From assembly GCA_964252035.1 (NCBI GenBank), contig OZ176204.1: DNA of 64,000 nt. One strand, written 5' to 3'. The notes beneath the pieces are model-generated. The model did not search any database and was not told the origin of the DNA. It was given only the letters and a program-made list of their open reading frames with translations. Both the position numbers and the translations under genes were made by a program. Shown piece by piece: positions 1 to 64,000 of the stretch. Source of the stretch: Podarcis erhardii. Taxonomy: Eukaryota. The first letter of the stretch is position 1, and each line of letters opens with the position of its first letter.

Positions 1-299
1 TCCTCTTTCCTCCCTCAGTTCTTTTGTTTATTCTCCTTTCGCTTTTATTCATTTTTTTGGCGGGGGGGGGGGGAGAGGGAACACACCAAACACTACAAAA
101 GCATATAACGATCTTCTCCCTATCCATATTCACTCAGAAATAAATCCCACTGAATTCAAAGGGATTCCTCCCCCCCCACCCTGCACTCCATAAACTACGT
201 TAGAATACAAAGGAATTCGTTGCGGTATTTTTAGCTTCAAGTTTTATTATAAAAGAGTCGACAAAATATAGGTGAATTATTCTTTTTTTAATATATAAA

Positions 300-625
300 G
301 GTTGGCACGTCAGAAAAATTGTGGGGGGGGGGCGTCACGTGACTGCGGACCCCGCAACTTAGCCGCCTCGTCATTTCACCCCCGCCCGCGCGCGCTCGGC
401 GTCACGTGATCCAGTTTGTTGTTGTTGCGGCCCTACGCTGGGCGGCTGCCCGCGTGGGCGTCGACGGGGTCACGTGACGTGTTTAAATCTCTCTCTGTGT
501 GTGTGTGTGAGAGAGAGAGGTGCGGGAGGGGGAGGGGGCTGTCTTTCCCGTCTACGGGGAAAGGTGGGGGGTGAGAGCGAGCGGGCGGAGAGAGAGAGGG
601 AGGGAGTAGTTGCTCCTTCTCCAAG
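300..625 (+). promoter_or_regulatory. SIRT1 CpG-island promoter/5' leader with three GTCACGTGA E-boxes and a TATA-like TTTAAA
   Basis: GTCACGTGAC at 334-343, GTCACGTGAT at 401-410, GTCACGTGAC at 469-478, TTTAAA at 482-487, and a YY1-type AAGATGGCGG at 623-632. CpG-rich from about 330 to 1450. Confidence 0.75.
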
Positions 626-996
626 ATGGCGGACGCGGAGACGCCGCTCCTACAGTGCCGGAGCGGCGGCCGCGGCAGCAACGGCGGTGGCAGCGGCGTT
701 GTGTCAGGCGCCTCGGAGAGCCCGGAGCCAGCTGTGAAGCGTCAACGCCGGGGCTCTACTGACAGCGCCGGCCGGGCCTGTTCGGCCGCGAAGGAAGCCG
801 GCGGAGAGGCGGAGGCGCCTCTTTACATAGGAAGCGCCGCCGCCGAGGAGGCCCTGGCGGAGGAGGAAGAGGTCGCTGCTGCTGCTTCCTCTGGCGACAG
901 CGAGCTGGGAGAGGCCTCGGCAGCGGTGGGAGAAAGAGGAGGAGAGGAAGGCTGGAGCTGCGCTGGGCTGAGGCGGTGGGGCCTGGCCCGAGAAGA

Positions 997-1028
<32 letters not shown>

Positions 1029-1193
1029 TACCACTACTGCCGCAGTTGTCGCCGCCGCCGCCGCTGCCGAGGTGGTGGCCGAGCCAAGGGGAGGGAGCAG
1101 AGGCGGCGCCCGCCGGAGACGCAGCGGAGGCGGCCATTGGCTGCGGGGCGGCGCAGTGTTCGAACGGCGCTGCGGAAGCGGCCGCGCGCCCAG
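626..1193 (+). CDS. SIRT1: SIRT1 exon 1 (low-complexity N-terminus, KRQRR NLS-like motif, poly-Pro)
   Basis: Start context aagATGG. Donor CAG|GTGAGG after 1193 is phase 1 and joins G+AC=Asp in exon 2. The alternative donor after 1228 is out of phase. Confidence 0.88.
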
Positions 1194-4100
1194 GTGAGGA
1201 GCCGCTCCAGAGGCGGAGGGGGCGGCAGGTGGGCGCAGGGCAGCGATCGGGTCACGGAGGAGGAGCAGCATCAGCACCGCTCGGCCTGCTCTTTAGCGGC
1301 CCGGGAGGGAGGGAGGGAGAGACAGACCCGAGACCACCGGCATCCCCTTCTAACCCCAGCTCAATGGGATTCGCGTTGTCGGGGCTGGGGGAAGTCAAGG
1401 CACCGCTTAGTCCTTCTCCCTCCCGCGATCTTCAAGAGCCGAAGGCCTTGGGAAAGCCTCCTAAACACAGTCTTAATGTTTGCAGTAATCTGTGGCTCCT
1501 CCTATCCACTTGTCACCGCGGGAGCGGGTGGGCTGGGGGAAGAGAGCTGGGAGAAGGCGACTAAACGTGCAGCCTGGTCCTATACAAGTTTGCTCTAACT
1601 GCATATAACTTGCAGCCTTGAACAGCAGCCTGTGCCTGGGAGGATAAAGTTGGTGGAAGCCAGTTTCACTTGGGCTGACGGTTTCCTTAGTAGCAAAAAG
1701 CTAGTAATCCCATGCAGAATACAGGGATCTTGGGCAAGCTAGGTTTTTCTGACTTCTATGGCAAGTGCATCATGTGGAGGCGGAGCACCCTCTTCTATGC
1801 AACTCTTGAAGATACAGAAGTTAAAGCAAATCTTACACATATATTATTTCGATGGTACCTAAAGCTTACATAAATGAGTATGAATGATGTAAACATGATT
1901 AAATCCCAGTTTAAAAAGAATCTTGTTACTTCTTGTAGGTGAAGTACAGCACAACTTGTTCTAAATGTGATGGCACTACTTTTATCTGATAATGGTTTTT
2001 CTCTGTTTAATGTCTTTCAGACAATATGTTTTTTAATGATGAAATAATTGCAAACGGCTTCCATTCCTGTGAGAGTGATGAAGATGATAGAGCCTCTCAT
2101 GCAAGCTCCAGTGATTGGACTCCAAGGCCACGTATAGGTAGATATTTAGAATTCAATATAGGGGTTCCAATTAAATATCTTGTAAGATTACATCTTCATT
2201 CTTGCTTTTATTTTCTTGGGCAAGTCATATCTTTATATTTGTGACACTGTTGTCTTTCCTTCATGTAAGTCTGAACTCTGAGTGGTTTGTTGAGGTGCCT
2301 GTATATTTTGCTGCTTATCTTGGCATGAGTAGGGGTTGCACCTTGGAAGAATAGCTGAGTGGCAAATTGCCCCTGCTTTTATCCTTCCATATTACCACCT
2401 CTACACTGCGCAGAACTATGGAGTGCTCTATCTCTTTCTTCAGCTCTAAATCCGGAATTGGCAATTGAGGGTAATCTGAGGTGCAAGCCTGAGCAGTGTG
2501 TATGGAGGTCCTGGGCTGCCCAGACAACAAGACGCTCTCTCACACTTGCTCATGTGTTCCAAAGAAAAGGAAAGCAATACATTTGGCACCAGCTTGGTGG
2601 CAGGAGTTGCAGGAAGGAGGCATACAAGACACCATCCAAGTGCCTTAGGGACTCCACTCCTAATTTTTGCAGGGTTTACTCCCATGCCTTTTCTTCTCCC
2701 AAAGATGTCCTGCAAGGCAGCAGGTACAGATTGTTCCTCAGGGTTTACTCCCAAAGCCTTTTCACATTACATGTAGTTCTGTGATTTTTCCCCACCAATT
2801 TTTTTCCTTTGTTTTATGCAGCAACTGAGGTTGCAATCTGAATTGGGGATTAATTCTGCCCTACTACTTGAATTGCTTTATTACTGAAAATAATCTCCTT
2901 AGCTGCTTTTACCCCACAAAGGAAAAAAGATATGGGAACCAATTATCCTATTCATGGGATTAATACAAAAATGCTGTGGTTATTTGCTGCTCACAGGATG
3001 CCTCACCCATGATGCCAATGCATGCCCTTTTGTGTGCAGTACATTACACATTTTTCAGATTGGTATGCTACTTGCTCTGTTGAAAATGTGATAAACAAAA
3101 AATGTTGCAGAATTTTCTCCATCAGTTGAATATTCTGCATCAGCCAGATGACAATTGCTTTATTTTCTATTGCAGGCCCATACACTTTTGTCCAACAACA
3201 TCTCATGCTAGGCACAGATCCACGTGCAATTCTGAAAGACTTGTTGCCAGAAACTATTCCGCCTCCTGAACTTGATGACATGACATTATGGCAAATTGTT
3301 ATTAATATCCTGTCAGAACCACCTAAAAGAAAAAAGAGAAAAGATATCAATACAATAGAGGATGCTGTGAAACTACTACAAGAGTGCAAAAAAATAATTG
3401 TCTTAACAGGAGCTGGGGTATGTATCTAATGTTGAATGGAATAAGTAGAACATTATTTGAGATTTTAATTATTCTGATGCAAGTATGTGGATCATGTGAA
3501 TGGATTGCTCTCTGCTGTGCTACAGTAATGCTAGAGTTGCTCCTGGGCAGATGTTTTTCTATATCCAACGCAAGCAAGGGATGGTTGTCCATATCACAAA
3601 GCTCACAGTTCTTAAGAAAATATTTATATCCCATGTGCCCAAATATGCTGAAGGAAAGATACCTGTGTGCCCTAGTGGAATGTGAATGTTGAAGCAAATG
3701 CAATGATTTTAAGACCTTTCTTCACGGGCAACAATTCTGTACTGCGGCCCAGATTAAACTAGTTGCACTTGTGGGAGCCAGTGCAACAAGTGCCATTCAT
3801 GTCCTCCCCCCCCCATCAGGTTTGGAGGGGTGGGAGAACTGCTAGAACAGTGTGCGTTGGGGGGGGGTAGAGCATTCATCCAAACAAGCAGACAGAGTCT
3901 CATTGTGCATCCTGCAGAGCACCTGAGCAAAGGGATGAGCAACGAACTTCTATCACTAGCACGAAGGAACATTTAATTTCCTTGCTCTGATACTGTAAGC
4001 ACTGACCTTTCATTGAGGCACTAGCAGCTACCCTTGTTTCAGTAGTTCAAGTATATGCAAGTGAATCTTCAAAGGTTGGTAGAAAGGCTAAGAAAAGTAA

Positions 4101-7100
4101 CTGATTTCTGGTAACCCACTACTGTTGGCCAGCCTCCAGGAGACTGAGGCAGCAGTGTATTTTCCAAACCATTGTAGAAATCATAGAGTTGGACAGGACT
4201 AGTAAAGCATTTGACAGAGTTTTAGGAAGTAAGTGGTAGAACTTGGCAGCGATGCTCATTTGCATCATATACAATGACTTTAGTTGGAGTGCAAGCAGAA
4301 GCTTGTTCTGCAGCAACTAATGTCCTGAATAGAATCACACTACCTACTTTCATTTGTCTGGAACCAAGATGATACCTGTTAAGAAAAGTCATATTTGATT
4401 TTGAAGTGACTGAACTGAAACGTTAATTAATGCTGCAGTTCTCTAGCCTGTATGCATATTGCGTTGGATTCTCATAAGTAGTTTTGCTATAGTTGTAAGT
4501 GGAATTTCCTAATCTGCAGTTTTTTTAGGTATCTGAATAATGGATAGTTCTAAAAAAAAGTAATATTTTGTTTGCCAAAAGAAAATAAGCAAACAGTTGG
4601 GGGGTGACTATTTTTAGTTAATTATTTAGTTAGTTATTAAAAGCATTTCTAAACTGCTCACTGTTTTAAAAAATCTCTAAACATTAAATTTTACAGTCTA
4701 TAGTCTAAATATTTTACAGCAACAAATGTTGTTATAGTATGCAATTGATCTTTATTATGGTATGTAACCTATTTCAGGTATCTGTTTCTTGTGGAATCCC
4801 TGACTTCAGATCAAGAGATGGTATCTATGCACGCCTTGCAGTAGATTTCCCAGATCTTCCTGATCCTCAAGCAATGTTTGATATTGATTACTTCAGGAAA
4901 GATCCAAGGCCATTTTTTAAGTTTGCAAAGGTGCCTTTTCTCTTTCTTGTATGAAAAACAGATACATTTAAACAACCTATAATCTTTATGTATCTAAAAC
5001 AAAGACAGTTTTCCTCAAAGCTGTTATGCCCTTACATGAGCAAAGGGGCACATTGATTATTGCACCAATATAAAATCGCAAATAATGATGTCATGCTTGC
5101 TTTGTAGTGTGTTTGAGTAATAATCAATGCTCTCTATCTCTTGTAGTGGTTCTTATTTTTATGGGATATAAAGAAACTAAAGAAGCCAAAGTTTATAGAG
5201 TAACTATCACTCTTGCTTCTCCTATTAAGAAGGCACTACTCTTTTTTTTTTTTTACTCGATACAGTAGCGATATGCTTATAACAAATAGGTGGAGTCAAA
5301 TGTGTGAGTGAACTTTAGCTTACGCAGTAGAACTTCATCTTCCTCTCCAGCCCTCCTCCTGCCTCTGGTTCCCCCTCCCCCCCAAAAAAAAAGTTTAAGA
5401 TGATCTCCTTCCCTACTCTGAATCAGATTTTGATGGTGTCTGGATGGGAAGAGGAAAGTGAAATACTTCAGTGTGGCTAAAAGTCTATTCCACTCATAGA
5501 CAGTTTTGAATACAATCAAATGTTTAAATGCCATTATGATTTATGACTTTACAATAGCATTGCATACACTGAATCTTGTTTGATGGTGGCGGGTGGGGAA
5601 AACTAATTTTCTGACAGTGTATTTATATGCCAAGCTACGGCATAAATATTTTTGGCTTAAACTTAAGGCATCCACCGAAAAAGCAATAATATTGTTTTGG
5701 AAGCTTTCCACTTTATGAACAAATTTTATTCTTTCATAAAATTAATAACATAATGAATGAAAATAGCACAAGCTAAGTTGACCAACTTGAATACATACAA
5801 TGCTAGTAAAATGTAAAATCAAAAGCTTTTTCAGTGGGTTTCAATTATATGTTATTTCACTGATGCACATGGTGCCTCGGAACATAGCTCCCACATAAAA
5901 GGGAGCTGCCTGTATACTTTTTTAAATGCAACCTATAATTCCTTTGGGGATCTTTCTGGATGTAAGATTGTGGATGCTAAATAGCTTTTCTTTTCATTCA
6001 TACCTTTTAATGATCAACAGTTGTAATGATCAACATTTTTGGGGCTTGGAAGATACACTTTTTCAGAGGAGTGGGTTGTATTAAGGTTGTGCGCATGCAG
6101 AGTACCGCTCACAAAGTTGGACTTCCCCTTTCTCTCTTCTCCCTGTGTTGCCTCAAAGTACCCTTTGAAGGCTCCTGCAGCCCTCTGGAGCAGATTTTGA
6201 GAATCCCTGGAGGTCTTCAAAGGAAAGGATAGGAGGGGGAAGTTCTGTTGCATGTGGAAGTATGCTGTGCTATCAGAACAGCAGCACTGGACATGACTCC
6301 ATATTTAAGCAGTCATAGCATGTCATATGTTCAATGGGGGGTGGCAGGAGATGGTGTATACATTTTCCCCATTTAAGTTAATGATGTATGTTAGTAGTAT
6401 TTTCTCCAAGCTGAAAGGTTAACACAAGTTACGATTAGTTTAAGAAAATGTTGGTTCTAGTAAGCAAAAGCTAATGTATGGTGGCTGATCTTTAAACAAA
6501 AACTGAAATGTGATATTAGCAAAATTTATTTTTCGCTTTTTAAAAAATTCTACAGGAAATATATCCTGGACAGTTTCAACCATCTCTCTGTCATAAATTT
6601 ATAGCTTTGATGGATAAAGAAAAAAAACTGCTTCGCAATTATACTCAGAACATAGATACACTGGAACAAGTGGCAGGAATTCAAAGGATAATCCAATGTC
6701 ATGGTTAGTCAATCTTAAATTCTATCTAGATCTCATGTTAATTTTAATGTGCGTGATAAGGGATATGTGGAATCTTTCAGCATTTTGCATCATCTGTCAC
6801 TTGGTTAGTTCCTGGAGAATATAGAATAGGATAAATGTTTTGAACTGTACATTTATGAATGCATCTGAAAAGGATTGTGCTTCCGCTCCCTGACAGTGAA
6901 TTCTATTGCAGTGCCCCCATAGATTTTCAGGATGAACAAATGAAATAAAACAACAATGGGTAGTATTCAACTAATTCATACTTGGAGTAAACCCATTGGA
7001 ATCCAAGGGTTTGCTTAGAGTGGGCCTACTCTAAGTATGACTAACTGGATATCATCCAGTGAATTTTATCAGCTAAGTGTGAACATGCAAATTAAGTCAT

Positions 7101-10100
7101 ATATGTTTGTATGTGTTCCTATTCTCAGATCAGTATGACTAGAATAAACTAGGTTGGTTAATATTTGAATCCAGACAACTGCATACATCTTTATTTGCTT
7201 TTTGGTGTGTGTATGTGTTTCAGGTTCCTTTGCAACAGCTTCTTGCCTCATCTGTAAATACAAAGTTGATTGTGAAGTTGTTCGAGGAGACATTTTCAAT
7301 CAGGTAGGAATAAAACCCTAAATATTATCAGGTACATTTAAGGCTGCATTCATAAACAGGCTTAAGGAGTAAGGCTCACTGAGCTTAACTGATCTTCTGT
7401 GCAAACATGATTAGGAATGCACTGTTAATGAACAAAAAGTATGAGTGTTAATAACTATCAGATAAAATGTTATCCTTATATCTAGAAATGTGAACTGTAG
7501 CAGTTCAAGAATTCAGTTTACATAGAAGCAGTTGTAGTTCTCCAAACAAGTGCAGTTCTTATTTATTATCATTGTTGCATGCCACTCCAATCTCCAAGCA
7601 GTGCAAGATTCCAGAGGTTCCAGATGCTTACCTAGGGGTTCAGAAAGCTAGCCTGGCTTGATTGGCTTTTAACACTTGCTGGATCCAGGGATTATAGGGG
7701 TCTGGAATCCTCTCAACCCCAAATCTCATAACACTATATTTATATTTCACCATTGCTTCAGTTGAGCTCAAAGCAGCTTGGAAAGATTCTTCAAAGTAGA
7801 ATATTTCTTGTAGGTTAGTTCAGATGTGACTCTTGACCTGTCATTCACTGGAGGACACTTTGACTTTTATTTCCCTAAGTATTTTAACTCAGCTGCCTAA
7901 GATTAGAGCTAGCAGTGTCAGAATGATTTCAGTCCACCTTCCATTTGGGAAGGGGAAGTTTCAGGGATATAATTTGTAAGCTCTAGGGGCAGAAGCAGCT
8001 TTGGGGAAAAGACTGAAGATTAGGAGGAGGGAATCTAAAGGATGGGGGTCTGGAGACAAGGTGGTTGAATCAAGGATGCATAGTGACAGTAGACTGAGAA
8101 TTGGGAGGAAAGGCTTTGTGAAACTAGGAAAGGAGGAACTAAGGCATCCCTGGAAACTACTACCCTGCAAAAATTATTATAAGCCTGCTAAGAGGCTAGT
8201 AACCTGGGTTTCCATGCTGGCTATGGAAACACATGACTCTAATGTTTAATTGATGCATCTTCATTGTATGCATCATAATCTGTTTCTGTACAATAGAGAG
8301 AGAATACATATGTGAGGCAATCCTTCACAAAAGCTGATAAATATGCAACATGTGCTGTGCTTCTCTTTGTTGGGACAGATGAGAGGAAATATTTGCAAAT
8401 TATTCATAGAATAGTTCTCTGGAAAATTGTAATCTCTAACATTTTCACAAGTTTAAAAATAATTTGTTCAGGTGCTTCATGGGGAAAAAACTGATTAAAG
8501 TATTAGTCTTCCTCTATTGAGTACAATTATTAAAGAATACAATTCATACTTGCATGTCATCATCAGTTTTGTTACACTTGGAATATTGTTTAGAAAAGCT
8601 GTGGATTATAACATCAGTCATTTTTTTATAGCAATCTGAACTTCTTAATAAATCTGTTGCAGCTAATGTTTTGACCCAGTGATTTCCTAATTGAATTTAG
8701 CTTCTATAAAACTAAAACTAATAATGCAACCTTCTGTATGCAGGTTGTTCCTAGATGTCCCAGGTGTTCACCTGATGAACCACTTGCCATCATGAAGCCG
8801 GAAATAGTGTTCTTTGGTGAAAATCTACCTGAGCAGTTTCATAGGGCCATGAAGTATGACAAAGATGAGGTTGATCTTCTCATTGTTATCGGGTCTTCAC
8901 TTAAAGTAAGACCAGTTGCATTAATTCCAAGTAAGTGTTGATTGCTCATTTCTTAGGCATATGGAGGGGAGTCTCTGTTTCAGAATAAATATATAAGGAG
9001 CTTCCATACAACTGTCATGCTGTACAGTGCTGTAATTATTGAATTTAGAGAGTTTTTTTAGATCTGGGAGGAATATAAGAGCAAGGAGTGTATTTATCTT
9101 GCATACTATTAAGTAATATTGCAGAAGCAGAATTCTAGGTCACTTTTTAGTGCATTTACAAGTAGTTCCTAAAACTTGTTGTCACATTTGTTAATAACAG
9201 TTGACATTATATTTCTGTAACATTCATTTTGTTTTATTTTTCTTAAACACGTAGGCTCTATCCCACATGAAGTGCCGCAGATTCTAATTAATAGGGAACC
9301 ATTGCCTCATCTACACTTCGACGTGGAGCTTCTTGGTGACTGTGATGTCATTATCAATGAATTATGTCATAGATTAGGTGGTGAATATACAAAACTTTGT
9401 AGCAATTCAGTCAAACTTTCAGAAATAACAGAGAAGCCTCCCAGACCTCACAAAGAATTTGAAATACATTCAGCTGAATTACCACCTACTCCTCTAAACA
9501 TTTCTGAATATTCTAGTTCACCTGAAAGAATTGCACCACAACATTCTCAGGTGGTACGTTCAGAGCAATCTTCTGAATATAAAGCAGGAAATTCTGATGC
9601 TTCCTTGGAGTCTAAAGAGAACTGTGTAGAAGAAAAATTTCAAGAAGTTCAAAACTCTTTAGAGAATGTTGAAAGTCTTTCTGACCATCTAGAAAACCCA
9701 GAACATGTGAAGGAAAATGGATCTAACCAAGAGGAAAACAAAGAGAGAAGTGAAAAAACATCTGTTGAAACACTGAGAAAATGTTGGGTTAATAGATGTG
9801 CAAAAGAGCAGATTAGCAAGCGGCTTGATGGTAAGTGCTTAAATAATTTGCAAACACCACTACATTCAAATTAAACAATACTTTCAAGGTATTAAACACA
9901 GCAATTTTGTTTTGAAGGAATTCAGTCAGTAGTGAACAACAGTTTGTAAAAATGTCCTGATCTTGCAACCAGAGATACAAACAAAAACATGTACATACAC
10001 TTCAATAAAAAAATACTTAGATTTAGGTTGGTGCAGTACAATAGGAAATCTAGAACAAATGAAAGAATTCCTCTGACTGAACCAGCTGATTACTTCCAAT

Positions 10101-12673
10101 GTTTGCAAGCTTTCAAACTACATGTAGGCAATATGAACTGAATTTATTTTGTATGCCTTCAAAAATAATGTCTGCATTTCTAATATACTTGTTTTATCTC
10201 TTTGCTTTTCTGCCTTACAAAGCTATTGTCAGACCCATATGAAATGAGATATCTATTTATAATTATATCCCACTTTGTCCCTGAAGGTGTTTAAAAAAGT
10301 GATCCTACCCATGGCTGTGGGCAAAATCCAAATTAGGATATTTGTAATAAAACAATGTAGTAATCTTTGTTTTGTTCTAAAATGCAACAAATCTAGAAAG
10401 GCAATCGGACGTGAAACACTGATAAACACTTGATTGATGAAGTTGTGCAGTGCCTTTAAGTCAACTCCCATCACCTTCATTTGGCATGACTTGGTCAAGG
10501 ATGATGGGAGCTGTAGTCCACAATAACTGGCATCACATAGGTTACCACTGGTTTCAGCAAGTAGGCTGCTCTGATCTGCCACAGGTAGGGTGACAGGGGC
10601 AGCACTATCCCTCCACCCAGCCCCAAACAGCTGTACTGGGGGAAAGCCCCCAAACAGGATGTGCCAGGGAGGGGTTGAGCCAACCAGGGATACCCTGGAT
10701 CCCAGCTTGGCCCCACTGACATCACTTAACCCTCACACTAACTCCAGGCTGGTAAGGATTATTGAGTTCAATGTGGCTTACTTCTGAAAAGACGTGTATA
10801 AGATTGTGCTGTCAAGTACATTATGGGCGATTCCAAACAATCTAAAAAGTGGCAATGGAAATGGCACTTCTGTATGTCATGTGAAGGGGAGGGGAATTTA
10901 CATATCCCCATGGATATTTCCCCCCTGCATCTCCCCACAGGAAATATGCACATCTTATGTTTCTCTTCCCCCTCTTCTTTCCCACTCCCTCATCTTTTCA
11001 CAAAATCCAGAAGCAGCAAGAGGGGGAAGGGTCAGTTCAGGTAATCCTCAAACATGATTTGCAGGATTCGCAATTACTTCTACACATTTGAGCAGCATTG
11101 TTTGCCTGTTTAGGACATTGTGACAAAATTAAGTTTTGCTTTAAGCAGAAAGGGGATCTTGAGTGGGGGGGGGGAGAGAACATGTGAGGCAAAGTCTCAC
11201 TCCTGAAAATCTAAAACAAGGTTTGAAGGATTATCTAAACCAACCCAAATTTTAAGATGCAGACTTCTGTTATTACCACTTGTTTTAAGCATCCAAAACA
11301 ACTCAATTGCTGCAAGAAAAACCTGAAAAGAATTGTGGAACTTGTTTTCCCCTCAGTTTACAAGGATTGGTGCACATGGCAGTAGTTTTCAGTGCCAAGC
11401 TATTTCTATGAAGCCATTCCTTATATGGACTATGTGAGTTTTCTCCACACCATCCAATTTCTTCTTTTTTTTGCAGTGCCATATAGAAATTGACTTGGTA
11501 TTTGTGGCAGCTTGCCTGTAGAAGTTGTAGTGTGCACACCAGCACCAAGCTTCTGGTACATGTCTGCCAGATTTGATGCATGGATATGTTTTTTGTATTA
11601 CAAATTGTATTAATATGGAACAGTATGCTTTCCTCAAGTTTAGAATGTCTAATAGCATACTGGAGATAACAATATGATTTTCTGAGTAAAACAAAACCTC
11701 ATTTAGATGCAGCATGAACAGGTTGCAGGAATATCAAGAGTTGTACAGGCCTTTTAGTGTAGCTTGCAATTGCACAGCCCATCAAAAATGGTATTTCAGT
11801 CAACTTGCTTTTAATAAGCCTTTAGGCGGTAAGCTCTGAAGCAATTGCTGTATTTCTTTGATAACAGTCATTGGCAGTCTGACATCATTGCTTATTAAGA
11901 TGTATCTTTGAGAAAAGTGAAGGGAAAGAAGTGGATTGTAGACTTCATAATTAAACCACAGAAATTAGTTACACATTCATAACTGCTTCCCTTCCCTCAA
12001 GATCTTTGGCTGTGGCCACCAGTAAATGAGAGTGGAAGGGAGCTCTTCCTTTGAGACAATATTGGAATGTGTACATTATGTGTACAGTGAGAAACTTGGA
12101 GGGGGGTGCTGAATAGTGAATGCCTTCATATGTTACTGAATCCAGTTAAGCACATAGCAGCATGTAGTAAGCCTTTAAAAAGGGATTCCATAGTCCACAA
12201 CATGTGAAATTAAAGTGTAATAAATTTTATGTATACCTATTTCCTTACTTAGAAACAGTAGTGCTTAAAATAATGACAACCCATAAGCATTAATGTATCG
12301 CATTTAGGACTTCTTGGGATTATTAATGCTGAAATAATTCTTGCTAATCAAACATGTTTCAGGTACCCAATACTTGTTTTTACCACCAAATCGCTATATT
12401 TTCCATGGTGCTGAGGTATACTCGGACTCTGAAGATGATGTCATATCCTCCAGCTCTTGTGGAAGTAGCAGCGATAGTGGGTCCTGTCATAGTCCAAGCT
12501 TAGACATAGAAGACGAGAGTGAAATTGAAGAGTTCTATAACGGTATAGAAGAAGATACTCCTGACAGAGAAGAGGAGAATGGATATGGAGAAGATGGAAT
12601 TGAGCTTCAGGAATCTGAGTCTGTGTCGGTAAACGAAGCTGTAGGATTTGACCATTCGACAGACAAACTATAA
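626..12673 (+). CDS. SIRT1: NAD-dependent deacetylase sirtuin-1, complete spliced CDS (793 aa)
   Basis: Exons: 626-1193, 2021-2137, 3176-3417, 4778-4930, 6556-6703, 7224-7303, 8744-8930, 9255-9830, 12363-12673. They total 2382 nt, all introns are GT-AG and phases are compatible. Sirtuin motifs present: [22 protein letters not shown], catalytic QCH, Zn cysteines CLIC/CPRC, GSSLKV. Confidence 0.98.
998..1027 (+). repeat. Coding (CCG)9-CCA repeat encoding Pro10 in SIRT1
   Basis: In frame with the ATG at 626. Confidence 0.9.
2021..2137 (+). CDS. SIRT1: SIRT1 exon 2
   Basis: [39 protein letters not shown]; tttcag| ... G|gtagat; 117 nt. Confidence 0.96.
3176..3417 (+). CDS. SIRT1: SIRT1 exon 3
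   Basis: [16 protein letters not shown]...PPKRKKRKD...IIVLTGAG; ttgcag| ... |gtatgt; 242 nt. Confidence 0.97.
4778..4930 (+). CDS. SIRT1: SIRT1 exon 4
   Basis: [51 protein letters not shown]; 153 nt. Confidence 0.97.
6556..6703 (+). CDS. SIRT1: SIRT1 exon 5 (catalytic His)
   Basis: [49 protein letters not shown]; ctacag| ... |gttagt; 148 nt. Not in the ORF track; translated by hand. Confidence 0.97.
7224..7303 (+). CDS. SIRT1: SIRT1 exon 6
   Basis: [27 protein letters not shown]; tttcag| ... |gtagga; 80 nt. Confidence 0.96.
8744..8930 (+). CDS. SIRT1: SIRT1 exon 7
   Basis: [62 protein letters not shown]; 187 nt. Confidence 0.97.
9255..9830 (+). CDS. SIRT1: SIRT1 exon 8
   Basis: [30 protein letters not shown]...KEQISKRLD; cgtag| ... 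G|gtaagt; 576 nt. Confidence 0.96.
12363..12673 (+). CDS. SIRT1: SIRT1 exon 9 coding part (C-terminal regulatory segment)
   Basis: [26 protein letters not shown]...STDKL*; stop TAA at 12671-12673. Confidence 0.96.
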
Positions 12674-14400
12674 AGTAATTACTGACTGGTTTCAGGAACT
12701 TTCCCACCAGCATTAGCAGTTTTGGCATGTTGGAATGAATGTGTACTGAATTTAGAGCAAGGAAAATATAAGGATGTAGTGTTTATAAGCAACTAGAATA
12801 GATTTTCATGCATAGTTTTCTAACTTTTCCAATTAAATTCTATAAAGGCACACTCAACACTAATCTTTTTGAATTTTGAAGGTACTAAGTATCTTTTTAC
12901 TGTCACTCATTCATTTTTATTAAGTTTAATCTGTGTGAGCTGTGTGTGTGTACATATACAGTATTTTTGCTTAACAAATTTCAACCTTTTTTTGTTTTTT
13001 GAACCGTTTTGAAAAAGCCATTGGAATATTAATATAATATAAAGGGAACAGCTAATCTAGACCAAAGAATGGTATTTTCACGCCTCTTGCTTTGTAACAC
13101 TTTGATTTATTTAAAGTCTCCTCCCCCCCCCAGCTCTGTTACTGCATAATCTGTTTAACACTGGTATTTCCCCAAAAGTTAGTATGGCAGCTATGTTTCT
13201 TAACATTAGTCTTCATGTTGAAATGCATGTGAGCATATTGAAATTAGGCATCATAGTGAATACCTGGAAATCCCTGACTACTTTGATTATTAGAAAGTGC
13301 TACTGCAAAACAAAAAACTTCCTGTGGATATGTAATAGTGCCAATTGGCTTGCAAAATTATAGCAAAATGGTGTTCAGTTAAGTAGAAGCTCATTAAACT
13401 TTTTTGTGACACACAAAGGGTAGGTGGAACAGGAAGTCAGTATACAAAGCTAGCACTTAATGTATAAAATCTTTTGTGAATGCTGCCAAAATGTGAATAT
13501 GTAAATGTACTGAAGGTGTGTATATAATATTCAGGATATGGGAGCAGTCTCCAAAAGAGCTTCTGTACCCGACACAAACCCTTAAAAGGAGAAACTTAAA
13601 ATTCCAATATAAAACAGAAAGTTCAGTTTAAGCATAAATTTAAAATATGCTGTTTGAGGACCGGCTTCTGTTTTGGATAACTTAATACCACGTGTTGGTA
13701 CTGAATTATACAAAAAGCAGCTACAGAAATTGGTCACAACGCTGCTTCTTCAAGGCTGCCTTTTAAAAGTGGATGTCACACATACTTCCAGCTGCAGATT
13801 GTTTCCATCTTCCACAATGTGTTTCCTCACCCTGTATTTAATAGTAAGTTTTATGTTTATTTGTGAAACCACTTTTCAGCCGTATCCCAAGAGAGCTCTG
13901 CCAGTTATTGATCATTCATTCATGTACATTGCTTTAATATTTATTCCATTTTGAAATATGTAAAGTGGTTGTCCTTTTTAAGCAATTAATACATCTGTTC
14001 CGTAACAATAGCATAAAAAAGTGTTAAGAATGGCCTTCTGTGTTCATCTGAAAAACATTGGCATGTTTTCTCATGGTCCAGGTTCTAAATAGCAGAACTT
14101 GCTAGACTACACTAAAGAATGCAATATGTTTAGCTTTGCTTGCATGTCAAAATGTATTTGTGCTATAGGAGATATTTTAAAATGAAAATATTTTGTTTTT
14201 AAATTATTTTTACAGTGTGGATTATTTTATGCTTTTATATTGTATATAGTGTCTTTTATGTAACCAACTGGCAAATGTTTTGTAGAAGACTGTTTTAAAA
14301 TGACCTGGCTCTCTTCCTGCAACTTTTGAAATACAAAACCAGTGTTTTATACTCGTATAGTCTGTTTTAAGGTCTATTAAATTGTCGTTTAAATTTTGGT
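12674..14400 (+). other. SIRT1 3' UTR with a cluster of miRNA seed matches
   Basis: AU-rich. Seed matches at 12705-12742, 13015-13068, 13158-13192 and 14288-14294. Confidence 0.75.
14376..14381 (+). terminator. SIRT1 polyadenylation signal (ATTAAA)
   Basis: gtctATTAAAttgtc at the end of the conserved-looking UTR, followed by T/GT-rich sequence. Confidence 0.6.
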
Positions 14401-16404
14401 TGCTGTTAATAATGTGTGTGGAAAGCCTCTCACTCCTCTCTTGCAACTTCTTGTTTTACCAACAGATATGAAATACAATACAGCTTGTGGAAAGTATACT
14501 ATGGCGTTTCTCCACTTAAGATTTCTAATGAATGTGAACAACACCATGGCTGGCTTTAAATTTAGTCTAAGCTTAATGTGAGACCAATATGATCTTTTGA
14601 GCAATTTAGACCAAGTCTCTATCCAATGTCTTAACTTTTCATTTTAAAGAATGAGCAGGACCACTGCAGATGCAATGCAGCCAGCCTCCTCTTACCTGTG
14701 CATAAGGTGGCCTATTACTTCTGTGCTGCTCTCTTCAGATCCTGCATGTGAGATGCAAACACACCCCATCCTGTTTTCATGCTTGAAGCCAATTGTGCTA
14801 TTTCTTCACTTTGCCTACTGTTGCTGCCATGCTACAATTCACAGCATGAATTCACACAGTGAATTTGCAGTCCCTGATTTGAGCTAATCCATGAGTAGTG
14901 CCAACAGTGATTATTTACAGATGAACAGAGAAGAGCAGTCTGACTGGACCTTAAATGTTTTCCATCCTTCATAAGAAGCTTTTCCTATGTATGTTTTATG
15001 CATTAAAAGGAGGTGCTAGAATATCTCAATACATTAGGATAACTGAATTAGCTGCCTCCATGTAGCAAGCCATTGCTGACTGCTGACTGCTGGTCTGACT
15101 CACTACATGAATTGCCAAGTCTTCACCATGCCAGTTAGTTTTTACTCCCTATGTTTTGCCCCAGAAAATCACTCATGCACCATCCAAACACCTTACAAGC
15201 TAGAAATAGCTTAATTGTTCCTTTTGGCAGCCATCTCCCTATAATATTCATCTTTCCATATCAAACCTAAAGTTAATGTTCAACAGTTATTCTACTGGCT
15301 TCCTACACAAGGGCAGAGGCTTGCATGTGAGGAAAGGGAAGTATGTAATCCACTTAAAAGTATTTTATTTCATATTATTGTGTGAGTAAAAGTGTATTAA
15401 GAGACTCATCTTCAGGTGACTCTACAACTCAGCAGATGGAGGAGAATCTGCCACAGTTCAGCACTGTAACTTTCAAAGTAAAAACAAAGGAAATTTTCTA
15501 TCTGATTTTTATTTTAATAATATATAAGGCCACTCAAAAACAGTGTTCACTGAGTGGCTCATTAATAAAATGATAAAATGCAATTAATACTTGGTATGTA
15601 AATATTTTAATCTGATAACCTTGTATTTATGAAACCCTAAGAGCAGCTGTGCAACTGCAACTATAAAAGACCTAGTGGCTTAAGGAGGGTGTATTTGTGT
15701 GATCAAGGATTTCCTGTCTTTTTTAGGAGTGAGACTCCTATAGAGTAGAAAATAGGACAGTTAATATGGGCAGTATAATAACAAAGCTCTGAGCATTTGG
15801 ACAGGTGCACCTGCCCAAATTCCCATATGAGCCCAAAGTGAGGAATGACTTTGTTTGTTTTTTAAGTGGGGAGACCTTTGACTTGTCATTTTCTCTGGCC
15901 CTAGCTGTATTTCATAGCAAACTGTTCTGTGAGCCCCCTTGCCATGTGAAACACCCAGTAAGGGTCATCTTATTCCACATGGACATACCTGAGTTCTAAG
16001 ACCATTCTTGGAGGTGGTTGCTCATCTTCTGAAACAGATTACCAACACCTCCTCTTGTTAAAAAGTGTGGCACTTAACAACTTCATTGTGAGTACCAGCA
16101 CCTATTTTTCTAGAAAGAAAGCACTGGTGCAACTCTACCTGGCCCTTGAGTGTGCCTCTGCCCAGGTGCTGCATTGCAAATCCCCCTTTCCTCCATTCTT
16201 AGGGTTAACCAAGCCTTCCCCAGCCTGGTAACCTCCAGACACTGCGGGTGACAGATCCTCCAAGTGTCCCCATTTTCTAGGGACATCCCTGATTTAGTGA
16301 AGCTGTCCTGGTTTCTGCTTTGATCCCGGGAACATCCCACTTTTCCTTAGGACGTCCCTATTTCCATTGGGAGAAATCTTGGAGGGTACGGAGTTAATGT
16401 TTTA

Positions 16405-16646
16405 CAGTGGTACCTCAGGTTACATGCACTTCAGGTTACATACACTTCAGGTTACAGACTCTGCTAACCCAGAAATAGTGCTTCAGGTTAAGAACTTTGC
16501 TTCAGGATGAGAACAGAAATCGTTCTCCGGGGGCATGGCGGCAGCAGGAGGCCCCATTAGCTAAAGTGGTGCTTCAGGTTAAGAACAGTTTCAGGTTAAG
16601 AACGGACCTCCGGAACAAATTAAGTACTTAACCTGAGGTACCACTG
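16405..16646. mobile_element. 242-bp Tc1/mariner (Tigger-like) MITE, family A
   Basis: TA|CAGTGGTACCTCAGGTTA ... TAACCTGAGGTACCACTG|TA; 18-bp TIR; internal TTCAGGTTA repeats. Confidence 0.85.
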
Positions 16647-16949
16647 TATTACGTTTTCATATATGTTGGAAGTTGCCCAGAGCGGCTGGGGCATAGCTTC
16701 CCTTTTTTTTGCGGGAAATTCCCTTATTCCAGCGCTGCTTTCCCCTGCTATCCTGGAATGTTAGATATCCTGTAGACTGTCCCCGGCACAGGTGAGGCTG
16801 CTGATCCCTTATTTTCAAATCTGAAAGTTGACAGCTATGTGCTGGGGCAGCCCAGTAAGATGTATGGGGTATAAACAGTAAAATTATCATTATGCAGTGG
16901 GACGACCCTATTGTCATCAGAGAACTGTTGGCAGGTATGGGGTGATGGG

Positions 16950-17700
16950 AGTTGTGCTCTTCACGATGGGGGGAGCCCCAAGCTGGCGAAAACTTGGCGG
17001 GGGGGGGGGAGAGATCCATGAATGACCCACAGCCCTGAGCCTGCGGGCGCGCGGCCCCGCTTGGGGTCGCCCGCTGCCCCTCCCTCTGGTGGGAGTGGCC
17101 GCCTGCCGTGAGCGCCGGCGACAGCTGCAGGACTGCCTGACCTTGCTCCGCCGTCGGATCCCCGCATCTCCGCCATGGCGACCAGGCTGCTGCTCCTCCG
17201 GCTCTTCCCGCGAGCTGTGCGGGCCACGGCGCCCGCCTCCATCCGAGCCATGAGCGCCGGGGGTGCGTACAGGCAGACCAGGGGCGGCGGCGGCGGGGCT
17301 GAGCGCGTTCTGCTGGGCTTGCGAGAGCGCGCTCCGGGGGAGCGAGGGGCTGCTTTTGCCTGGCGCTCGCAGACCTCGGCAAGGTGACCTCAGCTCAAAC
17401 CAAAGCGCGGCACTCGTCCAGGAGGCGCCTCCTCGGGGTTATGAGGACGTGCTGGGCGCTCGAGGGCCCGTCCCCCCGGGGCGCTCCTACCTGCTTTTCC
17501 GCCAAAAAACCAAAGCCCACCCCCCACCCCGGGCGTATGGCAGGCAAGAGCCGCCCCTGGCACAAGGCCCCTTTGCGTCCCTCTTCTTGGAGGGAATCAC
17601 GTGCCCTGTGGGGAAGACACGTGGAACAGCCCCCCATAAATGGCCTTTGAAGGGAGGCAGGCAATAGTCTGTTTGCAGAGCTGCACGTGAGTTCTGGGGG
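16950..17700 (+). promoter_or_regulatory. COX5B-like CpG island (promoter, exon 1, start of intron 1)
   Basis: Sharp GC/CpG enrichment. ERR-type TGACCTTG at 17138-17145. CACGTG at 17598, 17618 and 17684. Confidence 0.7.
17175..17262 (+). CDS. COX5B: COX5B-like exon 1 (mitochondrial targeting peptide)
   Basis: Strong Kozak context ccgccATGg. Arg-rich presequence with no acidic residues and an R-3-type IRAM|S site. Donor GGGG|gtgcgt, phase 1. Confidence 0.85.
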
Positions 17701-20700
17701 AGGGAATCACCATTGGCGTCCAGCGGGCTAATGATTAATAATTATGATCTAAACTTGACAATTACCCAAAGCAAAAGGGTTGTTTGTTTTCTGCTGAGGT
17801 TCTGTTGTAACTCTCGTTTGACCTGTGGGTGGAAGCCAAAGGTTCCGAAATGCCCCCTTCTCACCACAATTCTGCCACCCAGCCCCCTTCCTTGGTTAAC
17901 TCTGCTGGTGTCCAGGGGATATGGAGTAATTTAGGAGTATGCTTTCCTACCACCCCACTTAGGTAAAGGTAAAGGGACCCCTGACCATTAGGTCCAGTCG
18001 TGGCCGACTCTGGGGTTGCGGCGCTCATCTCGCTTTATTCGCTGAGGGAGCTGGCATACAACTTCCAGATCATGTGGCCAGCATGAAGCTAAGCCGCTTC
18101 TGGCGAACCAGAGCAGTGCATGGAAACACCATTTACTTTCCCACTGGAGCAGTACCTATTTATCTACTTGCACTTTGATGTGCTTTCAAACTGCTAGGTT
18201 GGCAGCAGCAGGGACCGAGCAACGGGAGCTCACCCCATCACGGGGATTCAAACCGCCGACCTTCTGATCAGCAAGTCCTAGGCTCTGTGGTTTAACCCAT
18301 AGCACCACCAGCGTCCCACCACCCCACTTACCAAATTGCAAACATCATGTCCCTGAACAGAGCCTGAAGGCAATAGCCCAGTAACTGGGATTCAATGGAA
18401 TACTTTCTCTGAATCTAGAAGTGCCATATCACCATAGATCACAGAATCAGGATTGTAGAGTTAGAAGGGACAACGTAGTCCAACCTGCTGCAATGCAGGA
18501 AATCTTTGCCCAAGGTGGGGCTCGAACCAATGACCCTGAGATTAAGATTTGCATGCTCTACCGATTAAACTATAATGTATTTTGTAAGGACATTGTGGTA
18601 CTCAGAGTTTTCATTTCAGTCCATTTCGTTATCATCTGAAGCTGTCTTATTCACTGCAACGTACTGTTAATTTCATTGAGCTCTCTGCCATGACCCCCAG
18701 GTTCCCAATTAGACCCTGCTAGATCCCATCTGATCAGTGTACTTAGTAGGGGTGGTGGTAAAGAATATGTAGTGCATCCAAAAATATCACCTTCAAACCA
18801 GTATGATTTAGAGGTGCTTAATTTTATCAGGATTGTTTTGTTCTCCACATCTTCCTGGGGTTCATTTAGTTGGGTCAACATTTAATATTAAATTGCTACA
18901 TCCTCCAAGGGCCCATGAAGCTCAGATTTTGGAAATTAAAACAAATTTTCAATTTGCCTGAAGCCAAAACAGAAAAGACTGGGAAATACACAGGACAGCT
19001 GAGTTTGGTGGCACCTTCAAGAGAAGTGGTATACTCAGTAGGTGGGAATCTGCATGGAATTCTATTTTCACACTCTTTTTCATTAATATCTCAGTACACC
19101 TTGTCAAACCATAACGCAGGTGCCCTAAAGTGGGGATTCTGTAAAGCAGGAATAGACAACATGGTGCCTTCCGGTTGTTTTCAACTACAACTACCATAAT
19201 CCCTTATCATTGGCAATGCCGCATGGGGCTCTTGGGAATTATAGTCCAAAGTATCTGGAGGGCATCAGGTTGGCTGTCCTTGATTTAATGTGTGAATTAC
19301 AGGGTTTTTAAAGACTTTTTTTTCCCAGCCAGTGGCCTGGGAAGCATAGTACCTGCTCAGCAGTTAAGGCTAGATATACAGTATCTAAGCATGCAAACAG
19401 GTGGGTAAAAGAAGAGTTGGAAACTATGACAGCAGCAGATTCCAGCTTGGTGCTAGAATTTTTCCTACAGCAGTTATTAAGAGGAAGAGGCACTGATGGC
19501 AGGGATTTTGCTCATATAGAATCCTCTCACACATGGCCTGTTAGCTACCCAGAGGCGGGGGGGCATACCTAGTGATTGGATAGGTTGGCTCAGAGTGGCT
19601 GGGAGCCTGCCAATCCTCAGGCCACTCCTCCACTGCTCTGGGTGGCTGGGTGAGATGTGCAGGCTCCTCTTGGTGCCAGGATGAAGAACTCAGATTGCTG
19701 CAGCCCTGAGGGCCCCCCTCCCCAGTTGGCTGGCAGCGCTATTAGAAGTGTGAGTAGGGCGCCCAGCAGGACTCAGAGGAACAAAACACAGGGAGAGGGC
19801 AAGAGTGGAATGGAGGCAGAAGGGAAAGAGGAAGAAGTCAGGGAGATGGACTAATGGAGATGGTGGGGAGGCAGAGCAGAGCAGAGCAGACTCAACCCCA
19901 GTGTATGTGGAGGAAGTCACTGGCTGAGTGCAAAAGGCAATGAAAAGCAACCATTTTGAGTTTCTGGTCCATGGTCTCTCCCAACTTTGGTGTTGCCAAA
20001 ACAGCTCCTTGCCAACAGCGCAAGGGACAGGGGAGGCAGCAGACTGATGTCTCTCCTTGCTGTAGACACAAGGGAGCCTAGTTATGCCTCTGTCCAAAGG
20101 TACAGTGGTACCTCTGGGTGCGGACACAATCCATTCCGGGGTGCCGTTCGCACCCCGAGCAGTCTGCAACCAGAGCGGTGCTTCTACACATGTGCGAAGC
20201 GCAATAGAGCGCTTCTGCGCATGTGCGAATGTTTCTGCACATATGCGAACTGCGCAGAACACTTCTGCGTGTGCGGAGAAACCCGGAAGTAAATACTTCC
20301 GGGTTTGTTGCGTTCTTAACCCGAAAAAACACAACATGAAGCGTTCACAAGAAGAGGTATGACTGTAGTTGTTATCATCAATGCCAACAAAGCAGAATGT
20401 AGAATGACAGAGAGAGAATCTGGATCAGAGCATAAAGAAAGATGGCAATTACAAAAGAAAGAGCTAGCTGCAATTGTTATGAAGGCCTGAGATTTGCGTA
20501 CTTAAGCCCATGCTGACCCTACGCTTAACAGTTGATTTAAATGGGTTTAAGTTTGCATATCAGTGCATAGTGTCAGATAGGTAATCAAATCTGGGGGTTT
20601 CCATTGTTCTTTTCAGGTATCCCTACAGATGAAGAGCAAGCTACTGGGCTTGAAATGAAAAGTATGCAAGCCTTGAAGAGAGGGGAAGTAAGTTTAAAGC

Positions 20701-22344
20701 AATTGAAGAGTTTCACTGAAATATGATTTTGTTTGGTTTCACACTCTTGACTAATAACTATCACTGTCAGTGGAAGATTTAAAAAAGAAATTTAACATCT
20801 AACCCAACCCATCTCCCATTGCTTTTTTTGACTACTCCATTGGCTGTGGTCTCATCATGCACTGTGACTTAGAGGTCTCAAGTCTTTACAGGCCCTGTAG
20901 ATTTTTCTCAGCATCACTTAATTTACACATCAAACTGAATTTAAAAGCAATTAAATTCATGCAGATGAACTATGGTTGGAGTGGAATACAGCCTTAAACT
21001 CTTACTTCAGTCACCCAAGATTTATAACTTTTTTTCTTTTCCACTGTATTCTAGTTCTTTAAAAATCAACCCTTGGTCATTCAGTAAAGGAAAAACATGG
21101 CAGGAGGGGATATATAACAACTGTGCTGCTAACTAACACATTTCTTCTTTATAAAGGATCCATACAACATCTTGAAGCCCAAGAAATATCCAGGAACCAG
21201 AGAAGAGCCTCATATTGTTCCATCAATTGGGGACAAGAGACTAGTGGGTTGTATCTGTAGGTATCAGAATTTGTTTGACTTCAGTACATACTGTCTTCCT
21301 GATTCTCATATTGCATAGTCTTGTAAAACCTATTAAGCTCCAGACATTTCAGGTGCAATCCCGTCCCACCACGGTGAAGCAATCGTCTTTTGATTCAAAC
21401 AGTAGAGCCTTTCCCCTTCAACATATCCCTCAGTGCATGCATGCACTCAAAGTGGGATAATTATAGAGGCAGCATGCTCAGACTTCCCATTCCCCGTCCT
21501 GGGCTGCCTGTGTGCATGCACAAGGGGAAGAAGCCACTGGACCCAAGGGGAGTTGAGGAGGGTAAGAGTGGGTGCAAGTATTTCATCCATATCTTACAAA
21601 TTACCTACAGCGAAATTTATGTTGTAATAGTGTTGATTTTTAACAGTGGTTTCTAGTTGAGTTGGGTGTGAGTGCTTTAAGAAATTTTGAAAATACTGTA
21701 TAGGCATACTTATTGACCCTGTTACAAATGGAGCGGCATGTAAAATATGCAAAGCCTGAGTCTTTGGTAGAAGATGCATACTATATTAAGATACAAGCAT
21801 GGCATTTTCTATGATTCTTGCTTTGAAACACCAAGGAGCTATTGGCTCTTTCCCAGGTTGTTTTCTCTTTCTGGCCTTGTTTTCTTGTCCGACACCAACA
21901 GTCAGCAGGGTGACAAGGTTAAACATTTCCTGCCAATTCTCCCCCACATTCATGCATTTGGGAGTCTCTTTCCCAGAGTCCCTGTGTAGTTATGTCCTAT
22001 GACAACTACACAAAAGATGCAGCAACATGCAAAACTACTTTCCACTGATATGGTAGGAAAGATGCCATAACCAACTTCAAAAATAGACCAAATTCAAAGG
22101 CTGCTCTTCTGTTATTCTAGGGAACCAAAACTGTTGTCAAATGTAACTGGCCCTTCTCTAAAGACCTTGAAGCTTTCTAAAATGTGGGTTCTTAATTAAC
22201 AGATACTGGAATTTTTTATTTCTTTTTGCAGGTGAGGAAGATAACTCCACTATTATTTGGTTCTGGGTACACAAAGGAGACAGCCACCGTTGCCCTCAGT
22301 GTGGGTCTTACTACAAGCTAACTCATTATGAACTCCCCCACTGA
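17175..22344 (+). CDS. COX5B: Cytochrome c oxidase subunit 5B family paralogue (COX5B-like), complete spliced CDS (123 aa)
   Basis: Exons: 17175-17262, 20617-20687, 21157-21256, 22232-22344 (372 nt, GT-AG). Product: [123 protein letters not shown]. It has the [11 protein letters not shown] motif and four Zn ligands (GCIC, RCPQC). The symbol indicates family, not orthology. Confidence 0.93.
17962..18317 (-). mobile_element. Full-length Sauria SINE, antisense in COX5B-like intron 1
   Basis: The reverse complement begins GGGACGC..GGTGGTGCT and ends GGTCCCTTTACCTTTACC. 13-bp TSD accaccccactta at 17949-17961 and 18318-18330. Confidence 0.88.
18432..18572 (-). mobile_element. Short SINE with tRNA-Lys(CTT)-like head and CR1-type tail
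   Basis: Minus strand reads ggtagagcatgcaaatcttaatctcagggtcattggttcgagccccacc, then cccttctaactctacaatcctgattctgtg. Confidence 0.7.
19147..19282. mobile_element. Short degenerate hAT-type MITE (related copies at about 10490-10560, 34467-34551 and 42270-42397)
   Basis: Shared actacaactcccat / gatgggagttgtagtcc core with cagg...cctg-like ends; TSD eroded. Confidence 0.45.
20103..20365. mobile_element. Tc1/mariner MITE, family B, in COX5B-like intron 1
   Basis: TA|CAGTGGTACCTC ... GAGGTATGACTG|TA. Internal 13-bp inverted repeat aaacccggaagta/tacttccgggttt. Confidence 0.75.
20617..20687 (+). CDS. COX5B: COX5B-like exon 2
   Basis: [24 protein letters not shown]; ttttcag| ... |gtaagt; 71 nt. Confidence 0.93.
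21157..21256 (+). CDS. COX5B: COX5B-like exon 3
   Basis: [33 protein letters not shown]; ataaag| ... T|gtaggt; 100 nt. Confidence 0.93.
22232..22344 (+). CDS. COX5B: COX5B-like exon 4 coding part
   Basis: [37 protein letters not shown]; tttgcag|; 113 nt including TGA. Confidence 0.93.
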
Positions 22345-22398
22345 GAACTGATACCAAGAAAAGGTGTTTTTTTCTTTCTTTCTTTCATTGTAGACTTA

Positions 22399-22404
22399 AA
22401 TAAA
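22399..22404 (+). terminator. COX5B-like polyadenylation signal (AATAAA)
   Basis: Canonical AATAAA about 55 nt after the stop codon. Confidence 0.65.
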
Positions 22405-22728
22405 TCTGCCTGCCTTTAGCTGCATCAACCTTAGTTACTTTATTGCACCTGCATCTAAAAGCTGAAACAGAAATACAATACAAGAGCTCTGAACAGTATC
22501 CCTTTTTTTGGGATCAAAGCAGCCAAAGTAGGTCTGGTTTGGATTATGGCTGCAGCTGTGCTGTTTTTTCTATTTTTAAAATCACTCCCACCCTCCTATA
22601 GCTGCTATTTACCCCATTAGAGGAAACATACAGGTGTCTATATGCTGGTGGATGAGGTACAATTAGGACCTTGATAGCAATGCATGCACCCTCATTGCTC
22701 ATAATCTACCACCTCAAGTGTAATAACA

Positions 22729-22759
22729 GCATGTGTGTGTGTGTGCGCGCGCACACACA

Positions 22760-22794
<35 letters not shown>
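22729..22794. repeat. Compound (TG)/(CG)/(CA) microsatellite
   Basis: About 65 bp of unbroken purine-pyrimidine alternation, with a 24-bp perfect palindrome at 22737-22760. Confidence 0.9.
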
Positions 22795-22796
<2 letters not shown>

Positions 22797-22868
22797 GGCT
22801 TCATTCTTAAAACTCCTGCTGACACACAAAATATTCCTTCAAAAATCTCATCATTTTCACGGGAACTA

Positions 22869-23742
22869 CCGTATTTTTCGCCCCATAGGACACACTTTTT
22901 CCCCTCCAAAAATGAAGGGGAAATGTGTGTGCGTCCTATGGGGCGAATGCAGGCTTTCGCTGAAGCCTGGAGAGCGAGAGGCATCGGTGCGCACCAACCC
23001 CTCTCGCTCTCCAGGCTTCAGGAAGCTATCCGCAAGCCTTGCAAGCTCGGCGGGAGTTCCCGCAGGCTCACAAGGCTTGCGGGCAGCAGCCTGCAGCTCC
23101 GGCGAGTGTCCACAAGCCTTGCGCGCCCGGCAGGTGGTACTGCCGAGCGCACGAGGCTTGGGGCAGCAGCCTGCCGCCCGAAGCACGGGGAGCCCTCCGG
23201 AGGGCTCCCCGTGCTTCGGGCGAGTGTCCGCAAGCCTTGCGCGCCCGGTGGGAGGTCCTGCCGGGCGCGCAAGGCTTGGGGCGGCAGCCTGCAGCCTGAA
23301 GCACGTGGAGCCCTCCGGAGGGTGCCCCGTGCTTCGGGGAGGTGTGCACAAGGCTTGGGGCGGCAGCCGCGGCTGGGGGGGGGAATAAATTTTTTTTATT
23401 CATTTCCCCCCCCAAAAAAAAAACGCAAGCTCCGGGGACAGCTGGGAGGCGCAGCGCGTCTTCCCGCTGTCCCCGGACCTGGTCTGCAGGTGGGCGGCAG
23501 GGAGAAGAGCGCTTCTCCCCGCTGCCAGCCCCGCAAGCTCCGGGGACAGCTGGGAGGCGCAGCGCGTCTTCCCGCTGTCCCCGGACCTGGTCTGAAGGCG
23601 GGCGGCGGGGAGAAGAGCGCTTCTCCCCGCTGCCGGCCTCACAAGCGCCTGGGGGGGAAATAATTTTTTCCCCCTTTATTTCCCCCCCAAAAAACTTGGT
23701 GCATCCTATGGGCCGGTGCGTCCTATGGGGCGAAAAATACGG
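22869..23742. mobile_element. 874-bp TA-flanked non-autonomous DNA transposon (Tc2/pogo-like TIR) filled with GC-rich hairpins
   Basis: TA|CCGTATTTTTCGCCCCATAGGAC ... GTCCTATGGGGCGAAAAATACGG|TA; 23-bp perfect TIR; no transposase ORF. Confidence 0.85.
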
Positions 23743-24043
23743 TACCTCAACAAGTTATTTGTGAACTACAAAAATGGAGATGATCCAAACTGCAACCAAC
23801 AGAATGGTAGAAGAACCTAGCTTCACATGGCATGCTTGGTCAAAGTAACAGACGTCTAGGCTGAGCATTATTACAATGTAACACATGGTTATCGAACAAA
23901 CATCTGCATCTGCAAGGGAAGTAGTGATATGTTGGAAACTTAGTAGAAAGGAAAGACAACTTACTTAGCAAGGTATATGCAAGGAAGAACTCATTCATTG
24001 TAACAAGTAACTTGGGTAACTGCTTTTCCCACTTCCATTATAA

Positions 24044-24369
24044 CAGGGGTTGGCAAGGCTTACCAGCCACGGGCCGGATCACTCCCGTGGAGATGGTCCG
24101 TGGGCTGGACCGGCACAGCACGATGCTGGAAATCACGTCTGCGCATGCCCAGATGCCAAAAATTGCACCTGCGCGGAAGCGATTTTCAGTGTCTGGGCAT
24201 GTGCAGAAGTGATTTCCAGTATCTGCATGTGCGCAGACATGATTTCTGGCGACGCTTGGACACTCACTGCACAGTGCGCGGGGGACTCGCCGAGCGGGTG
24301 GCTCGTGAGCCAGTAAAACGGTCTTCGTGGGCCGCATCCGGCCCTTGGCCCACACGTTGCCAACCCTTG
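24044..24369. mobile_element. 326-bp hAT (Charlie-like) MITE
   Basis: 8-bp TSD cattataa at 24036-24043 and 24370-24377. TIR CAGGGGTTGGCAA/TTGCCAACCCTTG. Confidence 0.85.
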
Positions 24370-25607
24370 CATTATAACATACAAAGTATTGCACATATGC
24401 ATGAGCATGGTCCATGTGTATCTGATCCTTTGCTAAACCATGTCCTGTCATTTCAGTGTATCAATATAAATTGACAGTATTGACAGTATTGCATTGACAG
24501 TATCCCTGTTTCACTCTTATGTGACATTGCTAGATGGACTTCAGTCATGCAGACTACAGAGCCTACATGGGTCTTGTACTGCCAGAACTCGGAGTTAAGG
24601 CTGAACCTCATATGAACCTCAAAATAATTATCACAGAGATGTGGGCTAAGTGACACATTGCTATGCTAACCCCTGCACAGAATCAAATTTGTTGAAAGAA
24701 TGAAACACCTACATGCACACTTGTACATAATTCATTCAAGATTTTTTTTATTTGATGCTTGAATTGTTTCACTGCAGTTTATAAATCTAAAAAAAAATAA
24801 ATATTTCACAGCTGAAAGTCACATACTATCCATTAACATGTAAACATTCAGGAACTTAAGCCAGCCCCCACCCCATCAATCCTCATGTTCAATTTGGTAC
24901 CATCAAGAGATGTCTTACTGAAATCCAAAAAGTCTTTTAAAAAGAGAGCATTTAACAATTATCTGAAAAAGTGTAAACTGAACCAGAACTGCAAAACTGC
25001 TCTTTCAACATTTGTGAATGGGAACAAAAGGATAAAGTTCTCAGCTCTACTGAAGGTAAAAGGCAAAAAGTGGAGCTGAAGCCAGGCATTCCTTGATTAT
25101 TCTAATTACCAACAGTTGCCAAGGATTGAATTCCAAGATTAAATAATGGGTTCCATTCATAATTTTAACAACTGATAGTTGCTTCATGCTGCCATGAGAT
25201 TATCAGACAAATTATCTTTCACATTGTCTTGATCTCTTTTTTTATGTTAACAGGAGCCATATTTGTTCCAGTATGAAAGGGTTGACATAAAATTTATGGC
25301 TCCTCATTAGATTTTTACAAAAAGACAAGAGATGCATATCTCTTAATTTATCAGCTCAAATGTTAACGCCTTTTGGGTGTGTGTCTGTTTTTATAAAATA
25401 AGCCCCAATTCAGTTACAAGCAATAGATACTCTACTGCTATTGGAGCATGGGTATTTTATTACAAAAAAAAATTATTTACAAAATGAAAAACCTAATGTG
25501 ACAGTTGCAGTGATTGGGGGGGGGGGCAGTAAGCACACCTTACACACACACAGCAAGTCATTTTGCAATATGTGAAGTACTAAAATTTAGTTAGTGAAAC
25601 CATTGCT

Positions 25608-25632
25608 TTTATTCCAAAGTTGAATTTTTATT
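25608..25632 (-). terminator. HERC4 proximal polyadenylation signals (two AATAAA on the minus strand)
   Basis: tttatt on + at 25608-25613 and 25627-25632. Further candidates near 25455 and 24747-24752 suggest alternative polyadenylation. Confidence 0.5.
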
Positions 25633-25852
25633 AAGATGGCAAAATGTGGCTCCAGCATTCATATCAAGACAGTTTATTAGTGTAAGGATTTTTGGCTGCC
25701 ATTAGAGGATCCGATCACTGAACATGTTTACAAGCATTTCTTATAATAGCTCCGCTGCCAGGCTTTTCACCTAATGTGACACTGCAAGATAGATGCAAAA
25801 TTAGTTCAATGTTCCCACGTTAAAGAGTTGCTGTGTTCTTAGCCTCTGCAAG

Positions 25853-26061
25853 TTATACTAAATTGAAACCTTCATTGTGATCAATAGCTTGGATCAGCTT
25901 AGATCTGAGTATTTCTTTATCTGTATATTTTGGAAGATCAAGAAGATTAAAACATGTGTGAGACACTGGGAGATACTCATCACCACCTCCAGTCGGCTGA
26001 ATGACAAGACTAAGGCTCTTCATCCCAAGAATAGGAATACGATCACTGCCTGTCAAAAATA
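25853..26061 (-). CDS. HERC4: HERC4 last coding exon (catalytic Cys)
   Basis: [17 protein letters not shown]...[16 protein letters not shown]...HNEGFNLV*; 209 nt. Confidence 0.96.
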
Positions 26062-29000
26062 CTACCAAGAAAATATAAATAAGTAAGAAGCCTGGGTACA
26101 AAGGCCAAAAATGTAGTGCTGTGCTATAATTTTCATTTTACTTTTTAGACTGATATAGCCCAAATCTAAAATTCTGAAAATGTAAGGCAGTTATAGCCAT
26201 ATGAAATTGTTTATAGTTCATTGTTTTTGCTTAAAGTTATTGTAAACAAATTTTATAGTTTAGAGAACTTATTTATTATATTTGTTCATTGCTTCACCCA
26301 GAGGTTCTTTGGGGGAACAATATAACTAAAAACAGAAACTCCATATAACACCCCCCGAGTCCAACCCTAAAAAACAAGTGTGGTGTGAAGTGATTTAATT
26401 AAGTTAACATTTTCTCTTGGCTAAAGAAATAATTATTTGCTTGGAAACAGGTGTGCTTACACCTAAAGCAAGGTTTTCAACCTTTAATGAATCATATCAA
26501 ATCAAGCAGAGCAGCTGCATGAGTGCTTTCAACTGGTATGATATGTTTCACCAGAAACAGCTGCAGTTAAACTATTCATATATGTGCCTGTATGCATGTT
26601 AGGGTGCTCACACATTCAAAACTCAGGGCAGAATCCAGACTTAAGTTAACTTAGGTCCTACTGAAATCAATGAAGTGAGCCAAGTCATGATGCATGTTGT
26701 GCTTCATTCCCATTGAAACCAGGCAAAAAAAGTCTGGATCCAACATTTGAAACATAAGTGAATAAGCAACTTGCAGACCTAATCCTAGTAATTGTTGTTT
26801 ATTTCTGTTAAAAATATTCATTTTTTAAAAAAGTGAAAATGCAAATTCTCCCTTGGACAGAATCCAAAGTCAACTTAGCATTTTAACCATTCAAAAAAAC
26901 CAAACCCAACACTAACGCTTGGGCTTAGCACGACATGTAAACCAGGTCTACACTGTAGTTTAGCATTACGTGCATGAACAGCACTGAGCCTCATGCTCAC
27001 ATTCATAGGTGCCAACTCCCTGGGGCCCTGGGTGCTTGAGCACCCACAAAATTCCCATGAAGGGGGCAGGCACCCACAAATTTTGGTGCCAGGGCCAAGC
27101 TGGCACTCCTGCCTGCATTTTCCCCTAACCTCCAGTCCTGAAGTGATTAGAAGAAACTGCTGCTGCCGCTCTTAAACTGAAGTTCTTACTTCCAAATTTG
27201 GGGACAGATTACACTATAACTTGATAACAAGACAGGATCATAAACTGCATATTGATCCTGGCTTGTCTGAACACGCCACAGCTAAACTAACCACAGTTCC
27301 AAGTTTGGATGTAGGTTGTTTAAAACCATAGGTAGATCCTTCCGATAGCCGGCTATGCTGAAGGAAGCTCCACAGGCCCGAGGCTCACTGCTGCTTAGCA
27401 TATAGTGCTAAATTATGACCTAGTGTTACATGAAAAATAAGCCAGTGGTAACAATTGCTCTAGAGTTCCTATTTAGATTTCTTATTTTCTTACACAGTTT
27501 TGTATACTTACATAAAAACTGTTTCTTCTTCTCCAGTGGTAACTCATGAAAAACTTCCCAGAACATTTTAATTGTTGGATTCTCTGCCCAATATTCTCCT
27601 TTGTATTGAGTATTCTAAGAACAACAAATCAAAATCACAATATATCCCCCTCAAATTTACAAATAAAATGTTGTATATTGAACAAACAAAAATACCTATG
27701 CGTAAACGTATTTATAGAATTTTATGTATTTTAGTGTTTTTCTACATAATACAGAAAAGCTCTATTTTGGACAATCGCTTAATTATACAGGATTCTTTAG
27801 TGTTCAGTTGTTGCTAATGTCTGGACTAGTAACATACCTTCTCTAGTTCTTTCCAATCATAGTTTGTATTCCCAATCACCATTGCTTGCAGTTCGTTGGG
27901 CTGGAAGAGCTGCAGAACTTTACCTCCACACACCTTGTGAAAGCCTGCATGGAATGCGTCATAGAGAGGAGCCACAGATTTATTGAAGATGTAGTCCACG
28001 TAGGCATTCACAAACTCTTGCCTAAAGAGCAAATGAGAAGAAAAGGCACCATGTTTTCAGAAGATGAGAATGTTCAACCAAAACTCCACTAGCAATGAAC
28101 AGCAACCATTTTAACCCTGTCAACAATTATCTTCAGATAGCTCCTAGTTAAGAACTATAACATGAATGTCACAATGAATCCAGCATACAAGGCAAAGAGG
28201 GGAGGCATGAGAAAGGAACAGGCAAGTTTGACACTAATTTCTGACTTCTTAAGCTATGGTTTATGAAGCCAGGAAAGATAATTCAAATGCTGCCAATGTC
28301 TTGGTGGCTGCAGTAAGGAACCACCAAGAAGAGCAGCGGAAGGAGGGCAAAACTCATTTCTTAAAATATTTTGCCTGTTTATCACCACCACAACAAAGAA
28401 AGAAAAAGAGAAAGAGAAAGAGAAAGAGAAAGAGAAATTTCTTTTGCAAGATTACAGGTTTGGAATAAATATCTCAGAAGTTGGGTGTAACTCCCCACCA
28501 CACCCACACCCCTTATAGTTCAATTCTGAGTTAAGAACCTGCATGACATGAAAAAAGTATTTCTCACTGATAAAATTGCAAAGGCAAACTATTCTGTCAA
28601 CCTACCATGCTAAAACTTACCTATTTTGTTTGACGACAGGAATATCAGTACCATTAGGAATTAGCTCCTTAACTTCCGTGGTACCAAAATTTTCAACAGT
28701 GATCTGTTTAGAACATGAGCGTGTATTTTACTTTTTGTTGCAGAATAGAATCTATAATTCAATACAGGAAAGCGAAGCATGCTATACAAAGCCTAGCATT
28801 TTAACAGGAAAAGAGAGACTCGATTACATATTATTACTCCTTACACTGGCATTAAAAAAGTGGCAATGGATGATCTCACACTTACTGTAAAGTTGAGGCA
28901 GAAGGTATCCTCTATATCATCTTCTGGGTAGTCCAATAATTGCTGCATACTCCTGAGAATAAAATGTCTCTCATCGCAAGTTGTAACAGCACAATTTATT

Positions 29001-32000
29001 CAGAAACTTACAGAACTGAAATGGTTTTATATTCTTCCATAGAAATTTACAGTTTAGATTAGCAAAAATCTAGCAGCTACTGAGAAGTCAATATCTGTTC
29101 AAGTTTTTTTGCCCTGGAAGGATTTCAATCCTAAAAAACCTACATTTGTTTCAAGTGTGTCAACTAGAAATAAAGACACTAAATCTTGTATCTCATCTCC
29201 TTAACAAGGTATTGAATTATTTCTTTGCACTGTGAAAGTTATGATGCACAGAAATGTTAATCTACTTACTGTACTTTCAGTTGTAATGTGCTCACCTGCC
29301 AACATCAGGCATTAGCTCTTTGAGGTCATCCAGGGAAGGTTTCTTGTTCAGGAGCTTCTTATATAAAGCCAAGGGGAAGTGAAGCTCTACAATAGTAAAA
29401 TTATATATTGCTAGCCCACAGACAACACCAATCAGATGAAACAAGTCACTGTCTTCAAAGGTCTGCAAATATGAAAAAACTGAAATTAAACTTTTAAAAG
29501 CTTACAAAAACATGCACATTGCTTTAGAGACCATGCTTGTATTCAACTGCTGCTAGACTTCAAGTGGAATCACAATAATTTTGCAAGCTAGTACACTCAG
29601 TTATTACTCATGTATATGTTTGAGGTTGGGATCTATAGGGTTAAAAACTCATCAAGCCATTTTTTCAAGGGTTACAGAAAAGGGTGTTTAATTGCTTTGT
29701 ATTTGATTTTGCAATCCCCTCTAGTGTAGCGAGGCAACAACTCAAGTGGCAAGCAACCAGTGTTTTGAGGGTTAGCATTCTAGAGAGAGAACTCCTGATG
29801 ATGGTTTTCTATGATCTGGTAACATCCTGTATTAATGCACTGTCCTTGGTGCTGCCTTTGAAGCAACTAGGAAAATTCAGCTAGTACGAAATACAATGCC
29901 TAGGTTACTAACAGAGACCAACTGAATATATATCTCACTCAACAGAAAACTGCACTAGCTGCATCTCTGGCACAGTTTAAGGTGCTGGTTCTTGCCTTTA
30001 GAACTTTAATCAGCTTAGGAGGACTGCTTTGTTCACAGGAACCTACAGCTCAAGTTCTAAGATCATCCTTGAAGTCCTTTCTCTGAGACATCTTGATGAA
30101 GCCAATTATGACAAAGGAAAAGGGTCTTTTCTGTTGTGGCACATCTGGTGTATAGTATTTCCGTGGGAAGGCTTTTTATCACACTACATTTGGATTTTTT
30201 ATTACACTACATGTGTTAAAAATGCTAGGGTGTCTGTTTTGTCACCAACAAGAGTTTTGTGAATGGCCACTGTTAATAATGTAATTGTGACTGATCATAT
30301 GTTCTACATTTCATTTCCCTCTAACCTCATGATTTATAATTCTTCTTCCAAACAACTCAGGTGAACACTTCATGTACCCGATGAAGTGATCTGTACTCCA
30401 TGAAAGCTTATGCCATAAGACTTTAAGATGCAGATACTTTTATTTTGGCCCCAACAGACTCTACAAAAACACAGCCATGCAGCACCCACAAAACACACTG
30501 ACTTAATCTAGTGCTGTTGTATTCATGGCCTTCTGTGACCACCAGGGAAAGGGGACAGAAATGAGCACATTCAGGATCAAGAGCAAACATAACAAATGCT
30601 ATCATAGACTAAAGGATGCAGTGTGCACTGGTGCAATTATATCATAGTAGTAATATTCTCAAAGATACCATAGGCTGAAAGTAAATCAAGATATTCATTT
30701 CCACTATAAATACACAAAATCCAACAAATTACATACCTTATCTGAGAACCAGATGAGCCTCGATTGTTCATCGTACCTGAACATTCCATACTTGGGATCT
30801 AACAGCTCTCTCATGATAAGCAAGAAAAATTCTTTGCGAACTCCTCCTGCATCAACAGCTTCTTCCCCTACAAAAATAACCTAACATTGGCAATGCAGTT
30901 AGAACATTACATTTTTAAAAAATAAAATACCACACATACTCATAGAATCATAGAATTGTAGAGTTGGAAGGGACCCTGAGTATCATCTAGAACAACCTCC
31001 TGCGATGCAGGAATATGCAGCTGTCCTGTAAGGGAATCGTACCTGCGACCCTGGCGTTATCAGCACCAGGCTCTAACCAACTGAGCTATCCACAAGTGCT
31101 CAATTTGTTACTTGGATAATGACATTTACAATAAGGAGTCTGAATAAAGGCCACTTCATACATTATATTTTAAAGTTGTAAAATGTGTTTTAAGTTTTTA
31201 TTATGTTTTTTATATATAAAAAAAATTATTATTATTATTATTAATGTGCTGGATGCCGCCCAGAGTGGCTGGGGAAACGCAGCCAGATGGGTGGGGGGAT
31301 AATAAATGAATGAATGGATGAATGAATGAACACGGCAAATGCATATTTGTAAAGACATACGTTATACAGGTATATATTATACAGGTACATTTTTCATTGA
31401 CCTGGAGCAGCCTCAAGTCTATGAATGAATGCTGAGGGGCAAGTTATGAATTATATGCAAGTGTGTATACTAAAGTTCCAACAATTAAAAAGAAAGAAAA
31501 TGCACCAAAAGGAGCCTTAGGTAGTTGTGATTTTGAATGATGGGAGGAAGCAAGTGCTGAACCCTTTCTTGGCCAGCTGTTCTTTGCTTAGAATTCTCCC
31601 TTCACCCAGTTCTAGGACAAATATTTCCCATGGGAAAAGCAGAGGGTAGGGGGTGGAGAAGAAGAGAAAACTGAAGGCCAGGTGTGCATCACAAAAAGGT
31701 AAACATGCATGCATATAGGCTATACCTTAAGAGGCTTCTTGTAGTCAACATTTTTTGTTTTTCTTAGGACTTCCATTGTATCCCCCACAATATTGTCTCT
31801 GCGCACAATTAAGATCAGACATGGATTGACAGATTCAAATACTGGGAGAAAAATAGATGAGAAATTCTGTCTGTGAGCCTGGTCAACAGCCATCTGGGAA
31901 AAACCAAGTAAAAACCTTAGTGGCAGCAGCAGTAGTAATAAACACTGGATGCTCAAGAGAATCTACAGTTCCTAGTAATATTTCTACCTTGTGATTATAC

Positions 32001-35000
32001 TAATGCAGTACTGCCTGAATCTTTGATATCCAAAGACACAGTTTTTCTTGATATCTGAACAACTGTGATACAAGCCAGTTAATATAAACAGGGCCTAAGT
32101 TATATCAATCCAGGAATAACTACAGTGTTTTAAAGTATTTTATTTTTAAATTACTGTTTTACCTGCATCTGTAAAACCGCATCTGTCTGCAAGAGTGTAG
32201 TCTTTGCCTGTGCATCAAACACAAATGGGTAGGTGCAAATTGTAACTGGCACATCTGCTAGCTAGAAAGGCAATAGAAAAAGCTGTTAGCATGTGCAGTA
32301 TTAGCAACAGTATATATACATTTTTTTTTGGCAGTTATGCAACATTTACTTGACAGAGAGATATAATACAGGATATCCAGCTTATGAAGAGGTTTATGTT
32401 TTTTAAACAGTTTTAGATATATCTAATCCATGTATTTATTGCAAGATTATCAGAATTCAAGGCCCATGGATAAACCTGATGTCAGAATCTTTGGGTCTAG
32501 TTTCCAAAACTTTACTGTGGGAATCAGATAACTTCTTACCTCATTTAATCCATGGCTGATATCCTACCAAAAGAGTGCATAAGAGGCAGCAGTAATTAAA
32601 AGGAAAAAAACACTGTTAGGTTCCTCTCCACTTTCCTCCACACCCCCAAAAGCCTTCATGCAGATGCCTGCATTTTTTTAAAAAAAGATGGGCACAGACT
32701 AATGCCTGTGTGGCATTCAGAGTAGAGCTATTGAAATTAATGAACCCAAGAGCTTCCTCTTGTCCTGCTGCTTCCCTGCCCTACCCCAAGCAAAACTGTT
32801 CTTTAGTACTCAAATGGAGCAAATAGCAAATGGTTTTTCCGTAGATTGCCCTTTGTTCCAATTTAAAGTTAAGAGCAGGTTTTCCCTGGGAAAGGAGCGG
32901 GACAAGGGGGAAACTGCTTGGGCCCATGCTTTCTAAGTGTGGACGAGCCCTAACTTAAGTCACTTTCATGAATGTCAATGGGTCTATTTTGAGCAAAATT
33001 TAGTTAAATACCTCTCTCTATGTCCTATGTACAGGGACGCGGGTGGCGCTGTACATAGGGTGGCGCTTTGCACGTCAAAGTTCAATTAGATAAATAGGTA
33101 CCACTCCGGCAGGAAGGTAAATGGCGTTTCCGTGCGCTGCTCTGGTTTGCCAGAAGCGACTTAGTCATGCTGGCCACATGTCCTGGAAGCTGGACACCGG
33201 CTCCCTCGGCCAATAAAGCGAGATGAGTGCCGCAACCCCAGAGTCTGCCACGACTGGACCTAATGGTCAGGGGTCCCTTTACCTTTATGTCCTATGTACA
33301 CAGAGAAGTGTAGAGAACAATGTATGCTAGTGCACATGGATTTCAGGGAGGTACATGGCATAACTGTGCCCACATACAGATTCACTGCTAATACATGCAT
33401 GTAGCCTCTACCAAAGTCATGCCTGGCACACATTCACTTCCACAAGATGCAGTGGTCGCTCCTTAGAAAACAGGGATAAATAAAAGTTCACAGAGAGGTT
33501 TGGTCCTAAACTGTGCAATTCTCCAACTTTAAGATTGGTTTATTCAAACATCTATCCCAGCTCATTTCTAAAGCTTTATTGTGGCCCACCTCCAAATTAT
33601 GACTAAACTATTAATGTGCCTAAAAACCAAATGTCACAGGCGCAAAAATCTAGCCTAGGTAGCTTTTTAGTTCTTTTCATCCTTCATCAACATGATGATA
33701 ATGGACACAGAGCACTCATGAGCACAACTTATCTATTCAATTAATACATTTATGAATAATCTTTTTCATTTTCAAAGTCTTAAAAAGCAGATTGCATTTC
33801 TCACAATCAGTATTCCGAAACCACAGATCCTATTTAACCTACACTGTTTCTAGGCTCTGCTCCAAGCCATTACAAAAATACTTCAGATGCCCGACTTGAG
33901 ATATATGAGCAGGGAAAGAAACACTTCTGAGCTAAAAATAAAATTGATACTTTAGGGAGTAGTATTAAATAAGGGTGGGGACCTTTCCTTTGAGAACATC
34001 ACGATTACTGAAGAGAATAAGTAAAAGAACAATGAATTATATGCACAATTGCAATAGTGGGATGTAGAATACAGGTATTCTCCCATAAAAGTAATATATT
34101 TGATTAACTCATGAGGAGAGATGCATGAGGGCAGATGATATTTTAAAAAGGTGTTAGTGTTTGATCACCATCATTTAATAAACCTGGAATTTTGGTTCCT
34201 GTTGCCTACATTAAATAGTTTCCAAAAATATTCTTGTTTGTTTAAAAGCCCAGCTCTATTACTCCCTTCAGTATAAATTAAGAATCCATGTTCTGACCCT
34301 GAGTGGTATCTCAATTAGTGTTTGGAAGCAAGAAGCAAACTAACTAGAAACTTAGATACCCAGCAAGTCTTTCATATATCCAAGCAACGCATTTACTTTT
34401 CAGTTCAGAGATGTGGCTGTGAGAAATCACCTCTGCTTGCACCCTATGGTCCAGTTCACACCAAACCAGGGGTGGTTAACCTGTTGCTCAACTACAACTC
34501 CCACCAGCCTCAGATAGCATCACCAATGATCAGTGGTGAGTCGTAGTTCAGGTTATTCATGTCTGTCACTATACCATGGCTTAGTGCTGCGTGAACAAAT
34601 CTCCCTGAAGCCTGAGCAAAGCATTGGCCTGCATGCTCGCCTCACCAATTCTTGTTAGGCCAGGAGAAGAACCTGCACCAAGTTTGGTTTTGCTTTTGAA
34701 CAGTCTAGGCTCAGTGCAAATGAATGGACTAGGGATTTTGGCGGTTAGCTTCAGGAATAACTCATGTGCCAAGATGTGACTGTGGTACAGCATGATTTGC
34801 CAGTATATCCAAACCAAGCAGTGCATCATTTGATGTACACTCTGTATTCTTTAAAGGAAAAGAAGAAAAACTAGCCCTCTCTAATGCTTATCAAAGACCA
34901 ACATTTTTACTCTGTATGGATGTAATGTTTCAGAAAACTTCATAAAAAGGACATTGTCCAGGAAAAACTAACAAGAAAAAGAAAACCCACAACCCAAAAC

Positions 35001-38000
35001 TGACATACACTAAGAACCACTCTAAATAGAACACTTGTCACAACCTAAACTGTTCTTGGCCTGCACTGCTTCAGACTGTGGTGGAGGAGCAGGGGACCTA
35101 ACATAGTCATGTTCATTAATTTCAATGGGTACACTGTTGAGTGAAATTTTGGTTGAATACCATCCAGAGAAATCTAGCATGTTAGGGAGAACACCCTTCT
35201 CTCCCACACCTAGCTATCTGTTTGCAGGAATTTATTTATGTATTGGGAACACTGAGCCATACAATTCATCCAACTGAGCAGCTATGCAATGTGAATTTGA
35301 GCCCATGCAGTGTATTTTATAACGCATAGTGAAAACAAAAATGGGACATTTACCATTCCATATGCCTGCTGCTGAATCCAGTGGAAGTAATCACTTCTTA
35401 TGTCTATCAAATCCTGTAGTTCATGTATGTAGAATTTATCATATTGTATGATTTGCCCACCTCTTTCATTTACCTGCATTTTAAAGAGAATGCAGTTTGT
35501 CACTGAGAATATTTTACATTTCACTCTATTCTATTAAAACTATTTCTTCAGATTTGTATATGAAATGCTATTTGCAATATTTTGGCTGGCCTAATAAAGG
35601 TATTGCCATACTATGGAGTCTGGAAGTTGCTGTCTATGTTAGCCAGCCTTCTTCACAAAGAGGAATAATTTGTCTGAACTCTTAAACTATTTTCATTTAT
35701 AAATATATGTCCTTTCCCAAAGCATAACAAGACTGGAATATGTTAGTCACACAATGATTTAGTTATAAACTATAGGGAACAGCCATTTTCTGTGTGCACC
35801 GCTTTCAGCCACAGAATGGGGAGGGGCTGGAACAGGCTGATGTTTTAAGGACATTTTTGATATGATGCTTTCTCCCTCCCACTTTAGGGGTAGGTATTTG
35901 TTTGCTGAATATGACTGAGGTTATTTATAACTGAATAGCAGCAAGAGAAAATGTGTTTTAAATTGTTTATTTATAGAATGATACAGTTTATATATATTAA
36001 GTTGTAAACATTAAGAGGTTAGTGTAAAAACAACCATGCATTTTATTCCAAGATGCACTCCAAAAACCAACTTGATAATAAAAGTACTTGCTACTACCAG
36101 GCAGCCTGTGAGTAAGACTATTTGAAAAGTGGGGTTCCACATGTTTCTTGTCAGCTATTTTGATATGCAGTGTCAGATCTTAAGACATTGAACCAGAATG
36201 TATGCATGTATGCATAGAACTGCAGCCTTAGTGATTTCTCTTTTGTGGTTCTGCCTTTGCTAAAGCAAGGTATGTTGTTCACAAAATAAATTTTGACTCC
36301 ATTTGTAATATTGGCATGAACTTTCAACTTCTGTGGTTTGGGTGAGTCTATATACTGAGAGCCGTATACTTTGATCTCAGTTCTGATGTTACATTAAATC
36401 AAAGTATGGTCTTGCATGTCTCTTCATGAGAACATGAGGAAATACTCCATCCAATGATCATACGGATTCCAAACAAATCCCAATGGTCCACACAGCCACA
36501 ACTTACTGTGAAAGTTCAGACTTCTAAACTCTAGACTTCTAGACTCAGTGAAAATCAATTGCATCAGTGATACAGTACATCAGCCAAAATGTATCTGGCA
36601 GCAGAAATAAGGATACAAACTGCAAAGACCTACCCTGTGCAAAATTTCCAAAACCTTGAGAGAAGAGTGCAGGCAGCTAGAGAAGATTCTTTGCTCTGAA
36701 GTTGGAATGCCCATCTTGTACAATTTAAGAAGGTGGACAACAACATCCTTGTAAAGTTCCACGATTTTAAGGAACAATGGAGGCTCCAATGCAGACCACC
36801 AGTTTTCTGTTAATAAAAGGGAAAAGCAAATCTAGCAGACAAAAACGTTGCATAACTTAACAGGACTTATATGTAACTAATACTGTCTAGATCTCAAGTT
36901 CATTAGTTGTTCAGCAATGGATAAATTAGACCATCCGTTTTTCCACTCCATATCAACATCCTTTTAATATGTAAGAATAGGAGACATAGTTTTTTGGATG
37001 TTAGAAAGGGAAGTGCAAAGTTTATTATCCCTGAGGCAGAAACCCTGCTTATTAACTATCATGAATTCAAAAAGACAGTTTAAGAAATTTCATTGGACAC
37101 TTGAGCAATTCCGGATTTAAAAAATAACTTGGCCTCAAAATTATAAATCTGTATCACAGTAGAGCATAGTTGATAATTTACTATTATTCCTTTCTTGTAT
37201 GTTTGCCTCGTACAGTCATAACTCGTGTTGCGTTCTGCTCTTGTTACGGACTTTCAGCTTACGAATGCGGCAAACCCAGAAGTATTTACTTCTGGGCTCA
37301 CCACCCACGCATGCGCAGAAGCGATCCATGCGCTTCGCACATGTGCTTGATCGCACCATGCACATGCACAGAAGAGGCATTCTAGTTGCAGACTTTTCAG
37401 GGTGTTAATGGCATCCTGAAACGGATTAAGTCTGCAACTAGAGGTACCACTGTACCTGCTAATGGAAAGAGGAAATCCATTACGTATTTTTCACTCCAAC
37501 AAACACCATCAGTAAGCCAAAAACAAACCTTAGGACTGACATAAACCACAATTTATAGTTTGCATTTAATGGCATGCCAGAAATTACTGTTTGTTTCCAC
37601 CCAGCGTGAATGTGGAGGAATAAGTGACCAGAGGCAGTGTGTTCATGGCAAACAATTAATAATGGTTTACAGTGGTATGCAAACAAAGCAACACTTGCTC
37701 ATAGAGCTACACAAGGATATCTATATGCAACAGCACTTCCCTTTAGTAGTGCAATGAACAGAAGGTGAAAACTTATAGCAAGAACAGTTTGAGAGATTAT
37801 ATATGCCCACAGTTAGTTTTGCAAGCTGCCACACCCTTGCAGCAGATTAAGACATACAAATTAAACAAAAGAAACCTTACCAAGTACTTTCAGTGGAGCC
37901 TTTTCTAGATTCACAATAGCAGTTGCAAATGGGATAGCTAGTGTCATGTAATTGTTTGCGTCACTCATTAGTGGGCATTCTGGCAGGGTTAGAAACAGTC

Positions 38001-41000
38001 TTAGGGCTTCAACATCAGGCAAGGAACTAGTCAGTTTAGGAATAAGGTTCTTTTCCAAACTAGCTGCAACCTGGGAATGTGGTACAAAATAGATTCTGGT
38101 TTTAAACTAAAAGCATTTTCTATTATAATAACTCATTTTACACCTTTTTTTAATGAATTTGAACAAAAACTTGTTTTTAAAAACAAAAAAACCCCAGAGT
38201 TCCTTAATCACAATAAATGTTTTTTATAACAGCTATTTTACAAGAATGATGAAAGTTACCTTTCATATCTGTTCTGGAGTACAACACAAATTACAACATG
38301 AAAAGTGGGGCCCTGAAACAGTTTCATACTGTGGTTTCTGTTCAGGGGTTGGAGCCATTCTAGTCAGACATAAAACTAAGCCATAGTTTGCTATCACCAT
38401 GGTTTGCTGAAGAAACCAGGACCCCAACCACAGATGGTCAAAGAAACTGTGGCTTGTTTTGCCTGGTGATTTCCCCCTGCCCCCTAAATGCTCTTGTGAA
38501 TAGATGGTTCCTGACCAGAAGGCCTTTGTGACAATCAACTTACCACTTCTTTTGCCACTGGCCAACTGCAGACAGGAAACGAACATTCTGCTCAAGATCC
38601 TTTAATGGCTCCAAAAGCCCCTGAGTAAAGTAATAGTCCTAAAGGTACTATCAACCAACCCTTTCCTTGCAATCCTCCTGAGCAAAAGTTCTGTCTGCTC
38701 TGGCTAGTCTTTCAGTAACAACAAGTGTTTCTCAGAACTAGGAATGAACTAAGTTTAACAGGAAGTGAATGGGTGACAGGGGAAGCTTTTAGATCAAAAT
38801 CTGCAACTGCATTTGTTGAACTGTTAGTATAGTCCTTCCTAAGAACAAAGGTGAGCTTTTAAACATATATCTCTCATTAGATATTAGGGGGACATGCCCG
38901 TGGTCTCTTACTACTTTTCTTTCTCATAGGGCTCATCAGCAATGAGGCATGCAGGGTAATGAGCCTGTTACTGGGCACAGTAGTGAAGGATGGAGAGATC
39001 TGTTAAAAGTATCAGTGATAACCTCTTAGTTGCATGAACAATTTCATTTTCCAGCTGTTTTTCCCTTACACCTCTGTAGCCAGGCAAGGGCTTCTGAGCG
39101 ATGTGACAAACTAAGCTCAAACCTAAGGATTTGAAGTTCAGAGGTAACTAAAAGCAGAAATTCACATGCCAACTTCAAAACATAGTTTGAGATCATGATT
39201 TGTTGGGCACAAACCAACCATAAATGGTTGGCCAGGATGCTCACGGGCATAGCCAGAGCTCACCTGAACAACCCATGGCTTAGTGTTATGCCCAAATCCA
39301 GCCACTGAAACACTAATTGAAGTACATTTAAAAAATCTCAAAATGCTGACAACTCTGTGGAGCTACTACAATTTACATTTTTAAAAAAGTATTGAATATT
39401 TCAACAAAGCATCAAGCATTGCATTGCAAACCTAAATTTACCAGTTCTGTGCAAAAAGAACCACCAATTGTTTAACACAGTGTAATACCTGGGATTTGAA
39501 ACTAGGTGCAATAAGGATTTCAGGACAAACCTGCTGAGATATATGAGGATGTTCCGGCTGTATAAGTTTGTGAAACAGAAGTCGAGCAGTATTCATGTCA
39601 ATCCCTGAGTATCTGGCACTAGTTCTGTAGTGATCATCATGGCTATGAAAACAAAAAGCAGTAAGTAAATTCTGCTTTCCACTACTTATTCTCTATACTT
39701 TTAAATGAATATGGAATTCTTAATTATTTCCAAACTTTCATTAAATCTTGTGGCTTGGACATTTAAAATATTGTGTATCACCCACTGACCTGATAGCTAA
39801 AAAACTTCCATTTAGACAGCCAGCTGAGGAAAATGTTCCGTCGATTTCACTATTAAAAACAAGAATAAGAAAAAATATATACACAAAGTTAAATGTTCTA
39901 CAATGTTCTAACAGTCTGTAATAATCACTGTTGACATTCTAGTCAATGGCAGTTGTTTCACCACACAAAGTCCTGGAATTGCCACTGGCAGAGTATCTGT
40001 CAGAAGACGGAGATGAGCAATACTGTATTCCGTTGCTATACTCAGTTTCTTTTTCACAAAGAGAGCTCACTATGTTCTATCAGCCATAAGGGCCTTTAAC
40101 ACAAAATCTGTTTCCCAACTCCTTTATGCTTCAAATGTCTGGTACAATGGTCTATTTTCTAAGTTAGATGGGTTCCAAACTAAGTTCCTTTGGCTCCTAC
40201 TTCAGGTTCCAAATTGTGTCCCTAATTCAATTCTATTGTTGGAAACAGGTAAATGTCCACTCTCCACTAAAGTGTGGTGGGCTGCCTTGAAATACTGGTA
40301 TTTGGCCTGGGGAAGGGATTACTTTTACATCTAACCAAAAAAGTCTGTCAGTTCATGGTTGAAAACTATGATCCGAAAAGCCTCATCCTTCTCTCCTTTC
40401 ATACAACACGATCCGAAAAGCCTCATCAACTGGTCTTTCGCCATCCTTTTTACATCATTTGGGCTATGACATTGCCCTTAAATCCCTGAGGCAAAGGTTA
40501 TGGGATATTTTATACAGCGATCTGCATTCCATATCTTATGTAACCTGTGGACCGTTTGCAACTGGAATCCACTATGGCCATGATTTTCAGTTACCATCGT
40601 ATTTCATGAATCTGTCTGAACCTAACTATTGCCAATTATTCACCAAAGCGAGACTAAATGTAATCCCTTCAGAAGTACTAAACGGCAGACTGTCTGGTAT
40701 ACCCTATCAGAACAGGCTCTCTTTATGCTCTCATGGTGTTGACTCTATGAAACATATCCCACTACACTGTGAGCAATTCAAACAAGCCAGGGATCATTTA
40801 ATTAAACCCCTTTTGGTAAACTGGAAAATCCAAAACCTTGTATCTTAAGTACCTCCTTGGAGATATGTCAAACGATACTATCCTGGCCATGGCTAAGTTC
40901 CTCTTGGAAAGAATAAGAAACAGAAACCTACATGCTCTGGATAAAACATAGCAACCGCCTTGGAATCCTTTCCATGTATTTCTGTTTTATTTTGCTTTTG

Positions 41001-44000
41001 AAAATGTTTTTTTGAGTCTCTGGATCGAAATAAAGAATTTATGTATATTAATAGGTGAAATGGAGCATGTAAGCCAATGTTTACAGAAAAGCATCAATTC
41101 ACAAGACATATTTCTATTTATTATTAGAGTCACACCTATCAATTCATTATAGAGCTATGATATGCTTGAGAGATACTGGAATCATGACCACTAGAAGACA
41201 GTACAGGAGTAGAATTAAGGGGACACCTTTTCACTTCTTACACGTTTATTTAAAAAATTCCAATTTCATTTAAAAAATAGTTCAGTTCTGCAAAGGGCAG
41301 ATCAACCAATAAAGGTAGCAATACATACAGATAGCCATACTGAAAGGAAACATCCTATGTTACTAGAAAACATAGCTTAACATACACTACACTTGAAAGG
41401 ACTAAAAGGAGAGAAACTTTCTACAAAGCCCAACCATATTTCTTAGTGAATTTAATGGACATTGTCATGTGCGTTTCCTTCCCTCTCCCATTCCTACTGT
41501 AATCCTTTCCTTTAAGCAGAGCTCTTCCTATGTTAACTAAGCTGAGCGTCCATGAGGTAAGAGTAATACATTCAAATGCAGGAGCCAAGTGGATGGTTCT
41601 GTAAAGTTAAGCACACAACACCACTATCTGCAAGATATGCCCAAAAGTGTAACAACCACCATTCTTACTTTGCTATCTCTGCAGGGAGCCTCCCTGATCC
41701 AGAAGATGAGCAGTGCAGCAACCTCTGAATGAAGCCTTCATTCACAGTCCAGATTTGCTTTGAAGCACATGGGTATCTGAAGTCATCTGGAGGTTCCAAA
41801 TCCTAAATTTTGAGTGGCAAATTATACATAGAAATATTCCCCCCTATTAACTAGGGCTAATTTCCAGAAATCCCTATATTTAGAGTTGCTACACCATACA
41901 ACTTTGTTTCATGTTTACTCTTGAGCAGTGCACACATTTTGCTTCTGAACTTGTTGCATATAAGCATTATGCACACAAGCTTGTTGGTTTCTATATTATC
42001 TGAGAAGATTTATATAAAAGGCTTTTAAAGAAATTGTTTTAAAATTTCCCTCTTTTTTCAGGAGTGCTAATTGGAGCTCAGCATACATAATGGCCCCAAT
42101 CCAGCTGTAGACATGCTTTCCTGCATGCAACTATCATCCCCAGATTAATTCATTAAGTTCAATACACTCACATCAGTGCTTCACAGATTTCCCTTGCTGC
42201 AGTAGGGCATTTCAGGGCAAGGTATCCTCCACCTAAATTAAAGGCTGAGTTTTTAACAATATGATATAACAGGGATGAGGAACACGTGGTCCTTTAGGTC
42301 CAGCTCCCCCCAGCCCCCACCATCATAGCCAATGGTCAGGGATGATGGGAGTTAAAGTCCCACAACACTCAGAAGGGTAAAAGGTTTCCCATCCTCATAG
42401 GTGGAGAGCCAGGATGTACATAACAAGCTGACATCACCATAATGAAATAAAAAAAATCCTTCCAGTAGCACCTTAAAGACCAACTGAGTTAGTTCCAGGT
42501 ATGAGCTTTCGTGTGCATGCACACTTCTTCAGATACACACTGTGTATCTGAAGAAGTGTGCATGCACACAAAAGCTCATACCTGGAACTAACTCAGTTGG
42601 TCTTTAAGGTGCTACTGGAAGGATTTTTTTTATTTTGTTTTGACCATGGCAGACCAACACGGCTACCTATCTGTAACATCACCATAATGGACATTCATAT
42701 CCTGTGTGTGATATAGAAGGCATTTTTATTTTATTTGCTTGAAAAAATTATATTCTGCACTTCATCCAGGGTGATGAATAAAACAAAAAATATACTGTGA
42801 TGAAACAAAGCAGATAAAAATACATCAAATTTAAAACGGTTATAAAATTATGTTTAAAGAATGCAGACAGTTCCAATAAAACTTTGTATTTCTATGAATT
42901 CATACTTCCAGTTTACAGCTTTCCCTAACTTAAAATAAGGATTGTCTCAGTCACTAAACTCTAAATATTATGTATGCACACCAATCCTCAAAAGGAAAGA
43001 TTGCTTTGTTTAGGAACTGTGAGTTTTGCTTTATCAGCTAACAAAATGAAGCTTAATTTTCTCTAAACAATTTACAAATAACAAATTTCAGATACTTTAA
43101 CACCAAATCCTAAAGCATATTGACCACTTAAGATATGGAAAAAAAGTTTTATCTTAAGGTACAATAATACACAACTGAAGCTACACTAGTTGCACTATAT
43201 TTTAAAGAATACTCTAGTGAAGCAAATGGAAAGCAACACGAATACAAAGTCAAAGTTCCAGGTATCAGATTCAGCTCTAAGCACTTTACTGAGTAAACAC
43301 AGAAGCCAGCTTATGGATTTTAAAAATGAGATGAACTACCTGTAGAGTAACGTAATGTGAAAAGCTTTGGTCTCCACCAGAGAAAATCCTATGTACATAA
43401 TAATATTCTTCACGATCTATAATTAAAATAGCATGATGTTAACATCAAGAGGATAGCTTGAAAAGAATTTGTCTTTTATTTAGGTAGGAATGAAATTGAG
43501 GGATGCCACTTTTGCAAGAACATCAGGTAACTTTTGCCAATAGCAGGTCTGCATATTAGCATTTTACACCACACACAGCAACCTTCCTTTTCGAATCACA
43601 TTCACAGTTATTGCTCTGCACTCTCATAGATCAACAAGTTCATTCAGAGAAAAACTAGAGTTGACTTGTATGGAAAATGGTGCATTTGGGGGGGGGTGTA
43701 AGAATTTTTATTCATTTTCATATTGTTTACCATGGTTGCATTGAGATATATCTTTGTTTACATTAGAGCATAACATGCTGTGATTATATATAATTAAAGT
43801 TAAAAGTAAAACAACACAACAATAAACAGATACACATTTCTGAATATATTAACAAAGTTGTGTCAGTGTATATACCAAAATTATTAGTTATTATGTGTAT
43901 TGCTTAGATCAGTGATCAAAAGTCAAAGGTATTTTGTATCAACAACTATCAGAATATATAGGAATTTATGGGGGGGGTTAATAAAACTTGTACTTCACGC

Positions 44001-47000
44001 ACACCAGACTGTGCTGTAAACTATGGGTGCTGTTCTACATTATGTCTCATTATTTCTGTAATCAATAAAGTCACACCAGACTGCAAAAATCTGTTGTGTT
44101 TATTTTGGCCTCTTGCTACTTTTAATTTTGCTCTCGGTTTTTCCAATAATGCCGACTGCCAAACTGCATTATACCATTGGTTCATAGTTAATAACTGTAA
44201 CGGTTTCCATGTCCTGGCAATAGTTGTTCTTGCAGCCATTACTATGATATGTTAGGGGTCCTTGTTTCCAATTTGCAACAAATTGGTGCAGCATTTATTG
44301 CTTTTGCAGTAAACACAAAAATCTCATGAGGCATACATGCAATACTAACAAATCCAGTCCCTTACCAATTATCACAATATAACTATTCTTAAAATAATTC
44401 CCCCCTAACACTCCAAAAATATATATACAACTAAAGAAAGCATTATTACCTGAATTTAGTGGGATGTCTCCATTATAAGGAAGCCAGTTTCCTTTCACAG
44501 GGAAGGGACTTTTCCTGTTACTGGTTGATCCCATGCCCAACTGTCCATTGCCTCCAAGACCAAAAGAATAAATTCTTCCAGTTGAAGGGACAAATGCAGA
44601 TGTGTGCTGCCTAGTGCAAAGAAAGAATAGAAATTCAAAAAGTAAGAAACTGAGAATGCTGTAGTATATTACATATGCTATATGTGACTTATCTATCCCC
44701 AGTAACTTAAGAGAAGACAGTTGCAATGTTCTGTTCAGGGTATTAAGAGGAAGCGGCCTCTAAAACTCATGGAACTTGTAATGCATTGAGATGGAAGGCT
44801 ACTGTGCCTATAGAACAGCCTTCATGCCAATCCAATTAAGTAATTCACTGGGCTGCCTAATGTGTTGGCTAACTTACAGCAGTCTTTTCTTTGTAATGGC
44901 ACATAATTGGGGTGCCCAACAAGATTTTGAGAAGTCCACAGCAGCTAGAATTAAACTTGCTTCTTACACTTTTCAAGTTGCTAAACACCCCATAAAAGTA
45001 TTCCATTCTGTGGTCTTACCTTCCACAAGCAATCTGTGTGACAATGCTCCCCATAAGTTCAAAAACTTTTCTTGGGTTTATCTCATGGCCAGTAGAGTTA
45101 TGACCTAATTGCCCATAGCCTCCAGCTCCAAAAGTAAACACCCCACCTTCCTAAAAAACATTTGAAGTTAGAATGCAATGTGTAGATGACTCCAATACTT
45201 TTTATGTACAAAAATAATATTTACAACTGTGGAGAAGCACTAGATATTTGCCCTACACATATAACAAATAAATTGCCTTTACAAACATGCTTATCTTCAC
45301 AGATAGATAGTTTAGTCTCTGCACAACATCCTCACTGTGTAAGAGTATAAACAATAAAATAAATCCACAGTCCTGTACACCAAAAATAAATCACATAAAC
45401 TTTTTTTAAAAAAAACCACACCCCAATGATTTTTAATTTCAAGTAACAAAAAATACCCATGCAAAAAAATCATGTAATCTTTAGCTGAGTTCCAATTTAA
45501 AAACACATGGTTGATTAAAAAAAATCCTAAGTTAGTGGTAATATCAGACTGATAAACAAGACAATGTAAAATGCTATTAGTGGACATTGCACCCTGCCCA
45601 ATACAGTAGGACTACTATTTTCGCTTTCATATTTATTTGTTTCAAGAATGACTTCAACTGCATAGCAAGAATTGCTCAAGAGAACAGAAAGTGCATTTCT
45701 CCACATTACCTGACACAAGAGTTCAATTTTGAATTTTAAATCCCACAGGTTTTTAAATATAAGCTTTACATTATGTACTGAGAAAGCAAACAGTATTTGT
45801 TTACAAAAAAACCTAAACTATTCTTCTGTTTGCAGATACTGTAAATGTCATATTCCAATTCTGAATGTAATGACAGCTGTGTAAATAAACCAAAGTATGT
45901 TGCATTAAATCAACACACACACAAGACTATAAACTGTACTTCAGCACTAGCAAGAGAGATGGCATCCATCAGCAGAGCAGCCGCCCACATGGTTATTAGA
46001 GCTAGGCTGAATGCAGTGGAATATTTCTAAACATGAACTTGTAAAGCTCTGAAGGAAAATAAGCACAAATTCTCCTTTCTTTCTCCCCTCCTCTGCAAGT
46101 CAGCAGCAAGTGACACATTACATTTCAGCAGCTCTCCCCCCGCCCCCCAAGCTTATATAAATGCTGGTGTGAGCAGGCCAATGCAACATGTGATCTTGGC
46201 AGGTTCACTGACGTTGCCCAAGCTAGTGGCTCAGTACAACTGTAATGTGTGAATCTTCCCTCAGATGAAGGGGCTGGTGCGGGAGGAGTTCACACCCAAT
46301 ATTGGGCAACCATTCTCTCTTGACAACAGTGCAGGGTTACAAAAAAGCAGACCAACTGGTGACATGAACATGTTTTCTCTCCTACAGACTGCTGAATCCC
46401 TCACTACTGAAGCAGTCAGCCTGCATGTGAAAAGCTATCAAACCTACTAATTAGTTAAGAGTGTGAAATACAGTATTTCTACTACAGTACCTTTGTAAGA
46501 GCCGCAGTATGATCTTCTCCACAGGAGATGTAAACAATTTTCTGGGATCTTAGTGACTTTAGAAGATTGGGAACATATCTATCTGAAAATTGTAATAAAT
46601 CAGGAAGTGTAATATACACTTTGCAACTACATAAAAAATATAAACTACTGATTTAGTTTATAAACTATTATTGTTTTATATAACAAATAGCTTTGTTGCA
46701 CTTTGAAGTTTATAATTCCACAGTATGTGTTGTTCAGAGAAGCACTACAGCGCAACAAATAGCAAAGTGCCTGGAAGTTATGTAGTATTTTATTCACTAT
46801 TTTGAAAGTGCCGTTATTTCCTACAATTAAAGCATGCAAAGAATTTCAAAGTTATTGTAGTACTGCACTGCAATGATATCCACAGTTCCTTTCAGCAACT
46901 TTCAGTTCAGTGGATTTCTCATCCACTAACACAGACACTCTGAGCTTCAATTCAGCAGAGGAGCATAATTTGGTTTTATAAAAATAAGCACACATTATCT

Positions 47001-50000
47001 GATCATAACTAAAATGGAAAGTAATATAGTTCATAGTTTTAAATTTTGTGTACTTACCATTTTCATCATTAAGACCAAGTTGGCCAAATTTGTTGCGTCC
47101 CCACCCAAAAACTGCTCCAGAAAGAGTAAGCACAAAGCTATGTGCTCCGCCTGCTGTAATTTGCGCAAAAGGTATCCCTTGCAAAGATTTTATCCGTTGT
47201 GGGGAAGTCTGCTTTTTGAATTCATAACCTAAACCTAGTTGACCATGTTTGTTCTGTCCCCAGGAAAAAACTTCACTACCTGTTGAAGGAAAGAAAAAAC
47301 ACACATTTAAGATGAAGAATAACTGTAGGAATTTACGTCACTCTAAGAATTAAAATTACTCCATTATCATACACAACAAAATTCAAATGGTGGCAATAAT
47401 TTTTCAGCCAAGAGAAAGGGGTACTTTTGAAATTAAATGCAAAAGAAGTAGGGTAGGCAACAAGTCCGTGGGTTACCACACACACATTTCCAAATAAAGC
47501 CCAATTCTCAGTATATTAATAGTTCCAGGTATTGCATGGAATCTCTGTACATTTTAGAATTTGGAGATTGATGGCAAAGATAAATGCTCATAATACACAC
47601 ATTTCCTTTCCTTAGCATGAGCAAAACTGAAAACCTGTTTACTCTTTCTGCCCTCTCAAAGCTATCAAACACTGGCTATTTTACGATGTGAAATGTTTAG
47701 TGTGTTTTTTTCTATTGTCATTGTAACAGTATTTTAAATTTATACAGAAAAACAAGCAGACAGTCCAGAGATTGATTACCTTTGGAGAGTGCAAGGGAAT
47801 GATAGTAGCCGCAGGCAACCTGCACTATTTGGACGTCTGACAAGCTTTTTATGTTTCTGTAGGAATAACAAGACATAATTAAATGAGCAGCCTTTGCACA
47901 AAATGCTATAAAAACACAAAGCTTTATTTCCTTACAGAAAATGCATCTTAATCATTTCAGATATTATGTGGCATCATGGCCATATGCAACATTACAGTTC
48001 AGTGTGATGTAAATGAGCTGCAGAAGTGTTGGACTCACATGCTACCCACTCCTGCCTGCATAGCTCAGGAGTCATTTGGAAGCTTCCACTCTCACTTTTA
48101 GTAAACTCCAGCTTGCCATATCATCTGCACCCAGAACTAGGATTAACATTATCTATGGTTAGTTTAAACAAGCCAGATTCATAAACTACTAATAGTTTAC
48201 TGTTGACTTGTTAAACTAGCCATACTAGTTTGAGCTTGAAAAATTACAAAGATGCAAAGATGAAGCAATAAGCCCTTTTTACAAAAGCAAAAGGGGCAAT
48301 TTTACTAAGATGAAAGTTTTTTTTTTTTTTAATTAAAAAACCACACCAAAAAAACCTTATGTTATCACTTAGTTTTACCTGGGCACTCTGGTATACTCCT
48401 CAGTTCCAGGCAAGCCAAGTTGTCCATCTGCAGCAAAACCCCAAGCATAGACTTGACCACTGTCATTTAATGCTAATGTGTGGGCTTCTCCACATGAAAC
48501 AGCTACAATATTTTGAGCATCCAAGGCACTCACCTGCTCTGTAATCAAGAGAAAAAGCAGCATAATGCTACATTGCTCTTGCCCAAACATTTTCATGATG
48601 GACTGCACAACTGAACTAGCAAAAATGTGTTCCTACAAACATGTCAGATCTCCTTTACCTGAGGTCAGAGGTGCTACAAGCCACAATTCACTGGCTTGTA
48701 GGAAACCACTTCACTATTAATCTGTGCCTAATAAGGAGTGTGTGGGACGCGGGTGGCGCTGTGGGTAAAACCTCAGTGCCTAGGACTTGCCAATCGTATG
48801 GTCGGCAGTTCGAATCCCCGCTATGGGCTGAGCTCCCATCTTTCGGTCCCAGCTCCTGCCCACCCAGCAGTTCGAAAGCACCCCTAAGTGCAAGTAGATA
48901 AATAGGTACCGCTTCATAGCGGGAAGGTAAACGGCATTTCCGTGTGCTGGCTCGCCAGAGCAGCTTTGTCACACTGGCCACGTGACCCGGAAGTGTCTCC
49001 GGACAGCGCTGGCCCCCGGCCTCTTAAGTGAGATGGGCGCACAACCCCAGAGTCGGACACGACTGGCCCGTACGGGCAGGGGTACCTTTAATAAGGAGTG
49101 TAGCTTTTCTTCATCTCTTAAGAACCAAACTTATGCTACCTATATATTTTCACCCTTGGGTGAAGTAACTGCTTTGGTGGGGGAGGTAATTTTAATTACT
49201 AAAGTGACACAACCGGATGCTGTCTCTCAATGCCATGTTCCCTATCCAATTGAGGGAGCCCCAATAAAAATGGAAGATTCTATCTCCTGAATCATATGTA
49301 GTTGCACCTTAGTAGCTGTTCTAGTGAATTCTATTTTAGAACAGAGTTGAACACTACAGTGCTATCAATCAGCAGCAGCACATGAGGGTAGACACAGTGG
49401 CAACTGAGGAATAGACAGTTTTGTAGACTAAAGCATTTTCAATAAAACTATTTCTAGAGACCCCACTTCGTATTACCAAAAATTAATTCATGTTTAGTCC
49501 AATTAGTGTGTCATTGGCATAAATAGAAAAAAGTACCTCAGTGGTTCCAAGCACTGAAATCAAGCTGCTGCGCTTTAAGAATTTAAAATATAACACACTT
49601 AATGATCAACTAATGTTAATACATAATTTCTCAGACAAAAATAAAAAGTCAACAATACATTTTAAATACTGCCTCCGAATGGGCTACAGTTCTCTAGAAA
49701 TTAAAAATAATATAAAAAACAGATCTCCAACAATTTCTTAACAAAATATCTTGTTGTGTTTTCAGTTCCATATAAATAGAGGCTTTCACGCAATAGCAGT
49801 GGTACAAAAGTCAGAAGGGAAAAAAGAGCAAGTCCTTGAAGCTCTACTAATTCTAGAAACACTTCCGTAATCTAAGCAACTGCTGCTATGAGTATAACTG
49901 GCACCCACATACAGAACCTAAAGCAATACGATTACCTAACAGGCACTGTTTTAACTTACCTGGTCTTTTCCTGGATTTTTCATGTCCTAATTGTCCTAAA

Positions 50001-50185
50001 TCATTACATCCACATGTATACACAGTCCCATCATCCAAGACAAACACAGTGTGTCTTAGTCCACAGCCTACATCTCGAACCTTTTTGTTTATGAAAAAGT
50101 TGCATCTTCTGGGTTCTAGGACAACTTCTTCATCAATGCCCCCCAATCCAAGCTGTCCAAAAGAGGCATTTCCCCAACATAACAT
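25853..50185 (-). CDS. HERC4: HERC4 E3 ubiquitin ligase (RCC1-like domain + HECT), complete spliced CDS (1060 aa with the microexon, 1052 without)
   Basis: 24 minus-strand coding exons totalling 3183 nt, all GT-AG with compatible phases. RCC1 repeats (WGxNxxGQLG). HECT catalytic motif [15 protein letters not shown]-terminus [10 protein letters not shown]. Confidence 0.97.
27004..27111. mobile_element. Possible Harbinger-like MITE remnant
   Basis: cataggtgccaactcc ... agctggcactcctg imperfect inverted termini. A similar terminus ggagttgcctcctatg lies near 55993-56008. Confidence 0.35.
27512..27614 (-). CDS. HERC4: HERC4 coding exon 23 (HECT)
   Basis: [34 protein letters not shown]; 103 nt. 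Confidence 0.94.
27838..28021 (-). CDS. HERC4: HERC4 coding exon 22 (HECT)
   Basis: [23 protein letters not shown]...YDWKELEK; 184 nt. Confidence 0.95.
28403..28437 (+). repeat. (AAAGAG)n hexanucleotide microsatellite
   Basis: About five tandem units. Confidence 0.85.
28621..28703 (-). CDS. HERC4: HERC4 coding exon 21 (HECT)
   Basis: [27 protein letters not shown]; 83 nt. Confidence 0.94.
28886..28952 (-). CDS. HERC4: HERC4 coding exon 20 (HECT)
   Basis: [22 protein letters not shown]; 67 nt. Confidence 0.94.
29296..29462 (-). CDS. HERC4: HERC4 coding exon 19 (HECT)
   Basis: [55 protein letters not shown]; 167 nt. Confidence 0.95.
30737..30880 (-). CDS. HERC4: HERC4 coding exon 18 (HECT)
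   Basis: [48 protein letters not shown]; 144 nt. Confidence 0.95.
30941..31091 (-). mobile_element. Short SINE with tRNA-Ile-like head and CR1-type tail (Squam3-like)
   Basis: Minus strand reads ggatagctcagttggttagagcctggtgctgataacgccagggtcgcagg ... cccttccaactctacaattctatgattctatg. Confidence 0.75.
31170..31330 (+). mobile_element. L2/CR1-group LINE 3' tail
   Basis: T-rich stretch, then gccgcccagagtggctgggg...cagatggg and a (GAAT)n tail. Confidence 0.55.
31726..31893 (-). CDS. HERC4: HERC4 coding exon 17
   Basis: [56 protein letters not shown]; 168 nt. Confidence 0.95.
32163..32261 (-). CDS. HERC4: HERC4 coding exon 16
   Basis: [33 protein letters not shown]; 99 nt. Confidence 0.94.
32540..32563 (-). 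CDS. HERC4: HERC4 24-nt microexon (DISHGLNE)
   Basis: cttttggtag|GATATCAGCCATGGATTAAATGAG|gtaaga. Phase 0/0. Resembles the optional 8-aa segment of human HERC4 (DVNHGLTE, from memory). Confidence 0.85.
33034..33285 (+). mobile_element. Sauria SINE with an internal deletion/rearrangement
   Basis: GGGACGCGGGTGGCGCT head and cctttaccttt tail. 15-bp TSD tatgtcctatgtaca at 33019-33033 and 33286-33300. Confidence 0.88.
35354..35473 (-). CDS. HERC4: HERC4 coding exon 14
   Basis: [40 protein letters not shown]; 120 nt. Confidence 0.95.
36634..36806 (-). CDS. HERC4: HERC4 coding exon 13
   Basis: [21 protein letters not shown]...LKVLEILHR; 173 nt. Confidence 0.95.
37213..37452. mobile_element. Tc1/mariner MITE related to family B, in opposite orientation
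   Basis: TA|CAGTCATAACTC ... GAGGTACCACTG|TA. Shares the aaacccagaagtatttacttctggg hairpin and the gcatgcgcagaag motif. Confidence 0.7.
37881..38070 (-). CDS. HERC4: HERC4 coding exon 12
   Basis: [24 protein letters not shown]...LEKAPLKVL; 190 nt. Confidence 0.95.
39531..39642 (-). CDS. HERC4: HERC4 coding exon 11
   Basis: [37 protein letters not shown]; 112 nt. Confidence 0.93.
39790..39849 (-). CDS. HERC4: HERC4 coding exon 10
   Basis: [19 protein letters not shown]; 60 nt. Confidence 0.92.
40000..41035 (+). mobile_element. Degraded non-LTR retrotransposon (LINE) ORF2 3' region, antisense to HERC4
   Basis: Frame from 40083 reads ...[10 protein letters not shown]...[26 protein letters not shown]...WAALKYW. 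Later it reads [17 protein letters not shown]...[19 protein letters not shown] (decayed Zn-knuckle). AATAAA near 41029. Clade uncertain. Confidence 0.7.
41669..41802 (-). CDS. HERC4: HERC4 coding exon 9
   Basis: [44 protein letters not shown]; 134 nt. Confidence 0.9.
42445..42675. mobile_element. Penelope-like retroelement remnant forming a 95-bp-arm inverted repeat
   Basis: 14-bp TSD acatcaccataatg at 42431-42444 and 42676-42689. Arms 42445-42539 and 42541-42635 differ at one position. An inverted terminal duplication is typical of PLE insertions. Confidence 0.8.
42499..42536 (-). ncRNA. Minimal type-I hammerhead ribozyme motif (PLE-type)
   Basis: Minus strand: GUAU-CUGAAGA-A-GUGUG(CAUG)CACAC-GAAA-GC-UC^-AUAC. 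Stem I is GUAU/AUAC and stem III is a palindromic AGCU. Activity not shown. Confidence 0.65.
43340..43416 (-). CDS. HERC4: HERC4 coding exon 8
   Basis: [26 protein letters not shown]; 77 nt. Confidence 0.92.
44450..44610 (-). CDS. HERC4: HERC4 coding exon 7
   Basis: [54 protein letters not shown]; 161 nt. Confidence 0.94.
45020..45150 (-). CDS. HERC4: HERC4 coding exon 6
   Basis: [43 protein letters not shown]; 131 nt. Confidence 0.94.
46491..46582 (-). CDS. HERC4: HERC4 coding exon 5
   Basis: [31 protein letters not shown]; 92 nt. Confidence 0.94.
47058..47279 (-). CDS. HERC4: HERC4 coding exon 4
   Basis: [18 protein letters not shown]...[15 protein letters not shown]; 222 nt. Confidence 0.95.
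47780..47856 (-). CDS. HERC4: HERC4 coding exon 3
   Basis: [25 protein letters not shown]; 77 nt. Confidence 0.94.
48379..48538 (-). CDS. HERC4: HERC4 coding exon 2
   Basis: [54 protein letters not shown]; 160 nt. Confidence 0.95.
48744..49088 (+). mobile_element. Full-length Sauria SINE (different subfamily)
   Basis: GGGACGCGGGTGGCGCTGTGG head, B-box-like gttcgaatccc, ggtaccttt tail. TSD taataaggagtgt at 48729-48741 and 49089-49101. Confidence 0.88.
49960..50185 (-). CDS. HERC4: HERC4 first coding exon
   Basis: [20 protein letters not shown]...GHEKSRKRP; 226 nt coding; donor G|gtaagt. The exon probably starts at 50239. Confidence 0.96.
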
Positions 50186-52867
50186 GTTGCCAGCCCTCTC
50201 AATGATCTGCCAGCTTCAGCATTCAAACGTCCAGCATCACTGTAATGGAGTGGGAAATAAGTTAGTACTAGAATACAGGGGACTTGGTATTTATAATAGG
50301 ATTCACAAATTTCATCTCTCAATTATTGTCATTAGCCCAAATAAAAACACTAAGAATTTCACGTCTCATTAGAAGAACTCTATAGCAGAAAAATGTAAAT
50401 GTGACTGTTACATGTTCTCTAAAATATTAATCATCTAATTTTAAATAAGTATTTTGCTAGAGCTAGTATTTTTGGACCTCTCAATATCAGAATTGCAAAC
50501 ATTTATTGCAGGCCAAATGTGGTTGTTATGTGTTACTCCTACAAGCGAGTAAGATGCAAAAAGGCATAACCAGAACTATTTATGAAACCAGTAATGACAG
50601 CAGGATAGAAAGCACCACAATGGCAAATCTGAAAGGATTTTTTTGTGCAAGACAAATTTTTGTGCTGACTACAAATTCAGCATGGAGATTAAATTTTCTG
50701 GATATTTGAGACTTGGAATAGAACAGTTCTCTCTTCCCCACTATTTTTACACATTTTCTCCCATGTCTTTACATTTAAGTCAACCCCTAAGATTATATTT
50801 AGCCCAATCCTAAGCATGTTTTACTTGATAAGTAGATCCCACTGAGTTCCATGAGCGCTTTAGACTGAAAACCGCAAGATAGTTAACAAAATCCAGCCAC
50901 ACTTACAAGACACTCAAGATGGTGCTGCCAAGAGCTGGAACATACTTGTAAAAAAGTGGCCTTCAGACATCCATGCCAATCACGGCAAATTCAACCTGTT
51001 ATAAGAACATAATTAGGTAAAAGTTATGGGAATTCACATTTCTCCAAACCCAATCACATATTTTTCCCCCACTTGAATATCACTGAAAATAGAATTTAAA
51101 GAGAGCCCTTAGCTGAAAAAGCATGGTAAATCTTCGCTTCCTCCAGTAACAACCATTCAGGCCGTACAACTGGCGGGGGGGGGGGTTAGTGGTGGTTCCC
51201 CATATGTGGAATACCCTTCCCCAGTTAGGTATGCCTGTCTTCTTCATTATTAAAATGCAAGAGGAAGTGAAAAACATTCCTGTCCACCCAGGCATATAGT
51301 GGCTGAAAGAAACAGTTCTTGGCAACCCTGAAATCATTAGAAATGAGGCTATTTGACTGGCTTTAACTTTTTTTAGATCTTCTAATTGTTTTTAAATGTT
51401 TTGAAACACGTCTTTCAATTTTCATTATATTGTTTTATTGCTTGGTTAATTGCTGCCTTGAGCACCTTTCAAAGAAACAGCAGGAGTGAAATTTAATAAA
51501 CAACAAAAATAATAATTAGATTAAAATGTGCTAGAAAATATATATCACCCTTCTTCAGAAAAAATAAAAGGGCTTATTCTACTTTCAGTGCAATGAAACA
51601 GGCACACAGCAACACAAGGTTACTCAAGCAGATCCAGAGTGTTTTCTATATAGCTCTCAGCACGCTTATGCATATTTCTATGATTTATTTTCACCATTTC
51701 TTTTAAACAACTTAGATCCTAGATATCTGAAAGGCAGCTTCTATCCATACTCATCTTCTCAGGTGTTAAGATGTGCAGAGGGAGCTCTCTTGGTAGCTCT
51801 GCCATGCTTAGAAGTGTGAGAAGTGGCAGCTTGGGAGATGGCTTACTCTGTGGTGGCCCCTAAATTATGGACTTCCTTCCCATAGGGGTGCATCTAGGGT
51901 CTTCACTATACAGCTTTCACCATATGCTGAAGAAGACACTCCTCTTTGTGCTCACCTTTGATAGTTAAGTTCTTTTGCTGAATTTATACTGTTCCATTTC
52001 ATAGGATTTGGCATAAAACAATAGGAATCGACATAAAACAATAATGATGAGGCTAAACAACCAGATCAATATTTCTGAACACTAGATACAAGGAAGTCTT
52101 TATCATCCACTAGAATGAACACTATAATGGCAATATCAAGCCAATTTATTCTCTCACTAATTCAGGGGCTGTGCTGTCCTGCCATGCCATATAGTTGTAT
52201 AAACATTTTTATTATTAGAAGATTAAAAAGCAAAAATTCCTGAATTAGAAAAGGTGCAGGTGCGTAATACGACAAAGCTTTACTGTATTTCTTTCTATTT
52301 AGGTGAATAATGGTTTGTTTTAGTCATACACCCAATAACTCTGAAAAGATTTACTGTATGAACCTAGAGCTTTCCAGAAGCACCTACAGTATGAATCATT
52401 GTTGCTACATCACTTATTCGAAGCACAGTAATGCTGTGGATGAACACTAGCAATATCTAAATCTCCAGATGTCTAAAGACCAGGGGCTTATCCACATCTT
52501 TTGCCCCACTCTTTCTGCACTTTGCCCAGAAGCAAATTGGCAGATCTCTAAGCACAGATATTACATGCTGACAAGGCGTCACTACTGTCAGCAATCAGGC
52601 TGTAGCATTCTGTACTAACTTCAGCTTCCCGATTTCAAGCATGAGGGAAGACCCACATAGAGCACATTGATATGGATGGTAAACTTACACACAAGAGCTA
52701 CTTTCTGTCAACTCTGGATGAAAAACAGTGCAAAGCCAAGTTCCAAAATGGTTTTTTAAAAAAAGGACCACAACTTCCGTTTTCAAACTATTCCACCTTC
52801 CAAAACATATCTCCTTTATGCCTACCTCCATTAAGCTCACAACTTAATGTAGCAGGGAGTTAATGTA

Positions 52868-53184
52868 CAGTGGTACCTCGCAAGACGAAATTAATCCGTT
52901 CCGTGAGGCTCTTCGTATAGCGGTTTTTTCGTCTTGCGAAGCAAGCCCATTGACAGCTTAGCGGATTAGCGCTATTAGCGGTTTAGCGGCTTTTAGCAGA
53001 TCAGCTGATAAGCGGCTTAGGGCTTAGGAAAAGGGGGGGAAACCTGCAGGAACTCGCAAGACATTTTGTCTTGCGAAGCAAGCCCCTAGGGAAATTTGTT
53101 TTGCGAAGCGCCTCCAAAACGGAAAACCCTTTCGTCTAGCGGGTTTTCCGTCTTGCGAGGCGTTCATCTTGCGGGGCACCACTG
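52868..53184. mobile_element. 317-bp Tc1/mariner MITE, family C
   Basis: TA|CAGTGGTACCTCGCAAGACGAA ... TTCATCTTGCGGGGCACCACTG|TA. Internal gtcttgcgaagcaagccc repeats. Confidence 0.8.
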
Positions 53185-54589
53185 TATATGTCTGCTAGAA
53201 TTTCCTGATCCACATGTGTAACTACTGCATCACCATAAAAGTTTAAAAATTCAAATTATTTCTAACATGAAAATTACTTGGTATGGTTAAAGGCACACAC
53301 AGATGATTTATATTCTAAGCCATGGATGGGGCTTACCAAACTAACCCTTCAAAGGGTGTGTAACTCTGACTTGGCAGCTGCAGTTATGAAACCACTCTGA
53401 CTAGTACCAAATAAATTGCAAAACACCCACTTGCAACTCAACATACCTTAAGCATGTCTAATGGGGAGAAGGAGAAGAGAAATGCTATGATTTGCTATCT
53501 CTGTGGTTCTAGGTTAACAGGAACTGTTGCGCTAAAAGAATCATTGGATGAGGGAGCACTGTGGCTACAATATTATGCTCACTTACTTGGAAGTAAGCCT
53601 TACAGAATATGATGAGACCCACTGAATAACCAGTTGAGCTTCTATAGTTTATCTAGGTCAACCTTTTAAGCATTGACTGAAGGCCATGTGTTTGGACAGG
53701 TATCATTAAAAAGTGAGCACCTTCTGACACAGGGCTCAAGTCAAGTCTCCAACAACTTTACAGTAGCTCTTTTGTCCCCCCTCCCCATTTTTGATGAAGC
53801 TGGCAGAGTTTGACATTAGTAAACATCCAGATGTAGGAGAAGCATAGTTGCAGTCTTAGAAACACTTATTTGGAAGTAAGCATCATTGAGTACTACTGGA
53901 CCTACTTGAATAAAAGGCTGGAGTGCATAATTTCTGTAAGGTCAGCTCTTTCGGACCTTGACAGAGCATTGCCCTGAACAGAGGTGAAACTGGGCCCTCA
54001 GTTTCATTTCAAGCTCCTTCTCTCAAGTTTCAGCTTTCATTTCAATACAGAAGCCCGCAGTACTTCTGCAGCAAGGCTAACTATCATTCCCATCTATCTA
54101 GATGGGTATTTTGGGAGTTTGCTGTATCATCTTATTTTGAATTACTGTATATTTAATTTGAATTTACTATGCAGTCCACAGCTCCGGTAACCTTTGGACT
54201 AATAGTGGCAAATAAATAAACCGTAACATTGCTATCACTTGTTTCTTACTTGTATGAGGAAAAGCGTATTGGTAGCCTTCTAACCAACTGCTCACTAAGA
54301 AGTAAAAAAGAAAAGAAAAGCTCCTGCCTTCAGATGTCCCTTCCAATGATGCAAAGGTCACTCAGTAAGCGCTGGGTACTTATTAACAAAATAAGAATAT
54401 AAATATATTTAACCACGTACTGTACTGTCTTCACTTTAGATATACCCAACTACCTGTATGTAGGCTCCAGCTATTTTAGGCTGCTGGTGTTTTAGACACG
54501 AAAACACACCATCCTGCATTTGCTCAACACAACTGTTTTTTCATCTAAAAGGCCTGCGACTGGATTCAAAACACACATATATATTATTT

Positions 54590-55390
54590 AGCAGGGTTCG
54601 TTCCCCCCGGAGGTTTCGGCAGCTATGCATGTGGAGCGCCCCACTTTTTCCTCACGCACCCCTCGGGAAGGGGGGCGAGTGGCAGCTGTCAAACCCCACC
54701 AGACCCCAAAAGGCTCGTTCCTGGCGGCGCTGCCCCTCCGCCCACCGCCGCCTCTTCGTGAGTCACGAGGAGGCTGAAGAGAAGCCCCCGACCCCCCCAC
54801 CGCCCACCCCGACCGAGGCCCCGGAGAGCCCCTACTCTCTCCCGCAGGCAGCCGGGCTCCGCTGACCCTCCCATTCCCCTCTTCCAGGCCCCGCGCTCCA
54901 CCCCGAGGTGGTCCGCGCTCTCCCGCAGGCCACCTTACCAGCCCAGAAAGCCCGCTTTCTCCTCCGCTTCTCCACCCCCGACCACAGCGTGGACCCCCTC
55001 GGGAAAACACACAGCAAGGCCGCCCTGCCCTGCCCGACTCACGGCAGCCTCCTGCGCGGCAGCGTCCGCCCCCGCTTCTCTCCTCCGACGGAGGAAGCTG
55101 CCGGGCTGACTCGGCCCGACGATTCCACCCCAGGCGGGCCCCGGAGTGCGGCAGCGCCGAAGCAGGCGGGCGGGCGGGCGGGCGGGCGGGCGGGCGCCGA
55201 GAAAACAGGCCCAGCAGCGCCGGCTCGCCTTGCTTGCTCTCCCTCGCAGTGCGCAAGCGCCGAGCCCGCCTGCGTCGAGCAGCCGAGGCAGGCGGGAAGC
55301 ACGCTCTGGCTCTTCTCCCCGTGGACGGAAAGGGCCCGGGGGAGCTTTTCCCCTCGTGTCGCTTTCGCTGAGGGGGGAGAGATGGGGTTG
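54590..55390 (-). promoter_or_regulatory. HERC4 CpG island: promoter and non-coding first exon
   Basis: CpG-rich. NRF-1-like TGCGCAAGCGC at 55250-55260, (GGGC)n GC-box array at 55165-55195, minus-strand donor GCC|GTGAGT after 55043, and an AP-1-type palindrome TCGTGAGTCACGA at 54756-54768. Confidence 0.7.
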
Positions 55391-55397
55391 CTTATTA

Positions 55398-55639
55398 CAG
55401 TGGTACCTTGGGTTACATATGCCTCAGGTTACATACGCTTCAGGTTACAGACTCCGCTAACCCAGAAATAGTGCTTCAGGTTAAGAACTTTGCTTCAGGA
55501 TGAGAACAGAAATCGGGCTCCGGCGGCGCTGCAGCAGCAGCAGGCCCCATTAGCTAAAGTGGTGCTTCAGGTTAAGAACAGTTTCAGGTTAAGTACGGAC
55601 CTCCGGAACGAATTAAGTACTTAACCTGAGGTACCACTG
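55398..55639. mobile_element. 242-bp Tc1/mariner MITE, family A (second copy)
   Basis: Same length and over 90% identical by eye to 16405-16646; flanked by TA. Confidence 0.85.
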
Positions 55640-58600
55640 TATCTCCCCCCTGCCTCGCTCGCTAGAAGCTGAGGGAAATGGTAGCAGGTCCTTTCACGTC
55701 TCCACACACTTTTTAAGTAACTCAGTGGGACCCACTTCACTGTGGAGTAAGTCCCCCACCTACTTCTGGGTAAATTAGGATCAGGGCCCAGCGCTATTTT
55801 AGACTGCAAGGCTCCTAGGCAAAGGATGCCGCCTTATATGAAATATTGGGGGAGGGGGGAGGTAAGCTCAGCCCCACATAATCGATCACAAGACGGAGTG
55901 GGTGAACACCATTTGAATGGCAATGCCCATTAATTTGGGGGGAGGGAGGCCTCAATTTTTTTATTGGGGGGCCGAAGTGACCTCAGCCCCTAGGAGTTGC
56001 CTCCTATGGTCTTAGGGCAGTGCAGGAACTTGCCTTTTCAGCCTACTGTTATGTTAATACTGCAAAACGCCCAAATATATTTGCTGAGGGATGCCCTATA
56101 ATACGCCTTAAAGGCATCGTAAAAACAATTTTGTGACAGTAATTGATTCCCACAGATTTGCATACGACTAGGAGGAATAGTTCTGAAGAATAGCACCCAT
56201 GGACTTCTTTTGTTTCTTTGTTTTCCTATGATGCGCACACACATGTCACAGCAGGCACCACCAGCAGTACAAGAGAAGTTTCCTCCTGTGAGAAGGAAAA
56301 GGGAAGGTCTGTTCTAACATGCTGCCTGCCATCTGTGGTTTTGGCAATTACTTGTATGGAAAGTAGTTAACATTTTTTTAATTCACTGGTTAATTGGAGA
56401 CATGTTTCAAATAAAGCAGTGAAAAGTGCTAAATTGACACTAAATGGTTAAACTGTATGAGTAAAGCAATAATAAGAAAGCTCAGGTTTGCAGCCTAAGA
56501 CACTTAATATGCCTGTTTCTGTTGGAATAGTTGTACAGTAGCAAGTTTGAATGTGATGCAAGGCTCTTTATTAAGGATTTTTTCTCTAGCTTTCTGCTGT
56601 GCCTGGTGAGGAGTCCTTAGTAATTCAAAACTTGCTTTTTAAAAAGCTAAACCAAATTATCTGTTTTCCTTTTGTAACTCAGTCTAATTAACCTCTACAT
56701 TATAGGCGGCATTCCTTTGTTAGGCAGACTGCATGCTAATGACCCAGGATGATTGATAAATGTTTTCTCAACAGGAGAAAATGGTCAGGAAATAATTGGA
56801 GATCAGAACTATGAAGGTGACACATTTAATTTCTAGCAAATGCTAGATTAAGAAGTACTGGTATATGTGAAGGAGCAAAAGAAGCAGGTTTTCGACCAGA
56901 GGGTGGAGAGAGAAAATTGACCTGAAAGCTACAAGCATCTTGGGGTGCAAGGTGCATCTCTTAAGGAATCTCATGTAAGGTATCAGATCTGTTTCCTAGT
57001 TAGAAATGTATGTTGTTTGCCTTCAAAGCACATATTACAAAATTATCCTCAGTTTCCATTGCTCTCCAAAGCAAAGCAAAAGCAGTTAGCACTGCCCCTG
57101 GAACTTCTCATTATTTGGGGAAGTGGGATTTAGAATCAGGTTGTAAATTCTGTGCTGCCTATTCAAACTTTCATAATGTTATAAGGGTTTATTTGGGGGG
57201 GAGGGGACCCAAGAAATTAATGGAAGTCGGAAGTCAGAATCTAGGTAATATTTGGAGTAAGAGTCCAGGCCAGTGGAAAAATGCAAGTTATGCTTCCTTT
57301 CCAAGCCAGAACCTGGGAAAGAACATGACAAAAGAACATGACAAAAGGTGTTGATGGGCCATCAAAGAGGAATCCTTAGGCCTGGGCAGACAAAGGTTGC
57401 CAAGGTGTCTGGGAGGGGGTTTGATGTGAAACAAAATTGTGCTGGTTTTGAAATGAGAGCTTTGAAGAAGCAGGGGCCACATGGAAAAATGGTTTCCCTG
57501 GACAGAAAAGGGGCAGAGTTCCTGGGCAAGGGATTTTCTGGAAAGAATAAAGGAAGTAGGTAGAACCCTATGTGAGGGGGCTGGAGGTCAGAGCCATCTT
57601 GGAGCTGGTAGGGAAGCATCTGTCTGCAATGTTGGGCTGCTTTGAAGAACAAGCTGCTCTTGAAATGACAATGCTGTAAGATCTGCACCCCCTTCATCTC
57701 AACAGGTGTAAATATGTGTAATTAAAGCATATTTCTAAAAGATGCTAAAGCCTCTGCTGCGCCTTGCTTCTCAGTGGGAACAAGACCTTGAGTGCCTGGA
57801 ATCCCCTGGAATCTTGCACACTGCTCAGCAGAGAATTGTGAGGCATGAAAGTATGTACATAACAGTATGTACAGTGGACATTAGATGTGTTACATGTTTA
57901 AAAATTAATTGGACATCTGTAATACAGACAGGTAGATTACATCCACATAAATCTTCAGAACACGAAGCATAACAGAAAAGCACTTTGAAATAAGCAGTAA
58001 CAGTAACTTTACTCATTTTTTTGGTGACTGTCTTTAAAGTGCCAGAACAGCATAGTAGCATGCTGCGGTTCATAGAAATTATTTAGAGTTTGGAGGATCC
58101 ATTTTTATTTTTTAAACATAAAAGAAGTGATAAGGGAATATTATCAATTAGTAGAGGAAAGTAATGGTTGTCTCAAAAGATTCTCAGTTCTCACAAGTCT
58201 AGCAGCTAATAATCAAATTGTAAAGCTAGGATGCCACTGCTTTGGGCAATAGTTGGTTCCTACCTATTACCTCCCATACTGGTGAGTGTGAATGCTTTTT
58301 TTTTTTTAATTCCTCTCATATGAACCACAATCAGTGGCAGCACATCTGAATAAAAAGAACTCAGTACTACATTTCTCTGTTTTGTGATTATATCGATCTG
58401 TTCAAGTAGCAATGTCTTTGCCTGCAGGCAGAGGGAACCAGACTCTTACACTACAAAGCAACAGCATAATTGCCATCAGGACCTATGGAAACAAGTGGCA
58501 ATGTAGACAAGAAGTGATACTTGACTATTAAAGAATACTTAGATATTTTTGTATTTAAGCCTTTTCATAATTAGTAAAGAGATCTGTTGCAAGTTTGCAA

Positions 58601-59396
58601 GGGCTAACATTTTTACATTCTACTGTTATCAGTACTATCAGTTATTGAATTGTCTGCGCTACAGTGTAAAAGCCACTTCATACATAATGAATAATTGTCA
58701 AGCCCTCTTAGCTAAAGAAATTTCCCTTAAAATATTCCTGCAGTTGTACTTATGCAGGTGATGTTGATGTTAGTGTGTATCACTGTATCTGATGGTGACC
58801 CAAGTGGAAGGCAGCTTGCCCAGCCAATGTTTCTCTCCCCCTCCTTACCCCTATAGCCCTATGTACTTCTAAAACCTTGTCCTTAGGACTGAGGGGCCCT
58901 GAACAATGCGGGGTGTATTATACAGAGCTGAAATGGAAGGCGGAGTCCTATGCTGTTTCCTGTTCTCTTTTAATCTTGTTAGAGATTAGAACACATGAAT
59001 AGTGCTATAGTTGTTCTTGGCCAGCTTGGTGTAAGTGAGGCATTGGGCTTTGGGAAGGAGGCGTGAGGGTCTATCACACCCAGCAGTGTGAAAAATCAGT
59101 GTGCAGTCTGCAGGTTCTGTGTCGAAGTACTCTTGTGGCCCACTTGGTATGAAAAGACAGAGGTGCGAATTACAAGAGAAGAATATGCATCAGTGCAATT
59201 ATATATACTTAACCTTAGTTTCTGCTTGCAAAGGTTAAGCTGTAATTGTGGGTTTAGATAAAGGTCTTAGGGAGAGAGGTGGCAGCACATAGATGTTCTG
59301 GATGCAAGTTTTAGCCAACAAATGTGAGTGCTCAGGCCAGGGTCAATCCTGTGCACACTTTCTTGGGAGCAATCCCCATTGAACTGAACAGACAAA

Positions 59397-59535
59397 AAGG
59401 TAAAGGTAAAAAGGTAAAGGACCCCTGAATGGTTAAGTCCTGTCAAAGGTGATTGTATGGTGACGCACTCATCTCGCTTCAGGCCAAGGGAGCCAGCAAT
59501 TGTCCGCAGACAGCTTTCCAGGTCATGTGGGACTG
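59397..59535 (-). mobile_element. 5'-truncated Sauria SINE
   Basis: (aaggta)n tail followed by ggacccctg...ctcatctcgctt...ccaggtcatgtg, matching the 3' part of the 17962 copy. Confidence 0.7.
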
Positions 59536-59639
59536 CACTGTTAATGGAGACCACATCTCTTCTCATAGGCCTTTAGTAAAATTGTTTAGATGTCTGAGGT
59601 CTTAGATTACAGAGAGTTTTAAGTCTTCTGTGTTTTCTG

Positions 59640-59790
59640 CAGACAGTAATTGAATATCTGCTTGCACTCTTTTAAATTGTTGGTTTGTTGTTTATTTTGT
59701 ATTTAATTGTGCTTTTAGTAACTGACCTGTGAACTGCCCTGGGAACTTTTCAAATGGCAGGCAGTTTAGAAGTCTACTAAATAAATAAAT
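59640..59790 (+). mobile_element. Old LINE 3' tail
   Basis: T-rich stretch, then gtgaactgccctgggaac...ggcagtttagaag and an (AAAT)n tail. Confidence 0.4.
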
Positions 59791-62545
59791 TAGCAAAGCC
59801 AGAAAACAATTCTGGAGACAAATATTGGGGACAGATGTCCCCCTTCAGTCCCTACACTGGATACATATCCATCTCCTTTTCCTTCCCTTCACAAATTTCA
59901 TAATTTTAGCACCCTCTGTTGTCTAAAGTTTTTGTTTTGATCTGGCAGCAGAAGCCCAATAAAGTAGAGGCTGGAAGAGGGAATTCCATAGTCAGGCAAC
60001 TTACTCCTGAGAAATTTCCTTTAGTTCCTTAATGTGCATTGCCACAAAGTACCAAGTGCTGCCCTACTGTAGATAAAAGTGAGACCACAATTCAGGAAAG
60101 GCGGGGAGGGAGCTCAAAGCAGTGCCACATGCTGCTGATTTTGAAATGACACCATGTCTTTGCATGGCACTATGATGAAGTACCCTAAAATTAGCCTTCT
60201 TACTACTTTGTCAAGACTGCATGCAGCGAAGCAAGTAGCCTTCAGTGGGGAGAGGAAAGAGGCGCTGGAGAGGAAAGACCTGGGACTCGCTCACACACAA
60301 GCAGGTCACGCCACTTCCCTCACGGTGAGCTGAGCTGGCTTCTATTCAAATTTCCACAATGGATTATTTGAATGTGATCCATTGCGTGCAAGTGTTCTGG
60401 GATGGAGGTAGGGAGGATATTACAGTGAGAGCACCAGGGAAAGAGAAGAGTTGTTTACTACTTGAGAATTGGTGGGGTGAGCAGTGGGATGAAGGCAGTT
60501 TAATTTTAAAATAAAGGGGTAGGTTTTATATTCTCAAATGTTTTTGTAATGGAGTTGAGAGGGCTTGTTCAAAGCCTAGTTGCCTCAAGGGCCTTTACCA
60601 CATGAAAAAGGATTGAATAGAAGGAGATTATCCTTAAAACTTAGGGCAGCAAGCTTTACAGCTAAAGTAATAGTTTGACAGTTCTGGACATACCTCTTCT
60701 ATTTGTTTAGAATATTATGGTTTTGATGTGTGACTACTGTACAATAAGGGAGAAATATGAAGCTGGGCTCTCTCTTTTTCTTCTAACAATGAGCAGTAGC
60801 CATTTATCAACTTGGAAGTTACCTTACACACCTCCTTCAGTGTCTCAAAAAAGTGCCTATCTAGAGGTTTAGGTAAATGCACATTTATTTACGGTAAATG
60901 TAACCAGTCTCTTCAGTTTAATTTAATGGGTTGATAGCCCTAGTAAAAATTGGATGTACAACCTGTTCTTCCTGTGCTCCCAGAGTGAATTTTCTCTGAT
61001 GTTTCCCTCTCCCCTCACAGAATATTTCTGAGAATCCACAATATTCATTTGGGAATAAAGAGTGCTGTAATGATGCAGGAATAGTTGCAAGTGAGGGAAA
61101 TGGGGACAGTGGGGGCAGGGAGACATAGAATGAATGTTAATGTGTTGTCACATGTTTTGTGGATGTGACTATAAGAAGAAATACTGAAACTGCAGGAGGG
61201 AAAGAAACCTATAGAATATTTGTTTAAGGAGGCAAGGAGGACAATAAGCAGCACAACTGCTTGGATGGTTAAATAGTGAACAAATTACAGAAATTAGGGC
61301 CACTGTCCACACGCAACAGTTCCAAAACAACGTAAGGAAAGCAGGGATAGTGTCACAGGACTTCCCTTATTTAACTTCCTGGGATGAAGGAAGAGGTTTC
61401 CCAAAAGCATCCTTTCACCCCATTAAAAAAATATCAAACATAATAAAGCTGCTCATTATGGAAATAATTTTAACCCCTTTAACCCCTTCCATGAACCATA
61501 ATATTCTTAAGCTTCCCTGGGATACTTTTCCTACTGTAATAGAAGTCAATAGGACATTCCCCAGAAAACCAGTTTGATAATAAAAAAAAAATCCTGGAAG
61601 TAAAGAAAAGAGACCTTTTCACCCATGTGAATATAAGTTATGGTCCAGGAGGCAGATCTACATATTTTAAATAACTGGCCACTCATTCTTGTGAAAGAAT
61701 GGAGTAGTGAATGAAGCCATAGGTTGTGATCAAAATAATGAAATGTGGTTCCCTGTTTGTACCTATTTGTGTTTCCAAAGCCAGCCAGGTCAGCACATTA
61801 GCCAGCCAACATTGTGTTCCTCATTTCATCCTGAACAGTGAAAAATTGGTGAGTGATGATACCTTCTACATTCTATCTGCAAGCTTGGTGGTACTAGCTG
61901 TACCTCTCCTAAGGCAGTTGCTGATGATCAGATGTTTCATGCGAACAACACTATGAAGTTTCATAGAGGCTATGATGTCTGAACTGTAAGGCCAGGTTAT
62001 CTATTTGTGGATCAAAGAAAGTGCTTTCTTGTAGTTCCCCTCAGCATAGGAAGGATTCCCAAAATCCACCTACTCCCCAGCATTTAAAAACAAATAAATC
62101 ATTATAGTAGTTCTGCATATTGTATAAGGAATTTACTTAATTGTTTATGTAGGTCAAAATCCACATTTCCGTGACCTAAAAAGCAAACAACATATGATGT
62201 GCCCTAAAAATAAATATTTCGAATCCTTTTTCTGGCATTCATTTCTGAACAAGTGAATGTGCATAGACCTCTGAATCTCCATTTTCCAGGGTACCAGTTC
62301 ACTCGTAGAGGTGTATGCATTCATGCGTTCAGGTATGTGCAGGTAGACCCCATGCAAATGTTACCTTTAAAAGAGTGAAGGCCAGCCAAGAGGTTTACCC
62401 TCAAACATGCATTCCGTGTTCATTTGTGCACAAATGAATTTCAATAAGAACCTCGAAATGCAGTGAGCGCATGTTCCACCATACTTTAGAATATATGTTT
62501 ATCTTCACCCAAATATGAAAATGTGTCATACAATATGCTCTAGAC

Positions 62546-62868
62546 CAGGGGTCAGCAAACTTTTTCAGCAGGGGGCCAGTCCACTGTCCCTCAGACCTTG
62601 TGGGGGGCCAGACTATTTTTTTTTTGGAGGGGAATGAATGAATTCCTATGCCCCACAAATAACCCAGAGATGCATTTTAAATAAAAGCACACATCCCGCT
62701 CATGTAAAAACACCAGGCAGGCCCCACAAATAACCCAGAGATGCATGTTAAATAAAAGGACACATTCTACTCATGTAAAAACATGCTGATTCCCGGACCG
62801 TCCGCGGGCCGGATTTAGAAGGTGATTGGGCCGGATCCGGCCCCCGGGCCTTAGTTTGCCTACCCATG
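62546..62868. mobile_element. 323-bp hAT MITE with an internal ~71-bp tandem duplication
   Basis: 8-bp TSD ctctagac at 62538-62545 and 62869-62876. TIR caggggtcagcaaact/agtttgcctacccatg. ccccacaaataacccagagatgca occurs at 62651 and 62722. Confidence 0.85.
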
Positions 62869-64000
62869 CTCTAGACTCTTAAATGTACATTCACAGACTA
62901 TATACAAACATATATTACCCCCAGCCCCTAAATAACTACCCAATTGAGAATTCCTGATAGGCAGGGGAAGGAAGTTCCTAAACCGGGGTGTGGCAAGCAA
63001 GAGTGACTTTCTAAATAACTTTTACATTTGCATGTGACACATGGAGAGTGCTATCAAGTGGCCAACCTCAGCTGACCACAGAAATTGTGTGGGACATATG
63101 AATAGTAGATATTTATAGGCAACAGACTTGATACAATTTTTAACAACTATCACCTGCTTAGAACTTTTACATGTTAAAATGTGTTGACCCGCTGTCACAA
63201 CCATAATTTCATAAGAGCCTTCCTTACAATTCTTACTGCCATGGTTTTCCACTTAGTAATGACTTAATATTTGACCCCAAAGCTCATATGCATCTTGGTG
63301 TGTTTGTGTAGAAGTGTAAATGGAGTGTCCACAATGCTGTGCACAGCAGAAGATACTCTTTCTTTGCTGCCCTGGGCAGGGCTGGGCCTACTGTTAGGTG
63401 GAGTGAAGCAGCTGATTTTGGACATCATGAAAGGGCAGCAAATTGATAGTTACTTACTTATTTTTGGTATTTTTTGCTGTCACGGGGGAGGAACATGCAC
63501 TTGTGGGATTTTCCCACCTCAGGTGCCAAATTAATTTGATGGGCTCTGAGTATTATGTATCTTGACTTGAAGCAGATGGGGAGGGCAGGGGAGATCTCTA
63601 GTGACATTCCAAACAAAATATTTTAATGTGCCAGTAGTTAGGATATTTGTAATTATACTAGTCATGTCAAATGACTGATATTTAAAACCTAAGAAGGTTA
63701 GGAAATAACCTAACACAGTTATATTATTAGAGTTTACAATGTTTCTCAGAAGTGAAATTCACTGATTTATTGTGGTCATTTTGGATGGTAATGAAGGAGG
63801 TGAGGACAGGTGACCCCACCAAGGCCCGAAGTCACCCCCCCCCTCAATAATCACCTCAGGCCTCAAAACTGTCCAAAATTCCTTTTGTCTTCTAAAAATC
63901 CACAGCTACAGCTTTTCTGTGGATTCTCACAAGATGCTGCTGCATAAGCAAAACCGTTACTTTTATCAGTAGAAGAAGGCTTCAAAAAGCTAATGAATAG

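Follow-up and report, generated by a model that had tools for sequence, protein, structure and literature searches.

Tetrapod work based on mammals treats subunit 5B of complex IV as single-copy. Drosophila (COX5BL) and Arabidopsis (COX5b-1 and COX5b-2) have second subunit-5B genes in addition to the main copy, and the subunit therefore tolerates isoforms; we regard these as unrelated, lineage-specific duplications that lack shared synteny. For fish, Little et al. 2010 reportedly considered the additional copy of COX5B to be peculiar to teleosts. More generally, no respiratory complex is better known than complex IV for subunit isoforms that are specific to a tissue or condition (PMC5448071). 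The gene described here lies in a 64,000-nucleotide stretch of lizard DNA (the whole of which is referred to as the window) and shares with teleost cox5b2 (zebrafish cox5b2, P0384) a clade (support, 95/97), the same four exons (internal exons of 71 and 100 nt and a last coding part of 113 nt, in phases 1, 0, and 1), a HERC4-type tail-to-tail neighbor, and a histidine at position 118, but it belongs to a tetrapod. Canonical COX5B (human and bovine; PDB 2Y69 chain F and 5Z62 chain F) is of the same Pfam family and has the same Cys4 zinc motif, the same intron positions, and a presequence of the same type as the putative one of the window protein. In contrast, the window gene occupies another locus (SIRT1-HERC4 rather than ACTR1B) and falls in another clade, and its product diverges from the canonical protein around residues 41 to 53, 60 to 67, and 117 to 123, in line with the clear divergence from mammalian COX5B pointed out in an earlier sequence-only reading of this DNA.

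The window gene is already in databases, where annotation pipelines predict it, which limits its practical novelty. RefSeq XP_033004837.1 ("COX5B, mitochondrial-like," Lacerta agilis) is identical to the window protein, the Podarcis RefSeq "-like" model is 98% identical to it and has the same neighbors, and XP_028585251.1 also belongs to this series of RefSeq models, which reptiles and amphibians have under the name "cytochrome c oxidase subunit 5B, mitochondrial-like." These automatic models do not differ structurally from ours, but they bear a generic name and leave the orthology to fish cox5b2 unrecorded. Our literature search found no paper describing a tetrapod COX5B2 or the SIRT1-COX5B-HERC4 synteny. 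As argued below, the window gene is very probably the lizard member of an ancient vertebrate COX5B paralogue, the cox5b2 of fish; it is expressed and would supply an alternative subunit of complex IV, and we refer to it as COX5B2.

The sequence-only reading had reported an intact second COX5B-family gene with four exons and its own CpG island and polyadenylation signal, and the gene model obtained here agrees with it throughout. COX5B2 lies intact on the plus strand between SIRT1 (+) and HERC4 (−), its introns are all GT..AG with phases 1, 0, and 1, and its spliced open reading frame (ORF) of 372 nt encodes 123 amino acids. The same four-exon model was the sole solution of an independent exact-match splicer. 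According to this model and to an alignment with the bovine protein, the coding part of exon 1 (17175 to 17262, +) carries the start codon, a putative mitochondrial presequence, and the first mature residues. Exon 2 (20617 to 20687, +) is 71 nt long, a length that is identical in 12/12 multi-exon COX5B genes with a solved structure, both paralogue types included. Exon 3 (21157 to 21256, +; 100 nt) holds Cys85 and ends one base into the codon for Cys87, while the 113-nt coding part of exon 4 (22232 to 22344, +) supplies the rest of Cys87, Cys107, Cys110, His118, and the TGA stop. This exon structure is common to all COX5B genes; exact-match splicing of the second Callorhinchus COX5B copy yielded no solution. 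The start context, ccgccATGG, is strong (G at −3 and G at +4), although the word "perfect" that had been applied to it is slightly generous in view of the t at −6.

The window protein matches the Pfam COX5B profile (PF01215) with an E value of 3e-26 and 92 bits (cut-off, 31), the match spanning residues 27 to 117 and profile positions 26 to 118 of 129. Its top match among solved structures is the bovine complex IV subunit Vb precursor (E = 7.7e-47), and the solved bovine, human, and mouse 5B subunits all match it strongly, with the zinc cysteines conserved. The four zinc-binding cysteines claimed previously correspond to residues 85, 87, 107, and 110, which lie in the motifs GCICEED and RCPQCG and align, as C-x-C ... 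C-x-x-C, with conserved cysteines of the bovine protein. Residues 1 to 26, an Arg-, Leu-, and Ala-rich stretch devoid of acidic residues, line up with the bovine presequence as far as the mature N terminus; judging from this alignment to the bovine precursor, they would form a presequence, and the first mature residue would be S27 or one close to it.

The CpG island and promoter region extends from 16960 to 17600 (+), with a GC content of 0.71 and a CpG observed/expected ratio of 0.77, compared to 0.41 and 0.32, respectively, for the window as a whole. RNA data consisted of assembled contigs of a related species carrying the Podarcis-type M43L, rather than raw reads of the window's species, and these contigs start within the island, at 17098, 17133, and 17170. 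The 5′ untranslated region covers at least 17098 to 17174 (+), as given by a contig of run X6 that spans 17098 to 17261 and continues into exons 2 to 4. The 3′ untranslated region (22345 to 22418, +) contains an AATAAA at 22400 to 22405, and one contig, from run X1, ends at 22418. Transcription and splicing, a check that the sequence-only reading had called for, were seen in contigs from four studies of the closely related lizard: the joints between exons 2 and 3 (20687 to 21157) and between exons 3 and 4 (21256 to 22232) were as predicted in 4/4 runs, and the joint between exons 1 and 2 (17261/2 to 20616/7, GT..AG) was present in runs X6 and X9, both of whose contigs span the entire coding sequence. 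Exon depth in the contigs was approximately 40 to 100 times the intron depth. Upstream, the examined part of SIRT1 (4709 to 12692, +) begins with the first SIR2-domain exon detected and reaches the approximate end of the coding sequence, with SIR2 (PF02146) matches at 4709 to 4951, 6544 to 6705, and 8675 to 8938 (+); the end at about 12692 is a projection of the Podarcis annotation by alignment. Downstream and tail-to-tail with COX5B2, HERC4 (25856 to 50215, −) was recognized by its HECT and RCC1 exons (HECT C terminus, 25856 to 26137; RCC1 repeats, 46855 to 47337 and 49889 to 50215, −), and its Podarcis orthologue is annotated as a 1,060-residue RCC1 protein.

The window gene is not the only COX5B of these lizards, since a separate canonical COX5B is present in lacertids. 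In L. agilis, this gene has four exons, encodes 132 amino acids, and lies tail-to-tail with a gene for a 376-residue actin-family protein, which we take to be ACTR1B; the same arrangement is found in the gecko and the turtle. The L. agilis protein identical to the window protein (P0213) and the other COX5B (P0079) are encoded on different chromosomes, and both types coexist likewise in Zootoca, Podarcis, Elgaria, and Varanus. The identity between the window protein and the lizard's own canonical COX5B is 64%. The human gene order, on chromosome 2, is COX5B, ACTR1B, ZAP70 (PMC9352006). Because human COX5B adjoins ACTR1B, it is the copy beside the actin-family gene, and not the window gene, that we regard as the orthologue of mammalian COX5B; the window gene is flanked by SIRT1 and HERC4 instead. 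In Xenopus laevis, zero other genes lie within 10 kb of COX5B1, leaving the ACTR1B link unsupported there, and tblastn with the actin-family exons gave no match at this locus or at the second Callorhinchus locus.

Synteny places COX5B2 at the same site in distant vertebrates. The order SIR2 gene (+), COX5B (+), and RCC1/HERC gene (−) was found in Callorhinchus (elephant shark) and in three Podarcis genomes. A HERC4-sized RCC1-repeat gene also follows the COX5B gene, in opposite orientation, in Elgaria, in Chrysemys (turtle), where that COX5B gene is named "COX5B-like," and at the cox5b2 of the teleost Parambassis, which differs from the window in that its upstream genes are other than SIRT1. 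Two COX5B copies were present in Callorhinchus, Polypterus, Amia, teleosts, frogs, caecilians, turtles, and squamates, and protein searches of annotated proteomes found no mammal, bird, or crocodilian copy of the COX5B2 type. In a tree without distant outgroups, the window protein shares its branch (95/97) with cox5b2 of zebrafish and further teleosts, with shark sequences, with the Callorhinchus copy that adjoins SIRT1, and with the "like" copies of amphibians and turtles. Amniote canonical COX5B forms its own branch (99/90). His118 occurs in 28/32 COX5B2 sequences, compared to a proline in 35/45 others. These results from the gene tree and synteny, together with the mammalian proteomes, bear out the proposal of the sequence-only reading that an old paralogue was kept in lizards and is absent from mammals. 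When distant outgroups were included, support for the COX5B2 clade fell to 88/96 and the amniote canonical genes were pulled toward the root. With distant invertebrate outgroups, the root fell among these fast-evolving genes, probably owing to long-branch attraction, and we therefore claim no rooted order of duplications.

Two histories in which the COX5B2 locus would be younger were weighed against this ancient origin. Were the window gene the mammalian COX5B orthologue, translocated to a site beside SIRT1, the other lizard copy would be the derived one. The exon structure shared by all COX5B genes is compatible with such a move, and an AU test on the protein alignment did not reject a clade of the reptile "like" copies and mammalian COX5B (P = 0.10). 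However, the other lizard gene is itself four-exon and adjoins the actin-family gene in Lacerta, gecko, and turtle, much as human COX5B adjoins ACTR1B, the two groups are split by starred branches in the free tree, and the position between SIRT1 and HERC4 already exists in Callorhinchus, so that synteny contradicts a translocation, which we hold to be very improbable. A DNA-level duplicate of COX5B, specific to reptiles or tetrapods, could also have landed near HERC4 by chance, and a single amniote clade likewise stands in the AU test (P = 0.19), the alignment being short (128 columns). Nonetheless, a COX5B copy would then have had to enter this one interval separately in chimaera, teleost, turtle, and squamates, every time with the same orientation with respect to the HERC4-type gene, and the two copies seen from Callorhinchus to squamates also speak against it; we give it almost no credence. 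With the AU tests indecisive, sequence by itself is weak, and it is therefore synteny that carries the argument for an ancient origin.

COX5B2 is under purifying selection. The dN/dS ratio, whose measurement had also been suggested, ranged from 0.18 to 0.33 (0.29 to 0.33 versus Elgaria and 0.18 to 0.23 versus the turtle), well below 1. These values exceed those of canonical COX5B (0.12 to 0.19), which could reflect relaxed constraint rather than specialization. A ratio of about 0.3 within squamates, roughly twice that of the canonical gene, and the apparent dispensability of COX5B2 in mammals and archosaurs would fit a transcribed but redundant duplicate that is slowly decaying and makes no distinct contribution to complex IV. 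Such decay is nevertheless unlikely given that every lineage sampled since the split of cartilaginous and bony vertebrates retains an intact ORF and splice sites together with the zinc cysteines and the putative presequence, that dN/dS stays well under 1, and that spliced mRNA contigs are deep. A processed retrocopy or pseudogene, which the sequence-only reading had already dismissed, is ruled out by the three spliceosomal introns at ancestral positions, the intact ORF, and a dN/dS below 1.

On the reading of the window gene as an ancient paralogue, COX5B2 would have remained between SIRT1 and HERC4 from a time before the divergence of cartilaginous and bony vertebrates, in genomes that also carry a canonical COX5B, the orthologue of the single mammalian gene, next to the presumed ACTR1B. 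Its transcription starts at a CpG-island promoter of its own, its four exons are spliced together, and polyadenylation follows the AATAAA. We infer that the N-terminal presequence would direct import of the 123-residue precursor into mitochondria and be cleaved to leave a mature protein of about 97 residues, which may bind zinc through its four cysteines and, as an isoform that substitutes for COX5B1, sit at the matrix-side 5B position of complex IV; the two isoforms may differ functionally. Squamates, turtles, and amphibians would thus retain the second 5B gene of fish, unchanged in position since the ancestor shared with cartilaginous fish, and the extra fish copy would be an ancient vertebrate paralogue rather than a fish-only duplicate; the lineages that lost it would be mammals and, apparently, according to annotated proteomes, birds and crocodilians. 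COX5B2 offers comparative physiologists a concrete candidate gene for a switch between complex IV isoforms in ectotherms, and expression and proteomic studies of reptiles and amphibians should separate the two COX5B genes. Its role may be tissue or condition specific, as the sequence-only reading had proposed. A functional tie between COX5B2 and SIRT1 is speculation. It is conceivable, but we think doubtful, that COX5B2 is an ectotherm-specialized isoform, for instance for variable temperature or oxygen, that its losses track endothermy, and that linkage to SIRT1 reflects a shared regulatory domain. If so, the apparent independent losses in mammals and archosaurs (birds and crocodilians) would track endothermic, constantly high aerobic metabolism, and the regulatory domain behind the conserved linkage would couple a sirtuin to a respiratory-chain subunit.

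An intronless copy in Podarcis lilfordi had raised the idea that the 132-residue lacertid COX5B is a squamate-wide retrogene, which was rejected because in L. agilis and the gecko the gene is divided into four exons and adjoins the actin-family gene. Only the copy annotated in P. lilfordi is a retrocopy, a genuine one that bears a poly(A) tract and a duplication of 16 bp. Within intron 1 of COX5B2, and outside the gene product, a SINE-type dispersed repeat (17957 to 18320) was revealed by contig word depth, its summed RNA-contig word depth reaching 30,000 to 130,000 with many unrelated flanking sequences; we presume from its sequence that it resembles Sauria SINE.

The gene between SIRT1 and HERC4, referred to here as COX5B2, was assembled from the sequence as four coding exons on the plus strand (17175-17262, 20617-20687, 21157-21256, and 22232-22344), and an exhaustive exon-combination search for the exact protein returned this model as the only solution. 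All introns are of the GT..AG type with phases 1, 0, and 1, and the spliced 372-nt open reading frame (ORF) encodes 123 aa before a TGA stop; the exon number and phases agree with the four COX5B-type exons proposed in a sequence-only reading of this DNA. That reading had also proposed a CpG island and an AATAAA belonging to the gene, which were found at 16960-17600 (GC 0.71 and CpG observed/expected 0.77, versus 0.41 and 0.32 window-wide) and, by sequence reading, at 22400-22405 on the plus strand. The start codon context is ccgccATGG, and the window is free of N runs. The protein matches Pfam COX5B (PF01215; E=3e-26) and the bovine complex IV subunit Vb precursor (E=7.7e-47), and all four of the claimed zinc-binding cysteines are present (Cys85, Cys87, Cys107, and Cys110). 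The bovine presequence aligns with residues 1-26, and the mature N terminus is thus expected near Ser27.

Expression and splicing were examined by placing assembled contigs, rather than raw reads, from four RNA runs on 16900-22600. The runs come from four different studies of a closely related species; the contigs carry the Podarcis state at 20655 (A>C, Met43Leu), and those covering introns diverge from the window by about 4%. The joints 20687>21157 and 21256>22232 were present in all four runs and the joint 17261/2>20616/7 in two of them. One 477-nt contig covers all four exons, starting at 17098 and ending at 22372; another stops at 22418, 13 nt past the AATAAA. Word depth was in the hundreds over exons and 0-12 over introns. 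Intron 1 also contains a SINE-type dispersed repeat at 17957-18320, where contigs with many different flanking sequences reached a summed depth of 30,000-130,000; the repeat resembles the Sauria SINE. Two more stretches, at about 18420-18560 and 20100-20340, also look like repeats.

The window protein is identical to the Lacerta agilis RefSeq protein "COX5B, mitochondrial-like" (XP_033004837.1), and its Podarcis RefSeq counterpart of the same name is 98% identical. On a different chromosome, both Podarcis and L. agilis additionally encode a 132-aa protein named "COX5B, mitochondrial". In L. agilis, the gene for this canonical COX5B shares the four-exon layout and intron phases of the window gene and has a 376-aa actin-family gene as its tail-to-tail neighbour, as is also the case in a gecko and a turtle. 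The human order is COX5B, ACTR1B, ZAP70 (PMC9352006), while the genes listed around human SIRT1 are CTNNA3, DNAJC12, HERC4, and MYPN, without COX5B (PMC6901563). Mammalian COX5B therefore has its orthologue in the reptile copy next to the actin-family gene, which makes the window gene a separate gene. This confirms the earlier observation of a second COX5B, and the separate canonical gene in the same genomes removes the alternative that the window gene is the sole or mammal-orthologous copy. The last coding exon measures 110 nt in the amniote canonical genes examined (loci L006, L007, and L008) and 113 nt in the COX5B2 genes and Xenopus laevis COX5B (window, L001, L002, L004, and L010), so that one C-terminal codon appears to have been lost in the sauropsid canonical genes examined. 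In Podarcis lilfordi, a processed retrocopy of canonical COX5B beside a Med30-domain gene (9919-10557 of L003, record OX395132.1) gives rise to the annotated "COX5B, mitochondrial" protein (P0121). The four exons of the retrocopy are joined exactly, with a 5' UTR, a 3' UTR containing AATAAA, an 11-A tail, and a perfect 16-bp target-site duplication (9919-9934 and 10542-10557), and its 132-aa ORF is intact.

The strongest evidence on the age of COX5B2 is synteny. In Callorhinchus milii, a 748-aa SIR2 gene (+), a COX5B (+), and a 1054-aa RCC1/HERC gene (-) follow the order and orientation of the window, and the second COX5B of this species occupies a different locus. Three Podarcis genomes share the arrangement; in Elgaria, a 1060-aa RCC1-repeat (HERC4-type) gene lies downstream of COX5B2 on the opposite strand, and in Chrysemys, the annotation of a 1057-aa RCC1 gene, again on the opposite strand, encloses the COX5B-like gene. 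The teleost Parambassis ranga has a 1045-aa RCC1 gene downstream of cox5b2 and in the opposite orientation, with different genes upstream. Phylogeny points the same way but is weaker, because the protein alignment has only 128 columns. Without distant outgroups, the branch of the window gene (support 95/97) unites squamate, turtle, frog, and caecilian "like" copies, teleost cox5b2 (including zebrafish), sharks, the Callorhinchus SIRT1-locus copy, a lungfish, and a lamprey, and amniote canonical COX5B forms its own branch (99/90). Adding invertebrate outgroups retains the COX5B2 branch (88/96) and pulls the root towards the amniote canonical genes, possibly through long-branch attraction. AU tests rejected neither a topology that joins the reptile copies with mammals (p=0.10) nor one with a single amniote clade (p=0.19). 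Residue 118 is a good marker of COX5B2, being His in 28 of 32 such sequences versus Pro in 35 of 45 others. Internal exons of 71 and 100 nt are common to all 12 multi-exon COX5B genes with solved structure. Taken together, synteny and phylogeny place the duplication before the cartilaginous/bony vertebrate split, with a plausible origin in the early vertebrate genome duplications, in support of the proposed old paralogue.

Losses were surveyed by searching a large collection of annotated proteomes, rather than genomes, with the lizard protein and its turtle orthologue. Both queries matched COX5B2-type proteins in squamates, turtles, frogs, caecilians, lungfish, ray-finned fish, and cartilaginous fish, but only canonical COX5B, with lower scores, in birds and crocodilians. 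No mammal was among the top 120 matches of either search; mammalian proteins were returned only by the canonical COX5B search, and the six sampled all fell in the canonical group of the tree. These proteomes are consistent with separate losses in archosaurs and, as the sequence-only reading had suggested, in mammals. Pairwise dN/dS on orthologous coding sequences extracted from fetched loci was 0.29-0.33 against Elgaria COX5B2, 0.18-0.23 against Chrysemys COX5B2, and 0.12-0.19 for canonical pairs; COX5B2 is thus under purifying selection, somewhat weaker than that on canonical COX5B.

COX5B2 is predicted to behave as subunit 5B, since it has a putative presequence and the zinc-binding fold and its identity to the solved subunit is high. 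Most likely, the precursor would be imported into mitochondria, cleaved of its presequence, and incorporated in place of COX5B1 into complex IV. A regulatory link with SIRT1 is only a speculation, and since the teleost examined (P. ranga) has lost the SIRT1 adjacency, this proximity is not required for COX5B2 persistence. Little et al. in 2010 reportedly described an extra COX5B copy as a teleost feature. Teleost cox5b2 falls on the same branch as the window gene and, in P. ranga, also keeps the opposite-strand RCC1 neighbour. A passage in PMC4398389, citing Little et al. 2010, recognises fish COX5b1 and COX5b2 as paralogues. In the full-text literature searched, COX5B was not found with HERC4 in a synteny context, and alternative names turned up only in plant, insect, and unrelated contexts. 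RefSeq already lists the gene, with a generic "-like" name; the new points are its assignment to the COX5B2 group as the tetrapod member and the conserved SIRT1-COX5B2-HERC4 arrangement.

Domain matches place the SIR2-domain exons of SIRT1 upstream of COX5B2 on the plus strand (4709-4951, 6544-6705, and 8675-8938) and HERC4 downstream on the minus strand, from its first RCC1 exon (49889-50215) to its HECT C terminus (25856-26137). Projection of the Podarcis annotation puts the stop codons near 12.7 kb (SIRT1) and 25.85 kb (HERC4), so that COX5B2 sits mid-way in a 13-kb tail-to-tail interval. Between the 3' ends of COX5B2 and HERC4, a GC-rich block at 22869-23743 holds two tandem-repeat arrays (23101-23357 and 23424-23654; about 2 copies each, with respective periods of about 118 and 108 nt). 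Elsewhere the orthologous Podarcis interval is 95-98% identical, but the block itself finds no alignment there. A (CA)21 microsatellite lies at 22752-22794. Within a HERC4 intron, the stretch 42435-42698 is matched on both strands (tblastn) by ORF fragments from an intron of the L. agilis actin-family (ACTR1B-like) gene in L006. The palindromic element in this stretch is thus one of a dispersed repeat family that has other copies in lacertid genomes.
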